Positions 1 to 64,000 of a stretch of 64,000 nucleotides of DNA are shown here, one piece after another; position 1 is the stretch's first letter; each line of letters starts with the position of its first letter. The stretch comes from Anaeromyxobacteraceae bacterium (lineage in GTDB: Bacteria; Myxococcota; Myxococcia; Myxococcales; Anaeromyxobacteraceae): the NCBI GenBank assembly GCA_035762305.1, contig DASTPH010000096.1:984-64983 (forward strand), in the 5' to 3' direction. A program made the translations under genes and the position numbers. Below the pieces are notes generated by a model, which was not told the DNA's origin, searched no databases, and saw only the letters and a program-made list of their open reading frames with translations.

Positions 1-1102
1 GCTGCCGATGTACTTCCTCATCGGCGTGTGGGGCGGGCCGCGCAAGGAATACGCCGCCATCAAGTTCTTCCTCTACACCCTGGCCGGCTCGGTGCTGATG
101 CTGCTGGCCATCATCGGCCTGTACTACAACAGCCTGCCGGCCCAGCTGGTGGACGGCACCCCCGCCCAGCACACCTTCAACCTGCTGGAGCTGGCGGCCC
201 AGGGACAGGCCGGGGTCTTCAAGAACGCGGCCCCCATCCTGGGCTTCGGCTTCGCCAAGATCGTCTTCATCGGCCTCTTCATCGGCTTCGCCATCAAGAT
301 CCCGATGTTCCCCTTCCACACCTGGTTGCCCGACGCCCACGTCGAGGCCCCCACCCCCATCTCGGTGATCCTGGCCGGTATCCTCCTCAAGATGGGTCCC
401 TACGGCATCCTGCGCTTCAACTACCCCATCCTGCCCGACGCCACCCTCTGGGCCGCCAACGCCATCGCCGTCTTCGGCGTCATCAACATCGTCTACGCCG
501 CCTTCGTGACCCTGGCCCAGAAGGACTTGAAGAAGCTCATCGCCTACTCCTCGGTCTCGCACATGGGCTTCTCGCTCCTGGGCATGGCGGCCTTCACGCC
601 CACCGCCATCTCCGGGGCGGTCTTCAACCTCTTCACCCACGGCCTCATCAGCCCCATGCTCTTCCTCATCGTGGGCGTGATCTACGACCGCGCCCACCAC
701 CGCGAGATCGAGCGCTTCGGGGGGCTGGCCTCGGAGCTCCCCGAGTACACGGGCGTGATGGGGCTGGCCTTCTTCGCCTCGCTGGGCCTGCCCGGGCTGT
801 GCGGCTTCATCGCCGAGTTCATGGTGCTCTCGGGCTCGTTCCCCACCCTCATGACCTACACCATCATCTCGGCCACCGCGGTCATCATCACCGCCGCCTA
901 CTACCTGTGGGCCATCCACCGCATGTTCCTGGGCAAGCTCAACGAGGCCTACCGGGGCTTCCCGGACCTCAACTGGCGCGAGCGCCTCTCGCTCTACCCG
1001 CTGGGAGCGCTGGTGGTGGTGCTCGGCTTCTACCCCCAGGCCATCCTCGACTGGATCAACCCGACGCTGCACGGGCTCATCCGGTCCATCAAGCCGATGT
1101 AG
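1..1102 (+). CDS. nuoM: NADH-quinone oxidoreductase subunit M (complex I), 5' end outside window
   Basis: Frame of ORF 8..1102 is open to the window edge. Motifs MYFLIGVWGGPRKEYAAIKFFLYTLAGS and FHTWLPDAHVEAPTP. Polytopic antiporter-like membrane protein, followed directly by nuoN. Confidence 0.9.
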   Translation, partial: LPMYFLIGVWGGPRKEYAAIKFFLYTLAGSVLMLLAIIGLYYNSLPAQLVDGTPAQHTFNLLELAAQGQAGVFKNAAPILGFGFAKIVFIGLFIGFAIKIPMFPFHTWLPDAHVEAPTPISVILAGILLKMGPYGILRFNYPILPDATLWAANAIAVFGVINIVYAAFVTLAQKDLKKLIAYSSVSHMGFSLLGMAAFTPTAISGAVFNLFTHGLISPMLFLIVGVIYDRAHHREIERFGGLASELPEYTGVMGLAFFASLGLPGLCGFIAEFMVLSGSFPTLMTYTIISATAVIITAAYYLWAIHRMFLGKLNEAYRGFPDLNWRERLSLYPLGALVVVLGFYPQAILDWINPTLHGLIRSIKPM

Positions 1103-1124
1103 CCCTCAGCGGAGGCCCCTCGAA

Positions 1125-2657
1125 ATGGAACTCCAGGCGCACCTCATCGCGGAGAACCTCCGCTCGGCGGGCTGGTTCCGCCCCGAGCTCTGCCTGACCT
1201 TCGGCAGCCTCGCCGTCTTCGTGCTCGACCTCTTCTGGAGGAGGAGCCCGGCGCGGGTGGCCCTGCTCACCCTGGCCACCCTGGCGGTGCTGGCGCTGGC
1301 CGCGGCGTTCCTCTGGGTCCAGCCCGCCACGCCCCAGACCCTCTTCAACGGACTTTTGGCCAACGACGCCTTCGCCAACTTCTTCAAGTGGCTCTTCCTG
1401 GCGGCGGCGGCCCTGACGGTGCTCATCGCCTCGCAGGGGCGGGACTTTCCGCCGGTGCGCATCGGGGAGTTCTACGCCCTGCTGCTGGCCATTGCGCTGG
1501 GCATGTTCCTCATGGCCAGCGCCACCGACCTGCTCACCATGTACATGTCCATCGAGCTGGTCTCGATGGTGAGCTACGTCCTCTCCGGCTACCGCAAGGG
1601 GGACCGCAAGGCCTCCGAGGCCTCGCTCAAGTACGTCATCTACGGCGGGGTGGCCTCCGGGGTGATGGTCTTCGGGATGAGCTGGCTCTACGGCCTGCTC
1701 GGCACCACCAGCGTGCTGGAGTACGCCCAGCGGCTCTCGGCGCTGCCCCAGGGCGGCGCGGTCCGGGTGGCGCTGGTGCTGGCGGTGGTCTTCGTCTCCG
1801 CCGGCGTGGGCTACAAGGTCGCGGCCGTCCCCTGGCACATGTGGTGCCCCGACGTCTACGAAGGGGCGCCCACCCCCTTCACCGCCTTCCTCTCGGTGGG
1901 CCCCAAGGCCGCCGGCTTCGCCCTGGCCTTGCGCTTCTTCTGGGGCGCCCTGGCCGGTCCGGCCGCGGCCAACGGCTTCGCCGAGGCGGTGGGCGGCATC
2001 CCCTGGCCGGCGGTGATCGGGGTCCTGGCCGCCGCCACCATGACGCTGGGGAACCTCACCGCCATCGTCCAGACCAACTTGAAGCGCCTGCTGGCCTATT
2101 CCTCCATCGCCCACGCCGGCTACATGCTCATGGGGCTCGCCGCCGTCTCGGCCACGGGCACCCAGGGCGTGATGGTCTACATGCTGGTGTATCTGGTGAT
2201 GAACGTGGGGGCCTTCCTGGTGGTGATCCTGGTGGCCCAGTCCACCGGGTCGGAGTCGATCCTCGACTACCGCGGCCTGGGGCAGCGCCAGCCGCTGGCG
2301 GCGATCACCTTCGCCATCTTCCTCTTCTCCCTGACCGGCCTCCCCCCCTTCGCCGGCTTCGCCGGGAAGTACTACCTGTTCCTGGCGGTGATCGAGCGGG
2401 TCCCGGGCCCGGGCGGCTTCTGGTACGCGGTGCTGGCGCTGGTGGCCGCCCTGAACACCGCGGTGTCGCTCTACTACTACGCGCGCATCGTGCGGGCCAT
2501 GTTCCTGGAGGCGCCCTTCACCGAGGAGCGGGTGGCCTCGCCGTGGAGCTACCAGGTGATGCTGGCCGGTTTCTCGGTGCTGATCCTGGTCTTCGGGATC
2601 TGGTGGGCCCCGTTCGTCGACTGGACCCAGGCCTCGCTGACGCTCTTCCGGGGCTGA
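1125..2657 (+). CDS. nuoN: NADH-quinone oxidoreductase subunit N (complex I)
   Basis: 510-aa polytopic protein. Motifs WHMWCPDVYEGAPTP and LKRLLAYSSIAHAGY are typical of NuoN/ND2. Starts 22 nt after the nuoM stop. Confidence 0.9.
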   Translation: MELQAHLIAENLRSAGWFRPELCLTFGSLAVFVLDLFWRRSPARVALLTLATLAVLALAAAFLWVQPATPQTLFNGLLANDAFANFFKWLFLAAAALTVLIASQGRDFPPVRIGEFYALLLAIALGMFLMASATDLLTMYMSIELVSMVSYVLSGYRKGDRKASEASLKYVIYGGVASGVMVFGMSWLYGLLGTTSVLEYAQRLSALPQGGAVRVALVLAVVFVSAGVGYKVAAVPWHMWCPDVYEGAPTPFTAFLSVGPKAAGFALALRFFWGALAGPAAANGFAEAVGGIPWPAVIGVLAAATMTLGNLTAIVQTNLKRLLAYSSIAHAGYMLMGLAAVSATGTQGVMVYMLVYLVMNVGAFLVVILVAQSTGSESILDYRGLGQRQPLAAITFAIFLFSLTGLPPFAGFAGKYYLFLAVIERVPGPGGFWYAVLALVAALNTAVSLYYYARIVRAMFLEAPFTEERVASPWSYQVMLAGFSVLILVFGIWWAPFVDWTQASLTLFRG

Positions 2658-2660
2658 GCG

Positions 2661-3225
2661 TCGCCCCGGGCCTCCCCCTCCGGCACGTCCTCGCGCCGAG
2701 CATGGCGCTCTCGGCCGCGACGCGCGACCTCGATCCTCGCGGCGCGCCGGCGAGAGGCGTGCACTGTCCCGAGCTATTCTGGAGACGTTTCAGGCGCGTG
2801 CTCGCCGTCGCGCACCGCCGGGTGCGTGGCGTGTCGCGGCGGCGCGGTGCGCGATTGCGGCGCTGCGGATTGTGCCGTCGGGGGAGGCCCGAGGCTCCTA
2901 GCGAAGGTTCGATCTGCAGGCGACCTGCGCCGAACGATCGGCGGCCCGGTCTCGCCAGAGGCCGCCTCCGCAGCGCCGCACCCGGGTCCGGCGGTGGCCG
3001 CGCGGCGCCGCGAGCGCCAGGGTCGCGCGGCGAAGCCTGTCCGAGCCTCCGCGCCGCGAAGCGAAGCGCGGAGGCGAGTTCTGCAGCCGCGCTGTGCGCT
3101 CCCTGGTCGCGCCGCGCGGCCAAGGGTAACGCGCCCGGCGCGAGGACAGCGGCCGAGGGCGAGACCGGGCCGCCGGACCCCGCCACGACGGGACAGGACG
3201 TGCCGGAGGGGGAGGCCCGAGGCGA
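2661..3225. repeat. 565-bp non-coding block bounded by 30-bp inverted repeats, directly after nuoN
   Basis: tcgccccgggcctccccctccggcacgtcc (2661-2690) is complementary to 3196-3225 at 29 of 30 positions. This also shows as GLPLRHVL in track ORFs on both strands. Confidence 0.8.
2941..3174. repeat. IR-bounded ~235-bp intergenic repeat, copy A (opposite orientation, diverged interior)
   Basis: gcggcccggtctcg (2941-2954) and cgagaccgggccgcc (3160-3174). The ends (cccggtctcg..gaggccgcctccgcagcg ... ccctggtcgcg) align to the reverse complement of copy B. Confidence 0.6.
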
Positions 3226-3267
3226 CCCGAGGCGCCGGCCGGAGGCGAGACCGGGCCGCCGTGGGCC

Positions 3268-4101
3268 TCACGCCCGGCGCGCCTCCAGCCGCTCCAGGTC
3301 CTCGGCCGCCATCTCGGCGCTCCCCAGGAAGCGGTTCGGCGAGACCGCCTCCCCGTGGTAGTCGGTCCCGGCGGTGGGCACCAGGTCCAGCTCCTGGCAC
3401 AGGCGTCGGTACTTGTCGCGCACCGAGGGGTTGTGATCGGGGTGGCCCACCTCCAGGCCGGCCAGGCCGGCCTGGCGCAGCCGCAGCAGGTCGCCGCGCT
3501 CCACGCCCGAGTTGCCCGGATGGGCGACGGTGGCCACGCCGCCCGCTCCGCCGATGAAGCGGATCGACTCCTCGGCCTCGAGCCGGAAGCGCGGCACGTA
3601 GGCCGGCCGGCCCTCGCCCAGGTAGAGGTCGAAGGCCTCCTTCACCGTGGACGCGGCCCCGGCCTCCACCAGGGCCCGCGCCACGTGGGGCCGGCCGATG
3701 GTCTTGCCGCCGCTCCACCGGACGATGTCGTCCTCGCCGATGGCGATCCCCAGCGCCGCCAGGCGGGAGACGATCTCGCCCATGCGCACCCGCCGCCGCT
3801 CGGCCAGGAAGTCCTCGAAGCGCCCCAGCGAGGGATGGGCCGGGTCGACGAAGTGGCCCAGCACGTGGATCTCCCGCTGCCCCAGGTACACCGACAGCTC
3901 GATGCCCGGCACGAAGCGCACCCCCAGGCGCCCCGCCGCCTCGGCCCCCTCCGCCTGGCCCGCCACCGTGTCGTGGTCGGTGAGCGACCAGACGCGGGTG
4001 CCGGCCGACGCCGCCCTGGCCGCTACCTCGCCTGGCCGGTACTCGCCGTCCGACGCCAGGGAGTGGGTGTGGAGATCGATGAAGCCGTCGCCCCCTGCCA
4101 T
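3268..4101 (-). CDS. PHP-domain metal-dependent phosphoesterase
   Basis: MAGGDGFIDLHTHSLASDGEY plus later His/Asp motifs (HVLGHF, TVAHPG, TDYHG). Start set at ATG 4101; the longer ORF start at 4185 would overlap the divergent Rrf2 gene. Confidence 0.8.
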   Translation of the reverse strand: MAGGDGFIDLHTHSLASDGEYRPGEVAARAASAGTRVWSLTDHDTVAGQAEGAEAAGRLGVRFVPGIELSVYLGQREIHVLGHFVDPAHPSLGRFEDFLAERRRVRMGEIVSRLAALGIAIGEDDIVRWSGGKTIGRPHVARALVEAGAASTVKEAFDLYLGEGRPAYVPRFRLEAEESIRFIGGAGGVATVAHPGNSGVERGDLLRLRQAGLAGLEVGHPDHNPSVRDKYRRLCQELDLVPTAGTDYHGEAVSPNRFLGSAEMAAEDLERLEARRA

Positions 4102-4176
4102 TAGGATCCTCTCGGCTGTGGTATCATATCCAAATCCTTTGGCGGTCCGCGGCGTTAGGGGATAGGGAGCCGGTGA

Positions 4177-4635
4177 ATGCAGCACGTCCTGCGCATCTCA
4201 CGGAAGATCGACTACGGCCTCAGGGCGATGATCTATCTCTCCTCCCTGCCTTCCGGCTCGGTCGTACCCTTCCGGGAGATCGCGCGAGAGATGGAGGTCC
4301 CGGAGGACTTCCTGGCCAAGATTCTCAAGACGCTGGTGGACCAGGGATTGGTCAAGTCCGCCCGGGGCCCGCACGGCGGCTACGCCCTCGGCCGCAGCCC
4401 CGGCGAGATCAGCTTCCTCGACGTCATCGAGGCGGTCGAGGGGCCGGTGGCCCTGAACGTGTGCCTCGACGGCGACGACGCCTGCGGCCGCTCCGGCACC
4501 TGCACCATGGTCTCGGTGTGGAAGGCGGGCCAGGAGCGGATGCTGGACGTCTACCGGCAGGCCAAGCTCTCCGAGCTCGCGCCCCGGCCGGACGGCACGG
4601 ACCGCCCCCTCATCCAGCTGGGCGCGCGATCGTAA
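4177..4635 (+). CDS. Rrf2-family transcriptional regulator (probable Fe-S sensing)
   Basis: N-terminal winged helix MQHVLRISRKIDYGLRAMIYLS. Cys triad CLDGDDACGRSGTC (C-x6-C-x5-C). Confidence 0.85.
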   Translation: MQHVLRISRKIDYGLRAMIYLSSLPSGSVVPFREIAREMEVPEDFLAKILKTLVDQGLVKSARGPHGGYALGRSPGEISFLDVIEAVEGPVALNVCLDGDDACGRSGTCTMVSVWKAGQERMLDVYRQAKLSELAPRPDGTDRPLIQLGARS

Positions 4636-4684
4636 CCCATCGGCCGTTGACGCTCCGGGAGCGCCGGTCTACCGTGCGCTCCCC

Positions 4685-5827
4685 ATGGCTCCCTCCCCCA
4701 AGCAGCTGCGCAGGCGCTACCTGTCGCGCCCGCCGGTCGAGCCCATGCGGCTCCGGCCGGGCATGAGCGTGGTGGACCTGGTCGACGTCTACCGCCGCGC
4801 CGGCGCCTTCAACGGCGGACGCCTGGCGGAGGGCTGCGATCTCTTCGGCCGCATGATCGACCAGGGCGCCACCATCGCCCTCACCGTCACCGGGGCCATG
4901 GCCCCGGCCGGCATGGGCGGCGCCATCCAGGCCATGATCGAGGCCGGCTTCGTGGACCTGGTGGTCGCCACCGGCGCCAACCTGTATCACGACCTCCACT
5001 TCGCCCTGAAGCTGCCGGTGGTGCAGGGGCACTTCAACGTCGACGACCGCGAGCTGTACCGCGCCGGCATCGAGCGCATCTACGACGTGTTCATCACCGA
5101 GGACTCGCTGCTCGACACCGACGCCTTCGTGCGCGAGGCCCTGGAGAAGGCTCCGCCCCACCTGCGCGGCCACACCTCCACTCCTCGGCTGCACCACTAC
5201 CTGGGGCACCTGGTGCTGCAGGGCGCGCCTCGCCCGGAGCTGAGCTGGGTGGCCACCGCCGCCCGCTACGACGTGCCGGTGTTCACCTCCTCGCCCGGCG
5301 ACAGCTCCATCGGCATGAACGTGGCCGCCATGAAGCTGCGCGGCGGCACCACCACCGTCGATCCCGACCTCGACGTGCTCGAGTCCACCGCCATCGTGTA
5401 CGACGCCAAGCTGAACGGGGTGGTGATCCTGGGCGGCGGCTCTCCCAAGAACTTCTACCTCCAGACCCAGCCCACCCTGTGGCAGATCCTGGACCTGAAC
5501 CGCGGCGGCCACGAGTACGTGCTGCAGATCTCCACCGACCCGCCGCACTGGGGCGGCCTCTCCGGCGCCACCCCCTCCGAGGCCATCAGCTGGGGCAAGG
5601 TGCAGGCCAACCTGCTCAGGAACCAGGTGGTGGTCTACTCCGACGCCACCGTAGCCGCGCCCCTCGTCTTCGCCTACGCCCTGGCCACCCGCAAGAAGCG
5701 CCAGCCGCGGCGGCTCTTCCGGCGCCTCGACCAGATGTACCAGGCGCTGCGCAGGGCCCACGCCCGCAAGCACCCCGGCTCCGGCGCCATGCCCGAGGTG
5801 AAGGCCGCCGCGAAGACCAGGGCCTAG
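4685..5827 (+). CDS. Deoxyhypusine synthase-family protein
   Basis: 380 aa. DHS-type Rossmann segments TVTGAMAPAGMGG, VATGANLYHD, ILGGGSPKNF. Confidence 0.75.
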   Translation: MAPSPKQLRRRYLSRPPVEPMRLRPGMSVVDLVDVYRRAGAFNGGRLAEGCDLFGRMIDQGATIALTVTGAMAPAGMGGAIQAMIEAGFVDLVVATGANLYHDLHFALKLPVVQGHFNVDDRELYRAGIERIYDVFITEDSLLDTDAFVREALEKAPPHLRGHTSTPRLHHYLGHLVLQGAPRPELSWVATAARYDVPVFTSSPGDSSIGMNVAAMKLRGGTTTVDPDLDVLESTAIVYDAKLNGVVILGGGSPKNFYLQTQPTLWQILDLNRGGHEYVLQISTDPPHWGGLSGATPSEAISWGKVQANLLRNQVVVYSDATVAAPLVFAYALATRKKRQPRRLFRRLDQMYQALRRAHARKHPGSGAMPEVKAAAKTRA

Positions 5828-5884
5828 GGCCCGGGCTTGCCGGGCCCGGAGGACGGAGGCGCGGTTGCGGCGCCCGGTGCCACC

Positions 5885-7522
5885 ATGAACGACCACGGCC
5901 CGCCGTCGCTCCGGTCGACCAACGTCGCCAAGCTCTCCGCCGCGCCCTTCGACGTCCTGGTGCTGGGCGGCGGCATCAACGGCGCCGTTTCCGCCGCCGC
6001 CCTCTCGGCTCGCGGCGCCAGGGTGGCGCTCGTCGATCGCGGAGACTTCGCGGGCGCGACCTCGCAGGGCTCGTCCAACCTGGCCTGGGGCGGCATCAAG
6101 TACCTGGAATCGCTCGAGCTCGGGTTGGTGTGGAGGCTGTGCCGGGCGCGCAACCGCCTCATCCGCGCCTACCCGTCGACGGTGAAGGAGATCCGCTTCT
6201 ACGCCGCGCACCCGCGCGGCTTCCGGCATGGGCGCTGGAAGGTCCTGGCCGGGGCCTGGCTCTACTGGGCCATGGGAGGCTTCTTCACGCGCCGCCCGCG
6301 CCTCCTCTCGCCGGAAGACATCCGGCGAGAGGAGCCCATCATCGAGACCGAGGGCCTGGACGGCGGCTTCGAGTACTCGGACGCGTACCTGCACGACAAC
6401 GACGCGCGCTTCGTCTGGGGCTTCGTCCGCTCCGCGTTGGACCATGGTTGCGTGGCCGCCAACTACGTCGAGGCGCTGGCGTCGAGCCGGGAGGGCGGGG
6501 AATGGATCACGCGCGCGCGCGACGTCGCCGGCCGTGGCCTGCTGGCCATCCGCTCGCGCCTGCTCGTCAACGCCTGCGGCCCCTGGGCCGACCAGGTGAA
6601 CGCCCGCGACGCGGTGCGGACCTCGCACCGCCACGTGCTCTCGAAGGGTGTCCACCTCCTGGTGGACCGCCTCACGCCCAGCCGCCGCGTGCTGACCTTC
6701 TTCGCCGACGACGGGCGGCTCTTCTTCGTCATTCCCATGGGCCCCAAAACCTGCATCGGCACCACGGACACGCCCGCCGACCGGCCGGAGGTGGAGGTCC
6801 TGCCGGAGGACCGCCGGTTCGTGCTCGAGAACATCAACAAGCGCCTGTGCCTCCCGCGCCCGCTCGACGAGCGGGACGTCGTCGCCGAGCGCTGTGGGGT
6901 GAGGCCGCTGGCCCTCGAGGCGGGGGGAGACGGCTCGCGGGACTGGATGCAGCTCTCGCGCCGGCACGTCATCGAGACCAGCCCCCGGGAGCGGCGCGTC
7001 ACCATTTTCGGCGGCAAGCTCACCGACTGCCTGAACGTGGGCGAGGAGATCTGCGCCGAGGTCCAGCGCCTCGGGGTGGTGCTCCCCGACGCCGGCAGGG
7101 TCTGGTACGGCGAGCCGCACCCGGCCGTCCGGGACGAGTTCTTCCACCAGGCGCGCCTGATGGGCCTGGACGGGATGACGTCGCCTCAGTCGTCGGAAGC
7201 GCTCTCGACGCGGCTGTGGAGGCGGTACGGGGACCAGGCGCTGGGCATGCTGGAGTCCATCCGGCGCGACCCGCGCATGGCCGAGGTGATCATCGAGACC
7301 AGCGAGTACCTGCGCTGCGAGCTCCACGACGCGGCACGGCGCGAGATGGTGGTCACGCTCGACGATTTCCTCCGGCGCCGTTCCAAGATCGCGCTGGTGG
7401 TCCGGCGCGAGGACATCCGGCGGGCCGCGGGACTGCGCGAGGCCTGCCGCATCCTCTTCGGCGACCAGGCCGACGCCAGGCGGGCGGAGTACTTCTGCGA
7501 GCCAGGGCCGCCGGCGACGTGA
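5885..7522 (+). CDS. glpD: FAD-dependent glycerol-3-phosphate dehydrogenase/oxidase
   Basis: FDVLVLGGGINGAVSAAALSARGARVALVDRGDFAGATSQGSSNLAWGGIKYLE (dinucleotide fold plus GlpD-type signature). ATG 5885 preferred over in-frame TTG 5837. Adjacent to a glycerol-type ABC importer. Confidence 0.8.
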   Translation: MNDHGPPSLRSTNVAKLSAAPFDVLVLGGGINGAVSAAALSARGARVALVDRGDFAGATSQGSSNLAWGGIKYLESLELGLVWRLCRARNRLIRAYPSTVKEIRFYAAHPRGFRHGRWKVLAGAWLYWAMGGFFTRRPRLLSPEDIRREEPIIETEGLDGGFEYSDAYLHDNDARFVWGFVRSALDHGCVAANYVEALASSREGGEWITRARDVAGRGLLAIRSRLLVNACGPWADQVNARDAVRTSHRHVLSKGVHLLVDRLTPSRRVLTFFADDGRLFFVIPMGPKTCIGTTDTPADRPEVEVLPEDRRFVLENINKRLCLPRPLDERDVVAERCGVRPLALEAGGDGSRDWMQLSRRHVIETSPRERRVTIFGGKLTDCLNVGEEICAEVQRLGVVLPDAGRVWYGEPHPAVRDEFFHQARLMGLDGMTSPQSSEALSTRLWRRYGDQALGMLESIRRDPRMAEVIIETSEYLRCELHDAARREMVVTLDDFLRRRSKIALVVRREDIRRAAGLREACRILFGDQADARRAEYFCEPGPPAT

Positions 7523-7690
7523 CGCTGGCCCGACCGGCGCGCCGGGCCCTCCTCCGCGAGCGGCACGGCCCTCTCGGGGCTGGCCCTTGCCGGGGGTATC
7601 TGACTATGGGAGGGTGCCGCCCCAAGGCCATATCTCACCGACGGTGACTTCGGGCGTCGCGTACCGTTCGAAACCACGAAAGGGCAAGAC

Positions 7691-9433
7691 ATGACGAGGC
7701 TCCAGACCATGCGGATCGGCGTGGCCCTTCTCCTGGCGGCGCTCGGGGTGGCCGGCCGCGCCGACACGGCGGCGGCGAAGAAGTGGGTCGAGAAGGAGTT
7801 CCAGCCCTCGACCCTCACCAAGGATCAGCAGATGAAGGAGATGGAGTGGTTCATCAAGGCCGCCAAGCCCTTCAAGGGCATGGAGGTCAATGTGCTGTCG
7901 GAGACCATCCCGACGCACGAGTACGAGTCCAAGGTCCTGACCAAGGCCTTCGCGGAGATCACCGGCATCAAGGTCAACCACCAGGTGCTCGGCGAAGGCG
8001 AGGTGGTGCAGGCGGTGCAGACGCAGATGCAGACCAACCGGAACCTGTACGACGCCTACATCAACGACTCGGACCTGATCGGCACCCACTCGCGCCTGCA
8101 GTCGGCGGTCAACCTCACCGACTGGATGGCCGGCGAGGGCAAGGACGTCACCCTGCCGACCCTGGACGTCGACGACTTCATCGGCAAGTCGTTCACCACC
8201 GGACCGGACGGCAAGCTCTGGCAGCTCCCCGATCAGCAGTTCGCCAACCTCTACTGGTTCCGCTACGACTGGTTCAAGCGGCCGGAGCTGCGCAAGGCCT
8301 TCAAGGAGAAGTACGGCTACGAGCTGGGCGTGCCCCTGGACTGGTCGGCCTACGAGGACATCGCCGAGTTCTTCACCAACCAGGTGAAGACCATCGACGG
8401 CGTGCGCGTGTACGGCCACATGGACTACGGCAAGCGCGCGCCGGACCTCGGCTGGCGCATGACCGACGCCTGGCTCTCGATGGCGGGCGCGAGCTCCAAG
8501 GGCCTGCCCAACGGCCGGCCCATCGACGAGTGGGGCATCCGCATGGAGCCGAACTCCTGCAACCCGTCCGGAGCGTCGGTGTCCCGGGGCGGCGAGGCGA
8601 ACGGCCCGGCCTCGGTGTACGCCATCCGCAAGTGGGACGAGTGGCTCCGGAAGTACGCGCCGCCGGGGGCCGCCGACTACGACTTCTACCAGTCCCTGCC
8701 GGCGCTGTCGCAGGGCAACGTGGCCCAGCAGATCTTCTGGTACACGGCCTTCACCGCCAACATGGTCGCCCCCAGGAAAGACGGCAACAACACGGTGGAC
8801 GACAAGGGCACGCCGCTGTGGCGCATGGCGCCGTCGCCCCACGGGCCGTACTGGATCGAGGGCATGAAGCTCGGCTACCAGGACTGCGGCTCGTGGACGC
8901 TGTTCAAGTCCACGCCCCTGGAGCGCCGCAAGGCGGCCTGGCTCTATGCGCAGTTCACGGTGTCGAAGACCACCTCGCTCAAGAAGAGCCACGTGGGCCT
9001 GACCATCATCCGGGATTCCGACATCCGCCACGCCTCGTTCTCCGAGCGCGCCCCCAGGCTCGGGGGCCTGGTCGAGTTCTACCGCTCGCCCGACCGCGTG
9101 CGCTGGACTCCGACGGGCATCAACGTGCCCGACTACCCGAAGCTGGCGCAGCTGTGGTGGCAGAACATCGGCGACGTGAATTCCGGCGCCTTCACCCCGC
9201 AGCAGGCCATGGACCGCCTGGCATCCGAGATGGACGACGTCATGGCGCGCATGCAGGCGGCCGACGAGAAGGCCAAGACCTACAGCGGCTGCGGCCCGCG
9301 GCTGAACCCGAAGAAGGACCCGAGCGAGTGGCTGGGCCGGCCCGACGGTCCGAAGGCCAAGCTGCCCAACGAGAAGCCGCCGGGGAAGACCATCGACTAC
9401 GACGAGCTGGTCAAGCGGTGGGCCGTCAAGTGA
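7691..9433 (+). CDS. ABC transporter substrate-binding protein (large family-1 SBP, glycerol-type importer)
   Basis: Signal peptide MTRLQTMRIGVALLLAALGVAG. 580-aa Lys-rich periplasmic protein, followed by 2 ATPases, 2 permeases and a DUF2160-like gene. Confidence 0.8.
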   Translation: MTRLQTMRIGVALLLAALGVAGRADTAAAKKWVEKEFQPSTLTKDQQMKEMEWFIKAAKPFKGMEVNVLSETIPTHEYESKVLTKAFAEITGIKVNHQVLGEGEVVQAVQTQMQTNRNLYDAYINDSDLIGTHSRLQSAVNLTDWMAGEGKDVTLPTLDVDDFIGKSFTTGPDGKLWQLPDQQFANLYWFRYDWFKRPELRKAFKEKYGYELGVPLDWSAYEDIAEFFTNQVKTIDGVRVYGHMDYGKRAPDLGWRMTDAWLSMAGASSKGLPNGRPIDEWGIRMEPNSCNPSGASVSRGGEANGPASVYAIRKWDEWLRKYAPPGAADYDFYQSLPALSQGNVAQQIFWYTAFTANMVAPRKDGNNTVDDKGTPLWRMAPSPHGPYWIEGMKLGYQDCGSWTLFKSTPLERRKAAWLYAQFTVSKTTSLKKSHVGLTIIRDSDIRHASFSERAPRLGGLVEFYRSPDRVRWTPTGINVPDYPKLAQLWWQNIGDVNSGAFTPQQAMDRLASEMDDVMARMQAADEKAKTYSGCGPRLNPKKDPSEWLGRPDGPKAKLPNEKPPGKTIDYDELVKRWAVK

Positions 9434-9451
9434 CGGGCTGAAGGGCCTGGG

Positions 9452-9479
9452 CGGGCCGGCGGTGCCCGCCGCCGGCCCG
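9452..9479 (+). terminator. GC-rich hairpin after the SBP gene (possible intra-operon attenuator/terminator)
   Basis: Perfect 11-bp stem cgggccggcgg / ccgccggcccg with a 6-nt loop, 19 nt after the SBP stop. Only a short TT tail. Confidence 0.35.
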
Positions 9480-9537
9480 TTCGGCCGCGGGGCGGGGCGG
9501 CCCGCCCGCCCCCCGCCCGGGGCCGGACCCTCGAGCG

Positions 9538-10620
9538 ATGAGCCTGGCGCTGAAAGACGTCGAGCTGCGCGTGGGAGCGGAGACCCACGTCCACCCGACG
9601 CGCCTGGAGCTCTCGCCGGCCGGCTTCAACGTTCTGCTCGGGCCGACGCTCGCCGGGAAGACGACCCTCCTGCGGCTCATGGCGGGGCTGCTGCGTCCCA
9701 CCGCCGGCGAGGTCTGGTTCGGGGGGCGCGACGTCACCGGCGTGCCGGTGCGTCGTCGCCGCGTCGCCATGGTCTACCAGCAGTTCATCAACTACCCGCA
9801 CCTGTCGGTGTTCGACAACATCGCCTCGCCCCTGCACGTGGCGCGGGTGCCGGCCGCGGAGGTGCGTTCGCGCGTGAGCGGGATCGCGGAGCTGCTGCAG
9901 CTGGGCCCCCTCCTCGATCGGCGGCCCGGCCAGCTGTCCGGCGGCCAGCAGCAACGCGCCGCCCTGGCCCGCGCCCTGGTCAAGGACGCCGACCTGGTGC
10001 TGCTGGACGAGCCGCTCGCCAACCTCGACTACAAGCTCCGCGAGGGCCTGCGCGACGAGCTGCCGCGGCTCTTCGCGGATCGCCGCTGCACCGTGGTCTA
10101 CGCCACCACCGAGCCGGCGGAGGCGCTGCTGCTCGGGGGCCACACCGCCACCGTGCACGCGGGGCGCGTCACCCAGTTCGGCGCCACCGCCTCGGTGTAC
10201 CGGCACCCGGCGGACCTCACCACGGCTCGCGCCTTCTCCGATCCTCCTCTGAACACCGCCGCGGTGGCCAAGCTCGGCGACCGGATCGAGCTCGGCCGCG
10301 TCGCGACCTGGCGGGCGGACGGCGCCCTGGCCGGGCTGCCAGACGGCCAGTACACCTTCGGTCTCCGCCCGCACCACGTCCAGCCGGCCTCCGCCGGCGG
10401 GCCTCCGCGCGCAGTGGCGGTCGCCGGGCGCGTCTCCATCTCGGAGATCAGCGGCTCGGACAGCGTGGTCCATTTCGACCTGGACGGCGGCACCTGGGTC
10501 TCCCAGTCGCACGGGGTCAAGCGCTTCGACGTCGGCGAGACGGCGGGCTTCCGCCTCGACGTCGCACGCGGGATGTACTTCACCGCCGACGGCCGCTGTG
10601 TCAGCGCCGGCGGGAACTGA
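9538..10620 (+). CDS. ABC transporter ATP-binding protein (MalK/UgpC-like)
   Basis: Walker A GPTLAGKTTLL, signature LSGGQQQRAALARAL, Walker B LVLLDEPL, C-terminal regulatory/TOBE-like domain. Confidence 0.9.
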   Translation: MSLALKDVELRVGAETHVHPTRLELSPAGFNVLLGPTLAGKTTLLRLMAGLLRPTAGEVWFGGRDVTGVPVRRRRVAMVYQQFINYPHLSVFDNIASPLHVARVPAAEVRSRVSGIAELLQLGPLLDRRPGQLSGGQQQRAALARALVKDADLVLLDEPLANLDYKLREGLRDELPRLFADRRCTVVYATTEPAEALLLGGHTATVHAGRVTQFGATASVYRHPADLTTARAFSDPPLNTAAVAKLGDRIELGRVATWRADGALAGLPDGQYTFGLRPHHVQPASAGGPPRAVAVAGRVSISEISGSDSVVHFDLDGGTWVSQSHGVKRFDVGETAGFRLDVARGMYFTADGRCVSAGGN

Positions 10621-10631
10621 CGAGAGCGAGC

Positions 10632-12574
<1,943 letters not shown>

Positions 12575-12575
12575 G

Positions 12576-13376
12576 ATGAGACGCGTCGCCTGGCTGGTGC
12601 CGGCCCTGTACATCCTCTTCCTGCTGGTGCCCATCTACTGGCTGCTGAACATGTCGTTCAAGAACACCAACGAGATCCTGGGCTCGTTCACGCTGTGGCC
12701 CCGGGAGTTCACGCTCGCCAACTACCGCAAGATCTTCACCGACCCCACCTGGTACGGCGGCTACCTGAACTCGCTGGCCTACGTGGTGATGAACACCGTC
12801 ACCTCGGTGGCGGTGGCGCTCCCGGCGGCCTACGCCTTCTCGCGCTACCGCTTCCTCGGAGACAAGCACCTGTTCTTCTGGCTCCTCACCAACCGCATGG
12901 CTCCCCCGGCGGTGTTCGCGCTGCCGTTCTTCCAGCTCTACTCGGCCATCGGCCTGTTCGACACCCGCCTGGCGGTGGCGCTGGCGCACTGCCTGTTCAA
13001 CATCCCGCTGGCGGTGTGGATCCTGGAGGGCTTCATGTCGGGCGTGCCCAAGGAGCTCGACGAGACGGCCTTCATCGACGGCTACCCGTTCTGGCGCTTC
13101 TTCGTCCGCATCTTCGTCCCGACCATCGGCTCCGGCATCGGCGTGACGGCCTTCTTCTGCTTCATGTTCTCCTGGGTGGAGCTGCTACTGGCCAAGACCC
13201 TGACCGCGGTCGAGGCCAAGCCCATCGCCGCCACCATGACGCGCACCGCCAGCACCTCGGGGTACGAGCTCGGCCTGCTGGCCGCCGCCGGCGCGCTCAC
13301 CATCATCCCCGGCGCCGTCGTCATCTACTTCGTCCGCAACTACATCGCCAAGGGCTTCGCCCTCGGCCGGGTATGA
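12576..13376 (+). CDS. ABC transporter permease (MalG/UgpE-like)
   Basis: 266 aa. EAA-type loop LDETAFIDGYPFWRFFVRIFVP. Starts 1 nt after the previous stop. Confidence 0.85.
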   Translation: MRRVAWLVPALYILFLLVPIYWLLNMSFKNTNEILGSFTLWPREFTLANYRKIFTDPTWYGGYLNSLAYVVMNTVTSVAVALPAAYAFSRYRFLGDKHLFFWLLTNRMAPPAVFALPFFQLYSAIGLFDTRLAVALAHCLFNIPLAVWILEGFMSGVPKELDETAFIDGYPFWRFFVRIFVPTIGSGIGVTAFFCFMFSWVELLLAKTLTAVEAKPIAATMTRTASTSGYELGLLAAAGALTIIPGAVVIYFVRNYIAKGFALGRV

Positions 13377-13687
13377 CGGGAGCGGCCGCCGTGGCGGGAA
13401 CCACCACCGGGCTGGGCTGGATGGCGTGGACGTGGCAGACGGCCACCTTCTTCGCCCTCATCGGGCTGCTGCTGGCCGCCATGATGATCTGGGAATGGCG
13501 CTCGCCGGGAGGCGCACCCCGCCGGGGCGTGCTGCGCATCGTGACCACCCGCGGCGACCGGCTCTTCATCTCGCTGCTATCGGCGGCCTACCTGCACTTC
13601 GGCTGGATGGCGTTCCTGGATTGGCCGCTGTGGGGGGCGACCCTGGCCTCGGTCGCCCTGACGGTCCTGATCTTCCGACACGTCTGA
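13373..13687 (+). CDS. Small membrane protein, DUF2160-like accessory of glycerol-type ABC importers
   Basis: ATGA overlap with the permease stop. Hydrophobic WMAWTWQTATFFALIGLLLAAMMIW. An alternative start at ATG 13421 is possible. Confidence 0.6.
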   Translation: MTGAAAVAGTTTGLGWMAWTWQTATFFALIGLLLAAMMIWEWRSPGGAPRRGVLRIVTTRGDRLFISLLSAAYLHFGWMAFLDWPLWGATLASVALTVLIFRHV

Positions 13688-13701
13688 CGAGGGGACTGGC
13701 T

Positions 13702-14412
13702 CTAGCGCCGCGCCGCCTCGTCCAGCTTCTTCTGGGCCTTCTCCAGCCGTTCCAGGAAGGCCGGGTCGGAGAGCAGCTCGCGCGCCTGGGGCGACTCCAG
13801 CGCCGGGTCGCGCTCGCCGCTGGAGCGGGCCTGCTGGAGCAGCGACTGCACTCGCGGGTCCTCCAGCAGCGCCCGCATCTCGGCGTCGGAGTGCAGGCGC
13901 GCCGAGCCTCGCGGATCGCGGGCCGCCTTGAGGAGCCGCTTGAGCAGGCCGGCGGTGGGCGAGCGCCAGGTCTCGAACAGGTTGTGCTCCCGCGCCAGCG
14001 CCGCGAAGTCGGATCCGCGCGGGTCGACCGGTCCCACCGGACCGGTGAAGGCCAGCGCCGAGAGGATCACCCAGGCCACCAGCCCGGCCTTGGCGGCGCC
14101 CAGCAGGGCGCCCAGGGCCCGGTCGGCGGGCCGCCAGAACCGGCCCGCCCCCATCCAGCGGATGAGCAGGTGGGCGAAGAAGCCGGCCCCGAAGAGCACC
14201 CCGAAGAAGATGAGCAGCGCCGCCGCCACCCGCGAGATGGGCATGGGGATCCTGCCCCCCAGGCCGCCGGCCACGGCCGGAGCCGTGGCCCGCGCCACGG
14301 CGAAGCCGAGCACGGCCGCCGCCAGGAAGGCGAGCTGGCGCAGCGCCCCCCAGCCCGCCCCCGCCAGGGCGAGGAGCACCACCGCCCCCAGCACGGCCAG
14401 GTCCAGGCTCAC
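13702..14412 (-). CDS. CvpA-family membrane protein
   Basis: N-terminal 4 TM helices (LAVLGAVVLLALAGAGWG..., ALLIFFGVLFGAGFFAHLLIRW) with a soluble C-terminus. GTG start overlaps the J-protein stop (GTGA). Confidence 0.7.
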   Translation of the reverse strand: MSLDLAVLGAVVLLALAGAGWGALRQLAFLAAAVLGFAVARATAPAVAGGLGGRIPMPISRVAAALLIFFGVLFGAGFFAHLLIRWMGAGRFWRPADRALGALLGAAKAGLVAWVILSALAFTGPVGPVDPRGSDFAALAREHNLFETWRSPTAGLLKRLLKAARDPRGSARLHSDAEMRALLEDPRVQSLLQQARSSGERDPALESPQARELLSDPAFLERLEKAQKKLDEAARR

Positions 14413-14960
14413 CGGATCTTGAAGTCCACCTTGGGCCGGTTCTTCTCGACGAGCGCCATCTGCTCCTTGAACTTGGGGTTCTGGGGCTCGTACATGAGCG
14501 CCGACTTGAGGTTGCGCTCGGCCGCCTCCCAGCGGCCGGCCTGGATGTCGGCGAGCGCCGCGGCATAGAACTTCCGGCCGTTGGGGGTCAGGCCGAGCTG
14601 CTCCTCCACCTTCTTCTTCTGGGCGTCCTTCACCTCGGCCTCCTCCACCTCGGTGAAGCGCAGCTTCCGCTCGCGATCCGGCCCGGAGATGTCGGCCAGG
14701 TACTTCTTGCGCTTGGCGTCGTCGCGCAGGACCGTGTAGGCCTCGTTGATGCGCCGGTAGATGCGGCCGATCTGCTCGCGCACGGCCTCGTCCGGCAGGG
14801 CCGCGAAGCGGTCCGGGTGGTAGGCCCGCGACTCGCGGTGGTAGGCGGCCCTGACATCCGCCATCCCGGCGCTCTGGGGGAGCTTCAGGACCCCGAAGTA
14901 GTCGAGCTGGTCCAGGGCCTGGGACAGGGCCTCGACCTCGGCGCGAAACTCCGGCTCCAT
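14409..14960 (-). CDS. J-domain (DnaJ-like) co-chaperone, short form
   Basis: DYFGVLKLPQSAGMADVRAAYHRESRAYHPDRF includes the HPD tripeptide. No G/F region or zinc finger; TPR-like C-terminus. Confidence 0.85.
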   Translation of the reverse strand: MEPEFRAEVEALSQALDQLDYFGVLKLPQSAGMADVRAAYHRESRAYHPDRFAALPDEAVREQIGRIYRRINEAYTVLRDDAKRKKYLADISGPDRERKLRFTEVEEAEVKDAQKKKVEEQLGLTPNGRKFYAAALADIQAGRWEAAERNLKSALMYEPQNPKFKEQMALVEKNRPKVDFKIR

Positions 14961-15030
14961 GACCCCGATCCCTTACCCCATCGGCGGGGGGCGGAAAAGG
15001 GGCGCCGGGCGCCGGCGGGAAGGGCCCGCC

Positions 15031-16629
15031 TCAGGCGGCTCGGCCGGCCAGCTCCATCTCGGCGTTCTTGTCGATGGCCTGCAGGATGTCGGCCTCGGAC
15101 AGGCCGGAGCTCAGGTTGATGGTGGTGGAGGCCTTCTGCCTGGTCTCCAGGTCCATCGCCGAGACGTTGACGATGCCGTTGGAGTCGATCTCGAAGGTGA
15201 CCTGGATCTGCACCTCGCCGCGGTAGGCGATGCGGAAGCCGGTGAACTCGAACTCGCCCAGCAGCTCGCACTCCTCGGCGCGCTTGGACTCGCCCTGGTA
15301 GACGCGGATCAGGACCCGGTCCTGCCCGTCGCGGCTGGTGGTGAAGGTCTTGGACTTCTCGATGGGGATGGGGGTGTTCTTGTCGATGATGGGCTCGGCG
15401 TAGCCGCCCACCGTGCCCACCCGCAGCGTGAGCGGCGTCACGTCCAGGAGGTAGCTCGCCTGCCCCCTGGCCGCCGCGTCGCGGTTGAGCAGGGCGCTGG
15501 CCTGGATGCTGGCCCCGAGCGCCACCACCTCGTCGGGGTCGATGCCGACCATGGGGTCCTTCTGGAAGTAGTGCTTGACGCTCTGGCGGATGATGGGGAG
15601 CCGGGTGGGCCCGCCCACTAGGATCACGGCGTCGATGTCGCCGGCGGTGAGGCGGGCCGACTGCAGCGCCTCGTCGCACACCTTGAAGGTCCGCTGCACC
15701 AGGTCCATCACCATCTTGTTGAAGTGGTCGGCGGAGAGCTTCATCTCCAGATTGAGCACCTCCCCTTCCGGCGACTGGCACACGCCGGGCACGCTGATGG
15801 CGGCGGCGCCGAACTGGCCCACGTCGATCTTGGCCTTCTCCCCGGCCTCCTTGAGCATCTGCAGGCAGAACTTGTTCTGGCGGAGGTCCAGGCCGTGCTT
15901 GTGAAGGAAGTCGTCGGCCAGCCAGGTCATGATCCGGTCGTCGAAGTCGTCGCCGCCGAGGTAGGTGTCGCCGGCGGTGGAGATGACCTCGAACACGTCG
16001 GTGCCGATCTCCAGGATGGAGACGTCGAAGGTGCCGCCGCCCAGGTCGTAGACGCAGATCTTCTGCTTGATGTCCTTGCCGAAGCCGTAGGCCAGCGCCG
16101 CGGCGGTGGGCTCGTTGATGATGCGCAGCACGTCCAGGCCGGCGATGCGCCCAGCGTCCTTGGTGGCCTGGCGCTGGTTGTCGTTGAAGTAGGCGGGGCA
16201 GGTCACCACCGCCTTCTTCACCTCGCGGCCCAGGGCGGTCTCGGCGATGGCCTTCATCTCCTTCAGCACCAGCGCCGAGATCTCCGGCACGGCGAAGATC
16301 TTCTGCCCCACCTGGAGCCGGACCGAGTTGTTCGGGCCCTCCACGATCTTGTAGGGCATCACCGCCTGGGCCTTCTTCACCTCGTCGGAGAAATAGAAGC
16401 GGCCGATGAGGCGCTTGGCCGAGTAGACGGTGTTTTCGGCGTTGGTGATGATGTTCTTCTTGGCGTTGTTGCCGACCAGGACCGTGGCGTCCTCCAGGAA
16501 GCTCACCACCGAGGCGTGGGTGCGCTCGCCCCACTCGTTCGGCAGCACCTGGGGTTGGCCGTCCTGCATGCAGGCGACGGCGCTGTAGCTCGTGCCGAGG
16601 TCGATCCCCACCGCCAAGTCGTCGTTCAT
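15031..16629 (-). CDS. Hsp70-family ATPase (DnaK paralogue, 532 aa)
   Basis: Motifs [31 protein letters not shown]. The substrate-binding beta-domain is present but the C-terminal lid is short compared with canonical DnaK. Confidence 0.9.
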
Positions 16630-16828
16630 CCCTTTTTCCTGGGAGGTTCCGCCGGGTTGAGCCCGATCCTATCGACCGTTCCGCCGGGCTGTCAAACCCG
16701 GGGCCGAAGGGGCATTGAAGACGCGGCCTTGCGGCCCCGTCCGGATGAAAAGGGTCGGACCCCGGTTATAAGATCGACCGGTCGGCCGCCCCGCGTCGAG
16801 TGGTCGGGTTTCACGGGAGTCGAGGGAC

Positions 16829-17671
16829 ATGGGTGCTCTGGTCGCCTTGATGCAGAACGACCCCAACCTCATGGCGTGCCAAGTGGCTCGCCTGCGGGAT
16901 CTGGTGACGTTGCAGGAGGGCGAGCGCCGCCCGGACGCCTACGGCTTCGGCTCCTACGGCGCTGGCGACGTGCTGCTCGGCAAGCGCCCCAGCGGCGCCC
17001 CGGCCCCGTTGGGGCTGGGCGAGCTGGTGGGGGCGGTGGAGGGCGAGGCCCTGGTGGTCCACGCCCGCACCGCCACGGTGGGGAACCTCAAGGACGAGAA
17101 CACCCACCCCTTCCGCTTCCGCCGCTGGCTCTTCGCCCACGACGGCACGGTCGAGGGCTGGGAGCAGGTGAAGCCCCGGCTCCTGCCGGCCCTCCCCGAC
17201 TTCCTGCGCCGCTCCATCCAGGGTGAGACCGACTCCGAGCACGTCTTCACCTGGTTCTTGAAGCTGCTGCGGGACCAGGGCCACCTCGACAGCCTGGACC
17301 TCCCGGCCGCCGCCGCCGTCCAGGCCCTGGGCCGCACCGTGCGCCAGCTCGACGCCTGGTGCCGCGAGGTGGGGGCACAGCGCCAGAGTGCCATGAACCT
17401 GGTGGCCACCAACGGCCGGGTGCTGGTGGCCACCCGCCGCGGCCGGCCGCTGCACTACGCCCTGCTGGAGGGCATCGTCCCCTGCCCCGGCCACGGACTG
17501 GAGGCCTCGACGCCCGAGAACGACCCGCGGCTGCGCCCGCACCGGGCCGTCAAGGCGGTGTGCTTCGCCACCCTGCTGGCCCAGCCCAACGGCTTCATCG
17601 AGGTGCCGGAGGGGAGCGCGGTGGCGGTGAGCCGGACGCTGCAGGTCACCGTCTCGGCGTTGAATCACTGA
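16829..17671 (+). CDS. Class-II (Ntn) glutamine amidotransferase-like protein lacking the Cys2 nucleophile
   Basis: VHARTATVGNLKDENTHPFRFRRWLFAHDGTVEG matches the YafJ-type GATase-2 core. The N-terminus is MGALVA (Gly where Cys is expected). Confidence 0.65.
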   Translation: MGALVALMQNDPNLMACQVARLRDLVTLQEGERRPDAYGFGSYGAGDVLLGKRPSGAPAPLGLGELVGAVEGEALVVHARTATVGNLKDENTHPFRFRRWLFAHDGTVEGWEQVKPRLLPALPDFLRRSIQGETDSEHVFTWFLKLLRDQGHLDSLDLPAAAAVQALGRTVRQLDAWCREVGAQRQSAMNLVATNGRVLVATRRGRPLHYALLEGIVPCPGHGLEASTPENDPRLRPHRAVKAVCFATLLAQPNGFIEVPEGSAVAVSRTLQVTVSALNH

Positions 17672-17695
17672 TGGCCGATCACCCGGGTCGAGCCC

Positions 17696-17750
17696 CGGCG
17701 GGGGACGAGCCCCCGCCCTACGGACCGTAGGGCGGGCCCTTGCGGCCCGG
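17696..17750. repeat. Palindromic GTAGGGCGGG unit (REP-like) between convergent genes
   Basis: cccgccctac-ggacc-gtagggcggg forms a 10-bp stem. The 21-mer ggggacgagcccccgccctac (17701-17721) is the exact reverse complement of 48864-48884. Confidence 0.7.
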
Positions 17751-17794
17751 CGCGGCCGTCGGATCCACGCGAGAGGCTTTCGCGCCGCGCAGCG

Positions 17795-18844
17795 CTAGAC
17801 GATCGCCCACGGCCGGGGGCGGAAGATCTCGTCCCAGGTGCCCAGGGCGAAGCGGTCGGTCATGCCGGAGATGAAGTCGGCGACCGCCCGCACCGGCGGC
17901 TCCCCCGGCCGCGGCGCCACTCCGTAGCGCGCCTCCAGCCGGCCCGGGTCCTCCAGGCACCATCCGAAGAGGTCCCGCAGGATGCGCTGGGCCTTCTCGA
18001 ACTCGTCGTGCACGACCGGGTTCTCGTAGACGCGGGCGTAGAGGAAGTCGCGCAGCGCCAGCAGCGCCTGGTGGACGGCGTCGCTCATGACGATGTGGCC
18101 GCCGCCGTCCACGTCCGAGGCGGTGATGACGTCGTGGATCAGGGTCGCGAAGCGCTGCGAGTGCCCCGGTCCCAGGGTGCGGCGGATGTCGGCCGGAACG
18201 TCCTCCTCCCGGAGCAGCCCGCCGCGGACGGCGTCGTCCAGGTCGTGGTTCACGTAGGCGACGATGTCCGCCAGGCGCACCACCTCGGCCTCCAGGGTGA
18301 GGGCCTTCTCGCCGCTCCCCTTCATGAGCACGGTCCCCTTGCCCTTGGAGTGGCGCAGGATGCCGTCGCGCACCTCCCGGGTGAGGTTCAGCCCCTGGCC
18401 ATCCCGCTCCAGCACCTCCACCACCCTGAGCGACTGCATGACGTGGTGGAACCCGCCCGGGACCACCTCCGACAGCAGGCGCTCGCCGGCGTGGCCGAAG
18501 GGCGTGTGCCCGAGGTCGTGCCCCATCACCATGGCCTCGACCAGCATCTCGTTGAGCCGGAGCGCCCGGGCGATGGAGCGGCCCACCTGGGCCACCTCCA
18601 GCGTGTGGGTCATGCGGTTGCGGTAGTGGTCGCCGCGCGGAGCCAGGAACACCTGGGTCTTGCCCGCCAGGCGGCGGAAGGCCTTGGAATGGAGGAGGCG
18701 GTCGCGATCGCGCTGGAAGACGGGGCGCTCGTCGTCGGCGGGCTCGGGGCGCTCGCGGCCGAGGCTCCTCGCCGAGAAGGCCGCGCGCGGGTGCAGCGTG
18801 CGCGACTCCTGCTCCTCCAGCATCTCGCGGATGGTGCCTCGCAT
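17795..18844 (-). CDS. dGTP triphosphohydrolase-like HD-domain protein
   Basis: Motifs RMTHTLEVAQVGRSIA, GHDLGHTPFGHAGE, VNHDLDDA. Confidence 0.85.
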   Translation of the reverse strand: MRGTIREMLEEQESRTLHPRAAFSARSLGRERPEPADDERPVFQRDRDRLLHSKAFRRLAGKTQVFLAPRGDHYRNRMTHTLEVAQVGRSIARALRLNEMLVEAMVMGHDLGHTPFGHAGERLLSEVVPGGFHHVMQSLRVVEVLERDGQGLNLTREVRDGILRHSKGKGTVLMKGSGEKALTLEAEVVRLADIVAYVNHDLDDAVRGGLLREEDVPADIRRTLGPGHSQRFATLIHDVITASDVDGGGHIVMSDAVHQALLALRDFLYARVYENPVVHDEFEKAQRILRDLFGWCLEDPGRLEARYGVAPRPGEPPVRAVADFISGMTDRFALGTWDEIFRPRPWAIV

Positions 18845-18910
18845 GGCCGTCTTCTAGCGCGGCGGCGGACGGATGTCAGGCCCGGTCGTTCCCCGGCGTC
18901 CCGGTCTCGC

Positions 18911-18959
18911 GCGGGGCCGACGGCGCGGACGCACCGTACCTCGGCGAGGCCCGGGCGGT
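18911..18959. repeat. 49-bp direct repeat, copy 1 (copy 2 at 19207-19255)
   Basis: gcggggccgacggcgcggacgcaccgtacctcggcgaggcccgggcggt recurs at 19207-19255 with 2 mismatches. Confidence 0.8.
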
Positions 18960-18962
18960 TCC

Positions 18963-19197
18963 CGGCGTCCCGGTCTCGCCTCCGGCGGCTGGTCCTCGCT
19001 CGCGACCAGGGCAGTCAGGGCCGCGCGGGGGCGGGGACCTCTCGGCGGCTCGCAAACGGCGGTCGCGCATCACGCCGACCGCGCGGAACGTTGGCGCTCC
19101 GCGCCGGTTGTTCGCCGCGAGCGCGGCATCGGGGCCGCGCGCTTCCGGGCCGCCTCGGCTCGCTGCGGAGGCCGCCTCCGTCGAGACCGGGACGCCG
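18963..19197. repeat. IR-bounded ~235-bp intergenic repeat, copy B
   Basis: 16-bp terminal inverted repeat: cggcgtcccggtctcg (18963-18978) and cgagaccgggacgccg (19182-19197). The core aligns along its length with 27199-27400. Confidence 0.75.
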
Positions 19198-19580
19198 AAG
19201 GCGGGCGCGGGGCCGACGGCGCGGATGCGCCGTACCTCGGCGAGGCCCGGGCGGTCCGGGCGCTCGATGGGATCGTCGCCGGCGGCCACGGCCCGCTTGA
19301 GGCCGCCTCCGCAGCGCCACGCTCGGAGACCCCGAACCAGAGCGCCGGGGCCTCGCTCCGCCGGCGCTTCCCCGCAGCCGCCCGAGGAGGCGGTGGAAGC
19401 GGCGCCGCGCCGATGGGCCCGATGTCGCGACGGCGAACACGCGCCGGGAACGCGACCAGGAAAGCACGGGACGAGTCCCGCCTTTCGCCGCCGCGCCACG
19501 AGCACCGCGGGCGCGGTGCCGCCATGGACGCCACGTGGCGGCGAGGACACGCGCCGGCGGAGCGAGGCCCGGCGCGACCC

Positions 19581-20321
19581 TCACCGCCCGTAGAAGCTGG
19601 CCTCCAGCACCGCCAGGAAGAGGTTCGAGAGGGCGTGCACCAGCACCGGCGCGGCCAGGTCGCCGCTGCGGGCCCGGAGCCACCCGAAGAGCAGGCCGGG
19701 GAAGAAGGTGCCCAGGCGCCAGGGCTGGAGACGGACCAGGTGCCCCAGGGCGAACAGCGCCTGGGTGGCGAGGAAGCCGCGCCCCAGGTCGGCTCCGAGC
19801 AGGCGGACCCTCCGCGACGGGTCGCTCGCCGCCCACGAGGTCTGCATCCATCCCCGGTAGAAGAGCTCCTCCGGGAGCGCCACCACCAGCAGCTGGCTCA
19901 GGGCCAGGAGCCCGAAGCCGTCGGGGAGGCGCAGGCGCGGCCCCGCCGGCGGCCCGTAGGGCGCGAGGAGCCGGGCCCATCCCGGGGGCAGCTCCGGGAG
20001 GAGGCGCGAGAAGGCGGCGAAGCCGAGGACGAAGAGCGGGAACACCACCGCGCACACCCCGAGGGCCCAGAGCGCGCCCCGCCCCCAGGCCCGCCAGGTG
20101 CGCCCGTCCCGGACGCCCCACCAGGGCAGGCCGTAGCGCTCCCAGCGCTCGCCGCGGGCGCGCAGACGGCGGTCGGGGAGCACCACGAAGAGCAGGGCCG
20201 CCACGCCGGCCAGGTTCCCGCGCAGGAGCCCGGTCGGCTCGACGAGCGAGACGGCGCTGGCGGCCGCCAGGAGCCCGACGGCCGCGGCCCAGGTGGCGAG
20301 GAGCGCGCGGGGGGCGTCCAC
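19581..20321 (-). CDS. CPBP-family intramembrane glutamic endopeptidase (CAAX protease-like)
   Basis: All three CPBP motifs are present: PEELFYRGW (EExxxR), ALFALGHL (FxxxH), HALSN (HxxxN). Polytopic; GTG start. Confidence 0.85.
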   Translation of the reverse strand: MDAPRALLATWAAAVGLLAAASAVSLVEPTGLLRGNLAGVAALLFVVLPDRRLRARGERWERYGLPWWGVRDGRTWRAWGRGALWALGVCAVVFPLFVLGFAAFSRLLPELPPGWARLLAPYGPPAGPRLRLPDGFGLLALSQLLVVALPEELFYRGWMQTSWAASDPSRRVRLLGADLGRGFLATQALFALGHLVRLQPWRLGTFFPGLLFGWLRARSGDLAAPVLVHALSNLFLAVLEASFYGR

Positions 20322-20476
20322 CGGCCCTGTTTCGCCCGGGCCGGGGCGGGAGTCAAATCCCCCGAATGGCTGTGGGGTCCGCTCTCACCCTGTCACCATC
20401 CGTGCGCGCGGGTCGTAGGAACCCCACCGGCCTGCCGTGGTATGACCCGTGAAGTTTGTCCAGGAGGAGGGCTCAC

Positions 20477-23400
20477 ATGCGTCACCCCGACCGTTCCCGG
20501 TTCCGCCGCGTCGCCCCGGCGCTGGGGCCGGCGCTCCTCGCCGCCCTGGCGCTGGTGCTCATGGCCCCGACCTGCCAGCCCACCACACCAGGGGTGAAAA
20601 CGTTCGCCAAGGGGTCGATCGTCATCCCCATGGACGCCTGCTACCAGGGCGACGCCGCGGTGACCCCCACCTCCTGCTCGGCGCGCGACGTCGGCAACGT
20701 CATCCAGGCCTACGGCCTGGTCTACCAGCTCATCCGCAACAACATCCCGGTCTACTGGGTCATCAAGCAGAACAAGGCCTCGCTCACCGACGTGGACCTC
20801 ACCGTCCAGCTCTCGGGCGGCCCGCCGGTGGGGGTCTACGACTGGACCAACGGCGCCACGGGCGGCATGCCGCCCAGCAACGCCAACCCCATCGACTACC
20901 GCGGCGGCCCCTTCGTCGTCGACGCCAGCGACTTCGCGGCGGCGAATGCCCTGTTCCAGACCGGCAACGCCGGGACCGGCACGCCGGCCCTGAAGACCCT
21001 CTACTCGGCCGTGAACCTTCACGTCACTCAGGTGGCCTTCCAGGGGTACGCCGCCAAGACCTTCGCCGGAGGCTGGAACGCCGGCGGGACGGTGGCCCCG
21101 AAGCTGGCCCTGCTCAACATCCCGGGCGGCGACGGACGCTACGCCGACCACGTGCTGGAGGGCTATCTCATCCGGGCGGCGCTGGCGCCGGCCTGCGTGC
21201 TCAACAACCCGCCCTGCGCCGACAACTCCGCCGGCACCGCCAGCCCCTCCGGCCACGGGACCATCTACGACCGGCTGGAGGCGGCGGACTTCATCCCCCC
21301 GACCTGCACCAGCACCGCCCAGTGCCAGGCCGTCGAGCCGACCTCGATCTGCGACACCGGAGCCGGGCGTTGTGACTGGAAGGCGACCAACTTCCATAGA
21401 TACAGCTACCGGATCCTCTGGCTGCCTCATTGGAAGGGCCCGAACTCCTGCGAGGGCGTCCTCGGCAACGGCTACTCGTGCGGCACCGGCTTCGGCGGCT
21501 GCGGCTTCGCCGGAAGCGACACCTGCAGTTGCGTCAACAACTGCACCGCCCAATTGACCGCCGCCGAGCTCGACCTGGTACTCAGGACCATCGGCGCCTT
21601 CCAGCAGGCGGGCAACGACGTCTTCGGGGAGTGCGCCGGCCTGGGGACGCTCGAGGGCGTCTACAACGCCGGGACGGCCACGGTGGACGGCTCATTCGGC
21701 GACGGCGAGGCCACCAGCCGCTTCCAGACGTCGTGGGGGACGGGCGGCTCGGGCGGCGGCATGCACATCAGCGCCACCGCGCCGACGGCGGCCTGTACCG
21801 CCGGCCAGGGCAGCAAGCAATGCGTGAACGGCGCGCTCTACGAGCCGTCCTACTACCCCTCTCCCTTCCTGCAGCTCGGCGACTTCCCCTTCACGCCGGT
21901 GAGCGGCGCCATCACCGAGTACCGCCCCGCCACCGGCAACGGCGCCACCGGCTACGTGGGCGGGGTGGCCACGCTCATCGCGCGCATGAACGGCGGCACC
22001 GAGGTCGACTACTTCACGTTCCTCCCGGGCGTCGCCGACCGAGGCAACGTGGTCTACCTGGGCGGCCACGACTACTCCGGCTACCAGGGCACCTTCCAGA
22101 TCGCCGGCACGCGCCTGGTCCTGAACACCCTCTTCAACCTGGGCGCCGCCTGCGTGGAGACCTTGGCCCCCTGCAGCACCGGGCAGCTCGGCGTCTGCGG
22201 CGAGGGGGAGATGCGGTGCGTCGGGAGCGTCCCCACCTGCGTGCAGAAGAACCAGCCGTCGGCGGAGGTCTGCGACGGCAGGGACAACGACTGCAACGGC
22301 GCGGTCGACGACGGCCTGGTCCAGTCCTGCTACGACGGCCCGGCCGGGACCCAGGGCGTCGGCATCTGCCACGGAGGGACCAGGACCTGCGTGGAGACCT
22401 CGCCGGGCAACTTCGGGATGAGCGCCTGCCTGGGCCAGGTCCTCCCCGCCGCCGAGGAATGCAACGGCCTCGACGACGACTGCGACGGCCAGGTGGACGA
22501 CGGCCTCGGTTCGCGATCGTGCTACGACGGCCCGCCGGCCACGCAGGACGTGGGCACCTGCCGGGCCGGCACCCAGACCTGCTCCAGCGGGAGCTGGGGC
22601 ATCTGCAACGGCGAGGTGCTGCCCCTGGGCTACGACGTCTGCGAGCCGGTCCAGGACACCAACTGCAACGGCGCCGTCGGCGACGGCTGCGGCTGCTACC
22701 CCCAGGGCTCGACGCGCCCGTGCTACGGCGGGCCGGCCGGGACCGAGAACGTGGGCATCTGCCGCGGCGGCGCGCAGACCTGCGGCGCCAGCGGCATCTT
22801 CGGCAACTGCGACGGCGATGTCCGCCCAGGCGCCCGAGCCTGCAACGGCCTCGACAACGACTGCGACGGCGTCGTCGACACCGAGCAGCTGTGCTGCGAC
22901 GGCGGCGCTCCGGCGTCGAGCCGCACCTGCTACGGCGGACCAGCCGGCACGCTGGGCGTGGGCGTCTGCCGCGGCGGCACGCAGATCTGCGTGGGCGCCG
23001 CCTGGTCCTCGGGGTGCGACGGCCAGATCCTCCCCGGCCCCGAGCTCTGCAACGCCAAGGACGACGACTGCAACGGCGTCCCGGACGACGGCACGCCCAT
23101 CTGCCCCCCCGGCTCGAGCTGCGTGAACGGCGTGTGCGTGCCGGGCTCCTGTGGTCCCGAGGGGCCGTTCTGTCCGGGCGGCTACACCTGCACCGGCGCG
23201 AGCTGCGTCATCGGGAACTGCGGCGCCGGCGGCCCCTGCACCAACGGCCAGGTCTGCCAGGGCGGTACCTGCGTCGACCCGTGCGCCGCCATGACCTGCG
23301 GCCCGGGCGCCTACTGCTCCGGCGGCCTGTGCGTCGGCGGCGGCTGTTATGTCACCGGCTGCCCCGCCGGCCAGCTGTGCGTGCAGGGCACCTGCCAGGC

Positions 23401-25879
23401 CGACCCCTGCGCCGGCCGCTCCTGCCCGACCGGGACCTTCTGCCGCGAGGGCTACTGCGTGCAGTCCTGCGTCTTCGTCGCCTGCCCGACGGCCCAGCGC
23501 TGCGGCCAGGACGGCTTCTGCCAGGCCGATCCCTGCTCCGGCACGATCTGCGGCGCGGGCCAGGTGTGCCTGAACGGCACCTGCCAGACCAACCAATGCG
23601 CCTCGGTCACCTGCGGCGCGGGCCAGGTCTGCAATCCCGAGAACGGCACCTGCGTCCCCGATCCCTGCACCGGCGTGACCTGCCCGGTGGGTCAGTGCCT
23701 CTCCGGGCAGTGCTACTCCTCCAACCCCGGGGGCGGCCCGGCCCCGCCGCCGCCCATCGGCCCAGACGTGAAAGAGTCCTCCGGCTGCGGTTGCGGCTCG
23801 GCTCCGGCCGGCGAGCTGGGGCTGCTCCTCCTCGGCCTGCTCCTCCCCTGGCGTCGGCGCGCCGCCCGCCGGGCCGCGATCCGCCATCGGAGGTCGCTTC
23901 GCCACGCCGGGGCGGCGCTGGCCCTGTTCCTGGCCCTGACCGCCGCCGGCTGCTCCTCCAAGGAGGAGACGCCGAACCCCTGCACCAACCCCAACTGCAA
24001 CGGCGCCTGCGTCGACTTCCAGAACGACCCCGCCAACTGCGCGACCTGCGGCCACGCCTGCTCCGCCGGGCAGATCTGCGTGGAGGGGGCCTGCGGCCCC
24101 TCGTCGGCGGTGGCGCCGCAGATCACCGGCGTGAGCCCGGCCTCGGCCGCGAGCGGCACCACCCAGGCGGTGAGCCTCACCGGCCAGCGCTTCCAGGCCA
24201 ACGCCCAGGTGGTCGTGCTCGGGGCCGGGGCCCAGGCGGTGACCGCCTCGGTGGCCGACTCCGGCCACCTCTCCGCCACCCTCGACTTCACGGCGGTCTC
24301 TCCGGGCGCAGCCGAGATCCGCGTCGTGAACCCGGACCACGTCATCTCCAACGGCGCGGACTTCGACGTCACCCTGGCGGCGCCGGTGCTCACCGGCCTC
24401 GCCTGCCAGGGCGCTTCCTGCGTGCCGGCGAGCGGGACCTCGGCCACCACCGCCGTGGGCTCGGGCAGCCCGGTTGCGGTGACGCTGGTGCTCTCGGGGA
24501 CCGGCCTGGTCTCGTCGAGCCAGTGCCGGATCGCCTCGACGAACTTCCCCGAGATGGCCCTGCCCTCGGCCCTGTCCGGCGGGCAACTCCAGTGCACGCT
24601 CGACCTCCGCCTGACGGATCCCGGCGACTACCAGGTGACGGTGATGAACGGCGGCGTGGCCCGGTCCAACCCCCTGACCTTCACGGTCCTCACCAACACC
24701 CCGACGCTCACCTCCATCAGCCCCACCGCCGCCCGGGCCGGCGAGGTGGTGGCCCTCACCGTCACCGGGAGCGGCTTCGACCAGTCGAGCGAGGTCCTGG
24801 TCGACGGGTCCACCACCTTCAACGGCTCGGCCATCGTCACCACCTTCGTCTCGGGCACGCGCCTCGTCGCCCAACCAGTCGACCTGCGCGGCGCAGCCGC
24901 GGAAACGCACACCGTCACCGTGCGCAACGGCGCCACCGCCGGGACCGGCTCCGCCACCTTCACCGTCGACCCGGCCGCCCCGACGCTCTCCACCGTCTCC
25001 CCGACCTCGGCCAGGCAGGGCGCGGCCGTCGCCCTGCAGGTCACCGGCGCCAACTACGACGCCTCGACCCGGATCGAGGTCCAGGCGCCCGGCGCCGGGA
25101 CCTTCACGCCCATCGCCGCCACCGTGGTCGACTCGGCCACTCAGGCCCATGCGCCCTACGCCTTCGGCCAGGAGGGCTCCTGGCTGGTGCGCGTCACCAA
25201 CGCCGCCGGCGCCTCCGGCCCGCTCTCGGTGCGCGTCCTCTCCAACGTGGCCATCCTCTCCGGCGTGTCGCCGGCGAGCGCCCAGCAGGGGCAGACGGTG
25301 ACCCTGACCCTCACCGCCACCAACCTCGACGCCTCGCCGACCGTTCACCTCGCCTCCCCCTCGCTGGGCTGCCCCACCGCCCCGTGCAGCCTGGACCGCA
25401 CCCCTACCGTCTCGGGCAGCACGCTCACGGTAACGGGCCTGTCCCTGGCCGGCTGGGACGCCGGGACCTACGCGGTGACGGTGGTAAACCCGGGAGCGGC
25501 GGGCTCGAACGCGCTCGGGTTCACGGTCACGCCGGGCGCGCCGACGCTGGCCGCTCCGGCGAGCCCGGCCTGCGTGCTCCAGAGCGCGACGCCGACGACG
25601 GTGACGCTCACCGGGACCAACTTCGCCAAGCCCGACGCCGGCGGCAACGGCGGCTCGACCGTCCACGCCTCGTCGGCTGCCATCCCGGATTACGTGGTGC
25701 CGGGGGTCACCGTGACCAGCACCACCACCCTCACGGTGAGCTTCGACTCGTCGGCGGCGATCCCGGACAACTACACGCTCCAGGTCTGGAACCCCGGCCC
25801 TGCCATCCTCAAGTCGGGCACCATCCCCTTCAAGGTGGCTGCCAGCTACGCCGCGCCTCCCTTGAACGCCTGTCCGTAG
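20477..25879 (+). CDS. Giant secreted/cell-surface protein with several domain types
   Basis: Domain order: unknown N-terminal domain, MopE-like CxxxDxDCxG repeats, CxxGxxC repeats, internal MYXO-CTERM-like tag, lipobox, IPT/TIG-like repeats. RBS ggaggagg lies 6 nt before ATG 20477 (the track starts at TTG 20456). Signal peptide ALLAALALVLMAPTC. 5 x C(D/N)GxD(N/D)DC(N/D)GxVDD and 4 x CY(D/G)GPxxTxxVGxCxxGxxxC. SGCGCGSAPAGELGLLLLGLLLPWRRR at 23780-23860, then LFLALTAAGC. About 6-7 Ig-like repeats of the P(T/Q)(L/I)TxxSPxSA type. No stop codon in 5.4 kb. Confidence 0.8.
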   Translation: MRHPDRSRFRRVAPALGPALLAALALVLMAPTCQPTTPGVKTFAKGSIVIPMDACYQGDAAVTPTSCSARDVGNVIQAYGLVYQLIRNNIPVYWVIKQNKASLTDVDLTVQLSGGPPVGVYDWTNGATGGMPPSNANPIDYRGGPFVVDASDFAAANALFQTGNAGTGTPALKTLYSAVNLHVTQVAFQGYAAKTFAGGWNAGGTVAPKLALLNIPGGDGRYADHVLEGYLIRAALAPACVLNNPPCADNSAGTASPSGHGTIYDRLEAADFIPPTCTSTAQCQAVEPTSICDTGAGRCDWKATNFHRYSYRILWLPHWKGPNSCEGVLGNGYSCGTGFGGCGFAGSDTCSCVNNCTAQLTAAELDLVLRTIGAFQQAGNDVFGECAGLGTLEGVYNAGTATVDGSFGDGEATSRFQTSWGTGGSGGGMHISATAPTAACTAGQGSKQCVNGALYEPSYYPSPFLQLGDFPFTPVSGAITEYRPATGNGATGYVGGVATLIARMNGGTEVDYFTFLPGVADRGNVVYLGGHDYSGYQGTFQIAGTRLVLNTLFNLGAACVETLAPCSTGQLGVCGEGEMRCVGSVPTCVQKNQPSAEVCDGRDNDCNGAVDDGLVQSCYDGPAGTQGVGICHGGTRTCVETSPGNFGMSACLGQVLPAAEECNGLDDDCDGQVDDGLGSRSCYDGPPATQDVGTCRAGTQTCSSGSWGICNGEVLPLGYDVCEPVQDTNCNGAVGDGCGCYPQGSTRPCYGGPAGTENVGICRGGAQTCGASGIFGNCDGDVRPGARACNGLDNDCDGVVDTEQLCCDGGAPASSRTCYGGPAGTLGVGVCRGGTQICVGAAWSSGCDGQILPGPELCNAKDDDCNGVPDDGTPICPPGSSCVNGVCVPGSCGPEGPFCPGGYTCTGASCVIGNCGAGGPCTNGQVCQGGTCVDPCAAMTCGPGAYCSGGLCVGGGCYVTGCPAGQLCVQGTCQADPCAGRSCPTGTFCREGYCVQSCVFVACPTAQRCGQDGFCQADPCSGTICGAGQVCLNGTCQTNQCASVTCGAGQVCNPENGTCVPDPCTGVTCPVGQCLSGQCYSSNPGGGPAPPPPIGPDVKESSGCGCGSAPAGELGLLLLGLLLPWRRRAARRAAIRHRRSLRHAGAALALFLALTAAGCSSKEETPNPCTNPNCNGACVDFQNDPANCATCGHACSAGQICVEGACGPSSAVAPQITGVSPASAASGTTQAVSLTGQRFQANAQVVVLGAGAQAVTASVADSGHLSATLDFTAVSPGAAEIRVVNPDHVISNGADFDVTLAAPVLTGLACQGASCVPASGTSATTAVGSGSPVAVTLVLSGTGLVSSSQCRIASTNFPEMALPSALSGGQLQCTLDLRLTDPGDYQVTVMNGGVARSNPLTFTVLTNTPTLTSISPTAARAGEVVALTVTGSGFDQSSEVLVDGSTTFNGSAIVTTFVSGTRLVAQPVDLRGAAAETHTVTVRNGATAGTGSATFTVDPAAPTLSTVSPTSARQGAAVALQVTGANYDASTRIEVQAPGAGTFTPIAATVVDSATQAHAPYAFGQEGSWLVRVTNAAGASGPLSVRVLSNVAILSGVSPASAQQGQTVTLTLTATNLDASPTVHLASPSLGCPTAPCSLDRTPTVSGSTLTVTGLSLAGWDAGTYAVTVVNPGAAGSNALGFTVTPGAPTLAAPASPACVLQSATPTTVTLTGTNFAKPDAGGNGGSTVHASSAAIPDYVVPGVTVTSTTTLTVSFDSSAAIPDNYTLQVWNPGPAILKSGTIPFKVAASYAAPPLNACP

Positions 25880-25921
25880 GGCGGGGCTCACCGGAGGGCG
25901 GGGGCTGGCTCCCCGTCCCAG

Positions 25922-26311
25922 TCACTCTTCCTCGCCGGCCGGGCCGATGGCCTTCTCCACCAGGGCCACGGCGGCCTCCGGCGCGAACGGCTTGCGCAGG
26001 ACCTCGTCGGCCCCGATGCGCCGGTACATCCCCATCTCCTGGTCGGAGACGCGGGCGCTCATGAGGACCAGGTACGTCTTCTTCCAGTGGGGGTGGGCCT
26101 TCACCAGCCGGCACACGTCGGCGCCGTTGATCTTCGGCATGTAGATGTCGAGGAGCAGGGCGTCGGGGTCGGCCTGGGCCATCTTCCGGAAGACCTCCTC
26201 GCCGTCGACGGCGTGGGACACGTCGTACCCCGCCTCCTCGAAGGCCCCGGTCAGGGCCTCCAGGAGCGCCGGGGAGTCGTCGACGATGAGGACCGCCTTC
26301 TTCTTTCCCAT
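25922..26311 (-). CDS. Single-domain response regulator (CheY-like receiver)
   Basis: Start MGKKKAVLIVDDSPALL. Phospho-acceptor region LLLDIYMPKINGADV, then LMSARV and LRKPF. The rest of the 480-aa track ORF upstream is an artefact. Confidence 0.85.
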   Translation of the reverse strand: MGKKKAVLIVDDSPALLEALTGAFEEAGYDVSHAVDGEEVFRKMAQADPDALLLDIYMPKINGADVCRLVKAHPHWKKTYLVLMSARVSDQEMGMYRRIGADEVLRKPFAPEAAVALVEKAIGPAGEEE

Positions 26312-26338
26312 CCCCGAGTGCTTATACTCCAGGGCGCG

Positions 26339-27154
26339 ATGGATCGCGAACCCGCCGTCGCCGGACGATTCTACCCGGCCGGAAAAGAGCGGCTCGGCAC
26401 CGAGGTGGCCGCGCTCCTGGCCGAACGCCCCAGCGGCCGGGCCACCGCCGAGCCGCCGCGGCCGGTGACCGGGGTCCTCGCCCCCCACGCGGGATACGTC
26501 TACTCGGGCCGGGTGGCCGGAGCGACCTATGCGCGAGTGGACGTCCCCGAACGGGCCGTGGTGATGTGCCCCAACCACACCGGCCGGGGCGCCCCGATCT
26601 CGGTGTGGCCCGACGGGGGCTGGTTGACCCCGCTGGGGCGGGTGCCGGTCGACCAACAGCTCACCTCCTCCCTGCTTTCGGGCGATCTCGCCACCGCGGA
26701 TCGCGAGGCGCACCGCTTCGAGCACGCGCTCGAGGTTCAGCTGCCCTTCCTGCAGCTCCGCCGCCCCGAGGTGTCCATCGCCGCGGTGTGCCTCGGCCCC
26801 CTCTCCTTCGCGCGCTGCCAGGCGGTCGGCAAGGCGGTGGCGGAGGCGGCCCGGCGACGCCCGGCGCTGCTGGTGGCCTCGAGCGACATGAGCCACTACC
26901 TCCCCGCCGCCCGCGCCCGCGAGAAGGATACCCGGGCCCTGGAGCGCTTCCTGGCTCTCGACCCGGCGGGTCTCTACGAGGTGGTGCGCCGCGAGGACAT
27001 CAGCATGTGCGGCTACGTGCCGGCCACGGTGATGCTGGTGGCGGCCCTGGAGCTGGGCGCGCGCGAGGCCGAGCTGGTGCGCTACGGCAACAGCGCCGAG
27101 GCCAGCGGCGACGAGGGCTCGGTGGTCGGATACGCCGGCGCCGTCGTCTACTGA
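26339..27154 (+). CDS. amrB: MEMO1-family protein (AmmeMemoRadiSam system protein B-like)
   Basis: Motifs PAVAGRFYPA, VLAPHAGYVYSG, SSDMSHY, GNSAEASGD. Start at ATG 26339. Confidence 0.8.
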   Translation: MDREPAVAGRFYPAGKERLGTEVAALLAERPSGRATAEPPRPVTGVLAPHAGYVYSGRVAGATYARVDVPERAVVMCPNHTGRGAPISVWPDGGWLTPLGRVPVDQQLTSSLLSGDLATADREAHRFEHALEVQLPFLQLRRPEVSIAAVCLGPLSFARCQAVGKAVAEAARRRPALLVASSDMSHYLPAARAREKDTRALERFLALDPAGLYEVVRREDISMCGYVPATVMLVAALELGAREAELVRYGNSAEASGDEGSVVGYAGAVVY

Positions 27155-27180
27155 CCGGCCTCGCGGCCACGGGTGTGCGC

Positions 27181-27421
27181 GCCGTCGGCCCCGGACTCGC
27201 CTTCGGCCGCTGGTCCTCGCTCGCGTCCGCGACAGCCGGACCGCGCGACGACGGGGAACGGGTTGCGGCTCGCAAGCGTCGGTCGCGCAGTCCGCGGCTC
27301 CTCCTGAGCATTGGCGCTCCACGACGGTTGCTCGCCGCGACCGCGAGAGCCGCCGCGCGCGCATCCGGGCGCGAGGGTGCTCGCTGCGGAGGCGGCCTCA
27401 GTCGAGTCCGGGGCCGCCGGC
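27181..27421. repeat. IR-bounded ~240-bp intergenic repeat, copy C
   Basis: Terminal inverted repeat gccgtcggccccggactcgcc / gtcgagtccggggccgccggc, 19 of 21 complementary. The core shares gctggtcctcgctcgcg, gcggctcgcaa, ttggcgctcc, tcgccgcga and gctcgctgcggaggc blocks with copy B in the same order. Confidence 0.75.
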
Positions 27422-27432
27422 GCCATCCCGCA

Positions 27433-28413
27433 TCAGGGCCACAGCGGATACCGCGCCTTCCGCCGCCACAGGAGCAGCGCCAGGAGGCCGAGCCACCCCT
27501 CCGCTCCGGCGGTGCCGCAGCCGCAGCTCGACGACCGCTCGCAGGTGGAGGAGGGGCGCGGGGCGACCTGGCCCGATCCGTAGCACACGTTGGTGGGCTG
27601 TCCGGACGGGTAGATGGCGCACAGGCCGGCGACGTCGTCCGGGTCCAGCGTCCGCTTGGCGGTCTCGCCGGACAGCGCCGAGGGGTACATGGTGGCGGCG
27701 GAGACCTCCGAGTGGCCCAGCCCCAGCACGTGGCCGGCCTCGTGCGTCACCACGTTCCGGACGTCCACGCTGATGCAGCCGCTCTGCCCGGGCGCGCCGC
27801 AGGTGGCAGCGGGCGGATCGAGGCAGGTGAAGTAGAAGCCGGGCGGGGATGGCCCGCTGCCGCCCCAGGCGTTGAGCTCCATGTCCGCGTCCACGATCTC
27901 GCCGGTGCCGGCGTCGTAGCTCACCGTGGTGAGGGCGATGACGCGGCTGTCGCCGTGGGACGGGTCGTCGCCGTCCCAGCAGTTGTACTTGTCGGCGCAG
28001 TTCACGGTGGCGGAGCCGTCGACGTCCCACAGCCGGCACGGGTCGTCCGGGGGAACCAGGTCCTGACACTGGCCGCGCCGGAACACCACCAGGTTCCGGC
28101 AGTCGAGGCCGGTGGCGGTGGAGGAGGTCGTCCCGTCCTCGACCGTCTGCATGTCGGTGCATCCGCCGGCGCCGGCCCAGGTGGTGAAGCTCGTCCGCAC
28201 CGCGTCTATGGCGGCCGCGGCGCCGCCGGGCGGCGAGGGCGAGCTGCTGCAGACGCTGGCCGCCGGGCTCGCCGCGAAGTCGTTGACCGCGTAGTGGACC
28301 TGGCGGGTGGACCACCACAGGCACAGGCCCGAGCCGGTGGTCGAGCGCACCCAGGCGTCGCCCGGCGAGGCCCAGAGGAGCAGCGCCGCGGCGCCCGCCA
28401 GGCGGCGGCTCAC
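27433..28413 (-). CDS. Matrixin/metzincin-type zinc metalloprotease with MYXO-CTERM-like C-terminal tag
   Basis: VVTHEAGHVLGLGHS (HExxHxxGxxH) plus Met-turn ATMYP. Signal peptide present. C-terminus SSSCGCGTAGAEGWLGLLALLLWRRKAR. GTG start overlaps the upstream stop (GTGA). Confidence 0.85.
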   Translation of the reverse strand: MSRRLAGAAALLLWASPGDAWVRSTTGSGLCLWWSTRQVHYAVNDFAASPAASVCSSSPSPPGGAAAAIDAVRTSFTTWAGAGGCTDMQTVEDGTTSSTATGLDCRNLVVFRRGQCQDLVPPDDPCRLWDVDGSATVNCADKYNCWDGDDPSHGDSRVIALTTVSYDAGTGEIVDADMELNAWGGSGPSPPGFYFTCLDPPAATCGAPGQSGCISVDVRNVVTHEAGHVLGLGHSEVSAATMYPSALSGETAKRTLDPDDVAGLCAIYPSGQPTNVCYGSGQVAPRPSSTCERSSSCGCGTAGAEGWLGLLALLLWRRKARYPLWP

Positions 28414-28919
28414 CGCGCGCCCTCGACACGCCGCGCCAGCTCCGTGAGGGACATGGGCTCGGCGCGCCGCTCCCCGGCCGGCAGCGCCTCCGCGGCGAAG
28501 GTCCAGCCCTCCAGGCCGGGGCGGGCCTCGCCGCCCACGACGCGGAACTTCCCCTGGGCCGCGCCGTGCACCAGGGTGCGCCCGCCGGCGCGCCGCAGGA
28601 AGATCACCGCCTCCTCGCCCATCTCGAAGGACGGGGCGGCGTCCACACGCTGGCCGAAGCCCCCCACCGTGCCGCCCGCCACCTCCAGCGCCACCTCGGC
28701 CCCGGCGGTCCCGCGCAGCACCCGCGAGACGCGAACAATCACCCGGGTGACGACGTGCCGCCGGTCGGGAGCCCAGCGCGACTCCATCGCCACCACGCGC
28801 CCCTGCACCACCGCGTCGGCCTCGCGCGCCAGCTGCTCCACGGTGGCCGGGCGGGCCACGGCCGCCGCCGCCGCACCGGCGAGGAGGAACCCCAGGAGGA
28901 TGGCGGCGGCCCGGGTCAC
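28410..28919 (-). CDS. Secreted hypothetical protein, translationally coupled to the metalloprotease
   Basis: Signal peptide TRAAAILLGFLLAGAAAAAVA. 169 aa. No recognisable motif. Confidence 0.6.
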   Translation of the reverse strand: MTRAAAILLGFLLAGAAAAAVARPATVEQLAREADAVVQGRVVAMESRWAPDRRHVVTRVIVRVSRVLRGTAGAEVALEVAGGTVGGFGQRVDAAPSFEMGEEAVIFLRRAGGRTLVHGAAQGKFRVVGGEARPGLEGWTFAAEALPAGERRAEPMSLTELARRVEGAR

Positions 28920-28958
28920 CCGTGGATTCTACCCCGTTCGTGCTAAGGTGCGCGCCGC

Positions 28959-30374
28959 ATGACCACGCCGCGCCTGCGCTTCGCGCCCTCCCCCACCGGC
29001 ACCCTGCACATCGGCGGCGCGCGGACCGCCCTCTTCAACTGGCTCTGGGCCCGCCACGCCGGCGGGACCTTCATCCTGCGGATCGAGGACACCGACCGGG
29101 AGCGGTCCACCGGCGAGGCGGTGCAGGCCATCCTCGACGGCCTGCGCTGGCTGGGGCTGGACTGGGACGAGGGACCGGAGGTGGGCGGCCCCCACGGCCC
29201 CTACTTCCAGATGCAGCGCCTCGACCTCTACCGCGAGTATGCCCACCGGCTCGTGGGCCAAGGCAAGGCCTACGGCTGTACCTGCACCAGGGAGGAGCTC
29301 GACGCCCAGCGGGAGCAGGCCCGGGCCGAGAAGCGCCAGTACCTCTACCCGGGCACCTGCCGCGACAAGCCCTGGGACCCGTCCCGTCGGCAGGTGATCC
29401 GCTTCAAGGTGCCCAAGCTCCGGGAGGTCACCTTCACCGACCTGGTGAAGGGACCCCTGACCCGCCCGGGCTCCACCCTGCAGGACGAGGTGATCCTCCG
29501 CTCGGACGGGGTGCCGCTCTACAACTTCGGCGCGGTGGTGGACGACGTCACCATGAAGGTGAACCTGGTGGCGCGCGGCGACGACCACGTCAACAACACC
29601 GCCTTCCAGATCCTGATCTACGAGGCGCTGGGCTACCCGGTCCCGGCCTTCGCCCACCTCCCCATGATCCTGGGCGCGGACAAGGCCCGCCTCTCCAAGC
29701 GCCACGGCGCCACCTCGGTCACCGCCTACCGCGACATGGGCTTTCTGCCCGAGGCGGTGGTGAACTACCTGGTGCGCCTGGGCTGGTCCCACGGCGACCA
29801 GGAGATCTTCACGCGCGAGGAGCTGGTGCGGTTCTTCGACCTCGCCAAGGTGGGCGCCACCGCCAGCGTCTTCAACCCGGAGAAGATGGCCTGGGTGAAC
29901 CACATGTGGCTCAAGTCCCTCTCGCCCGACGAGCTGGCGCGCCGGGCGCTCCCCTATTTCCTCGCCGCCGGTCTCCCGGCCGAGCTCGGCCCGAAGCTCA
30001 CCTCCGTGGCCCGGGTGGGGGCGGAGCGGTCGAAGACGCTGGTCGAGCTGGCCACCCAGTTCCGCTACCTCTTCGAGCCGCCGGTGGTGGACCCCAAGGC
30101 CAGGGCCAAGTTCCTCACCCCGGAGGCGAGACCCCTGCTCCAGGCCGTCCGCGACGGGATCGCCGCCACGGCCGACCCCGACGCCGCCTCGCTGGAGAAG
30201 CTCCTCGGCGACCTGGCCGCCTCGCGGGGCCTGGCCCTGGGCAAGGTGGCCCAGCCGGTGCGGGTGGCGCTCACCGGCGGCACCGCGTCGCCCGGCATCT
30301 ACGACGTGATCCTCATCCTGGGCAAGGCCGAGGCGCTGGCGCGCCTCGACGCCGCCCTGACGCTCATCGCCTGA
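28959..30374 (+). CDS. gltX: Glutamate--tRNA ligase
   Basis: Class I motifs RFAPSPTGTLHIGGART (HIGH) and RLSKRHG (KMSKS). 471 aa. Confidence 0.95.
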   Translation: MTTPRLRFAPSPTGTLHIGGARTALFNWLWARHAGGTFILRIEDTDRERSTGEAVQAILDGLRWLGLDWDEGPEVGGPHGPYFQMQRLDLYREYAHRLVGQGKAYGCTCTREELDAQREQARAEKRQYLYPGTCRDKPWDPSRRQVIRFKVPKLREVTFTDLVKGPLTRPGSTLQDEVILRSDGVPLYNFGAVVDDVTMKVNLVARGDDHVNNTAFQILIYEALGYPVPAFAHLPMILGADKARLSKRHGATSVTAYRDMGFLPEAVVNYLVRLGWSHGDQEIFTREELVRFFDLAKVGATASVFNPEKMAWVNHMWLKSLSPDELARRALPYFLAAGLPAELGPKLTSVARVGAERSKTLVELATQFRYLFEPPVVDPKARAKFLTPEARPLLQAVRDGIAATADPDAASLEKLLGDLAASRGLALGKVAQPVRVALTGGTASPGIYDVILILGKAEALARLDAALTLIA

Positions 30375-30385
30375 AGGGGGTTCCC

Positions 30386-31120
30386 GTGAGGCGCCTGGCC
30401 GTCGCACTTCTGCTCTCCTCCGCGCTCGCTCCGCCAGTCCTAGCTCAGGCTCCCGCCACCGGGCCCGACGCTCCTCCCCAGGGCCAGGCCCCCGCAGTCG
30501 CGCCGGCCTCGCCGCCGCCGGGCTACGCTCCGGCGCAGAAGCCGCGGCGCCTGGAGCTCACCGCCTTCGCCGGCTACGAGGTCAGCTCCGACGTCACCAC
30601 CTCGACCGGAACCCTCCAGATCGACGACGCCCCGGGCTACGGCGTGGCCCTCGACTGGGCGCTGGCGCCGGGGAAGCAGCTGGAGCTCCTCTGGGTGTAC
30701 TCGACCCCCGACGTGCGCCTCAGGGGAACGGCCCCCGGCGCTCCCAGCAGCTCGTCCTTCCAGGTCGACGCGCACTACTTCCAGCTCGGCGGGCTCGCCA
30801 CCTTCGGCAAGGGGAACCTGGAGCCCTTCGCCTCCGGCTCCCTGGGCGCGGCCATGTACGTGCCGGGGACCATCGTCCTCTCCAGCGGCGCTCCGCTGTA
30901 CCCGGCGACCACTTGGCGCTTCGCCTTCTCCCTCGGCGGCGGGGTCAAGTTCTGGCTGGGCGACCGCCTCGGTCTGCGCCTGCAGGCCCGGCTCCTGGCG
31001 CCGGTGCTGTTCTCGGGCGGGGCCTTCTACTCGGGTCCCGGGGGCTCCGCCCTCACCGTGAGCGGCGGCATCCCCTACGTCCAGGGCGACTTCACCATCG
31101 GCCTGACGTTCGCGCCCTGA
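30386..31120 (+). CDS. Small outer-membrane beta-barrel protein (OmpW/porin-family like)
   Basis: GTG start. Signal peptide VRRLAVALLLSSALAPPVLAQA, Pro/Ala linker, then alternating-hydrophobic strands (ELTAFAGYEV, GYGVALDWAL, LELLWVY, RFAFSLGGGVKFW, FTIGLTF). Confidence 0.65.
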   Translation: MRRLAVALLLSSALAPPVLAQAPATGPDAPPQGQAPAVAPASPPPGYAPAQKPRRLELTAFAGYEVSSDVTTSTGTLQIDDAPGYGVALDWALAPGKQLELLWVYSTPDVRLRGTAPGAPSSSSFQVDAHYFQLGGLATFGKGNLEPFASGSLGAAMYVPGTIVLSSGAPLYPATTWRFAFSLGGGVKFWLGDRLGLRLQARLLAPVLFSGGAFYSGPGGSALTVSGGIPYVQGDFTIGLTFAP

Positions 31121-31191
31121 CCCCGAACTCGGCTGGTGACCGGGGCGCCGGCCGGGCCTACCATGTCCCGGGTCTCTCCGGAGGACGTCGC

Positions 31192-33561
31192 ATGACTGCC
31201 CACCCCCTTCCCTGCCTCCTGGCGCTGGCGCTCCTGGCGCCGCCCGCCGCCGCCCAGCAGCCCCAGCCGGCCACGGGAGCGCAGCCCGCCCCCGCGGCCC
31301 AGTCGCCGGCCGCCGGCGGCTGGCCCCAGGCCATCCAGGACGGGGACCTCACCTTCCTGGTGTACCAGCCCCAGATCGACTCCTGGGAGGGCGATAGGCT
31401 CTCCGCCCGCCAGGCGGTGGCGGTCCAGAAGGCCGGCCAGGACGCGAAGAGCTACGGGGTGGTCTGGCTCGCCGCCCGCACCGACGTGGACAAGGAGGCG
31501 GGACGGGTCCGGCTCTACGAGCTCGCCATCACCAAGGCGAGCTTCCCCGGCGACGAGAAGTCGGCGCCCGCCTGGCGCGAGGCGCTCCAGAAGAAGCTCC
31601 TCGGGGAGATGGAGATGAGCCTGGAGCGCCTGCAGATGGCGCTGGCGGTCGCCGAGGCCGAGAAGACGCGGAAGGGCGTCAAGGTCCGCAACGACCCGCC
31701 GGCGATCCTCTTCCGCGAGAAGTCGGCCATGCTGGTGTACGTGGACGGCAAGGAGGCGTTGCGGCCGCTCGAGGGCACCGGCCTGGAGCGCGTCATCAAC
31801 ACCCGCCCGCTGGTGGTGCGCGATCCGGCCTCGGGGCGCTTCTCCCTGCGCCTGCTCGACGGCTGGATGGAGGCCGAGGCGCTCGACGGTCCCTGGCGCA
31901 TCGCCCAGAGCCCGCCGGCCTCGCTGGCTGCGGCGCTCGACTGGGGGCAGAAGAACGACAAGGTGGTGGACCTGCTGGTGGCGAAGCCGGTGGAGGTGGA
32001 CCCGGCCGAGGCCGAGGGGGCCGAGAAGGTCGAGCCGCCCTCGCTGGCCAGGGGCCAGGCGCCCGAGATCGTGGTGGCCCGCAAGCCCACCGAGCTGGTG
32101 GTCACCGACGGCCCGCCCAACCTGGCGCCCATCGACAAGACCGGCCTCCTCTACTGGACCAACACCCGCTCGGACGTGCTGGTGGACACCGCCGGCGGGC
32201 AGACCTACCTCCTGCTCTCCGGGCGCTGGTTCGCCGCCCGGACCACCGCCGGCCCCTGGACCTTCGTCCCCCCCGACAAGCTGCCCAAGGACTTCGCCGC
32301 CATCCCCGACGACGGCCCCAAGGGCAACGTCCTCGCCTCGGTGGCCGGGACCCCTCAGGCCGCTGAGGCCCGGATCGCCAACTCCATCCCCCAGACCGCC
32401 ACCGTCAAGAAGAGCGAGGCCAGGTTCACCGCCAGCTACGACGGCGGTTCGCCCAAGCTCCAACCCATCGAGGGCACCTCCCTCCACTACGCCGCCAACA
32501 GCCCGACCCCGGTCATCCAGGTGACGCCCCAGAGCTGGTACGCCTGCGTCAACGGGGTGTGGTTCACGGCCGCGGGCGCGGCCGGCCCGTGGGCGGTGGC
32601 CACCAGCGTGCCGGCGGCCATCTACGCCATCCCGTCGTCGTCTTCCCTCCACTACGTGACCTACGTCAAGGTGTACGGCTCGACCGCCGAGACCGTCACC
32701 GTCGGCTACACCCCCGGTTACATGGGCACCGTGACCACGACCACCGTGGTGGTCTACGGCACCGGCTACTATTACCCGCCCTACATCGGCCCCACCGTCT
32801 GGTACGGCCCGCCGGTCACCTTCGGCTTCGGCGTCCACGTCGGCTGGAGCCCGTGGACCGGCTGGCACATGGGGTTCAGCTTCGGATTCTACGGCCCTGG
32901 CTTCTCCGTCGGCTTCGGTGTCGGCCCGTGGTGGGGGCCAATGCCCATCTACCGCCCTCCCTTCTACCCGGTGTACCGGCCGCCGTATCCCGGCTATCGG
33001 CCGCCGTACCCCGGCTACCGGCCTCCCTACGGCGGATACCCGGGCGCTCCCGGCTACCGTCCTCCGGGCGGCACCGCGCCTGCGCCGCCCCCGGGCGGCC
33101 GTCCTCCCGGCGGCACCGCCCCCGCCCCGCCGCCGGGCGGCGGCGGCCGTCCGTCCACCACCCCCTCGCGGCCGCCCTCCATCAACAGCGGCAACGTCTA
33201 CGGACAGTGGGGCGGCGCCGCCACCCGCCCGGCCACCCCCTCGACCGGCGCCCGGCCCGGGACCTTGCCGGCCGGCGGGGGAGCGCGCCCCTCGACCGGC
33301 GACGTCTACGCCGGGCGCGACGGCAACGTCTACCGCCCCTCGCAGGGCGGCGGCTGGGAGAAGCACGGCGCCGGGGGCTGGCAGAATGCGCCCAAGGCCC
33401 AGCCGCAGATGAATCGCGAGCAGTCGGCCCGGCAATGGGGCGACTACCGCGCCTCTTCCCCGTCGGCGTCTCGACCCAGCTCCCCGTCTCCCACCTCCTA
33501 CCGAGGCGGCGGCGGCGGAGGGTACCGCGGCGGCGGAGGTCGCGGCGGCGGCCGGAGGTAG
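31192..33561 (+). CDS. Secreted hypothetical protein with aromatic/Gly/Pro-rich low-complexity C-terminus
   Basis: Signal peptide MTAHPLPCLLALALLAPPAAAQ. About 560-aa globular part, then YRPPYPGYRPPYPGYRPPYGGYPGAPGYRPPGG, PPGG(R)PPGGTAPAPPPGG x2, DVYAGRDGNVYRPSQGGGWEKHGAGGWQ, and a terminal GGGGGGYRGGGGRGGGRR. Confidence 0.65.
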   Translation: MTAHPLPCLLALALLAPPAAAQQPQPATGAQPAPAAQSPAAGGWPQAIQDGDLTFLVYQPQIDSWEGDRLSARQAVAVQKAGQDAKSYGVVWLAARTDVDKEAGRVRLYELAITKASFPGDEKSAPAWREALQKKLLGEMEMSLERLQMALAVAEAEKTRKGVKVRNDPPAILFREKSAMLVYVDGKEALRPLEGTGLERVINTRPLVVRDPASGRFSLRLLDGWMEAEALDGPWRIAQSPPASLAAALDWGQKNDKVVDLLVAKPVEVDPAEAEGAEKVEPPSLARGQAPEIVVARKPTELVVTDGPPNLAPIDKTGLLYWTNTRSDVLVDTAGGQTYLLLSGRWFAARTTAGPWTFVPPDKLPKDFAAIPDDGPKGNVLASVAGTPQAAEARIANSIPQTATVKKSEARFTASYDGGSPKLQPIEGTSLHYAANSPTPVIQVTPQSWYACVNGVWFTAAGAAGPWAVATSVPAAIYAIPSSSSLHYVTYVKVYGSTAETVTVGYTPGYMGTVTTTTVVVYGTGYYYPPYIGPTVWYGPPVTFGFGVHVGWSPWTGWHMGFSFGFYGPGFSVGFGVGPWWGPMPIYRPPFYPVYRPPYPGYRPPYPGYRPPYGGYPGAPGYRPPGGTAPAPPPGGRPPGGTAPAPPPGGGGRPSTTPSRPPSINSGNVYGQWGGAATRPATPSTGARPGTLPAGGGARPSTGDVYAGRDGNVYRPSQGGGWEKHGAGGWQNAPKAQPQMNREQSARQWGDYRASSPSASRPSSPSPTSYRGGGGGGYRGGGGRGGGRR

Positions 33562-33592
33562 GGAACGCGCGGGGGCCTTGCGCGTCGGAGGG

Positions 33593-33756
33593 GTGGCGGT
33601 TGCGGCTGCTGCCGCGGTCACGGGTGCGGCTGCCGTTCCGCTTGCGGTTGCGGCTCCCACCGACCGCTCGCTCCCGATGCCGCAGGCGCATCCGCAGGCG
33701 GCAGCGGCATCCGGATCCGGACCCGCATCCGCATCCACAGCCGAAACCGCAGCCGG
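33593..33756. repeat. Inverted pair of hexamer-periodic tracts in a convergent intergenic region
   Basis: Left arm is (GGNTGC)-like: ggttgc ggctgc ... gggtgc ggctgc ... gcttgc ggttgc ggctcc. Right arm is (GCANCC)-like: gcatcc gcaggc ... gcatcc ggatcc ggaccc gcatcc gcatcc. Confidence 0.6.
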
Positions 33757-33767
33757 GAGCACCCGGC

Positions 33768-35477
33768 CTAATACCTCCCCTCCAGGGCGGCCAGGCCGGT
33801 CGCGCCCCAGTCGACCGAGACGGTCGAGCCCTCGCCACCCAGAGAGGGAATGGCGAACCGCGACAGGAGCGACAGCCTGAGCCGCAGCCAGGCGTTCAGG
33901 TCGAAGAGGCCGGAGAATGCGACTCCCACAGTGCTGTCCGCCGAGAGCGGCGCCGGCCGGCTGTCCATGGTGAAGGCCAGGCGGGCCATGAGGCGCGTCC
34001 CGGTGCCCGGTGCGAAGTCACCCTGGGCCCACAGGCTGCGCCCCGAGAGCCAGCCGAACTCCTCGGCGTAGCCGGCGGAGAAACCCCCCGACTTCCAGGC
34101 CTTCGGGACCAGGATCTCCGGCCCCACCCAGGAGCGCTCGTTGCCCGAGACGGCGTCGCTGGCCCAGCCGCCGAAGAGGCGCAGGGACACCGGCCCGAGC
34201 GCCTCCAGGGTGGCCGCCCCCTCGAAGTGGTCGGTCCGGCCCGGGTAGACGGCGGGCGCGGCCGGCTCGCTGGCGGGGAGATCGAAGTGCCGGTAGGAGG
34301 CGAGCAGGCTGAAGCTCCCGGCGCGGCGCCAGCCGAGGTCGGCCGCCCCGTACTCCAGGGCCCCGGTTCTCGACCCGTAGCGAAGCTGGGCCGACAGGTC
34401 CAGCTCGCGCCACAGCCAGGCCTCTCCCATGAGCTCGGCGGCGAAGCCACCGCCGGCCGGGACGCCCTCCACCACCGCCAGCCGCCCCTGATGGCGCACG
34501 ACGACGTCGGGCGAGGCGCGCTCCACGGCCCAGTAGGCGCCTCCCGTGCTCTGGTCCAGCGTCGGCTCGGTGGTGGCCGGGAGCGGCAAGAAGCCGCCGA
34601 AGAGCCCCACCTCGAGCTTTTCCGAGGGGCGCCAGCCGACCTGCGCCCCGTCGAAGACCGAGCTCCCCACCGCGCCCCAGGTCATGACCCGCCCCGCGCT
34701 CAGGGGGACGGTCACGCCGGGGTCCCGGCGCGCCACCTGGAGCTCCCGGACCAGGAGGAAGGCCTTCTGCCCCGGCTGGAAGCGCTCGGTGTCCGATTCC
34801 GCCGCGCGGTAGACGGCCTGGGCGTCCACCCAGAGCCGGAACCCCGACCCCAGCTCGGCCCCCCGAATGGTGCCGTTCACGAAGAGCTGGCTCTGGGTAC
34901 TGGCGCTCACCGAGCCCCAGAGCTGCGCCCCCAGCGACACCGCGCTCCGGAGCACCCGGTCGGCCTCGGCGGGCCGGGCGGCGGACGGGGCCCGCTCGAC
35001 GAGCGTGAACGCCGCCGCCTTCACCGCGGCCAGGCGCCGGGCCTGCTCCTCGGCGGTGGGCTGGGGCGGCAGCGCCTTCCCGGCCGCGGCCGCCGCGCCC
35101 TCGGGGAGGCGGAAGGTGTCCCCGGCCCGCAGGCCCGCGCCGGCGCAGGTGGCGCTCCGCTCCGAGATTGCCTCCACCGTGCAGCGCCCGGCCGGGCGGC
35201 CGCGCCGCACCAGGTCCACCGTCGCCCCGGCGAGGATTCCGTCGCGGCTCCCGGCGTCGAGGTAGGCGAGGCTCGCGGCCACGAAGCGGACCGAGCCGGA
35301 CGCGGCGCGGGGCCGGACCGAAACCGGGCGCAGCGGCAGCGGCGAAGTGGAGGCGGCCGGTTGCTTGAGCGGGGTTGCCGCGGCCGGGGACCGCTTCGGC
35401 TTCCCGGCGGGCTTTTGGGCGGGCGCGGCAGCCGCGGCCAGGGCCATCAGGGCGGCGGCCATCGGGACCGCGCTCAT
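33768..35477 (-). CDS. Predicted outer-membrane beta-barrel protein (porin-like partner of the multihaem cytochromes)
   Basis: Signal peptide MSAVPMAAALMALAAAAAPAQ. About 170-aa N-terminal soluble region, then about 390 aa of alternating-hydrophobic strands. C-terminal residue is aromatic (LAALEGRY). ATG overlaps the upstream stop (ATGA). Confidence 0.65.
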   Translation of the reverse strand: MSAVPMAAALMALAAAAAPAQKPAGKPKRSPAAATPLKQPAASTSPLPLRPVSVRPRAASGSVRFVAASLAYLDAGSRDGILAGATVDLVRRGRPAGRCTVEAISERSATCAGAGLRAGDTFRLPEGAAAAAGKALPPQPTAEEQARRLAAVKAAAFTLVERAPSAARPAEADRVLRSAVSLGAQLWGSVSASTQSQLFVNGTIRGAELGSGFRLWVDAQAVYRAAESDTERFQPGQKAFLLVRELQVARRDPGVTVPLSAGRVMTWGAVGSSVFDGAQVGWRPSEKLEVGLFGGFLPLPATTEPTLDQSTGGAYWAVERASPDVVVRHQGRLAVVEGVPAGGGFAAELMGEAWLWRELDLSAQLRYGSRTGALEYGAADLGWRRAGSFSLLASYRHFDLPASEPAAPAVYPGRTDHFEGAATLEALGPVSLRLFGGWASDAVSGNERSWVGPEILVPKAWKSGGFSAGYAEEFGWLSGRSLWAQGDFAPGTGTRLMARLAFTMDSRPAPLSADSTVGVAFSGLFDLNAWLRLRLSLLSRFAIPSLGGEGSTVSVDWGATGLAALEGRY

Positions 35478-36301
35478 GGCCGCCTCCCGGGCAGGGACGG
35501 CAGGCCGGGCACGGTGAGCCGTCCCGGCCGCGACGGGCCAGGCTTGCCGCCCCCGCCGCCGCTGCAGTTGGTGTGGCAGTTGGTGCAGCGGGTGGTGGTG
35601 CAGGCCGGACCGCACGCCGGCGGGTTCGGGTAGGTGAAGTGGCAGTCGCGGCAGGCGATTCCGGCGTGCTGGCCGCTGGAGATGACGAAGCAGGCGTCGT
35701 GGCCCGGGAAGAACCCGTTCTTGAAGCTCCAGGCCTGGTGGCACTCCCGGCAGTCGTGGGGGAAGCCGGCCGCGGCGTGGTCGATGGAGCCCGGACGGGA
35801 GGTCCCGAGGTAGTCGGCCTGGTGGCAGTCGTAGCAGGTGGAGATGGGGCGCGACTGGCCGCGGTTCAGCCGATCCCCGTGGCACTCCTCGCAGGGGATG
35901 AAGGCGTGCCGGCCGGTGAGCGGGAAGCCGGTCCGCCGGTGGGCGTCGGGGTCGAAGCGGGTCTGCCAGGACTCCTCGCCGTGGCAGGCGGCGCAGCGGG
36001 GGCCGAGGGTACCGCGGTGGGGGTCGCGGTGGCAGGCGCCGCACTCGCGCCCCAGCGACCGCGAGGTGTCCGCCCCGTGGCATCCCTGGCAGCCGACCCG
36101 GCGGTGCTCTCCCCGGAGCGGGAAGCCGGTGCGCTCGTGGGCGAAGGCCACGTCCTGCCAGCTCTCGGTGGAGTGGCAGCGCTCGCAGCGGCTGTCGGCG
36201 CCGGCGTGGAGCGAGGAGGGCGGCGAGGGGCGCAGGTCGGGCTCGGCAGCTGCGGCCGCCAGCGCGGCGAGCAGGGCGGCGGCGAGGGCGAGTGCGCGCA
36301 C
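35474..36301 (-). CDS. Multihaem c-type cytochrome, 9 CXXCH
   Basis: GTG start, 2 nt after the upstream stop. Signal peptide VRALALAAALLAALAAAAAE. CXXCH motifs: CERCH, CQGCH, CGACH, CAACH, CEECH, CYDCH, CRECH, CRDCH, CTNCH. Cys/Gly/Pro-rich tail. Confidence 0.85.
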   Translation of the reverse strand: MRALALAAALLAALAAAAAEPDLRPSPPSSLHAGADSRCERCHSTESWQDVAFAHERTGFPLRGEHRRVGCQGCHGADTSRSLGRECGACHRDPHRGTLGPRCAACHGEESWQTRFDPDAHRRTGFPLTGRHAFIPCEECHGDRLNRGQSRPISTCYDCHQADYLGTSRPGSIDHAAAGFPHDCRECHQAWSFKNGFFPGHDACFVISSGQHAGIACRDCHFTYPNPPACGPACTTTRCTNCHTNCSGGGGGKPGPSRPGRLTVPGLPSLPGRRP

Positions 36302-36303
36302 GG

Positions 36304-38085
36304 TCAGAACCCCTTCAGGGCGCCCTTGTGGAAGTCGGCGTGGCACCCGGCGCAGGTCTTGGGCAGGCCGCGCCAGCGCCGGACCTTCACGCCGTCCACC
36401 CTGACCTCGGCGTGGCAGGCCTCGCACTTGGCCCTGGCGTGCCGGCCGGTGAGGGCGTAGTCGGTGAAGGGGGGCTCGTGGCGGAAGCGGGCGGCCTTCC
36501 AGTCCTCGGCGCCGTGGCAGCGGCCGCAGTCGGTCCGGTCGCGAGACGAGCGGGCGAACTGGGCGCCGTGCGGGTCGGCATGGCAGGCGGCGCAGGCGCT
36601 CTCCACGCCGCCGTAGCGGGCCGCGCCGGTCCGGGTCCGGGAGTGGCAGGCGGCGCAGGCGGCCGTGAGGTGTTTCCCCTCCAGCGGGAAGCGGGTCTGC
36701 CCGTGGTCGAAGCGGGTGCGGGCGAAGGTGGTCACCTCGTGACAGCCGGCGCAGCCCTGGGGCCCGCCCTTCTTCGAGAACTCGGGGCCGTGCGGGTCGG
36801 CGTGGCAGGTCTCGCAGCGGGAGAGATCGCCGGCCACGTGGTAGACCGCCAGCGAGAGCTTCACCGGCCGGCCGCGCCGCTGAAGCTCGGCCCGGACCGC
36901 AGCCGGGAAGCGCTCGCCCACCCGCGGATCGCTCTGGTGGCAGGCCGAGCAGGCGACGGTGCGGTGCGCCCCCTCGAGCGGGTAGCGGCTCCGGGCGTGC
37001 TCCTCCGGGCCGTAGCTCACCGGCTGGTACCCGGCCAGCGAGTGGCAGCGGTCGCAGCGGCCGGCGTCGGGCCCGGAGCGCAGCATCTGGCCGCCGTGGG
37101 CGTCGGCATGGCAGTCGGAGCAGGCGGCGAAACCGAGCCCCTTCCAGAGCGGGGCCTCGGCGCCGAACGGGCCGTGGCAGGCCTTGCACTCCACCTCTGC
37201 ATGCCGCCCCTCCAGCGGGTAGCGGGTCTTCTGGTGGAAGGCGCGATCCTCGCCGGCGCGGGCCACCAGCGTCCGCCAGTCGGCGGGGGTGTGGCAGCGC
37301 TGGCAGGCAGGCCCGAACCGGCCCTGGTGCGGGTCCTTCTGGTGGCAGTCGGCGCAGGCGGCGTGGGCCACCGGCCGGTAGCGCAGGAAGTCCTTGCGGC
37401 GCGGGGCGCCCGGGCCCATCTCGGCGCCGTCCTCCAGCCGCGGGTGGCACTTGTCGCAGGCCACCCTGGCGTGCTTGCCCTGGAGCGGGTAGGCGGTGCG
37501 GGCGTGGTCGAAGCCCGGGGCCGGCTTCCAGCCCTTCTCGTCGTGGCACGTGCCGCACTCCCGTCCCAGCTGGCCGCGGTGCTCGTCGGCGTGGCAGGCC
37601 GAGCATGCCGACGGCGCCCCCAGGAACGTGGCGCGGCCCGGCTTCTTCTCGAGCCAGGCCCGGATGCCCGGGTCCGCGACCAGGGCCCGATCGTGGCACT
37701 TCTCGCAGCCCACGGGCGCGTGCTTGCCGCGCAGCGGCGTCCCGGTCCGAGCGTGGTCGAAGCGCGCCCGCCCGCCCGGCCCCCAGTCCACCAGGGCGAA
37801 GTCCCGCCCCTGGTGCTCGTGGTGGCAGGTCCAGCAGTCGCGCTCGGCGCCCGCGAGCCGCCCGTGGAGCCCGCGTCCGGCGGCCAGCGAGCCACGGAGC
37901 TCCTCGTGGCAGGCGAGGCACGACTCCTGCGCCAGCCGCCGCCCCTCGGGGTGGCAGCGGGTGCAGCTCTTCATGCCCTCCAGGGAGGCGTGCGGCTTCG
38001 CCAGCTCGCCCGGGGAGAAGAGATCCACCGCCAGGGCGGCGGGGGCGAGGGCGATGAGGCAGGCGGCGATCAGGGCGCGGGCCAA
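36304..38085 (-). CDS. Multihaem c-type cytochrome, 20 CXXCH
   Basis: TTG start with GAGGA RBS, 13 nt after the upstream stop. Signal peptide ARALIAACLIALAPAALA. 20 CXXCH by manual count, arranged as repeated F(D/R)HxxTx(F/Y)PLxGxHxxxxCxxCH modules. Confidence 0.9.
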   Translation of the reverse strand: MARALIAACLIALAPAALAVDLFSPGELAKPHASLEGMKSCTRCHPEGRRLAQESCLACHEELRGSLAAGRGLHGRLAGAERDCWTCHHEHQGRDFALVDWGPGGRARFDHARTGTPLRGKHAPVGCEKCHDRALVADPGIRAWLEKKPGRATFLGAPSACSACHADEHRGQLGRECGTCHDEKGWKPAPGFDHARTAYPLQGKHARVACDKCHPRLEDGAEMGPGAPRRKDFLRYRPVAHAACADCHQKDPHQGRFGPACQRCHTPADWRTLVARAGEDRAFHQKTRYPLEGRHAEVECKACHGPFGAEAPLWKGLGFAACSDCHADAHGGQMLRSGPDAGRCDRCHSLAGYQPVSYGPEEHARSRYPLEGAHRTVACSACHQSDPRVGERFPAAVRAELQRRGRPVKLSLAVYHVAGDLSRCETCHADPHGPEFSKKGGPQGCAGCHEVTTFARTRFDHGQTRFPLEGKHLTAACAACHSRTRTGAARYGGVESACAACHADPHGAQFARSSRDRTDCGRCHGAEDWKAARFRHEPPFTDYALTGRHARAKCEACHAEVRVDGVKVRRWRGLPKTCAGCHADFHKGALKGF

Positions 38086-38098
38086 GGGTCCTCGAGGT

Positions 38099-40315
38099 TC
38101 AGTCGAGCAGGATGAGGCCGTAGCCGAGCCACAGCGAGACGCCGATGTGGGCGGCGATGGCCAGGACCAGGAAGACGGCCAGCGAGGCGTGGAAGATGCG
38201 CCAGCCGCGCATGAGCGACTTCAGCGAGCGCGAGAGCGCGATCTGCAGCCGGAGCTGCTCCAGCCGGTGCATGTCGGCGGCGAACTCGGCGAAGGCGGCC
38301 CGGCTGGGGAAGGCCCGGGCGGCGCGGCGCAGGGCGCGCCAGGAGGCGAGCGACTGCAGCGGCAGGTGCACCAGCGAGCCCACCATCGAGCGCGGCGGCA
38401 ACGGCGCCGTCACCGCCTCGAAGAGGCGGCGCAGCGGGGCCGGGTCCGTGGCCTGGGCCAGGAGCGGCTCGACCTCGGCGCGGGCTCGCACGAAGGACCC
38501 CTGCAGGTCCTCCACCTCCAGGGCCTTGCCGCCCGAGGACGGGATCAGCCCGTAGATGAAGCGCCCCACCACGCCGGTCGCCACCACCACCCCGAGGGCG
38601 GAAGCGGTGGCGGTGGCGAGCAGGTTCTTCGACTGGAAGGCGGCGTGGAAGGCGATGACCAGCGGGCTCATGAAGCCCACGAAGACGTGGAAGAGCAGCC
38701 ACAGCCGGATGTCCCCCAGGCCGGAGAGGAGCGGCACCCGCTTGCGCGCCGCGTAGAGGAAGTTCGAGAGCATGAAGGCGGTGGCGGCGATGCCCACCCC
38801 GTGCCCGAAGGGGCCGGCCGACTTCAGCGAGGCGTGCAGGGAGAGGCGCAGCCGCTCCCGCCACGGGGTCAGGTAGTAATCCCAGCCGCGCCAGGCCAGG
38901 AACGCCAGCAGCGCCGCCCCCAGCGCCGCGTAGAGGACCGACAGGCGCCGCTCGCGCGCCCGCTGGGCTCGCTCCCGCGCCTCGGCGTGGCCAGCGCTGG
39001 AACGCGCCCCGCGGGCCTCGCCGAAGTAGCGCCGCATGGAGACGCCGGCCTTCTGGAGCAGCTCGGCCGGGGCCTCGCCGCCCACGCTCACCAGCACGAA
39101 GTCGTTGTCGAGGCGGAGCGGCCGGCCGGCCATCTCCAGATCCACCTCGTGGGCTTCGATGCCGCGCACCTGGGAGCTGGGGAGCAGCCGCAGCCTCCCG
39201 GCCTGGCCCAGGGCGGCGGCGCGCTGACGGTTCGGGGCCCGGCAGGAGGGGTCGGGCTTGCGGTAGGAGAGGACCACCTGGGCGTCGGTCTCCTCGGCGA
39301 GCTGGCAGGCGGCCTCCACCCCCGAGTCGCCGCCGCCCACCACCAGCACCCGGGTGCCCCGGTACTGCTGCGGCTCGTCGAGGTCGTAGACCACCTTGGC
39401 CCGGTCCTCGCCCGGAACCCCCAGCTTGCGGGGAGTGCCGCGCCGCCCCACCGCCAGCACCACCTGCCTCGCCGGCACCGGCCCTTGCGCGGTGAGGACC
39501 GTGAAGTCGCCCTCCTGCCCCTCGACGCCCGTGACCCGCATCCCCTGCTCCACCGCCAGGCCCGCCTTGTCCACCATGCGCCGGAAGGCGGCGGTGAGCT
39601 CCTCCTTGGAGATGCGCCGCTTCCCGAAGCGCCCGTAGAAGGGAAGCGTCACCGTCTCGGTCATCACCACCTTGCCGCGGGGGTAGTGGGCCACCGCGCC
39701 GCCGAGGACGTCCTGCTCCAGCAGGCGGAAGCCGATGCCGCGGGCCCGCGCCCCCAGGGCCGTGGCCAGCCCGGCCGGGCCGGCGCCCACGATGGCCACC
39801 TCGGCCTGTCCCGGCCGGACCGGCCCGCGGCGCTCCGCCAGGTGCTCCGCCACCTCCAGCCCCTGGCGGAGGGCGTTCTTGATGAGCCCCATGCCGCCCA
39901 ACTCGCCCACCACGAAGACGCCGGGCCGAGACGACTCGAAGACCTCGGAGAGCTCGGGCAGCTCCAGGCCGCGCCGGGCGGTACCGAACACCAGCTGGAT
40001 GGCGCCCACCGGGCACTCGGCGGCGCAGCGCCCGTGGCCGATGCAGTTCTCGCCGTGCACCAGGGTGGCGGTCCCGTGGACCATCCCCAGGATGTCGCCC
40101 TCCGGGCAGACCTTCACGCAGGAGAGGCTACCGATGCAGACGTCCGGGTCGATGACCGGGTGGAGCGAGCGGGGGAGGTTCCGCTCCTCCCCGGCCCGCC
40201 CGAGGGCCTCGGAGGCGGCGGCGGCGCGGCGCGCCCGGTGCAGGGCGTAGATCCCCGCCATGACGACCGCGGCGCCGACCGCCACCGCCGGGAACACGAT
40301 CTGCGAGAGATCCAC
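38099..40315 (-). CDS. Membrane-anchored fusion protein with FeS, flavin and putative haem-b domains
   Basis: Domain order: N-terminal TM helix, two ferredoxin-like motifs, FAD/NAD(P)-dependent oxidoreductase, C-terminal multi-TM domain with twin H-x13-H helices. N-terminal TM followed by HRARR. CIGSLSCVKVCP and CIGHGRCAAECP. Two dinucleotide folds VAIVGAGPAGLA and VLVVGGGDSGVE. C-terminal TM helices LLFHVFVGFMSPLVIAFHAAF and IFHASLAVFLVLAIAAHIG. Confidence 0.8.
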   Translation of the reverse strand: MDLSQIVFPAVAVGAAVVMAGIYALHRARRAAAASEALGRAGEERNLPRSLHPVIDPDVCIGSLSCVKVCPEGDILGMVHGTATLVHGENCIGHGRCAAECPVGAIQLVFGTARRGLELPELSEVFESSRPGVFVVGELGGMGLIKNALRQGLEVAEHLAERRGPVRPGQAEVAIVGAGPAGLATALGARARGIGFRLLEQDVLGGAVAHYPRGKVVMTETVTLPFYGRFGKRRISKEELTAAFRRMVDKAGLAVEQGMRVTGVEGQEGDFTVLTAQGPVPARQVVLAVGRRGTPRKLGVPGEDRAKVVYDLDEPQQYRGTRVLVVGGGDSGVEAACQLAEETDAQVVLSYRKPDPSCRAPNRQRAAALGQAGRLRLLPSSQVRGIEAHEVDLEMAGRPLRLDNDFVLVSVGGEAPAELLQKAGVSMRRYFGEARGARSSAGHAEARERAQRARERRLSVLYAALGAALLAFLAWRGWDYYLTPWRERLRLSLHASLKSAGPFGHGVGIAATAFMLSNFLYAARKRVPLLSGLGDIRLWLLFHVFVGFMSPLVIAFHAAFQSKNLLATATASALGVVVATGVVGRFIYGLIPSSGGKALEVEDLQGSFVRARAEVEPLLAQATDPAPLRRLFEAVTAPLPPRSMVGSLVHLPLQSLASWRALRRAARAFPSRAAFAEFAADMHRLEQLRLQIALSRSLKSLMRGWRIFHASLAVFLVLAIAAHIGVSLWLGYGLILLD

Positions 40316-40487
40316 CTGTCGACCACCCGAGGTGGGATTGTCCGGCCGCGGGATGTGGTAGGGCTTTGTCCCCGGTCAATCGGTGGGGAGCCCCGTAGGG
40401 GGCGTCACAGCGGCAGCCAGTTCCCGTGATTCCCCGGCGGCACATGCCGCCGCTGTGAGTCGAGGTCCGGGGCCTGCGGCGCCTCGA

Positions 40488-40512
40488 GCGGGGGGAGAGA
40501 CTCTCCCCCCGC
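40488..40512. repeat. 25-bp perfect palindrome downstream of the ABC ATPase gene and upstream of the cytochrome operon
   Basis: gcggggggagag-a-ctctccccccgc, 12 bp per arm around a single central base. Confidence 0.7.
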
Positions 40513-40551
40513 ACCCCCCATCTCGAGCGTCACTCCAAGTGGCAGGCGGAA

Positions 40552-41232
40552 TCAAAGCTCCTGGATCCCGCCGTCCTGCATCCGCATGCGGCGTCCGGCG
40601 CGGCCGGCCAGCTCGGAGTTGTGGGTCACCATGACGAAGGTCGTGCCCCGCTCCCGGTTCATCCTCATGAAGAGCTCCATCACCTCGGCCTCGGTCTGCT
40701 CGTCGAGGTCGCCGGTGGGCTCGTCGGCCAGCACCAGCGACGGCGCGTTCATGAAGGCGCGGGCGATGGCCACGCGCCGCTGCTGGCCGCCGGAGAGCTG
40801 CGACGGGTAGGCGCCGGCCCGGTCGCCGAGCCCGACCAGCCGGAGCAGCTCCACGGCCCGGGTCTCGGCCCCGTTGAGCGGACCGGCCCGGGGGCGGAGC
40901 GTCACCGGCAGGAGCACGTTCTCCCTGGCCGTCAGGACCGGGAGCAGGCTGGCGAACTGGAAGACGAACCCCACGTGATCGCGCCGGAAGGCGGTGAGCC
41001 GATCGCCGTCCAGGGCGTAGAGGTCGGCGCCGTCCACCAGGACCCGGCCCGACGAGGGCCTGGCCATGCCGCCCAGGATCGAGAGCAGCGTGGTCTTGCC
41101 GGAGCCGGAGTGGCCGACGATGGAGACGAAGTCGCCGCGCTCGACGGTGAACGAGACGTCCTTCACCGCCTCGGGGCGGTCCCCGCCGGCCGCGAAGCGC
41201 TTCTCCACTCGCTCCACCACCAGGTGCGGCAC
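40552..41232 (-). CDS. ABC transporter ATP-binding protein (MacB/LolD-type)
   Basis: Walker A GHSGSGKTTLLS, signature LSGGQQRRVAIARA, Walker B LVLADEPTGDLD. Confidence 0.9.
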   Translation of the reverse strand: MPHLVVERVEKRFAAGGDRPEAVKDVSFTVERGDFVSIVGHSGSGKTTLLSILGGMARPSSGRVLVDGADLYALDGDRLTAFRRDHVGFVFQFASLLPVLTARENVLLPVTLRPRAGPLNGAETRAVELLRLVGLGDRAGAYPSQLSGGQQRRVAIARAFMNAPSLVLADEPTGDLDEQTEAEVMELFMRMNRERGTTFVMVTHNSELAGRAGRRMRMQDGGIQEL

Positions 41233-41233
41233 C

Positions 41234-42430
41234 CTACTCCTCCTTCAGCACCATGAACGGCTCGATGCGCCCGGCGCGGCGGATGGGCAGGAGCGCGCCC
41301 AGCACGCACACGCCGGTGCCGACGAGCAGGCCCACCGCCGCGATGGTGGCGCGCTCTCCTCCGCCGAGGTCGGCGGTGACGCTCCGGAGGATGGCGAATC
41401 CCCGCGCCGGCACGAGCGAGAGGGCGGTCCCGAAGAGGACCCCCAGGGCGCTGCCGAGCCCCCCCACCATCACCACCTCGGTGAGGAAGAGCCGGATCAC
41501 GTGGGACTCGGTGGCCCCGATGGCCCGCAGGATCCCCACCTCGCGGGCCCGCTCGTTGGCGACCCCGGAGAAGACCGCCCAGGCCAGGCAGGCGGCCATG
41601 AGCGAGGCCACGGCGATGAAGGCCGCGAAGACCCGGCGGATGTCGCCCAGGGCGCCGAGGACGCTCTTGCCCACGTCCCGCCGCGCCACCGCGTCCACCT
41701 CGACGATGGAGTCGTCGATGCGGCCGGCCACCACCTGGGGATCGACGCCCGGCTCGACCCTGGCGAAGATGACCGAGACCTGGCCCTCGGCGACCCGGGG
41801 CTTGCCCTTGCGGATGAGGTCCTGGACGTTGCTCCGGTCCACGAACACGGCGGTGTCGAGCCCGGTGCCGGTCTTCTCGAGAACCCCCACCATCCTGAAG
41901 ACGTTGCCGAACAGGACCGCGTCCACGTCGGTGAGGCCCAGGCCGATGTTGAGCGCCGACTCGCTCCCCACCAGGGCCTCCCCGTGGCCCAGGTTCCGAT
42001 GGAGCGCCCGGCCGAGCCAGGGCTTCACCACGAAGTCGGTTTCCTGGTCGAACGCGACCACCATGGTGTCTGGCACGTCGCAGCAGGCTCCGCCCAGGGT
42101 GACCAGATAGGTCTGGGCGGTGACCCGCTCGATCCCGGGCACGGCCCGGACCCGTTCGACCAGGCCCCCCTCCATGTAGAAGCCCTTGACCCGGTGGTCG
42201 ATGAGCACGTCCTCGGCCGAGCCCCGGGAGCCGGTGGGCACCACCAGGACGTCGGCGCCGAGCCGGTCGGCGGTCTTGCGGATGCTCGACTCGACCCGGC
42301 GGACGAAGGACAGCCCGAACACCAACGACGAGACCAGGAGGCCGATGGCCGCGACCAGGATGGCGGCCCGCGCCGGACGTCGCGCCAGGTTCTTGAGGGC
42401 GTGCCTGGAGAGGCCGAAGGCCTTGGGCAT
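41234..42430 (-). CDS. ABC transporter permease (FtsX/MacB-type with large periplasmic domain)
   Basis: TM1, about 220-aa periplasmic domain, then 3 TM helices. FtsX-type REVGILRAIGAT. CC pair (GGACCDVPD) in the periplasmic domain. Confidence 0.85.
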   Translation of the reverse strand: MPKAFGLSRHALKNLARRPARAAILVAAIGLLVSSLVFGLSFVRRVESSIRKTADRLGADVLVVPTGSRGSAEDVLIDHRVKGFYMEGGLVERVRAVPGIERVTAQTYLVTLGGACCDVPDTMVVAFDQETDFVVKPWLGRALHRNLGHGEALVGSESALNIGLGLTDVDAVLFGNVFRMVGVLEKTGTGLDTAVFVDRSNVQDLIRKGKPRVAEGQVSVIFARVEPGVDPQVVAGRIDDSIVEVDAVARRDVGKSVLGALGDIRRVFAAFIAVASLMAACLAWAVFSGVANERAREVGILRAIGATESHVIRLFLTEVVMVGGLGSALGVLFGTALSLVPARGFAILRSVTADLGGGERATIAAVGLLVGTGVCVLGALLPIRRAGRIEPFMVLKEE

Positions 42431-42497
42431 GGGGGCGCTCGCGGGGGGCTCGCTCCACCCGGCCGGAGCCGGGCGGAACGAGCCCGCGCCAGGGAAG

Positions 42498-43646
42498 CTA
42501 CTTGCCGAAGTTGGCGGCGAGGCCGCAGAGGATGGCGTTCTTGTCGCCCTTCCCCATGTCCTTGTGGCAGCCGAAGCACACCGAGGCGGTCTTGCCCACC
42601 AGCTTCTTGGCCCCGACGTCGTAGAGCGCCAGGGTGCCGTCGGTGATCTTCTTGTCGGGCGTGGGCTTGCCCTCGGGGTCGCACCCCTGGGTGTCGGCGG
42701 TGCGCAGCGTCAGCAGCGCGTACTTCCCGTCCGGGGTGGGCTGCACGTCGTGGTTCTCGCCCAGGGCCGGCTTGGTCATCTTCTCGTCCACCATCTTCAG
42801 CGTCTTGGCGTCGATGACCCACATCCGGTCGGCTGCCGACTGGAAGATGAGCTTGTCGTCCCGGCTGAAGTACTGCCGGAAGGTGATGGTCTTCCCCGGC
42901 TCACCGGCCAGGGTGTTCTCGGCCAGCTTCTTGAACTTGCCCTTCTCGAGCGCCGGGAGGTCGAGCATGACGAACGCCTGCTTGCCGTTCATGTTGCCGT
43001 CCTCGCCCTTCAGGCTCAGCGCCACGACGAACTTCTTCAGATCATTGGAGTTGGTGCCGTGCAGGAACTGGTAGGAGCCGGGCTTGAAGCCGAGGTCGCT
43101 GATGAACATCCGCCTCTCGTGCTTCATGGTCTTCTTGTCGAAGACGTCGATGTACCCCTCGGTCCCCATGAACACCGGCATGAAGGCGTTCTTGCTCTGG
43201 CCCGAGGCGCAGTAGACCGGGCCGGTCTTGGCGGGGGACCTGGCATCGGGCGTCAGCGCCACGTCCTTCACCACCTCGCCGGTCTTCAAGTTGGTCTTGC
43301 CCACGTGCATCTTGCCCTCCTTGTCGAGGGCGTAGGTGGACCAGAAGAGGGTGTTCGCGTCGGTGGCGTCGAGGCGCGCGTCGTGGGTCTTGTGGCTCTC
43401 GGTGGTGCCGATGGCCACCATCTCGAGGTTGTTGACGGTGACGGGCTGGTCGGCGTTGGACGGGTCGACGGTCACCTGCGCCTTGGAGAAGTGGCCGCCG
43501 TGGCCGGCCACGTAGACGGTGGCGGCGTAGGTGCCCGACTTGGCGGGCGCGGCCGGAGGCGCCTTGGCCGAGGCCACCGGCGCGACGAGGTAGGCGAGAA
43601 GGGCGAGCGCGACTGCTGGGGCGAAAACGGCGAGTGTCTTCTTCAT
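42498..43646 (-). CDS. Secreted Lys-rich protein, probable beta-propeller, with a single C-terminal CXXCH haem-c motif
   Basis: RBS GGGAG 8 nt before ATG 43646. Signal peptide MKKTLAVFAPAVALALLAYLVAPVASA. His clusters AGHGGHF, ESHKTHD, FLHGTN, ENHDV. C-terminal CFGCHKDMGKGD. Confidence 0.7.
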   Translation of the reverse strand: MKKTLAVFAPAVALALLAYLVAPVASAKAPPAAPAKSGTYAATVYVAGHGGHFSKAQVTVDPSNADQPVTVNNLEMVAIGTTESHKTHDARLDATDANTLFWSTYALDKEGKMHVGKTNLKTGEVVKDVALTPDARSPAKTGPVYCASGQSKNAFMPVFMGTEGYIDVFDKKTMKHERRMFISDLGFKPGSYQFLHGTNSNDLKKFVVALSLKGEDGNMNGKQAFVMLDLPALEKGKFKKLAENTLAGEPGKTITFRQYFSRDDKLIFQSAADRMWVIDAKTLKMVDEKMTKPALGENHDVQPTPDGKYALLTLRTADTQGCDPEGKPTPDKKITDGTLALYDVGAKKLVGKTASVCFGCHKDMGKGDKNAILCGLAANFGK

Positions 43647-43765
43647 CACTGAGCTCCCTGAGTGGGGTGTGTGGCGTACTTCACTTTTGGTGAGTGGTGT
43701 GCGGTACCGGCCTTCGTCCCCCTCCCCTGGTCCAGCGCTTCCGCCTCCTTTCCGCGGCTCGTCCG

Positions 43766-44236
43766 CTATCCGGCGATCCTGACCGAGGTGACCTTCTCGC
43801 CCGCCCTCTCGAAGGCCAGGCGGAGGGTGAACTCGTATCCCTGGCCGACCTCCCCGGGGAGGCCGAACACCATCACGTGCAGCCCGCCCGGCCTGAGCTC
43901 CACGGCGCCCCGGGCCGGGATCCGGACCCGCTGCTGCTTCACCATCTTGCCGTCGACCACCCCGTGCAGCTCGGCCACCGCCCCGGGGATGCCCACCGTG
44001 GCGCCGAGCAGGGAGTCGTCGCCGCTCCCCGCGTTCTCGATCCGCATGAAGATCGAGCAGGTCCGGAGCAGGACCGGCGAGAGACGCGCCTCCTGCCCGG
44101 CGATGGCGATGCTCGGCGACCCGGAGCAGGCGGCCGCGCCCAGGGCCAGGAGCGCCAGGCGCCGCGGGGCGGACTTCCAGCCCGCCCGGCCGGATTCCCG
44201 GCGGGCCTGCCTCGACACGCCGGCGCCATCGGTCAT
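43766..44236 (-). CDS. Copper chaperone PCu(A)C (DUF461) lipoprotein
   Basis: Lipobox LALGAAAC. IENAGSGDDSLLGATV...AELHGVV...MVKQQRV..IPARGAVELRPGGLHVMVFGL matches the PCuAC H/M copper-site pattern. An alternative start at ATG 44275 is possible. Confidence 0.8.
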   Translation of the reverse strand: MTDGAGVSRQARRESGRAGWKSAPRRLALLALGAAACSGSPSIAIAGQEARLSPVLLRTCSIFMRIENAGSGDDSLLGATVGIPGAVAELHGVVDGKMVKQQRVRIPARGAVELRPGGLHVMVFGLPGEVGQGYEFTLRLAFERAGEKVTSVRIAG

Positions 44237-44645
44237 CGCGACCACGAACCGCTTTCCCGGGACCCTGGCTCCCACGAGCGGCCCCCGCCGCCGTGTGCCG
44301 GCCCTGCGCCATCGCGTCGACCGCGCGAACGGCTGCGATTCATGCGTTTCAGCTACGCGAAACGCGGTGGGAGCGTCAACGCGAAGAAGCCTGATAGGGC
44401 GAACAACGAAGCTGATATGGGCCGGAAGGAGCGTTTTCGTCCCTCGGGACGCGTACCTCGCCCCGCCGGCTCGCTCGCCTCATCCAGGCGCCGGGGCGCG
44501 GCGCGGAGCCGCGGCGTGCGGCTCGGCCCGGAGTTGGCGCGCTGCACCGCGGCGAGCGGCGCCCGCCTCCACGAGCGGCCTCACCTCACGGCGCCGCCAG
44601 GATCTCGACGGCGCAGGAGCTCTCCACCGGCAGCGAAGGCCCGGG

Positions 44646-44684
44646 CAGAAAGAAGCCCCGCCTCCAGGACGATGGAAGCGGGGC
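44646..44684 (-). terminator. Rho-independent terminator after tRNA-Glu
   Basis: On the minus strand a 12-bp GC-rich stem (one G-U pair) with a 6-nt loop, followed by UUCUUUCU. Confidence 0.7.
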
Positions 44685-44687
44685 AGG

Positions 44688-44762
44688 TGGTGACCCCTAC
44701 GGGACTTGAACCCATGCTTTCGGCGTGAGAGGCCGACGTCCTAACCACTAGACTAAGGGGCC
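44688..44762 (-). tRNA. tRNA-Glu (anticodon CUC)
   Basis: Reverse complement GGCCCCTTAGTCTAGTGGTTAGGACGTCGGCCTCTCACGCCGAAAGCATGGGTTCAAGTCCCGTAGGGGTCACCA folds as a cloverleaf. Anticodon loop is CT-CTC-AC. CCA is encoded. Confidence 0.9.
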
Positions 44763-44819
44763 ACGGACCTCCTGCATCTACCCGCGGGCGTCGCGGCTGT
44801 CAACGCGCGCCCGCGCTTC

Positions 44820-44893
44820 TGGCTGGGGGACTAGGATTCGAACCTAGATAGCCGGATCCAGAGCCCGGCGTCCTGCCGTTAGACGATCCCCCA
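44820..44893 (-). tRNA. tRNA-Gln (anticodon CUG)
   Basis: Reverse complement TGGGGGATCGTCTAACGGCAGGACGCCGGGCTCTGGATCCGGCTATCTAGGTTCGAATCCTAGTCCCCCAGCCA. Anticodon loop is CT-CTG-GA. CCA is encoded. Confidence 0.9.
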
Positions 44894-44921
44894 ATCTCCT
44901 TTCGATCCTGGATGTCTCACT

Positions 44922-45290
44922 CTAGCCCTTCTTCGGCTTCTTCGGATCTCCCGGAGCGACGAGCACGAAGACGCGCGTCTCGCCGTTGATCTCGTAGACG
45001 TTCAACCCGTCCCAGCTTCCCGGCTTGGGGTCCGGGTTCTCGATGTGCACCGCCCGGACGCCGGGCTTGTTGGCGGGGATGGGCTTGCGCGGGAACTTGG
45101 CCGGCGGGTACACCGACCGGAAGAACTTGAGCGTGTCCTCGTAACTCTTGTCGATGCGGTAGCGCCGCTCCGCCACCTGGCGCGACTCGTCCGGGATGAC
45201 GGCCCCCGCCACCTTCTCCGCCAGGCCGAGCGCCGGCCAGGCGAGGAAAAGCCCTGCGAGGGCGGCCTTATAGCGGGCGAGGTGCGTCAC
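44922..45290 (-). CDS. Small secreted hypothetical protein
   Basis: GTG start. Signal-like ARYKAALAGLFLAWPALGLAEK. Lys/Pro-rich C-terminus. Only the last 122 codons of the 526-aa track ORF look protein-like. Confidence 0.5.
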   Translation of the reverse strand: MTHLARYKAALAGLFLAWPALGLAEKVAGAVIPDESRQVAERRYRIDKSYEDTLKFFRSVYPPAKFPRKPIPANKPGVRAVHIENPDPKPGSWDGLNVYEINGETRVFVLVAPGDPKKPKKG

Positions 45291-45388
45291 GGTCAAGGGG
45301 TTCGTACCGGGTGGCCGCTCCCCTGTCAACGGCGCCGCCGGGGGCTCCCTGGCGTGGCGGCCGCGGCCGACGCTCTCGCGGTCGGCCC

Positions 45389-46798
45389 TCAGACGGCCCG
45401 GCGCACCAGGGTGTCGTAGCTCTGGGCGATCTTGCTGGCCAGGATGAGCAGCTCGCCGACGTCGGAGGCGTCGACCACGCCTCCCCGGCCGTTGTCGAGG
45501 TAGAGCACGTTCACCACTCGTCCCAGGGCGAGGATGGGGAGCACGAAGGCGTTGCGCGGGACGGCGCCGCCGAGCCCCTCGAGGAAGCGCAGGTTCTGCT
45601 CGGTCTTCTGCAGCGGGCCCAGGAAGTGGGCCTGGCTCCGGACCACCGTCTCCAGCACCCCCGGGCCGGAGAGGCCCAGCTGCACCCGGCGCACCGCCTG
45701 GAGGTCGAGCCCCTCGCCGAGCCCCTTCCATCCGGCGGCGGCCCCGCCCCGCACCGTGAGCAGCACCGCCCGGCTGAAGCGGGTGCGGGCGTAGCGCAAC
45801 ACGGTCTGGGCGATGGCCTCTCGATCGGCGACTCCCTCGAGGAAGCGGACCGCCTCCTGGAAGCCCAGCGGACTGGGATCGGGGATCGGCTCCGGCGGCA
45901 AGGGCTCTGGAGGCGTGAAGCTCGGGCGCGGCGCGTGTCCGGCCGACTCCTGGCTCAGGGCTTCCAGCACCGCCTCCCGCGCCCGCGCCGGCTGGACGAG
46001 GTCGGTGAGGTCCAGCGCCGCTCCCGCGGGCGGCGGCGCCGCGGCCGGAGGGGGCGCCGGCGGCGCCGGGGCGGCGGGGGCGGATCGGGCGGCTCCCGGC
46101 GGCGCGTGGCCTGCCGGGGGAGCCGCGGCGGGTGGGCCGGTAGCGGGTGGACCGGCGCCCGGGACGGCAGCCGGCGCAGGGGCGGCCGCCGGCGGCGCGG
46201 CGGCCTGGGGAGCACGCGCCCGGGCGGGCGCTCCCGCGTCGAGCCGTCCGTAGAGCGACTCGAACTCGGCCTCGTCCATGAGGTCCTGCCCGAGGGGCTG
46301 CCGACCGGCGGCTGGCTCGGGAGCCGGCCTGGCCCTCCGCGACTCCGGGTCGGGGAGGTCCAGGCCCCGCAGCTGCCGCTCGATCCGGAAGAAGCGGCGC
46401 ATGAGGGCCCACAGGCGCGACTCGGGGACCACGATGGGGTGGATGCGCCGGCCGGTGGCGAAGGCCAGCTCGTCGAGCACCGCCAGGTCGTCGGGGTTGC
46501 ACACCAGCACCGCCAGCTTCCGGTCCTGGGCCAGGTAGGGAACCGCCTCGAGCCGGTCCACCAGCTGCGGGTCGAGGAGGTCCCTCAGCCGCGGGTCGAT
46601 GCGCAGGTCGCCGAACAGGCAGGGGCGGCCGTAGCGCCGGCCCAGCCCGCGGGCCAGCTCCTCCTCGGTGATGGAGCCTAACTCGAGCAGGTTCGTGCCC
46701 AGCCGGCCGCCGAAGATGACCTGGTTCTCGAGCCCCTGGCGCACCTCGGCCTCGGTGCAGGCCTCGAGCTCCACCAGGATCTCACCGATCCGCGGCAC
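45389..46798 (-). CDS. T2SSE_N (GspE/MshE N-terminal-like) domain protein with Pro/Ala-rich linker and GAF-like C-terminal domain
   Basis: RIGEILVELEACTEAEVRQGLENQ....LGTNLLELGSITEEELARGL and LLDPQLVDRLEAVPYL. About 120-aa P/A low-complexity region. GTG start overlaps the upstream stop by 1 nt. Confidence 0.7.
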   Translation of the reverse strand: MPRIGEILVELEACTEAEVRQGLENQVIFGGRLGTNLLELGSITEEELARGLGRRYGRPCLFGDLRIDPRLRDLLDPQLVDRLEAVPYLAQDRKLAVLVCNPDDLAVLDELAFATGRRIHPIVVPESRLWALMRRFFRIERQLRGLDLPDPESRRARPAPEPAAGRQPLGQDLMDEAEFESLYGRLDAGAPARARAPQAAAPPAAAPAPAAVPGAGPPATGPPAAAPPAGHAPPGAARSAPAAPAPPAPPPAAAPPPAGAALDLTDLVQPARAREAVLEALSQESAGHAPRPSFTPPEPLPPEPIPDPSPLGFQEAVRFLEGVADREAIAQTVLRYARTRFSRAVLLTVRGGAAAGWKGLGEGLDLQAVRRVQLGLSGPGVLETVVRSQAHFLGPLQKTEQNLRFLEGLGGAVPRNAFVLPILALGRVVNVLYLDNGRGGVVDASDVGELLILASKIAQSYDTLVRRAV

Positions 46799-48435
46799 TA
46801 CCGCCCTCCCCCGGCGGTGCGGGGCTGGCCAGGCAGGGCCACCGTCCCCAGGTCCACCGTGGCGCCGGCCGCCACCGCCACCTTGATCTCCACCGGCGGG
46901 GCCTCGGGCTGCCCAGGGGGGCGGACCACCACCAGGTAGGTGCCGGGCGCGAGGCGCGCCTCGAAGGAGCCGTCCGGCCCCACCGGGACCGAGCGCCGGC
47001 TGCGCCCCACCGTGACCGCCGCGCCGGGCGCGGGTCGCCCGTTCTCAGTGACCCGGCCGCGCAGGAGGCCCACCCCGGCCACCGCCTCGCGGGGCGGCGC
47101 CGGCAGGGACCAGCGGACGAAGCGCACCTCGGCGGCGTCGGACTGCATCTGCACCACCGAGCCGTCCGGGGCGATGGCGAACTCCCGGAACTCGAAGCGC
47201 CGGTCGCCCGGCGGAATGCTCTGGGAGCCGGTGAGCGCCCCCTGCGGCGTGACCGAGAGGAGCAGCACCTCCCCCTGCGGCGCCCGCTCGTCCGGGCCCT
47301 CGGCCCGGTCCACCGCCACCACCACCTCGCCGCGGCGGTTCACCCCCACCAGCCGCACCCGGGAGATGGGGACGCGCGAGTGGAGCTGGACCCCGCGCAG
47401 CAGGCGCCCCGAGGCGGTGAAGAAGCGCAGCGAAGCGACCCATCGACCGGAGCGCTCGGCCTGCAGGTGGAGCTCCCCCACCGGCAGCCCGGGCAGCGGC
47501 CCTTCGGCCTTGAGGCCGCTCCAGCCCAGGTCGGCCCGGACCGCTTGGCCGTTCTGCATGAGGAAGAGGGGACGGGGCCGCCCCGCGAAGAGGAAGTCCA
47601 CGCCGCGGAAGGAGGGTGGCAGGGCGCCCTGGAGCAAGAGCCGCCCGGCGGAGTCGTACTGCGAGAGGAAGGGCTGCTCGCCGCCCGTGAAGACCAGGAC
47701 CTGTCCGTCGTCGCCGACCGCCAGGTCGGCCTCCACCTCGGCCCCGCCTCCGGGGCGGACCAGCGGGAAGGCGGCCGCCGGCCTCCCCTTGGGATCGAAG
47801 CGCTGGATCCGCCCGTTCAGGGCGTCGAGCACGTAGAGCGAGCCCATGGGCCCCACCGCGAAGCTGGGCGGGCCCAGGGCGTCCTCGTCGTCGCGGGCCG
47901 GGTTTCCCTGCAGGCCGAACTGCCCGGGCGCGGTGCCGGGAGAGCCCCGCACCCACATCTGCTCGCGGCCCGGGACCGCCGGGGAGATGGCCGAGCCCGG
48001 CAGCTCCAGCTGGGGAGCGTCGGGCGCCACCGCCACCAGCTGCTCCTCGGCGGGGCCACCCGCCCTCGCCACCGGGTCGCAGCTGGGCGGCGGCTCCTCC
48101 GGCCACAGGTCCACCGCGCCCAGGTCGCGCGCCTGCCCCAGCGCCACCGCCACCTCGTCCACCCGCTGGTCGGCCACCAGGTTCGGCCCGCGGAAGGCCA
48201 GCGAGTAGGTGCCGGGAGGGAGGACCAGCCTGAAGCGCCCCTCGGCGTCGGAGGTCGCGACCGCGTCCCGGCCCATGACCATCACGGTGGCTCCCGCCAC
48301 CGGGTTCTGGCAGCCCTTGTAGCGCAGCGATCCGGTGACCACCGCGGAGTTGCGCGGCCCGGTCGGCTTGGGCTTGGTGGCGGGCTTGTCGCCGCCAAGA
48401 GCCAGGGCGGCCAGGAGGAGCGCGGCGGCGTGCAC
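46798..48435 (-). CDS. Secreted protein with CarboxypepD_reg-like domains at both ends flanking a probable beta-propeller
   Basis: GSLRYKGCQNPVAGATVMVMGRDAVATSDAEGRFRLVLPPGTYSL and GRVTENGRPAPGAAVTVGRSRRSVPVGPDGSFEARLAPGTYLV. Confidence 0.65.
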   Translation of the reverse strand: MHAAALLLAALALGGDKPATKPKPTGPRNSAVVTGSLRYKGCQNPVAGATVMVMGRDAVATSDAEGRFRLVLPPGTYSLAFRGPNLVADQRVDEVAVALGQARDLGAVDLWPEEPPPSCDPVARAGGPAEEQLVAVAPDAPQLELPGSAISPAVPGREQMWVRGSPGTAPGQFGLQGNPARDDEDALGPPSFAVGPMGSLYVLDALNGRIQRFDPKGRPAAAFPLVRPGGGAEVEADLAVGDDGQVLVFTGGEQPFLSQYDSAGRLLLQGALPPSFRGVDFLFAGRPRPLFLMQNGQAVRADLGWSGLKAEGPLPGLPVGELHLQAERSGRWVASLRFFTASGRLLRGVQLHSRVPISRVRLVGVNRRGEVVVAVDRAEGPDERAPQGEVLLLSVTPQGALTGSQSIPPGDRRFEFREFAIAPDGSVVQMQSDAAEVRFVRWSLPAPPREAVAGVGLLRGRVTENGRPAPGAAVTVGRSRRSVPVGPDGSFEARLAPGTYLVVVRPPGQPEAPPVEIKVAVAAGATVDLGTVALPGQPRTAGGGR

Positions 48436-48484
48436 GGGGGCCCATCATACAACGACCTCGCCCTGCCGCTTTGAGACCGCACGC

Positions 48485-48538
48485 CGACCCCGACCTCGAC
48501 CTCGACCGCGACCCCGACCGCGACCCCGACCTCGACCG
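48485..48538. repeat. (CGACCN)9 perfect hexamer-periodic tract
   Basis: cgaccc cgacct cgacct cgaccg cgaccc cgaccg cgaccc cgacct cgaccg. Confidence 0.85.
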
Positions 48539-48863
48539 GGATGCCCTCTCCCCCTGGGAGAGGGCACTCGGAGTCCTCGGAAACGATGGAGGGTGAGGGC
48601 TCGACCGCGACCCTCGGGCAGCCGCCGCGCCGGCCTTCTCGGCCGTCACGTCGGCTGCATCGCTTGGTTCGCCATCGAACTCGACGTCGCGGTCATGGTC
48701 GTGGTCGCGGCCGTCCCATCTCCTCCACCGAAACCTCCCTCCCCTTCCAGCGCCTCGACGTCTACCTCGCCGCCCGGGAGCTCGCCCGCCTGGTCCACCT
48801 CGCCGGCATCCGCGACGCCGAGCTCCGTGACCAGGCCACAAGGGCCGGCCCAGCGATGCGCCG

Positions 48864-48926
48864 GTAGGGCGGGGGCTCGTCCCCCGCCGGGAGCACATGG
48901 CGGCGGGGCACAAGGCCCCGCCCTAC
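48864..48926. repeat. Palindromic GTAGGGCGGGG unit inserted in the four-helix-bundle pseudogene
   Basis: gtagggcgggg (48864-48874) and ccccgccctac (48916-48926). Its first 21 nt are the exact reverse complement of 17701-17721. Confidence 0.75.
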
Positions 48927-49056
48927 GCCTCGGCCTTCACGAGACCCTGGCCGCGCTGGACCTCGCCGCCGCCGTGGGCGCCCTCGGCAAGGGCGAAGCC
49001 GCGGCGATGCAGGCTCTGGGCCTGCGGTTCAAGCGCATGCTCCGCGCACTCCGCCG

Positions 49057-49545
49057 CTAGCGCACCAGGCCGGTGAGCAGCGCTACCAGGCGGTCGGCGA
49101 GGCGCTCCACCTCGCGGGCCGCCACTGGCCGGACATCGCCGCACAGGGCGGCGATCTCCACCGCCGCGGCGGCCTCGACCGCCTCGCCGCGGGCGATGGT
49201 GAAGGCCCGTGCCTTGTCGGCCCGCGAGACCCTACCCGCGCCCTCGGCGCAGTTGAGCGCCGCGCTCTTGGCGGAACGGAGCGCTTCGTCGCGGAGCTTG
49301 CCATCACGGATCTCGGCGGCACGGACGGCGAGCAGGAGGTCGCGGGCGACCGTGTAGGCGACGAGCTTGTGGTGGGGGAGGCGGATGCGGCCGGGGCTTC
49401 GGTCGAGGTCGGGGCTGCGGTCGGGGTCGTGTTCGCGGTCGGGGCAAGGGTCGTGGTCGCGGTCGAGTTCGCGGTCGTGGACGAGGATGGGGTCGTGGCC
49501 GGGGCCGCCGTCGAGTTCGGGATTGCGGAAGAGGTTGTCGTTCAT
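49057..49545 (-). CDS. Four-helix-bundle protein (23S rRNA intervening-sequence protein family) with Asp/Pro/Arg-rich N-terminus
   Basis: HHKLVAYTVARDLLLAV....LRDEALRSAKSAALNCAEGAGRVSRADKARAFTIARGEAVEAAAAVEIA. RBS AAGGAG before ATG 49545. Its stop overlaps the pseudogene stop (CTAG). Confidence 0.8.
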   Translation of the reverse strand: MNDNLFRNPELDGGPGHDPILVHDRELDRDHDPCPDREHDPDRSPDLDRSPGRIRLPHHKLVAYTVARDLLLAVRAAEIRDGKLRDEALRSAKSAALNCAEGAGRVSRADKARAFTIARGEAVEAAAAVEIAALCGDVRPVAAREVERLADRLVALLTGLVR

Positions 49546-49592
49546 CGGTCGTCTCCTTTCACCCGACCGGAAGGAGACGACCGATGAACGAC
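49537..49592. repeat. 22-bp perfect inverted repeat (12-nt spacer) spanning the RBS and ATG of the four-helix-bundle gene
   Basis: gtcgttcatcggtcgtctcctt (49537-49558) and aaggagacgaccgatgaacgac (49571-49592). Confidence 0.85.
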
Positions 49593-49667
49593 TCCTCGAC
49601 CCGTGCGCGAGGACCCCAGCCGATGCAGGCGCAGTGACGGGCGAAGCCCGGCACGAGCCTGCCACCC

Positions 49668-49769
49668 CGACCGCGACCCCGACCCCGGCCGCGACCCCGA
49701 CCGCGACCTCGACCTCGACCCCGACCGCGAGCTCGACCTCGACCCCGACCGCGACCCCGACCTCGACCG
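49668..49769. repeat. (CGACCN)17 hexamer-periodic tract, inverted relative to (NGGTCG)17 at 49400-49501
   Basis: 15 of 17 units match CGACCN. The mirror tract lies inside the four-helix-bundle CDS and encodes DRELDRDHDPCPDREHDPDRSPDLDRSPG. Confidence 0.8.
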
Positions 49770-49780
49770 CGGCAGTTGGC

Positions 49781-51190
49781 CTACGCCCTCCCCGGCCCGG
49801 TCAGCTTTCGCACGTCGAGGATCCGCCTCGCCTCCGCGGGCCGGAGCCCGCCCATCTCCACCGCCAGATCCAGGACGGACCGCCCGCTGGCCATCGAGGC
49901 CTTGACGATCTCCGCCGCGCGGGCGTAGCCCAGCCGCGGCGCCAGGGCCGTGGCCAGGCTCACCGTGCGCTCGGCGTAGAAGCGGCAGCGGGCCTCGTCG
50001 GCCTCGAGCCCCCGGGCGCAGCGCTCGTCGAAAGCCCGCACCGCGTTGGCCAGGATCTGCATCATGTGGCACAGGTCGAAGGCCACCAGGGGCATCATCA
50101 CGTTCAGCTCCAGCTGGCCGCCCGCGGTCGCCGCCGCCACCGCCGCGTCGAGCCCCAGCACCTGGTAGCTCGCCATGGCCAGCATCTCGGCCATGGAAGG
50201 GTTCACCTTCCCCGGCATGATGGAGGAGCCCGGCTGCACCGGCGGCAGGCGCAGCTCGGCCAGGCCGGTGTTGGGGCCCGAGCCGAGCAGCCGCACGTCC
50301 CCGCCGATGCGGAGGAGCTCCAGCGCCGCCGCCCGGAGCGCGCCGGAGAGGGCAGCGAAGGGAGCCAGCGACTGCATGGCGTAGAAGGGGTTCGGCGCCG
50401 CCCGGAGCTCGAGCCCGGTGAGGCGGGACAGCTCCTTCACCACCATGGCCCGGTAGCGCGGGTGGGCGTTCAAGCCCGTGCCCACCGCCGTGCCGCCGAT
50501 GCCGAGCGCGGCCAGCTCCGGCATGGCCCCGCGCAGGCGCGCCGCCGCCGCCGAGAGCGCCTCCGCCCACCCCGACACTTCCTGGCCCAGCCGGATGGGC
50601 GTCGCGTCCATGAGGTGGGTGCGCCCCGACTTGACGATGCGGTCCCAGGCGCGGGCCTTGCCGCCGAAGGTGCGCGAGAGCGCCTGGAGGGCGTCGCCCA
50701 CCTCGGGCCCGAGCCGGAGCGCCGAGAGGCGCATGGCGGTCGGGACCACGTCGTTGGTGGACTGGGCCATGTTGACGTGGTCGTTGGCGTCCACCAGCGC
50801 CTTGTCGCCGCGGCGCCCGCCGAGCAGCTCGGCGGCGCGGTTCGCCAGCACCTCGTTCACGTTCATGTTGTGGGAGGTGCCGGCCCCGGCCTGGTAGACG
50901 TCGACCACGAACTGGTCGCGCCAGCGCCCGGCCAGCACCTCCCCGCCCGCCCGCGCGATGGCGCGGGCGATGCGGCGGGGCAGGAGCCCCAGGCGGGCGT
51001 TGACCCGCGCCGCGGCCAGCTTCACGCGGACGGTGGCGTCCACGAAGGCCGGATGCGCGCGGAGGCCGGAGATGGGGAAGTTCACGACCGCCCGCGCCGT
51101 CTGGGCGCCGTAGAGGGCGTCGGCGGGGACCTCCATGGTCCCCATGGTGTCCCGCTCGATGCGGGTGCGGGGCCTGCGGGTCCTGGCCAT
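49781..51190 (-). CDS. Class II fumarase/aspartase-family lyase (aspartate ammonia-lyase-like)
   Basis: Signature GSSIMPGKVNP. N-terminus IERDTMGTMEVPADALYGAQTARAVVNFPISG is more AspA-like than FumC-like. Confidence 0.85.
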   Translation of the reverse strand: MARTRRPRTRIERDTMGTMEVPADALYGAQTARAVVNFPISGLRAHPAFVDATVRVKLAAARVNARLGLLPRRIARAIARAGGEVLAGRWRDQFVVDVYQAGAGTSHNMNVNEVLANRAAELLGGRRGDKALVDANDHVNMAQSTNDVVPTAMRLSALRLGPEVGDALQALSRTFGGKARAWDRIVKSGRTHLMDATPIRLGQEVSGWAEALSAAAARLRGAMPELAALGIGGTAVGTGLNAHPRYRAMVVKELSRLTGLELRAAPNPFYAMQSLAPFAALSGALRAAALELLRIGGDVRLLGSGPNTGLAELRLPPVQPGSSIMPGKVNPSMAEMLAMASYQVLGLDAAVAAATAGGQLELNVMMPLVAFDLCHMMQILANAVRAFDERCARGLEADEARCRFYAERTVSLATALAPRLGYARAAEIVKASMASGRSVLDLAVEMGGLRPAEARRILDVRKLTGPGRA

Positions 51191-51268
51191 GGCTGCCTCC
51201 CCTGCGGGAGGAACATAGGCCGGGAAAGGCGCCGCCGCGACACCTCGCGGACGTCCGGCGCTGGAACG

Positions 51269-51589
51269 TCACTCCAGGTCGACTTCGCCGGCCCTGGCCC
51301 CGTCCTCGACCACGTAGTAGACGCGCACCTTCTCGTTGGGCTGGAGGCGGGCGATGCCCCCCGCGGGCTTGCCGTCCTTCTCGAAGACCTGCGTTTCCGG
51401 CCCGGCCTTGTAGGTCACCACCCCGGCCGGAGTGGTGATCCGCAGCACGCCCTTCTGGCCGTCGGCCGCGAGGACCGTGCCGGTGTCGCACTTGGTCCGC
51501 TCGGTCGGGACCAGCAAGCGCGGCGCCGGGTACGGCAGGGAGGCGTCGGCGGCGAGGGCGAGGGCGGCCAGGGCGGCGGCGGGGATCAT
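51269..51589 (-). CDS. Small secreted hypothetical protein
   Basis: RBS GGAGGAG before ATG 51589. Signal peptide MIPAAALAALALAADA. 106 aa. Confidence 0.55.
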   Translation of the reverse strand: MIPAAALAALALAADASLPYPAPRLLVPTERTKCDTGTVLAADGQKGVLRITTPAGVVTYKAGPETQVFEKDGKPAGGIARLQPNEKVRVYYVVEDGARAGEVDLE

Positions 51590-51711
51590 GGCTCCTCCGA
51601 TCCTCGAAGTATGGCGCCAACCGGACCCGCGGGGAAGCATCCGGCGCCGGGCCGGGGGCGCTCGCCGATCGCCGCCTGGAGCCGCCGGATCCACGCGGGC
51701 CGGCGCGACCA

Positions 51712-52383
51712 TCAGGGTCCGAGCCGGGCGGCCAGGCGCCGGAAGGCGATCTCGGTCTTGGCGTCCTCGATCTCCCCGGACTCGCAGGCGCGGATGGCGG
51801 CGCGGAGCTCCCGCCAGCGCAGGAAGGCCCCCTCCTCCAGCGGCGAGCCGTCGCCGTGCTCCGGCGCCGGGAGCTCGTCCGGCCCGGCCTTCTCCACCTC
51901 GGCGGCCAATAGATGAATCTTCTCCGAGGCGATGCCCGGGACCACGAAGAAGGGGCCGCCCAGCGGCTCGAGGCGCGCCGGCTCCACCGCGAGCCCGGCC
52001 TCCTCGCGGACCTCGTCGGCGCCGCGCCGCCTCAGGGCCTCGGGGCCGCGCTCCCCGGGCTCGACCACGCCGGCCACCAGCTCCTCCAGCAACAAGTATT
52101 CGGGCTCGGGGAGCGCCGCCGCCTGCCCGCGCCGGAAGTAGGCCGCCGGCCGCAGGCTCCTCCGGGTCAGCACCTCCACCCCTCGCGCGGTCCGCGCCCA
52201 CAGGCACACCGCCACCGCGTCCAGCGTGGGGCGGTCGATGACGTCGATGGGGTACTCGCGGGAGCGGGAGCCGTCGGCGCGGCGGTTCGCCGCCGTGTAG
52301 CGCTTGAGCCGGAGGAATCCCTCGTCACAGCGGGAGGCGGCGGTGCGGTCCAGGACGATCTCGATGGCGGTGACGCGGGGCAT
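51712..52383 (-). CDS. NUDIX-family hydrolase-like protein
   Basis: Nudix-box-like GVVEPGERGPEALRRRGADEVREEAGL. 223 aa. Sits between the small secreted protein gene (51269-51589) and acnB. Confidence 0.6.
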   Translation of the reverse strand: MPRVTAIEIVLDRTAASRCDEGFLRLKRYTAANRRADGSRSREYPIDVIDRPTLDAVAVCLWARTARGVEVLTRRSLRPAAYFRRGQAAALPEPEYLLLEELVAGVVEPGERGPEALRRRGADEVREEAGLAVEPARLEPLGGPFFVVPGIASEKIHLLAAEVEKAGPDELPAPEHGDGSPLEEGAFLRWRELRAAIRACESGEIEDAKTEIAFRRLAARLGP

Positions 52384-52490
52384 GCCGGTCCAATAGACGC
52401 GGGACGGGACGGGGGCAAGGCCCCGGGGACGGCGGGGGCCGCCCCCAGGCGGAGGCGGCCCCGGAGGTCGCGCGGCGGAGACGGCCCCCT

Positions 52491-55055
52491 CTAGGCCACC
52501 ACCCTCATCTTCTTGCCGGCGGTCTGGTACTCCTTCAGCTCGTCGAACTGGAGGTAGCGGTACACCTTGTCGGCCTTGGGGGCGATCTTCTCGGCGTAGA
52601 CCTTGAAGTACTCCTCCGGCGTCGGCAGGCGCCCCAGGCCCGAGGCCACCGCCCCCAGCTCGGCCGAGCCCAGGAACACCTTGGCCTGGTCGCCCATGCG
52701 GTCGTCGAAGTTGCGGGTGGAGGTGGAGTAGACGGTGGCCCCGTCCGGAACCCGGGCCTGGTTGCCCATGCACAGCGAGCAGCCGGCCACCTCGATGCGG
52801 GCCCCGATGGCGCTGAACACCGAGAAGTAGGCCTCGTCGCGCAGCTCCTGCTGGTCCATCCGGGTGGGCGGGCAGATCCAGGTGCGCACCGCCGGGTTGA
52901 ACTTCTGCCCCTTCCAGATCTCGCCGGCGGCGCGGAAGTGGCCGATGTTGGTCATGCAGCTGCCCAGGAAGACGTCGTCGATCTTGGTGCCGGCCACCTC
53001 GGAGAGGCGCTTCACGTCGTCCGGGTCGTTGGGGCAGGCCAGGATGGGCTCCCGCACCTCCCCGAGGTCGATCTCGATCACCGCCGCGTACTCGGCGTTC
53101 GGGTCGGCGGAGAGGAGCGCCGGCTTCTTGAGCCACTTCTCCACGTCCTGGATGCGCTTCTGCAGGGTCTTCGGGTCGGCGTACCCGTCGGCGATCATCT
53201 TGCGCATCAGCGCGGCGTTGGAGCGCAGGTAGTCGGCCACGCTCTTCTCGGAGAGCTTCACGGTGGCGGCCGCGGCCGAGCGCTCGGCGGCGGCGTCGGT
53301 GAGCTCGAAGGCCTGCTCCACGGTGAGGTCGGGCAGCCCCTCCATCTCGAGGATGCGCCCGTTGAAGACGTTCTTCTTCCCCTTCTTGGGCACGGTGAGC
53401 AGCCCCTGCTTGATGGCCCAGGAGGGGATGGCGTTCACCACGTCGCGCAGGGTGATGCCGGGCTCGAGCTTGCCCTTGAAGCGCACCAGCACCGACTCGG
53501 GCATGTCGAGCGGCATGAAGCCCAGCGCGCCGGCGAAGGCCACCAGCCCCGAGCCGGCCGGGAAGGAGACCCCGATGGGGAAGCGGGTGTGGCTGTCCCC
53601 GCCCGTGCCCACCGTGTCGGGGAGGAGCAGGCGGTTGAGCCAGGAGTGGATGACGCCGTCCCCGGGCTTGAGCGACACGCCGCCGCGCTCGACGACGAAC
53701 TGCGGCAGCGTCTTGTGCATCTTCACGTCCGCCGCCTTGGGGTAGGCGGCCGTGTGGCAGAAGGACTGCATGAACATGGGCGACTGGAACGTGAGGCAGG
53801 CGAGCTCCTTGAGCTCGTCGGCGGTCATGGGGCCGGTGGTGTCCTGCGACCCCACCGTGGTCATCCTGGGCTCGTAGTAGCCGCCTGGGAGGACGCCCGG
53901 CAGGCCGCAGGCCTTGCCCACCATCTTCTGCGCCAGGGTGTAGCCCTGGCCCGGCTTGGGCTGCGGGTTCACCACCTGGGCGAAGAGGTCGCTGGCCGGC
54001 TTCTTCAGGGCCTTGCGGGCCTTGTCGGTGAGGGCGCGGCCGATGGTGAGGGGGATGCGGCCGCCGGCCCGGTACTCGTCGGGCAGGGTGTTGGGCTTCA
54101 CCTGGAAGGTGGAGAGCACCTCGCCCGACTCGGAGCGGATCTCCCCCTTCTTGAAGTCCACCGTCACCACGTCGCCCATCTTGAGGCGGGAGACGTCGGC
54201 CTTGATGGGCAGCGCCCCCGAGTCCTGGGAGGTGGCGAAGAAGATGGGGGCGATGACGCCGCCCAGGATCACGCCGCCGCGCCGCTTGTTGGGCACGAAT
54301 GGGACGTCCTCGCCGATGTGCCACTGCACCGAGTTGCAGGCGCTCTTGCGCGAGGAGCCGGTGCCCACCACGTCGCCTGCGAAGGCCACCTGGAAGCCCT
54401 GGGCCCGGAACTCGGCGATCTGCCTCAGGCCGCCCGGGAAGCGGGTCTTGCCCATGGCCAGCGCATGCAGCGGGATGTCGGGGCGGGTGGAGGCGTCGCC
54501 GGCCGGCGAGAAGTCGTCGGTGTTGATCTCGCCGTCCACCCGGAAGACCTTGACCTTCACCTGGTCGGGGATGCCGGCCCGGGAGGTGAACCACTCGGCG
54601 GCCGCCCACGACTCCAGCACCTTCTTGGCCGCCGCGTTCTTGGCCTTGGCCAGGGCGGCCACGTCGTCGAAGGCCTCGTAAACGTAGGTGAGGCCGGAGA
54701 GCGCCTTGGCGGCGTCCTCGGCCAGGGCCTTGCTCTTGAGGGCGGCCACCAGGGGCGGGACGTTGTAGCCGCCGCCCATGGTCCCGAGCATGAAGACCGC
54801 GTCCTTCTTGGTGATGACCGGCGAGCGGGCCTTGCCGGCGGCCACCTGCGAGAGGAACTCGGCCTTCACCAGGGCGGCCGGATCCACGCCCGGGGAGACG
54901 CGGTCGCGCAGGAGCGCCAGGAGCTTCTCCTCCATCCCCTTGGGCGGCTTCTGGAGCAGCTTCACCACCTCGCGGGTTTGCTCGGGGTCGAGCGGACGGG
55001 GAGGGATGGCCTGCGCCTGCCGCTCCTCCACGTGCTTCAAATAGGCGTCCATCAC
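52491..55055 (-). CDS. acnB: Aconitate hydratase B (bifunctional aconitase 2 / 2-methylisocitrate dehydratase)
   Basis: 854 aa with AcnB-type N-terminal domain. Fe-S/active-site segments [30 protein letters not shown]. Confidence 0.95.
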
Positions 55056-55204
55056 GGCGGTGGTCTCCTTCGGTGGGAGGGATGGGCCCGGCGGTCAAGG
55101 CCCTTTGAAAACGTGGCCTTATACCGCAACCGGCCCGCGCTGTCAGCGACGGCGCGGCCGGGGTCGGACCTTGACGTAAGCCAAATTTCCCGGAGGCGGG
55201 GGCG

Positions 55205-56007
55205 TTACCCCGCCGCGCGCACGTCCACACGGTTGTCGTAGAAGGTCGAGCCGCCGGCCTCGTCGGTGAGGCGCTGCGAGGTGAGGGCGTTCACGGTCCG
55301 TTCACCCGGGGCATGGGCCGCCCAGAAGACTCCCTCGGCCACCACCACCCCGCGCGGCGCGTCGGCGCTCACCTCCAGCTCGAAGGCCACCTCGCCGAGC
55401 TCGTTCCAGGCGAAGACCCGCTGGCCGTCGCGGAGGCCGCGCTCGGCGGCGTCGGCCGGGTTCATGAGGAGGCGCATGGCCCGCCGGCGGCGGCGCAGGT
55501 CCTCGCGCTCGCCGAAGGTGGAGTTGAGCGAGTAGAGGCTGGCCCCGGTCATGAGGCGGAAGGGGTGGCGCCCCGACTCCTCGTGGGTGGGGAGCAGATG
55601 GTGCGGTCGAGCCGGGAGGCGCCCAGGCGGTGGAAGAAGGCGTGGCCGGCGTTGCGCTGCAAAAGGCCCATGGTGCCGGCGTAGGAGTAGGGCAGGATGG
55701 CCTCGCCGCCGTGCTCGGCCAGGATGGCCCGCCAGCGGGCGGCGATCTCCGCCACCGCCTCGTCCCAGCTCGTGGGCCGGAACTCGCCCGACCCCTTGGG
55801 ACCGCTGCGCCTGAGCGGCGTGGCGAGCCGCAGCGGCGAGTGCACCGTGTCCTGGTAGCGGTTCATCTTCGGGCAGAGGGTGCCCCGGCTGAAGGGGTGC
55901 TCCGGGTCGCCCCGCACCGAGAAGGCGCGGCCGCCCTCCACCTCCACCAGCATCCCGCAGGCGTCGGGGCAGTCGTAGGGGCAGACGGAACGGACGAGGC
56001 GCGGCAC
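55205..56007 (-). pseudogene. Molybdopterin (bis-MGD) oxidoreductase remnant with the catalytic core deleted
   Basis: The N-terminal 4Fe-4S Mo/W domain (VRSVCPYDCPDACGMLVEVEGGRAF ... LDRTICS) is joined after about 150 aa to the C-terminal MopB_CT barrel (LLMNPADAAERGLRDGQRVFAWNELGEVAFELEV...). They appear as two ORFs meeting at an ATGA at 55549-55552. Confidence 0.65.
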
Positions 56008-56206
56008 GGCCAGGGCATCATAGCCCGGCGGCGGGGGCGCGCGCGGCACCTGGGGTCCGCCAGGCATGGGCACCGGCTTCCGCCTCGCCCTCCCCCGTCG
56101 CGGGGCGGTGGCCCTGGGTCTGCCCACCGCCTTCTGACCGCCGGGCGTGGCTGCCGCGCCGCCCGTTGACGGCGCGCTCGCGCCGTCGCAGCCTGTCGGC
56201 GCCATC

Positions 56207-57181
56207 ATGAAGGCCCTGGTCACCGGCGCGGCGGGCTTCCTGGGATCCCGGCTGGTGCGGCTGTTGCTCGCGCGAGGGCACGCGGTGCGGGCTCTGCTCA
56301 GGCCTGGCCAGGCGCTCGGGCCGCTCGCTGGGCTGGAGGTGGAGGAGGCCCGCGGCGACGTCACCGAGCCCCACTCGCTGGAGCGCGCGGTGGAGGGCTG
56401 CGACTGGGCCTTCCACCTGGCCGGGGTTCGCCGCGCGGCCAGCCGCCAACTGTTCCTGGAGGTGAACGCCGAGGGGACGCGGCACCTCGTCGAGGCCTGC
56501 CTTTCCGCCGCGCCCGGCCTGGCCCGCTTGGTCCTCGCCGGCTCGCTCGCCGCGGCCGGCCCCTCCGCCACCGGAAAGCGCGAGGAGGACCCGCTCCAGC
56601 CGGCGGAGTGGTACGGCGAGTCCAAGGCGGAGGCGGAGCGCATCGCCCTCTCCTACGCCGGCCGGCTCCCGGTGACCGTGGCCCGGCCGCCCCGCATCGT
56701 CGGCCCCGGCGATCGGGAGAACCTGGTCTTCTTCAAGATCGTCAAGGCCGGCTTCCTCCTCGACCTCCGGGGCCCGCCGCGCCCGCTCTCCTTCGTGGAC
56801 GTGGAGGACTGCGCCCGCGGCTTCCTCCTGCTCGCCGAGAGCCCGGCCGCGCCGGGAGAGGCCTTCTTCCTCGCCTCGGAGGAGCGCACCGACCTCGTCG
56901 GGCTGCAGCGCCAGGTGGCCCGGGCGCTGGGCGTCTCGCCCCGCGCCCTTCCGGTCCCGGCGGCGCTCCTCTCGGCGCTGGCCTGGGTCGCCGACGCCGC
57001 GACCCTGGCCTCGGGCGTGAAGTTGCCCTTGAACCGCAAGCTGGCCCGCCAGATGCTCGCTCCCGGCTGGACATGCGACCCCGGGAAGGCGCGGCGGCTC
57101 CTGGGGTTCGAGGCCCGGGTCTCGCTGGCCGAGTCGGTGGACCGGGCCGCGCGCTGGTACCGCGAGCAGGCGTGGCTGTAG
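56207..57181 (+). CDS. NAD-dependent epimerase/dehydratase-family SDR
   Basis: MKALVTGAAGFLGSRLV Rossmann fold, YGESKAEAE (YxxxK). ATG 56207 preferred over 56147. Confidence 0.85.
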   Translation: MKALVTGAAGFLGSRLVRLLLARGHAVRALLRPGQALGPLAGLEVEEARGDVTEPHSLERAVEGCDWAFHLAGVRRAASRQLFLEVNAEGTRHLVEACLSAAPGLARLVLAGSLAAAGPSATGKREEDPLQPAEWYGESKAEAERIALSYAGRLPVTVARPPRIVGPGDRENLVFFKIVKAGFLLDLRGPPRPLSFVDVEDCARGFLLLAESPAAPGEAFFLASEERTDLVGLQRQVARALGVSPRALPVPAALLSALAWVADAATLASGVKLPLNRKLARQMLAPGWTCDPGKARRLLGFEARVSLAESVDRAARWYREQAWL

Positions 57182-57651
57182 GCCTCGCCCTGGACCGGAG
57201 GGACGTGAGATCACGACCTCGGTCGAGCTTTCGGAGCGCCGCCGCTCTTTAGACTGAGTCCAAACAGTTTAGAAGAACCGGATTCACCCGTTCGGGTCGT
57301 ACCGCCTCAGGCGAGCGATGGCCATCGCGACGTCACCGAGCCGCTGACGGCCGACCTGCGCCGGTTCCACGTCACCGTGTCGCGCGGCGCCGATCCGTGC
57401 TTTGGTCGCCGCGGGGGAGAGCCAGGTGGAGACGCCGGGACGAGCGCCCTGCGCCGGCTCATCGACCTGGCCCCGGTGAGCCTGGGGACGCCCCCCTGTC
57501 TCGGCACCTAGATGCGGGAGACGGTGCGGCGCAACGTGATGTGGTCCGCTGCGCTGGTGACCGGACCTTGCCGCGCAGCGTCACGATTGAGTCACGGCCG
57601 GTCTGGACCCCTTTTGACTTTCGCCGGGCCGCTCGATTAGACCCTGCCGCA

Positions 57652-58335
57652 ATGGCCGGCGGCGAGGCGTGCAAGGGCGCCTTCTTCGACGTGGACGGCA
57701 CGCTGGTGCGCACCAACCTGGTGCACGCCTTCGGCTTCTATGCCATGAACCAGGGATCGATCCTGGGCACCGCCTGGCAGACCCTGCGGACGGTGGCCTC
57801 CATCCCGCTCTTCTGGGCCACCGACAAGGTGAACCGCAAGCTCTTCAACGAGCTCTTCTACCGCTACTACCAGGGGCAGACCGAGGATCGGCTGGTGGTG
57901 CTGGCCGAGGAGCTGTTCCAGGAGGTGCTCCGGCCCGCCATCTACCCGGGCACGCCCCGCCTGCTCGACGAGGCCCGCCGGGCCGGCTGCCGCCTGGTGC
58001 TGTGCACCGGGGCCCTGGACCTCACCATGCGCCCGCTGGCGCGCCACCTGGGCGTGGACGACCTCATCGCCAACCGGATGCACTTCGTGGACGGCGTGGC
58101 CACCGGGCGGGTGGTGCCCCCCATCATCGAGGGGGCCCACAAGGCGCTGGCCATCCGCGACTACTGCCTGCGCCAGGGCCTGGCGCTCGAGCAGAGCCAC
58201 GCCTTCTCCGACTCCTTCTCCGATTACCCCATGCTGGCGGTAGTGGGTCACCCCACCGCCGTGAACCCGGACCTCCGGTTGCGCGGCGTGGCCCGGGCCT
58301 ACGAGTGGCCGGTGGTCTCCACCCTGGAGGGCTGA
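57652..58335 (+). CDS. HAD-IB family hydrolase/phosphatase
   Basis: Motif [10 protein letters not shown]. Also LCTGALD and [11 protein letters not shown]. Confidence 0.8.
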
Positions 58336-58337
58336 GA

Positions 58338-59951
58338 ATGCGGAACCCGCCGCGGCTCTCCCGCCTCTACGAGGCCACCGAGCAGGTGATCACCATCGAG
58401 AAGGACTCGCCGCCCCGCATCCTCTTCTCCGGCGAGGACCTGCTCCTGGAGGACCTCCCGGTTGGGACGCGGGTGGTCTACCCGCGCCCGCCGGTGGAGG
58501 GTCTCCCCAACGTGAAGAGCGCGGTGCGCTGGGCGCTGAACCACCCCGAGGGCTGCGAGCCGCTCCACGCCAAGCTCAGGCCGGGGATGAAGGTCACCAT
58601 CGCCGTGGACGACATCTCCCTGCCGCTCCCGCCCATGCGCACCCCGGACGTGCGCCAGACGGTGCTGGAGATCCTGCTGGAGCTCCTGGCCGACTCCGGC
58701 GTGGACGACGTCCACATCGTCATCGCCATCGCCCTGCACCGGCGCATGACCGAGCCGGAGGTGCGGCGCATGGTGGGGCGCCGCATCTTCGAGGCCTGGT
58801 GGCCGGACCGGCTCTACCACCACGACGCCGAGGACCCCGAGGGGCTGGTCCAGCTGGGGACCACCGAGCACGGCGAGAAGGTGGTCCTGAACCGGCGCGC
58901 CGCCGAGTCGGACCTCATCATCTACGTCAACCTGAACCTGGTCCCCATGGACGGGGGCCACAAGTCCATGGCCACCGGCCTCACCAGCTACCAGGGGGTG
59001 AAGGCCAACCACACCCCGGCCGCCATCCGCAAAAGCTGGTCCTACATGGACCCGCCGCGCTCCGAGCTGCACCGCTCGGTGGACCGCGTGGGGCGGCTCA
59101 TCGACCGCGAGCTGGACGTCTTCCACGTCGAGACCACCATCAACAACCGCATGTTCGACGGCCCCCTCGACTTCCTCGTCAAGCGAGAGGAGGACTTCGT
59201 CGAGGCCGACCGCCTCAAGTTCGAGGGGATGCGGGCGCTGCTCAAGCGCCTCCCCCGCGCCGCCAAGCGCAGGATGTTGCACGCCGTGCCGGCGGCTTAC
59301 GACGTCATCGCCGTCCACGCCGGCCGCACCGAGCCCACCCACAAGCGGATCCTGGAGGCCTCCTACGCCCAGTACCTGGTGGACGTGGACTTCCAGGCCG
59401 ACGTGCTCGTCTACGGCATCCCCTACATCTCGCCCTACAACGTGAACTCCATCCTGAACCCGCTCCTGGTGCAGGTGATGGCCTGCGGCTACTTCTTCAA
59501 CTTCTACCGGGGCAAGCCGCTGGTGAAGAAGGGCGGCACCCTCATCGTGACCCACCACTGCTCCGACGAGTTCGACCCGGACCAGCACCCGAGCTACATC
59601 GAATTCTTCCACCGGCTGCTGCCGGAGACCCGCGACTCGGCGCTGCTGGAGCAGAAGTACGAGCGCGAGTTCGCCGAGAACCCGAGCTACGTTCACATGT
59701 ACCGCACCGGGCACGCCTACCACGGGGCCCACCCCTTCTTCATGTGGTACTGGGGCGAGAACGGCCGCCAGCACCTGGGGCGGGTCATCGCCGTGGGCTC
59801 GGACAACGAGCACGTGCCCAGGCTCCTGGGCTGGGACAGCGCCAAGACGCTCTCCGAAGCCATCGACATGGCGCGCTCGGTCCACGGGCGCGGGGCGGAG
59901 ATCGCCCTCCTGCACCACCCCCCCATCGTCATGACGCAGAACCTCGGGTGA
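58338..59951 (+). CDS. LarA-like (lactate racemase N-terminal domain, DUF2088) protein, long form
   Basis: [24 protein letters not shown]...[15 protein letters not shown] matches the DUF2088 N-terminal pattern. 537 aa. Starts 2 nt after the HAD stop; its own stop overlaps the next start (GTGA). Confidence 0.7.
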
Positions 59952-62900
59952 GCGTGGGACGCGGCGACGACCAGGCCGGCCGCGGCCAGAAGGCCCCGCT
60001 GCGGGCGGTGCCGCCGCCCAGGCCGCCGCTGGACGTCGGGGCGGCCCTGGCCGGGCGCCGGCTGCTCGTCACCGGCGCCACCGGCTTCGTGGGCAAGGTG
60101 GCGCTCTCACTCCTGCTGCACCGGTACCCCCAGGTGGGAAGGGTGTTCGTGCTGCTGCGCCCCGGCACCGGCGGCAGCGCCGAGTCGCGCTTCTGGGACA
60201 AGGTGGCCGGGGCCCGCCCCTTCGACCCGTTGCGGGAGCAGCACGGGGCGCGCTTCGAGGCCTTCCTGCGCGAGAAGTGCCTGCCGCTGGCCGGCGACGT
60301 CTCCGATCCCTTCTTCGGCCTCTCGGAGCGCGACCTCTCGGCGCTGGCCGGCCTGGACCTCCTCGTGAACTGCGCCGGGCTGGTGGACTTCAATCCCTCG
60401 CTGGAGCTGGCCATCCAGGTGAACACCCGCGGCGCCGGCAACGCGGTGGCGCTGTGCCGGCGCCTGGGGGCCTCGCTGCTCCACGTCTCCACCTGCTTCG
60501 TGGCCGGGAACCGGGACGGCGTGGTCTTCGAGGACGAGCCGGTGGCCGGGTACTTCCCCCGCCGCGAGGGGGTGGTGGGCCGTCCCAAGGAGCCGGCGCT
60601 CCACGCCTCGGCTTTCGACCCCGACGAGGAGCTGGCCGACTGCGAGCGGCGCATCGCCGCGGTGCGGGCCGAGGCCGAGGACCGGGTCCTCGGCTCCGGC
60701 TTCCGCGAGCGGGCCGCCGAGCGGCTCCGCCAGGAGGGGCGCGACCTCTCCGACGAGAAGGCGCTGCGCCTGGCGGCCGGGCGCGAGAAGCGGCTGTGGA
60801 TCTCCCAGCGGCTGGTGGACCTGGGGATGGAGCGCGCCCGGCACTGGGGCTGGCCCAACACCTACACCTTCACCAAGTCGCTGGGGGAGCAGCTCATCGC
60901 CCGGAGCGGGGTGCGCCACGCCATCGTGCGCCCGGCCATCGTGGAGAGCGCGCTGCGCTACCCCTTCCCGGGCTGGAACGAGGGGTTCACCACCAGCGCC
61001 CCGCTGGCCTTCCTCTCGCTCAAGGGGCACCGCCTCTATCCGATGCACGAGAAGGCCATCCTGGACGTGGTGCCGGTGGACTTGGTGGCAGCCGGGGTGG
61101 TGGCGGTGTCGGCGGAGCTCCTCGACCGGGCCTGCCGCGGCGAGCCGCTCCCTGGGACCGCGGACGACGCGGACGGGGGCCAGCCCGGCGCGCCTGCCGT
61201 GTTCCACCTGGCCTCCGGGGACCTGAACCCGTTCTGGGTCAGACGCTGCGTCGAGCTGGTGGGGCTCTACCAGCGCCACCTCTACAAGGATCGCCAGGAG
61301 GGGAACCGCTTCTGGAACGCCGTCCTCTCCCGCCTCGAGCCGCAGTCGGTCTCCCGCCTCCACTTCGAGGCCATGAGCTCCCCGGCCCTGAAATCGCTGG
61401 CCCGCGAGGCGAGCCGCCTCTTGCGGGAGCGGACGCCGCGCTGGGGCGCCCCGCGCCTGTCGGCCATGGCGGCGCGGCTCGCCGACGGGCTCGACGAGGT
61501 CGAGTCCCATCTCGCCAAGAGCCAGGCCCTCTTCGAGCTCTACCTCCCCTTCGTGTGGGACAACAAATACGTCTTCCGCTGCGCCAACATCCGCGATCTC
61601 CAGGCCCGCCTCGACGACGCCGACCGCCAGCGCATCCCCTGGGACCCGGAGCGCATCGACTGGCGCCACTACTGGCTCGACGTCCACCTGAAGGGGCTGG
61701 AGCAGTGGGTCTTCCCTGGCCTGGAGGAGGAAGCCAAGAAGAAGGTCCACCCCATCCGCCCGCACCGCGACCTCCTGGAGCTGCTCGAGGCCGCCGCCGA
61801 GAACCACGGGCGCCGCACCGCCCTGCGCATGAGCGGCCAGCGCAAGGCGCGCTTCAGCTACGCCGAGGTGCGGCGGCTGGCCGGGCGGGTGGCCGCCTTC
61901 CTCGCCTCCGCCGGCGTCGGCAAGGGCGACCGGGTCCTGCTCATGGGCGAGAACCGGCCCGAGTGGCCCATCGCCTGGTTCGGGATCGTCCTCTGCGGCG
62001 GGGTCGTGGTGCCGGTGGATCACCAGCTCTCCGCCGCCGAGATGGCGAACCTCACCCGCAGCGCCGGGGCCCGGGTGCTGCTCCTCTCCGAGGCGGTCCG
62101 GGAGCGGCTCGACGACCTCCCGGCCGCGCTGGCCGCCGCCGGCCTCTCGCCGGCCCTGGCCCTCCTCGCCGAGGCGCTGGAGGGGGGACCGGCCCCTGCG
62201 CCGCCTCGGCCGCCGCTCATCCCCGACGACCCGGCCTCGCTCATCTTCACGAGCGGCACCACCGGCACGCCCAAGGGGGTGATGCTCTCCCACCGCAACT
62301 TCGCCAGCCTGGTGTCGCGGCTGGCCGGGGTCTTCGACCTCGGGCCGGGCGACGGGCTGCTCTCGGTGCTGCCGCTCCACCACACTTTCGAGTTCACCTG
62401 CGGGCTCCTGGTGCCGCTCTCCCGCGGCGCCGAGGTGGAGTACCTGGACGAGATCACCGCCGACACCCTGGGCGACGCCCTGGAGGAGGGCCGGGTCACC
62501 GCCATGATCGGCGTGCCCGCCCTGTGGTCGTTGCTCCATCGCCGCATCACCCAGGAGCTCTCGGCCCGGCCCGGGGTGGTGGAGGCGGCCTTCGGCCGGC
62601 TGCGCCAGCTCAACGCCGCCCTGCGCCAGCGTTACGCCCTGAACCTCGGAAAGCTCCTCTTCTGGCCGGTCCACCGCAGGCTGGGCGGGCGGCTGCGCAT
62701 CCTGGTCTCGGGCGGCTCGGCCCTCTCGCCGGAGGTGCAGCAGGCCTTCCACGAGATGGGCTTCGACCTCTACCAGGGCTACGGCCTCACCGAGGCGGCC
62801 CCGGTGCTCTCGGTCTCGGCCCCCGGCGACCGGGGCACGCGACTGGGCAACGTCGGACGGGCCCTGCCCGGCATCGAGATCCGCATCCTCGACCCGGATG

Positions 62901-64000
62901 CGCGCGGGGTGGGGGAGATCCTGGCGCGCGGCCCCAACGTCATGCTGGGCTACTTCTCCGGCGGCGAGGGAGCCCCGGAGGTGGACCGCAACCTCACCGG
63001 GGCGGTGCTCCGGAACGGCTGGCTCCACACCGGCGACCTGGGGACGCTCGACGCCGACGGCCGGCTCACCATCGTCGGCCGCAAGAAGGACGTCATCATC
63101 GACGCCAGCGGCAAGAACGTCTACCCGGACGAGGTGGAGGAGCTCTACCAGGCCCCCGGCCTGGTGAAGGAGCTGTCGGTGGTCGGGCTCCCCGACGAGG
63201 GCGGCGGCGAGAAGGTGGCCATGCTGGTGGTGCCCGACTGGCAGGGGCGCGAGCGCGCCGAGGTGCGGCGCCTGGTGGAGGAGCACCTGAGCCGGGTCTC
63301 GGCCTCGCTGCCGTTCCACAAGCGGGCCAGGCTGTGGCACCTCTCCGACCAGGACCTCCCCAAGACCGCCACCCGCAAGGTCAAGCGCCAGCTGGTGGTG
63401 CAGGAGCTGGGGCGCCTGGAGGCCGCCGCCCACAAGGGCCGGCAGGCGCGCCAGGCGGCCTCCCAGGGCGGCGACGGTTGGGTGCTCGACCTCCTGGCCC
63501 AGGTGGCGGGGCGTCCGCGCGCCGAGGTGACGCTCCAGACCCACCTCGCCACCGAGCTGGCCTTCGACTCGCTCATGGCCGGCGAGCTCATGGCGGCGCT
63601 GGAGCAGGCCGGCGTGCCACCGGCGCTGGCGGAGCAGGTGACCCGTGTCCAGACCGCCGGCGAGCTGGCGCGGCTCGTGTCCCAGGCGGTGCACCGCGAG
63701 GCTCCCCAGGTCCACCCGCCGGCCGCGGCCGCCGAGCGCCCCGGGACGACGCTGGAGCTCCCCGGCGCCGTGGCGGCCCTGGGCCGCTCGCTCCTCGGCT
63801 TCGCCCAGCGCGTGCTCTACCGGGACGTCTACCGCACCCGGGTGGAGGGCGCGGTCCACGTCCCGCGCGACCGGAACTTCCTGGTGGTGGCGAACCACCA
63901 GAGCCACCTGGACATGGGGCTCGTCAAGGTGGCGCTGGGCGATGCCGGGGAGCGGCTCGCCGCCCTGGCCGCCGCCGACTACTTCTTCGACACCGCGTGG
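59948..64000 (+). CDS. Multidomain lipid-biosynthesis enzyme (ElbD-like), 3' end outside window
   Basis: Domain order: fatty acyl reductase (NAD_binding_4), AMP-dependent acyl ligase, ACP, 1-acyl-G3P acyltransferase. The open frame is not in the track because no stop lies within the window. [12 protein letters not shown] and [11 protein letters not shown] (FAR YxxxK); [19 protein letters not shown] (adenylation); [11 protein letters not shown] (ACP Ser); [10 protein letters not shown] (HX4D acyltransferase). Confidence 0.85.

Follow-up and report, generated by a model that had tools for sequence, protein, structure and literature searches.

We identified, in a 64,000-nucleotide stretch of DNA from an Anaeromyxobacteraceae bacterium (hereafter, the window), a four-gene module whose central product, protein X, may be the catalytic subunit of an undescribed periplasmic oxidoreductase: a beta-propeller carrying copper and haem c, loaded by a copper chaperone and a MacB-type ABC transporter. 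We put the probability of this reading at about 0.45, slightly under even odds. An earlier note on this DNA had described four co-directional genes, and all of them are indeed present, on the minus strand and at the positions it gave. They encode a PCuAC-family Cu(I) chaperone of 169 aa that is probably a lipoprotein (43766..44275), protein X itself (382 aa, 42498..43646), an ABC permease of 398 aa (41234..42430), and an ABC ATPase of 226 aa (40552..41232). The successive intergenic gaps are 119, 67, and 1 nt, the ATPase gene starting 1 nt past the permease stop. All four genes have a GC3 of 0.96-0.97, which indicates that X is native despite its overall GC content of 65.5%.

Conservation of the module

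The module is kept across phyla, and strongly so in both directions of search. In 70 of 80 genomic loci, the genes of X, the permease, and the ATPase sit side by side and point the same way, and the reverse search, by permease, found X immediately upstream in all 51 metagenomic loci with enough flanking sequence. A search of 1.8 billion proteins yielded 867 homologues of X and 116 clusters at 50% identity, and the sequences of Myxococcota and Nitrospirota are 66-72% identical. None of the families in Pfam and NCBIfam, nor any PDB sequence, matched X. These searches therefore place it in no known non-metalloprotein family, or in any other, and by sequence the family is an uncharacterised orphan.

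Fold and export of protein X

The AlphaFold2 model of X is an all-beta propeller with 24 beta-strands (pLDDT 86.5, pTM 0.84), and its Foldseek matches are exclusively beta-propellers, with probability 1.0, albeit generic ones (TM ~0.45). The description of X as propeller-like is thus well founded. Judging from the predicted secondary structure, the 24 strands probably make six blades. Tandem, circularly permuted fusions of X exist, which confirms that its C-terminal strand belongs to the N-terminal blade. The N-terminus carries a Sec-type signal and no twin-arginine motif. This signal and the lipoboxes of distant members make the whole family extracytoplasmic.

The haem motif and the conserved residues

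As the earlier note had seen, this secreted protein has one C-terminal CXXCH, at residues 357-361 (codons of C357-F-G-C360-H361, 42564..42578, minus strand). This single c-type haem attachment motif lies in the propeller-closing loop, according to the secondary structure of the AlphaFold2 model. It is a feature beyond chance: the composition of X gives an arithmetic expectation of ~0.0015 CXXCH, against the one present, and all 71 genomic homologues keep the motif, as do 24 diverse homologues with as little as 28% identity. Some distant members have a second CXXCH. In one locus, the haem-maturation genes CcsA/ResB are directly upstream of the X homologue, and the host of X encodes 20- and 9-haem cytochromes. 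We infer that X would bind a covalent c-type haem at the predicted motif.

The residues invariant among genomic homologues are H52, H88, D89, H114, C146, K171, H196, R257, H299, D300, R315, and C374, to which position 49 adds a His (31 sequences) or a Met (38 sequences). Alternation between His and Met is common among Cu(I) ligands. The label "His-rich" given to X earlier is not appropriate, as only 9 of its 382 residues are His; the notable point is their conservation, with 6 of the 9 invariant and 2 more semi-conserved. Seven His positions are kept in the clade of X to which the window belongs. Across the whole family, four non-haem His are invariant or nearly so, H114 survives in most members, and positions 49 and 85 are variable, which implies that distant branches fall short of a seven-His site of the CuZ type. 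Predicted secondary structure places the conserved residues at the starts of the innermost strands, and C146 and C374 on the face of the haem site.

Copper chaperones beside protein X

The PCuAC gene has a match to PF04314 well above the gathering score of the family (E 3.6e-19, 69.1 bits, cutoff 29.4), which bears out its earlier annotation; its lipobox, LGAAAC, is only approximate. We place its start at a GTG (44275), the ATG at 44236 chosen in the earlier note being an alternative. PCuAC proteins bind Cu(I) through the motif H(M)X10MX21HXM. The corresponding set here is H-X6-M-X21-H-X-M, a match to the Cu(I) motif in which the first spacer is 6 instead of 10, and its residues H104, M111, H133, and M135 are 100% conserved in 30 of 30 module-linked sequences.

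Chaperone genes are the commonest neighbours of the module, and the gene beside X switches among unrelated Cu(I)-chaperone families: PCuAC, NosL, SCO1, and a weak CusF-like one. Among 68 ABC-linked loci of X, 27 have PCuAC, 17 NosL, and 2 both, whereas 22 have no chaperone gene in the available flank, many of these contigs being incomplete. A NosL-like gene is found within the operon of X in Caldimicrobium. A distant X is followed by a Cox11-like/cytochrome c fusion and by a SCO1 with an intact CHHVCP motif, and the Cox11-like domain of locus L087 has no obvious CFCF motif. The switching of chaperone families, the invariant PCuAC ligands, and the His/Met at position 49 of X together strengthen the case that X binds copper, which we infer from these sequence patterns.

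The same neighbours bear on another explanation, that the module serves the trafficking or homeostasis of copper or another metal. In the periplasm, X would then bind copper or cycle it between Cu(II) and Cu(I) in a haem-dependent manner, exchanging metal with PCuAC/NosL and the MacB-type transporter. The model for this is the FTR1-P19-DUF2318-ABC-thioredoxin system of iron/copper uptake (C. jejuni 1649-1656; FtrABCD), where a periplasmic copper protein is served by a Cys-rich DUF2318/FtrD-like protein, ABC permeases and an ATPase, and sometimes a thioredoxin. The permeases of the C. jejuni system are presumably of the FtsX type. In this species, loss of DUF2318 or of the ABC genes phenocopies the loss of the copper protein P19 (PMC6083913), which is also a precedent for the oxidoreductase reading given at the outset. 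FtrD-like/DUF2318 and NosL genes accompany our module in ~20 loci, and loci L085 and L088 have a CusF-like gene (weak Pfam match), a thioredoxin, and an FtsX-FtsX-ABC set that resembles C. jejuni 1651-1656. However, no FTR1 permease or P19 gene adjoins X; neither turned up in the locus tables we inspected or in any recurrent neighbour family. The very high conservation of X across phyla and its invariant, enzyme-like Asp, Arg, Lys, and Tyr fit poorly with a trafficking protein, as do the second copies of X that stand alone without any transporter, and the sulfur-enzyme neighbours described below would be left unexplained. We thus regard this explanation as quite improbable.

A MacB/FtsX-type ABC transporter with an invariant Cys-Cys pair

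The permease matches PF02687 (FtsX, 62.3 bits) and PF12704 (MacB_PCD, 40.8 bits), and the ATPase matches PF00005 (E 3.3e-35, 122 bits). The best NCBIfam match of the latter is LolD, at 227 bits, under the cutoff of 307.75. An FtsX C-terminal transmembrane domain, a MacB periplasmic core, and a cognate ATPase are the features of a type VII transporter. These transporters act on periplasmic partners and do not import or export across the inner membrane. The periplasmic Cys pair that the earlier note had pointed out is confirmed as Cys116-Cys117 (codons 42080..42085, minus strand), inside the match to the large periplasmic domain. It is present in 61 of 61 aligned permeases and in 80 of 80 metagenome permeases, and is kept in X-linked permeases of 29% identity (L085, L089). 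We know of no characterised member of the MacB, LolCDE, or FtsEX systems with such an invariant vicinal Cys-Cys or with a strict pairing to a protein like X.

The transporter shares with these systems the FtsX C-terminal domain, the MacB periplasmic core, a LolD-like ATPase, and the lack of a solute-binding protein, but it is not LolCDE, MacAB-TolC, or FtsEX proper. Scores are far under every equivalog cutoff (for the permease, 25.8 vs 362 for LolC/E and 28.6 vs 966 for MacB, with FtsX also under its equivalog cutoff), and neither the window nor the locus tables of X contain a MacA/HlyD adaptor or a TolC gene. Genomes with stand-alone second copies of X also have an ABC-linked copy, which is consistent with the ABC pair being an assembly factor for X that could act in trans.

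Comparison with known copper enzymes

The likeness to the nos system is one of organization. NosZ is also a periplasmic beta-propeller with a ring of His at its centre, a lipoprotein Cu(I) chaperone alongside, and a dedicated ABC ATPase and permease whose action is presumed to be periplasmic. NosL, the chaperone of CuZ (PMC6530538), is found in 19 loci of X. Yet X resembles NosZ in neither sequence nor motifs, and a haem c motif stands in place of the CuA cupredoxin domain. It is also a 382-aa, probably six-bladed protein with Sec-type export. The ABC transporters differ as well, the X-linked one being of the MacB/FtsX type (four transmembrane helices and a large periplasmic domain with the Cys-Cys pair) whereas NosDFY combines the ABC-2 permease NosY with NosD. 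Finally, the modules of X lack NosD, NosR, and NosX.

X was rejected as a NosZ of clades I or II. The CuA motif CX2FCX3HXEM is absent by regular expression, as are the CuZ motifs DXHH, PHG, GPLH, and EPH, and the 24 strands suggest six blades, not seven. A Pfam search with 24 members of the family at E up to 10 gave no cupredoxin or NosZ match, and there were no NosZ chains among the PDB sequence and profile matches at E up to 10. X was also rejected as an L-NosZ (clade III), for which the published criteria ask for a length of 400-900 aa, the set of NosZ motifs, a cupredoxin domain, and a propeller of the lactonase type (bioRxiv 10.64898/2026.07.10.737647; PMC11033732): X has 382 aa, no motif, and no lactonase or cupredoxin Pfam signal. 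According to papers that cite its description (He et al. 2025, Nature 646:152), L-NosZ proteins keep the CuA motif CX2FCX3HXEM, the CuZ motifs D/GXHH, PHG, GPLH, and EPH, and a seven-bladed lactonase-type propeller, none of which is seen in X.

It is in this light that one should weigh the idea of X as a further, non-homologous reductase of nitrous oxide or another N-oxide, with haem c replacing CuA as the point of electron entry. The combination of propeller, copper chaperone, and ABC transporter follows a nos-like logic (with NosL alone in 17 loci and with PCuAC in 2), and the clade of X in the window has its seven conserved His positions. The taxa overlap the carriers of clade III nosZ (PMC13477213), which include Nitrospirota, Myxococcota, and Desulfobacterota according to papers citing He et al. 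(2025). These genes lie near transporter and cytochrome genes and lack canonical nos accessory genes (PMC13477213). Against such an activity stand the absence from X of all NosZ and L-NosZ motifs and of any cupredoxin or lactonase-type propeller signal, the conservation of only four to five His family-wide, and the lack of nir, nor, and nos genes in the inspected locus tables and in the recurrent families of neighbours. The sulfur genes around X, which the earlier note had overlooked, also point away from N-oxide chemistry. This explanation is thus very improbable.

What stands of the Nos-like but non-homologous maturation module proposed earlier is its general idea, which is our best reading given the chaperone switching and the conserved cluster; its tie to a multihaem operon concerns this genome only, and the transporter's part in maturation is retained as a proposal.

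Thiocyanate dehydrogenase (TcDH) offers another parallel. This cuproenzyme, a propeller lacking a CuA domain, donates its electrons to a c-type cytochrome and has ties to sulfur metabolism. Genes of ABC subunits come after its own, and copCD and the gene of a small cytochrome c are close by (PMC5328954). TcDH differs from X in being a trinuclear-copper, Tat-exported, seven-bladed protein of ~470-550 aa with no covalent haem, and the ABC genes beside it are those of two permeases and two ATPases. There was no detectable similarity between X and any known copper site: TcDH chains recur among the weak profile matches to the PDB at residues 254-319 of X (E 0.04-0.5), together with hydrazine synthase beta (E 0.006-0.6), none of them significant, and TcDH is absent among the best 50 Foldseek matches.

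Sulfur genes and the multihaem operon

Several loci of X contain sulfur genes. A secreted rhodanese adjoins X in L085, L086, L088, L090, and L092, YeeE/TusA genes are near it in L085, L087, L088, L001, and L003, and the polysulfide reductase MccSep/ExtKL is directly 3' of the module in ~10 loci. In one locus, X is followed by genes of an ExtH-like rhodanese and an ExtI-like porin. The rhodanese and YeeE genes adjoin X in distant branches, and none is in this window.

These neighbours suit the idea that X is a haem-only sulfur enzyme, in the manner of TsdA, SoxAX, or MccSep. Its haem c would be ligated by His and Cys (H361 with C374 or C146), and the enzyme would use this haem and a cysteine in the active site to make or break S-S bonds in polysulfide or thiosulfate, while the chaperones and the ABC transporter would serve, for example, copper protection in a sulfidic periplasm or the handling of sulfur intermediates. 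The two invariant cysteines on the haem-site face agree with this, the His/Cys haem of MccSep is a precedent for polysulfide reduction (PMC13510729), and the conserved His, Cys, Asp, and Arg of X could just as well line the distal pocket of an enzyme with haem alone. MccSep/ExtKL, TsdA, and SoxAX work in the periplasm with c-type haem and a catalytic Cys close to it, as X would in this view, and also have ExtH/ExtI-type rhodanese and porin neighbours. But they are all-alpha (multi)haem cytochromes, which X, a beta-propeller with one haem motif, does not resemble in sequence. A haem-only enzyme would also leave unexplained the at least three unrelated copper-chaperone families beside X, its five invariant His and His/Met position, and its strict coupling to a Cys-Cys ABC transporter. 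We consider it unlikely, though it deserves some weight.

The window also has a multihaem operon (35474..40315, minus strand), separated from the ATPase gene by a gap of 236 nt in which a terminator-like site was looked for and not found. It encodes a 738-aa membrane protein with 2x[4Fe-4S] and an FAD/NAD(P) disulfide-reductase-like part, a 20-haem cytochrome (593 aa), and a 9-haem cytochrome (275 aa), as identified by Pfam and CXXCH counts. It is directly downstream and on the same strand, as had been observed, but this arrangement is specific to this genome, since no homologue of the operon is beside X in 80 related loci; these genes are not part of the conserved module.

Proposed function of protein X

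Returning to a copper/haem-c oxidoreductase, our preferred reading, X would be exported unfolded by Sec, receive one covalent c-type haem at C357 and C360 with H361 as axial ligand, and fold into a beta-propeller, probably of six blades. The central entrance would be lined by the invariant His 52, 88, 114, 196, and 299 and the His/Met at position 49, along with Cys 146 and 374 and Asp 89 and 300, and copper would bind in this pocket. The source of copper would be the upstream PCuAC lipoprotein, or NosL, SCO1, or a CusF-like protein elsewhere. The MacB-type ABC transporter would work on X in the periplasm and not as a transmembrane solute pump: ATP-driven motion of the permease's periplasmic domain, with its invariant Cys-Cys, may load or repair the metal, possibly metal-sulfur, centre of X, in parallel with the action of NosDFY and NosL on NosZ. 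Through the haem, the copper site would then be connected with cytochromes, either soluble or multihaem ones. The substrate would be a small inorganic molecule, perhaps a sulfur species as the most likely kind, such as polysulfide, thiosulfate, sulfide, or a thiocyanate-like compound.

The gene set and its surroundings

The module consists of four co-directional genes on the minus strand, separated by intergenic gaps of 119, 67, and 1 nt, in a window with ~72% G+C. The first encodes a PCuAC protein of 169 aa (43766-44275; PF04314, 69.1 bits in Pfam), read here from a GTG start where the earlier note used an ATG at 44236. It is followed by X, the 382-aa secreted propeller protein (42498-43646), by a permease of 398 aa (41234-42430) with FtsX and MacB_PCD matches in Pfam, and by an ATPase of 226 aa (40552-41232) matching ABC_tran. 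In NCBIfam the ATPase is closest to LolD, and the permease scores far under all LolC/E, MacB, and FtsX cutoffs. Upstream of the PCuAC gene lie tRNA-Glu(CTC) (44688-44762), directly adjacent, and tRNA-Gln(CTG) (44820-44893), both on the minus strand. They are separated from the PCuAC gene by a terminator-like hairpin (44655-44684), and the transcription unit of the module therefore starts with the module itself. tRNA genes often mark the borders of islands, yet the four genes have native codon usage. A low-GC dip at X had raised the suspicion of recent horizontal transfer, which we reject: the GC3 of X (0.971) is that of the neighbouring genes, and the dip results from a composition rich in Lys, Asp, and Thr.

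Downstream of the ATPase gene, a 236-nt gap in which we found no terminator-like site leads to a multihaem operon (33768-40315, minus strand) encoding a 738-aa flavoprotein fusion, a 20-haem cytochrome, a 9-haem cytochrome, and a 569-aa protein. The fusion combines an N-terminal transmembrane segment, two [4Fe-4S] clusters, a YpdA/thioredoxin-reductase-like flavoprotein, and a C-terminal multi-TM domain. The 569-aa protein, which lacks a family match and ends in an aromatic residue, is possibly an outer-membrane barrel. Judged from its genes, the operon resembles an electron conduit of the porin-cytochrome type in which the inner-membrane flavoprotein is unusual. The earlier note had raised a possible link of the module to this operon. 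Such a tie is not conserved, and co-transcription or functional coupling gains no support, as the operon is found in none of the 80 related loci that we examined. The remaining genes of the window are housekeeping genes. An ORF of 1807 aa on the plus strand (20456-25879), which has an IPT/TIG domain and a putative copper-binding motif of the MopE type (PF11617), is a possible second copper-related secreted protein, unlinked to the module.

Conservation of X and its ABC transporter

Scanning a single genome for each species gave 88 relatives, of which 80 loci were kept. Most (69/80) carry a Nitrospirota label; these are for the most part Thermodesulfovibrionia, with 'Ca. Sulfobium' and the MAG of a manganese oxidiser among them. 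Five belong to Anaeromyxobacter(aceae), and the others to Desulfobulbia, Caldimicrobium, a betaproteobacterium, and a Chloroflexota MAG. In 70 of the 80 loci, the genes for X, permease, and ATPase lie next to one another on the same strand. The reverse test, a search of metagenomes with the permease that counted only loci whose upstream DNA extends for 1 kb or more, placed X immediately upstream in 51 out of 51. The permease carries a vicinal cysteine pair in its periplasmic domain (Cys116-Cys117) that is invariant in 61 aligned sequences, is kept in 80/80 metagenomic permeases, and is still present in X-linked permeases at 29% identity. The locus tables list no MacA/HlyD adaptor or TolC gene alongside the permease/ATPase pair.

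There are nine exceptions in which X stands alone, seven of them second copies in genomes that also have an ABC-linked X, and eight of the nine have Met at position 49. In Nitrospirota, this stand-alone paralogue occurs in loci L030, L036, L037, L038, L040, L041, L042, and L044 (most at ~8001-9130). Five of these have neighbours listed; among them, in L030, L036, L038, and L044, though not in L040, a small tetrahaem cytochrome gene lies on one side and, on the other, genes that we take from their N-terminal sequences to resemble alanine dehydrogenase and ATP synthase; no chaperone or ABC genes were found beside X in these four loci. A further neighbourhood, common to Nitrospirota and Anaeromyxobacter, lies close upstream of the X module (L001 2588-8823, L003 1495-8716, L004 1-2656; 14 loci in the clustering) and comprises genes of the B12-binding radical-SAM, family-2 glycosyltransferase, radical-SAM, and amino-oxidase types. 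These presumably resemble the hopanoid side-chain genes hpnE, hpnH, hpnI, and hpnJ.

X belongs to an orphan family with a predicted propeller fold

X has a Sec-type signal (MKK, a hydrophobic stretch, and ASA|KA), nine His, five Cys, and a single CXXCH at residues 357-361. It has no match in Pfam or NCBIfam, a single-sequence phmmer search of PDB sequences found nothing, and no Pfam family recurred among 24 members of its family even at E-values up to 10. A database search returned 867 homologues, the best 120 of which are 66-93% identical to X and, where named, are all 'hypothetical protein'. When 1.84 billion cluster representatives were searched exhaustively, only 116 clusters matched. The family is thus small, self-contained, and tightly conserved, and our literature searches found neither it nor its gene combination described. 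Some members have unusual architectures, namely P0121 (947 aa), P0122 (765 aa), P0129 (831 aa), P0127 (731 aa; L092 7745-9940), and P0125 (785 aa). Some consist of circularly permuted halves in tandem, with blades 4-6 and the CXXCH preceding blades 1-3, and this order is repeated. Fibronectin-III or Ig-like domains are present in some of these proteins, and one member, which no longer has C146 and C374, carries a fused caspase (Peptidase_C14) domain.

AlphaFold2 confidently models X as all-beta (pLDDT 86.5, pTM 0.84) with 24 strands, a count from which we infer six four-stranded blades. Foldseek against the PDB matched only generic propellers (WD40, TolB, YncE, NirN, hydrazine-synthase-beta) at TM ~0.4-0.5, and found no informative nearest neighbour. 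Among 71 genomic homologues, the invariant residues are H52, H88, D89, H114, C146, K171, H196, F256, R257, H299, D300, R315, C357, C360, H361, and C374, with position 49 being His in 31 and Met in 38. Down to 28% identity, G50, D89, K171, D202, F256, H299, Y309, R315, D336, G351, and C357/C360/H361 remain invariant, and H52, H88, H196, C146, and C374 nearly so. Conserved His, Cys, and Asp residues sit at the starts of the innermost predicted strands, and the CXXCH lies in the predicted loop before the C-terminal strand. This strand has to complete the first blade, since the natural tandem fusions are permuted exactly there. From the strand positions and this closure we infer that the predicted haem site is on the same face of the propeller as the conserved pocket.

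Comparison with known propeller cuproenzymes

Given the taxa and the His pattern of X, the recently described lactonase-type clade III NosZ (L-NosZ) was considered first. By the criteria set out in citing papers (bioRxiv 10.64898/2026.07.10.737647, PMC11033732), these enzymes have 400-900 aa, the motifs CX2FCX3HXEM, D/GXHH, PHG, GPLH, and EPH, a cupredoxin domain, and a lactonase-type seven-bladed propeller. X has none of these features, and its length, motifs, and domains exclude it both from L-NosZ and from canonical NosZ. Its taxa and His pattern notwithstanding, it is highly improbable that X is a new N-oxide reductase. Profiles built from three alignments of the family matched only propellers in the PDB, all insignificantly; thiocyanate dehydrogenase chains (E 0.04-0.5) and hydrazine synthase beta (E 0.006-0.6) recur among these weak matches. 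Compared with NosZ, a predicted haem c would replace CuA in the X module, and a MacB-type transporter would replace NosDFY. The design of the module resembles that of known cuproenzyme assembly systems, with X, its predicted covalent haem, and the MacB-type partner being new in this role.

Interchangeable copper chaperones

Among the 68 ABC-linked loci, 27 encode PCuAC directly upstream, 17 encode NosL (PF05573, E 4e-32), and 2 encode both. All 30 sequences compared have the PCuAC ligands H-X6-M-X21-H-X-M. NosL usually has as partner an FtrD-like/DUF2318 lipoprotein convergent to the operon. Such a pair of a NosL lipoprotein and a Cys-rich DUF2318 lipoprotein lies on the opposite strand, ~+3.1 to +3.6 kb from the start of X, in L008, L025, L028, L033, L034, L039, L050, L052, L061, and L062. 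Directly upstream of X, NosL-type loci often encode, instead of PCuAC, a protein of 89 aa that matches nothing in Pfam, NCBIfam, or the PDB. Caldimicrobium has a NosL-like gene between the permease and ATPase genes. More distant branches (27-35% identity) have a Cox11-like/cytochrome c fusion and SCO1, its CXXXCP intact, after X, and in others X adjoins a set of CusF-like (a weak match), thioredoxin, FtsX, FtsX, and ABC genes.

That unrelated Cu(I) chaperones replace one another at one position argues more strongly than any other evidence at hand for copper handling by X or by the X/ABC pair. There are precedents: NosL (PMC6530538) acts within NosZ/NosDFYL, where a periplasmic propeller copper protein has a dedicated ABC system; genes for four ABC subunits come after that of thiocyanate dehydrogenase, and copCD is close by (PMC5328954); and in the P19 system, DUF2318, ABC, and thioredoxin genes phenocopy the loss of P19 (PMC6083913). 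The earlier proposal of a Nos-like, non-homologous module with a putative maturation role is supported in part, by this copper link and by the conservation of the gene set (70/80 loci, 51/51 in reverse). Copper handling would also fit a copper-trafficking system with X as its redox or binding component, a reading that we regard as quite improbable.

A sulfur context in the X family

In around 10 loci, the ATPase gene is directly followed by a pentahaem gene whose motif GH(R/A)IPDG-U-PS contains a TGA in frame. It matches NCBIfam ExtKL (E 2.6e-140), that is, the selenoenzyme MccSep, recently shown to be the polysulfide reductase of sulfur respiration (PMC13510729). The gene is found in L001 (13538-14752), L003 (13440-14642), and L019 (11683-12891), in L069 (4819-6099 and 6279-7589), where it lies before the X module, and also in L014, L031, L035, L049, and L075. 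Gene callers cut it at the TGA, within the conserved GH(R/A)IPDG-U-PS(H/P)N, into ORFs of ~297 and 99 aa, and the annotation of these MAGs wrongly shows MccSep as two genes. The pentahaem cytochromes of L085 and L088, at only ~22% identity, were rejected as MccSep homologues.

In the distant branches, secreted rhodaneses flank X in 5 of the 9 loci examined. YeeE-type sulfur transporters and TusA also occur as flanking genes there. One distant locus has CcsA/ResB upstream of X and an ExtH-like rhodanese and an ExtI-like porin downstream. This context was overlooked in the earlier reading. Within the window we found no MccSep, rhodanese, YeeE, TusA, CcsA/ResB, or ExtH/ExtI-type gene, hence the sulfur link belongs to the X family and is not demonstrated at the window locus. 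The sulfur neighbours would also suit a haem-only His/Cys sulfur enzyme; with the interchanging copper chaperones pointing to copper, we consider this unlikely.

A model for X and its implications

The best-supported model, to which we give a probability of roughly 0.45, is that X is a haem-c propeller enzyme exported by Sec. Copper would be held in its central His/Cys/Asp pocket and supplied by PCuAC (or NosL or SCO1), the MacB-type ABC transporter would help to load X by working mechanically in the periplasm, and the substrate would probably be an inorganic sulfur species. A more specific version, which we put forward tentatively as it seems rather unlikely, gives X a hitherto unknown catalytic centre at the six-bladed hub, with a covalently bound haem c above a site of copper or copper-sulfur type, and with periplasmic assembly by the MacB-type ABC transporter through its invariant Cys-Cys pair. 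In that case the transporter would be the first of type VII (mechanotransmission) to serve in building a metallocentre, and X would represent a new enzyme class in the anaerobic cycling of sulfur (or N-oxides) by Nitrospirota, Myxococcota, and Desulfobacterota.

The homologues of X come mostly from subsurface Nitrospirota, Anaeromyxobacter, and sulfur-disproportionating or sulfur-reducing Desulfobacterota. To our knowledge, steps of sulfur disproportionation and of S0/polysulfide turnover are still incompletely known. If the model is true, the module would join NosZ and thiocyanate dehydrogenase as a third, non-homologous combination of a propeller cuproenzyme, a copper chaperone, and a dedicated ABC machine. 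An orphan MacB-family transporter would gain a biochemical job. The 'hypothetical' X family, with ~870 detectable homologues, would become a candidate for a missing enzyme.

Follow-up and report, generated by a model that had tools for sequence, protein, structure and literature searches.

Gene content of the locus

Five genes lie on the same strand at the end of the window (the whole 64,000-nt stretch of DNA that was analysed): an SDR, an HAD-IB phosphatase, a LarA-like protein, a megaenzyme and, beyond the window, a second SDR (Table 1). This order (SDR, HAD, ElbC, ElbD, SDR) is the one published for elbA–E of Myxococcus xanthus (PMC9131029). An earlier note on this DNA had placed the first SDR gene 470 bp upstream of the others, the HAD phosphatase gene 2 nt from the LarA-like gene, and a GTGA coupling between the latter and a megaenzyme gene open to the window end. 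All of this was borne out: the TGA stop of elbB is followed by 2 nt and the elbC ATG, elbC and elbD overlap at 59948–59951, and elbD continues for 1351 codons to position 64000 with zero stops. The 3' end of elbD, retrieved from the contig, extends 606 nt past the window, yielding a full-length protein of 1552 aa.

Table 1. Features of the elb region, in window positions; window-equivalent positions refer to the contig beyond the window.
Feature	Position	Strand	Description	Source
elbA	56207–57181	+	extended SDR (NAD-dependent epimerase/dehydratase family), 324 aa from ATG	Pfam
elbA–elbB gap	57182–57651		470 nt, with relic of ~37 codons (about 57270–57384) from a repeated HNH-type gene	blastn
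elbB	about 57652–58335	+	HAD-IB phosphatase, 227 aa from probable ATG	Pfam, TIGR01490
elbC	58338–59951	+	LarA homologue, 537 aa, single catalytic histidine; predicted nickel-pincer cofactor user	NF052592, Lar_N
elbD	59948–64000, on to window-equivalent 64606	+	megaenzyme (FAR-type reductase, fatty-acid adenylating domain, ACP, PlsC/AGPAT-type acyltransferase)	Pfam
elbE	window-equivalent 64603–65610	+	SDR, 335 aa, GTGA overlap with elbD	contig beyond window

The elbA ORF opens at 56147, upstream of its probable ATG, and its product matched the Pfam families Epimerase (E 1e-29) and 3Beta_HSD (E 2e-19); the top NCBIfam match, an HpnA-like model, remained under its cut-off. A counterpart with 58–66% identity occupies the same position in Anaeromyxobacteraceae loci. 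While elbA and elbB are separated by 470 nt here, the corresponding gap in relatives measures ~80–210 nt. When the gap was compared with the organism's own genome by blastn, matches were found on contigs C62 (79% over 117 nt) and C3 (94% over 65 nt), and the gap contains DVTEPLTADLRRFHVTVSR, which is also present in the C62 ORF. An Rfam search of the gap gave one sub-threshold chance match only, and consensus scans for promoters and terminators found neither in it; a regulatory RNA or promoter was rejected as its content, and what the gap holds is the relic of the HNH-type gene. The single terminator-like site returned by the consensus scan lies within elbC, which is fewer than expected by chance.

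ElbB was assigned to the HAD family by Pfam (E 1e-34), TIGR01490 (125 bits, cut-off 98.3) and TIGR01488 (75 bits, cut-off 45), and its sequence contains the DxDGT motif as FFDVDGTLV together with SDSFSD. In ElbD, Pfam identified NAD_binding_4 (residues 41–382), AMP-binding (613–1003), AMP-binding_C, PP-binding (1178–1244) and Acyltransferase (from 1297) domains, as well as a Sterile domain (522–588) that, at 28.4 bits, was under its cut-off of 35.4. With its HX4D and FPEGTRS motifs, the latter read in the full-length protein, the acyltransferase belongs to the PlsC/AGPAT type that acts in glycerolipid synthesis. The make-up read from the window by the earlier note (reductase, adenylase, carrier, acyltransferase) agrees with this, and all five motifs that it quoted, including NHQSHLD, were found; the domain order that it gave for M. 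xanthus ElbD was loose. The start of elbD is uncertain, as alignments of relatives mostly begin at residue 10–37. ElbD is 63–66% identical to its orthologues in Anaeromyxobacter; for Corallococcus the value is about 53%.

Identity and distribution of the operon

Most of 80 related loci, which come from Myxococcota, Acidobacteriota and one Gemmatimonadaceae genome, show the order HAD, LarA-like protein, megaenzyme and SDR. On the strand of ElbC, ElbD follows downstream in 61 of 74 eligible loci, and ElbB is found upstream in 60 of 67 eligible loci. Orthology to the Myxococcaceae was judged on Corallococcus, a member of the same family as Myxococcus serving as proxy for M. xanthus: three Corallococcus loci (L027, L028, L034) encode, in the same order, ElbC (64–65% identical), ElbD (52–53%; 53% across residues 28–1485) and ElbE (51–54%), preceded by ElbB (66–68%) at L027 and L034, its place being outside the fetched part of L028. 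The earlier note had suspected a probable elb-like ether-lipid cluster, and both the synteny and the similarity support it. Since the gene order and the ElbD architecture fit the published description, since the genes are translationally coupled (elbB and elbC by their 2-nt spacer, the pairs elbC/elbD and elbD/elbE by GTGA overlaps) and since synteny is kept across three phyla, the region is very probably an elbABCDE ether-lipid operon orthologous to that of M. xanthus, with ether-lipid production predicted for this host from sequence. The cluster itself is of an already described kind, simply another orthologue of an operon that has been characterised.

Among 151 Myxococcota genomes, 88 encode intact ElbC and ElbD and 60 encode neither; two carry ElbD beside a broken or fragmented ElbC and one carries ElbC alone. 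Three Anaeromyxobacteraceae genomes were without both ElbC and ElbD. This near one-to-one co-occurrence in Myxococcota argues that ElbC belongs to the ElbD pathway.

ElbC is a LarA-family protein with one catalytic histidine

ElbC matched Lar_N (PF09861, E 2e-36) and scored 832 bits against the NCBIfam model NF052592 (LarAH14/15/16; cut-off 740), covering profile positions 2–518 of 520. In the alignment, H134 corresponds to the catalytic histidine, K209 to the cofactor-tether lysine (K195 of LarA_Sp) and H225 to the nickel-ligand histidine (H211 of LarA_Sp). In two alignments of 13 sequences each, which covered ElbC orthologues of Myxococcota, Acidobacteriota and Gemmatimonadaceae, the tether lysine, the nickel-ligand histidine and the one catalytic histidine were invariant. 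A second catalytic histidine was not found in the ElbC alignment, where the respective loop, YVN(L/I)N(L/F)VPM, lacks histidine and is shorter by 4 residues. Because racemisation needs two catalytic histidines and one is present, ElbC should not be filed as a racemase. Within the loop alignment, either N198 or N200 may correspond to the LarA_Sp asparagine, and ElbC is without the arginine of the canonical D-x-T-R motif. The AF2 model of ElbC (pTM 0.82) retrieved, at E below 1e-13, LarA-family structures exclusively in Foldseek (TM up to 0.80), the top matches being 9q3k and 9q3j (TM 0.78–0.80) at a sequence identity of ~20%.

The genes for the nickel-pincer cofactor are present in the organism's own genome above cut-off: larB (268 bits) and larC (187 bits) are adjacent on contig C92, and larE (301 bits) is on C116. 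All 89 ElbC-bearing Myxococcota genomes encode larC, compared with 35 of the 62 without ElbC, and in 71 of the 89 ElbC was the sole LarA-type match. Outside the Myxococcota, larC was found in 21 of 26 ElbC-bearing MAGs, with no larC match in the other 5, which may be incomplete. The organism's own genome encodes two further LarA homologues, one canonical with two histidines and one with a single histidine, which rules out that larB, larC and larE serve ElbC alone here; for this reason, the argument from ElbC and larC rests on the 71 other genomes. Retention of larC could instead serve other nickel-pincer enzymes, and a structurally unrelated family of such enzymes has been reported (PMC13524815). 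The NCBIfam score above the equivalog cut-off, the invariant Lys/His/His set, a fold closest to cofactor-loaded single-histidine LarA homologues (PMC12611868), and the presence of larB, larC and larE together with larC co-occurrence all point to ElbC as a predicted nickel-pincer-cofactor enzyme, and a role of this cofactor in ether-lipid synthesis is proposed.

The earlier note was right in regarding the LarA-like and HAD genes as the under-described part of the cluster. A 2022 review labels elbC as being of "unknown function" (PMC9131029), a 2026 paper that gives functions for the elb operon gives none for ElbC, and no mutant isolating elbC was reported in the ether-lipid reviews.

Predicted ether-lipid products

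M. xanthus elbD is required, by genetics, for alkyl and vinyl ether lipids (PMC9131029). The ElbD adenylating domain of M. xanthus was shown in vitro to activate a fatty acid and to load the carrier domain of the same protein, and i15:0 aldehyde is found in the wild type and not in elbD mutants. The elb cluster has also been reported in SD4 Acidobacteria, for which production of alkyl ether lipids has been shown. CarF (PF10520) was absent from all 14 Anaeromyxobacteraceae genomes searched, among them the organism's own (94% complete); the same search, run across the order as a positive control, found the family in 26 of 61 genomes. Because larB, larC and larE are present but CarF is not, the predicted products are 1-O-alkyl (plasmanyl) lipids rather than vinyl ethers (plasmalogens) formed via the aerobic route.

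Possible roles of ElbC

In the working proposed here, the adenylating domain of ElbD would activate a fatty acid and load it onto its own carrier domain, where the N-terminal FAR-type domain would turn the tethered acyl group into an aldehyde or alcohol. ElbC would take a hydride from, and return it to, the glycerol-phosphate or dihydroxyacetone-phosphate part, by which C1 would be made reactive and the alkyl chain joined as an ether. The SDR ElbE, perhaps also ElbA, would carry out keto reduction, the PlsC-type domain of ElbD would acylate the backbone, and ElbB would strip or supply phosphate on an intermediate. For the ether-forming step, which has no assigned enzyme in M. xanthus (PMC9131029), we tentatively suggest ElbC: as a nickel-pincer enzyme it might take the C2 hydride off a glycerol-phosphate ester (or a hemiacetal with the fatty aldehyde of ElbD), the C1 substituent would be exchanged or lost at the keto stage, and the hydride would go back to the same face. 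Since the hydride is returned to the same face, one catalytic histidine would suffice.

A nickel-pincer ElbC might instead prepare the backbone only, by a triose- or glycerol-phosphate-type interconversion or a one-way inversion of the glycerol-phosphate stereocentre, with ElbB trimming phosphate and ElbD doing the lipid chemistry. This role is conceivable, if doubtful: other single-histidine LarA groups adjoin triose-phosphate isomerase, GAPDH and other glycolytic genes (PMC12611868, PMC7583248), one-directional racemase or epimerase activity has been proposed for single-histidine LarA groups (PMC12611868), and elbC is tightly coupled, by the 2-nt spacer, to the HAD-IB phosphatase gene. However, glycerol-3-phosphate and DHAP occur in any cell, and a dedicated supplier that matches ElbD about one-to-one is not obviously needed. 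We consider it unlikely that ElbC is a LarA-derived pseudoenzyme, that is, a cofactor-free partner that supports ElbD structurally or presents its substrate while ElbD and the SDRs make the ether bond by themselves. The missing second histidine and the replacement of the canonical cofactor-phosphate arginine would fit such a partner, as would the neighbouring LarAH Group 16, which is without even the tether lysine, and the related Frankia LarAH14, which was inactive in vitro on seven hydroxy acids (PMC7583248). Yet the tether lysine, nickel-ligand histidine and first catalytic histidine do not vary among orthologues of three phyla, every ElbC-bearing Myxococcota genome retains larC even where, as in the 71, no other LarA-type protein was matched, and the nearest solved relatives bear the cofactor on the equivalent lysine (PMC12611868).

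That the cluster produces another neutral lipid here (fatty alcohols, wax esters or acylated alcohol-phosphates) and not glycerol ethers is improbable. A FAR domain and an acyltransferase could in principle yield wax-ester-like products, and neither activity could be demonstrated in vitro for M. xanthus ElbD (PMC9131029); but the genetic link of elbD to both classes of ether lipid, the glycerolipid type of the acyltransferase with its two motifs, and the occurrence of elb in the SD4 group, proven makers of alkyl ether lipids, all speak against it.

Should the tentative assignment of ElbC to the ether-forming step be right, a one-histidine relative of the nickel-cofactor lactate racemase may perform a part of the predominant ElbD route that has been open since 2014. 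ElbC would then be the counterpart of alkyl-DHAP synthase, but without a flavin and without net redox change, and would carry out the first non-racemase reaction in the LarA family. Nickel and the genes larB, larC and larE would be needed for aerobic bacterial ether-lipid synthesis in Myxococcota, SD4 Acidobacteriota and other groups, and a nickel-dependent marker would be available from which bacterial ether lipids, among them precursors of environmental biomarker lipids, could be predicted. The link drawn here between LarAH Group 15 and the elb ether-lipid operon bridges two literatures: the ether-lipid papers give ElbC no function, and the LarA papers list Group 15 beside an acyl-CoA synthetase, a phosphatase and an epimerase. 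Our literature search found no paper joining lactate racemase or DUF2088 with ether lipids.

Comparison with known systems

The M. xanthus operon elbABCDE is given as MXAN_1531 to MXAN_1527 (PMC13012113; MIBiG BGC0000871; Lorenzen et al. 2014). There, elbA and elbE code for NAD-dependent epimerases/dehydratases, elbB for an HAD-like phosphohydrolase, and elbD for the protein UniProt Q1DC43, with an N-terminal FAR1-like domain, an acyl-CoA synthetase, an ACP and an AGPAT-like acyltransferase (PMC9131029). The present locus resembles it in its five genes in order, the ElbD architecture, the HAD protein as ElbB and the SDRs at both ends, with Corallococcus orthologues that are 51–68% identical across ElbB–E. 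It differs in that elbA is split from elbB by the gap with the gene relic, and in its host, which belongs to a facultatively anaerobic genus group with reduced genomes (Anaeromyxobacteraceae), lacks CarF and, in a tblastn search of its genome with the N-terminal 623 residues of ElbD (the FAR region), showed no second FAR-type domain, and so no protein resembling MXAN_1675.

ElbC belongs to the same family as LarAH Group 15 (Desguin et al. 2020, PMC7583248 supplement), whose members include the Anaeromyxobacter proteins Adeh_1166, AnaeK_1225 and A2cp1_1327 and one Sorangium protein. The Anaeromyxobacter sequences of this group start with MREPRSLSRFYEATEQ, like the ElbC of the window, and the Group 15 neighbours COG0451, COG0560 and COG1022 correspond to ElbA/E, ElbB and ElbD, respectively (PMC7583248). 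In that study, the residue table for Group 15 reads D, L, H, gap, gap, ..., K, H, the group is filed under 'Unknown function', and lipids have 0 mentions in the main text. With LarA_Sp and LarA_Bw (PDB 9q2u, 9q3k, 9q3j; Gatreddi et al. 2025, PMC12611868), ElbC shares the two-domain LarA fold, the HDxED motif, a length near 500 aa, and the tether lysine, nickel-ligand histidine and first catalytic histidine, the second being absent. Unlike these proteins, ElbC has the shortened loop and an invariant insertion of its own, and its context is one of lipid genes, whereas theirs is glycolytic.

The peroxisomal route (FAR1, GNPAT, AGPS and alkyl-DHAP reductase; M. xanthus counterpart MXAN_1676–1674) has in common with elb a fatty-acyl reductase, a glycerolipid acyltransferase and an NAD(P)-dependent reductase, and both would yield a 1-O-alkyl glycerophospholipid precursor. 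Unlike that route, the elb operon contains no flavin-dependent AGPS, and a LarA-type protein fills its sole slot lacking an assigned function; moreover, an ACP is fused to the elb activities, which probably makes the acyl group carrier-bound and not CoA-bound.

Gene content and junctions of the locus

The locus lies in a draft genome of 4.79 Mb (94% complete), on contig C96, and has a G+C content of about 70-77%. Its features are listed in the table below. The earlier note had described the large gene, elbD, as open to the window end; the frame is indeed stop-free up to 64000, and with the rest of the contig, which the note had wanted retrieved, the gene was found to be complete. The contig ends 360 nt 3' of elbE. 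The 2 nt between the HAD-IB stop and the elbC ATG were confirmed on the sequence, the proposed GTGA overlap of elbC with the large gene is present, and all five motifs quoted from the latter occur in its translation. Searches of ElbD with Pfam and NCBIfam returned NAD_binding_4, a weak Sterile match, AMP-binding, PP-binding and Acyltransferase, and translation of the full contig revealed the acyltransferase motif FPEGTRS. The first ~30 residues of ElbD (window 59948-60035) are of low complexity and poorly conserved. Because most relatives start aligning only at residue 10-37, the GTGA coupling with elbC is uncertain and the real start may be a downstream GTG.

Features of the elb locus (window numbering; positions beyond 64000 extend it along the contig)
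Feature	Position	Strand	Length	Assignment or remark
elbA	56207-57181	+		extended SDR, epimerase/dehydratase type (Pfam/NCBIfam)
elbA/elbB gap	57182-57651		470 nt	intergenic
gene relic	~57270-57384		~37 codons	within the gap
elbB	~57652-58335	+		HAD-IB, TIGR01490 score above cut-off
elbC	58338-59951	+		LarA-like, Lar_N (Pfam)
elbD	59948-64606	+	1552 aa	stop beyond the window
elbE	beyond the window		335 aa	second SDR, extended, epimerase/dehydratase type; GTGA overlap with elbD 3' end

At 470 nt, the elbA/elbB gap is longer than in relatives (~80-210 nt) and contains a relic (...DVTEPLTADLRRFHVTVSR...) of a gene that has copies in other parts of the genome, with matches on contigs C62 (16752-16868, 79%) and C3 (928-991, 94%). 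An HNH-nuclease-like motif was found in the downstream part of the relic's source gene. An Rfam search of the gap gave no match.

ElbC is related to single-histidine LarA homologues

ElbC scored 832 bits (cut-off 740) against the NCBIfam equivalog NF052592 ("NPN-dependent hydroxyacid isomerase, LarAH14/15/16 family"). Its Anaeromyxobacter orthologues Adeh_1166, AnaeK_1225 and A2cp1_1327 were assigned to LarAH Group 15, "Unknown function", with COG0451, COG0560 and COG1022 as neighbours (Desguin et al. 2020 supplement, PMC7583248); these neighbours are the elb genes. Lipids go unmentioned in the main text of that paper (PMC7583248). Since a literature search for lactate racemase or DUF2088 combined with ether lipid or ether found no paper, the LarA and ether-lipid literatures appear to have been unjoined hitherto.

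The closest solved structures by sequence (E 2e-33) were two single-histidine LarA homologues, in which Lys195 serves as the anchor of the nickel-pincer cofactor and His211 as the nickel ligand (Gatreddi et al. 2025, PMC12611868). In two alignments, ElbC H134, K209 and H225 occupied the positions of the first catalytic histidine, the cofactor-tether lysine and the nickel ligand, respectively, and the key residues were invariant among 13 family members and 13 orthologues from three phyla. The loop for the second catalytic histidine was four residues shorter in all ElbC orthologues aligned, reading YVN(L/I)N(L/F)VPM; the canonical LarA homologue of this genome has EPH there. An AlphaFold model of ElbC (pLDDT 76, pTM 0.82) best matched 9q3k and 9q3j (TM 0.78-0.80), with canonical LarA structures ranking next. 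The sister group, LarAH Group 16 (Frankia, Microlunatus), keeps acyltransferase and HAD neighbours and has lost the tether lysine, carrying Gly or Ala instead (PMC7583248 supplement), suggesting that some ElbC relatives may function without the nickel cofactor.

ElbC co-occurs with larC and with ElbD

Profile searches of the genome detected adjacent larC and larB genes and larE elsewhere, all above cut-off. As two further LarA homologues are present, these genes do not single out ElbC, and the comparison was therefore made over 151 Myxococcota genomes. One of the genome's LarA homologues (contig C203, 25607-26953; 489 aa, 34% identity to ElbC) is also of the single-histidine kind and similar to the LarA_Sp/LarA_Bw type, with YVNAST where the histidine loop would be; ~9 kb away on this contig are two ElbA-like SDR genes (C203:14621-16663). 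ElbC scored above cut-off in 89 of the 151 genomes. All 89 contained larC (one match being cut by a contig end), as did 35 of the 62 genomes lacking ElbC, and in 71 of the 89 ElbC was the sole match to the LarA-type profile, which does detect canonical LarA homologues (E ~1e-15). Outside Myxococcota, larC was present in 21 of 26 ElbC-bearing MAGs. The retention of larC in every ElbC-bearing Myxococcota genome argues that ElbC is a predicted user of the nickel-pincer cofactor; a caveat is the second, structurally unrelated family using this cofactor reported in PMC13524815.

When the genomes were searched for the FAR region of ElbD, raw counts that ignore shared ancestry gave 88 of the 151 genomes with both ElbC and ElbD intact, two in which ElbD adjoins a frameshifted or contig-split ElbC, one with ElbC only and 60 with neither, one of these having a stand-alone FAR. 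Three Anaeromyxobacteraceae genomes lack both. This joint presence and joint absence, recurring across families in kinship-uncorrected counts, argues that ElbC functions together with ElbD. In one genome (G064, C4:462634-464202) the ElbC frame is broken into three, with one stop, and immediately precedes an undamaged ElbD (464246). This reflects decay of elbC or else an error in the sequence; a real break would provide a natural test of the need for ElbC.

Proposed pathway

In M. xanthus, elbD is required for alkyl and vinyl ether lipids, the adenylation and carrier functions of ElbD are active in vitro, and the i15:0 aldehyde was identified in the wild type and not in elbD mutants; neither the ether-forming step nor ElbD's FAR and acyltransferase activities were established (PMC9131029). 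In the pathway proposed here, ElbD would activate a fatty acid, tether it and then reduce it. ElbC, equipped with a single acid/base histidine, could take off a hydride at a 2-hydroxy position within the glycerol-phosphate part and put it back, so that C1 would be activated toward ether formation. Completion of the 1-alkyl-2-acyl backbone would fall to the SDRs and the PlsC-type domain, and ElbB would act on a phosphate. Because searches of the genome found neither CarF nor a second FAR-type protein, alkyl ethers are the expected products, with the elb operon as their sole source. The main value of the analysis is a proposed connection of ElbC with the nickel-pincer cofactor that can be put to experimental test.

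Distribution and comparison with the M. xanthus elb operon

The closest named relatives of ElbC are those of Anaeromyxobacter paludicola (82%) and A. oryzae (78%), which places the host in the Anaeromyxobacteraceae. A scan of one genome per species with the ElbC family alignment yielded 594 loci encoding a relative, and the best 80 of the 594 were kept and searched with the five Elb proteins. Among these 80, ElbD lay downstream of ElbC on the same strand at 61 of 74 loci with sufficient flank, and ElbB upstream at 60 of 67. Their hosts include Anaeromyxobacter, Corallococcus, Archangium, Polyangia and Kofleriaceae, many Pyrinomonadaceae and Blastocatellia (Acidobacteriota) and one Gemmatimonadaceae. 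As PMC9131029 also states, ElbD lies elsewhere in the genome in some Myxococcaceae, whose ElbA-B-C genes stay together. Several Myxococcaceae, and a small number of further genomes, have ElbC, often with ElbA and ElbB, apart from ElbD (loci L021, L030, L036, L064, L068 and L084; genomes G074, G087 and G126). The distance is ~100 kb in G074 and G087; in G126 the ElbD match is interrupted by four in-frame stops, making it a possible pseudogene.

In M. xanthus (MXAN_1531 to MXAN_1527; PMC13012113, 2026), elbA and elbE encode NAD-dependent epimerases/dehydratases, elbB a HAD-like phosphohydrolase, elbC a protein listed as of unknown function, and elbD an N-terminal FAR1-like domain followed by acyl-CoA synthetase, ACP and an AGPAT-like acyltransferase (PMC9131029, a 2022 review of myxobacterial plasmalogens). 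The proposal of an elb-like ether-lipid cluster is supported, since the gene order matches that of M. xanthus and the order ElbB-ElbC-ElbD recurs across loci. The two loci have all five genes in common, in identical order, and the cluster is already known in kind, as the elbABCDE operon.
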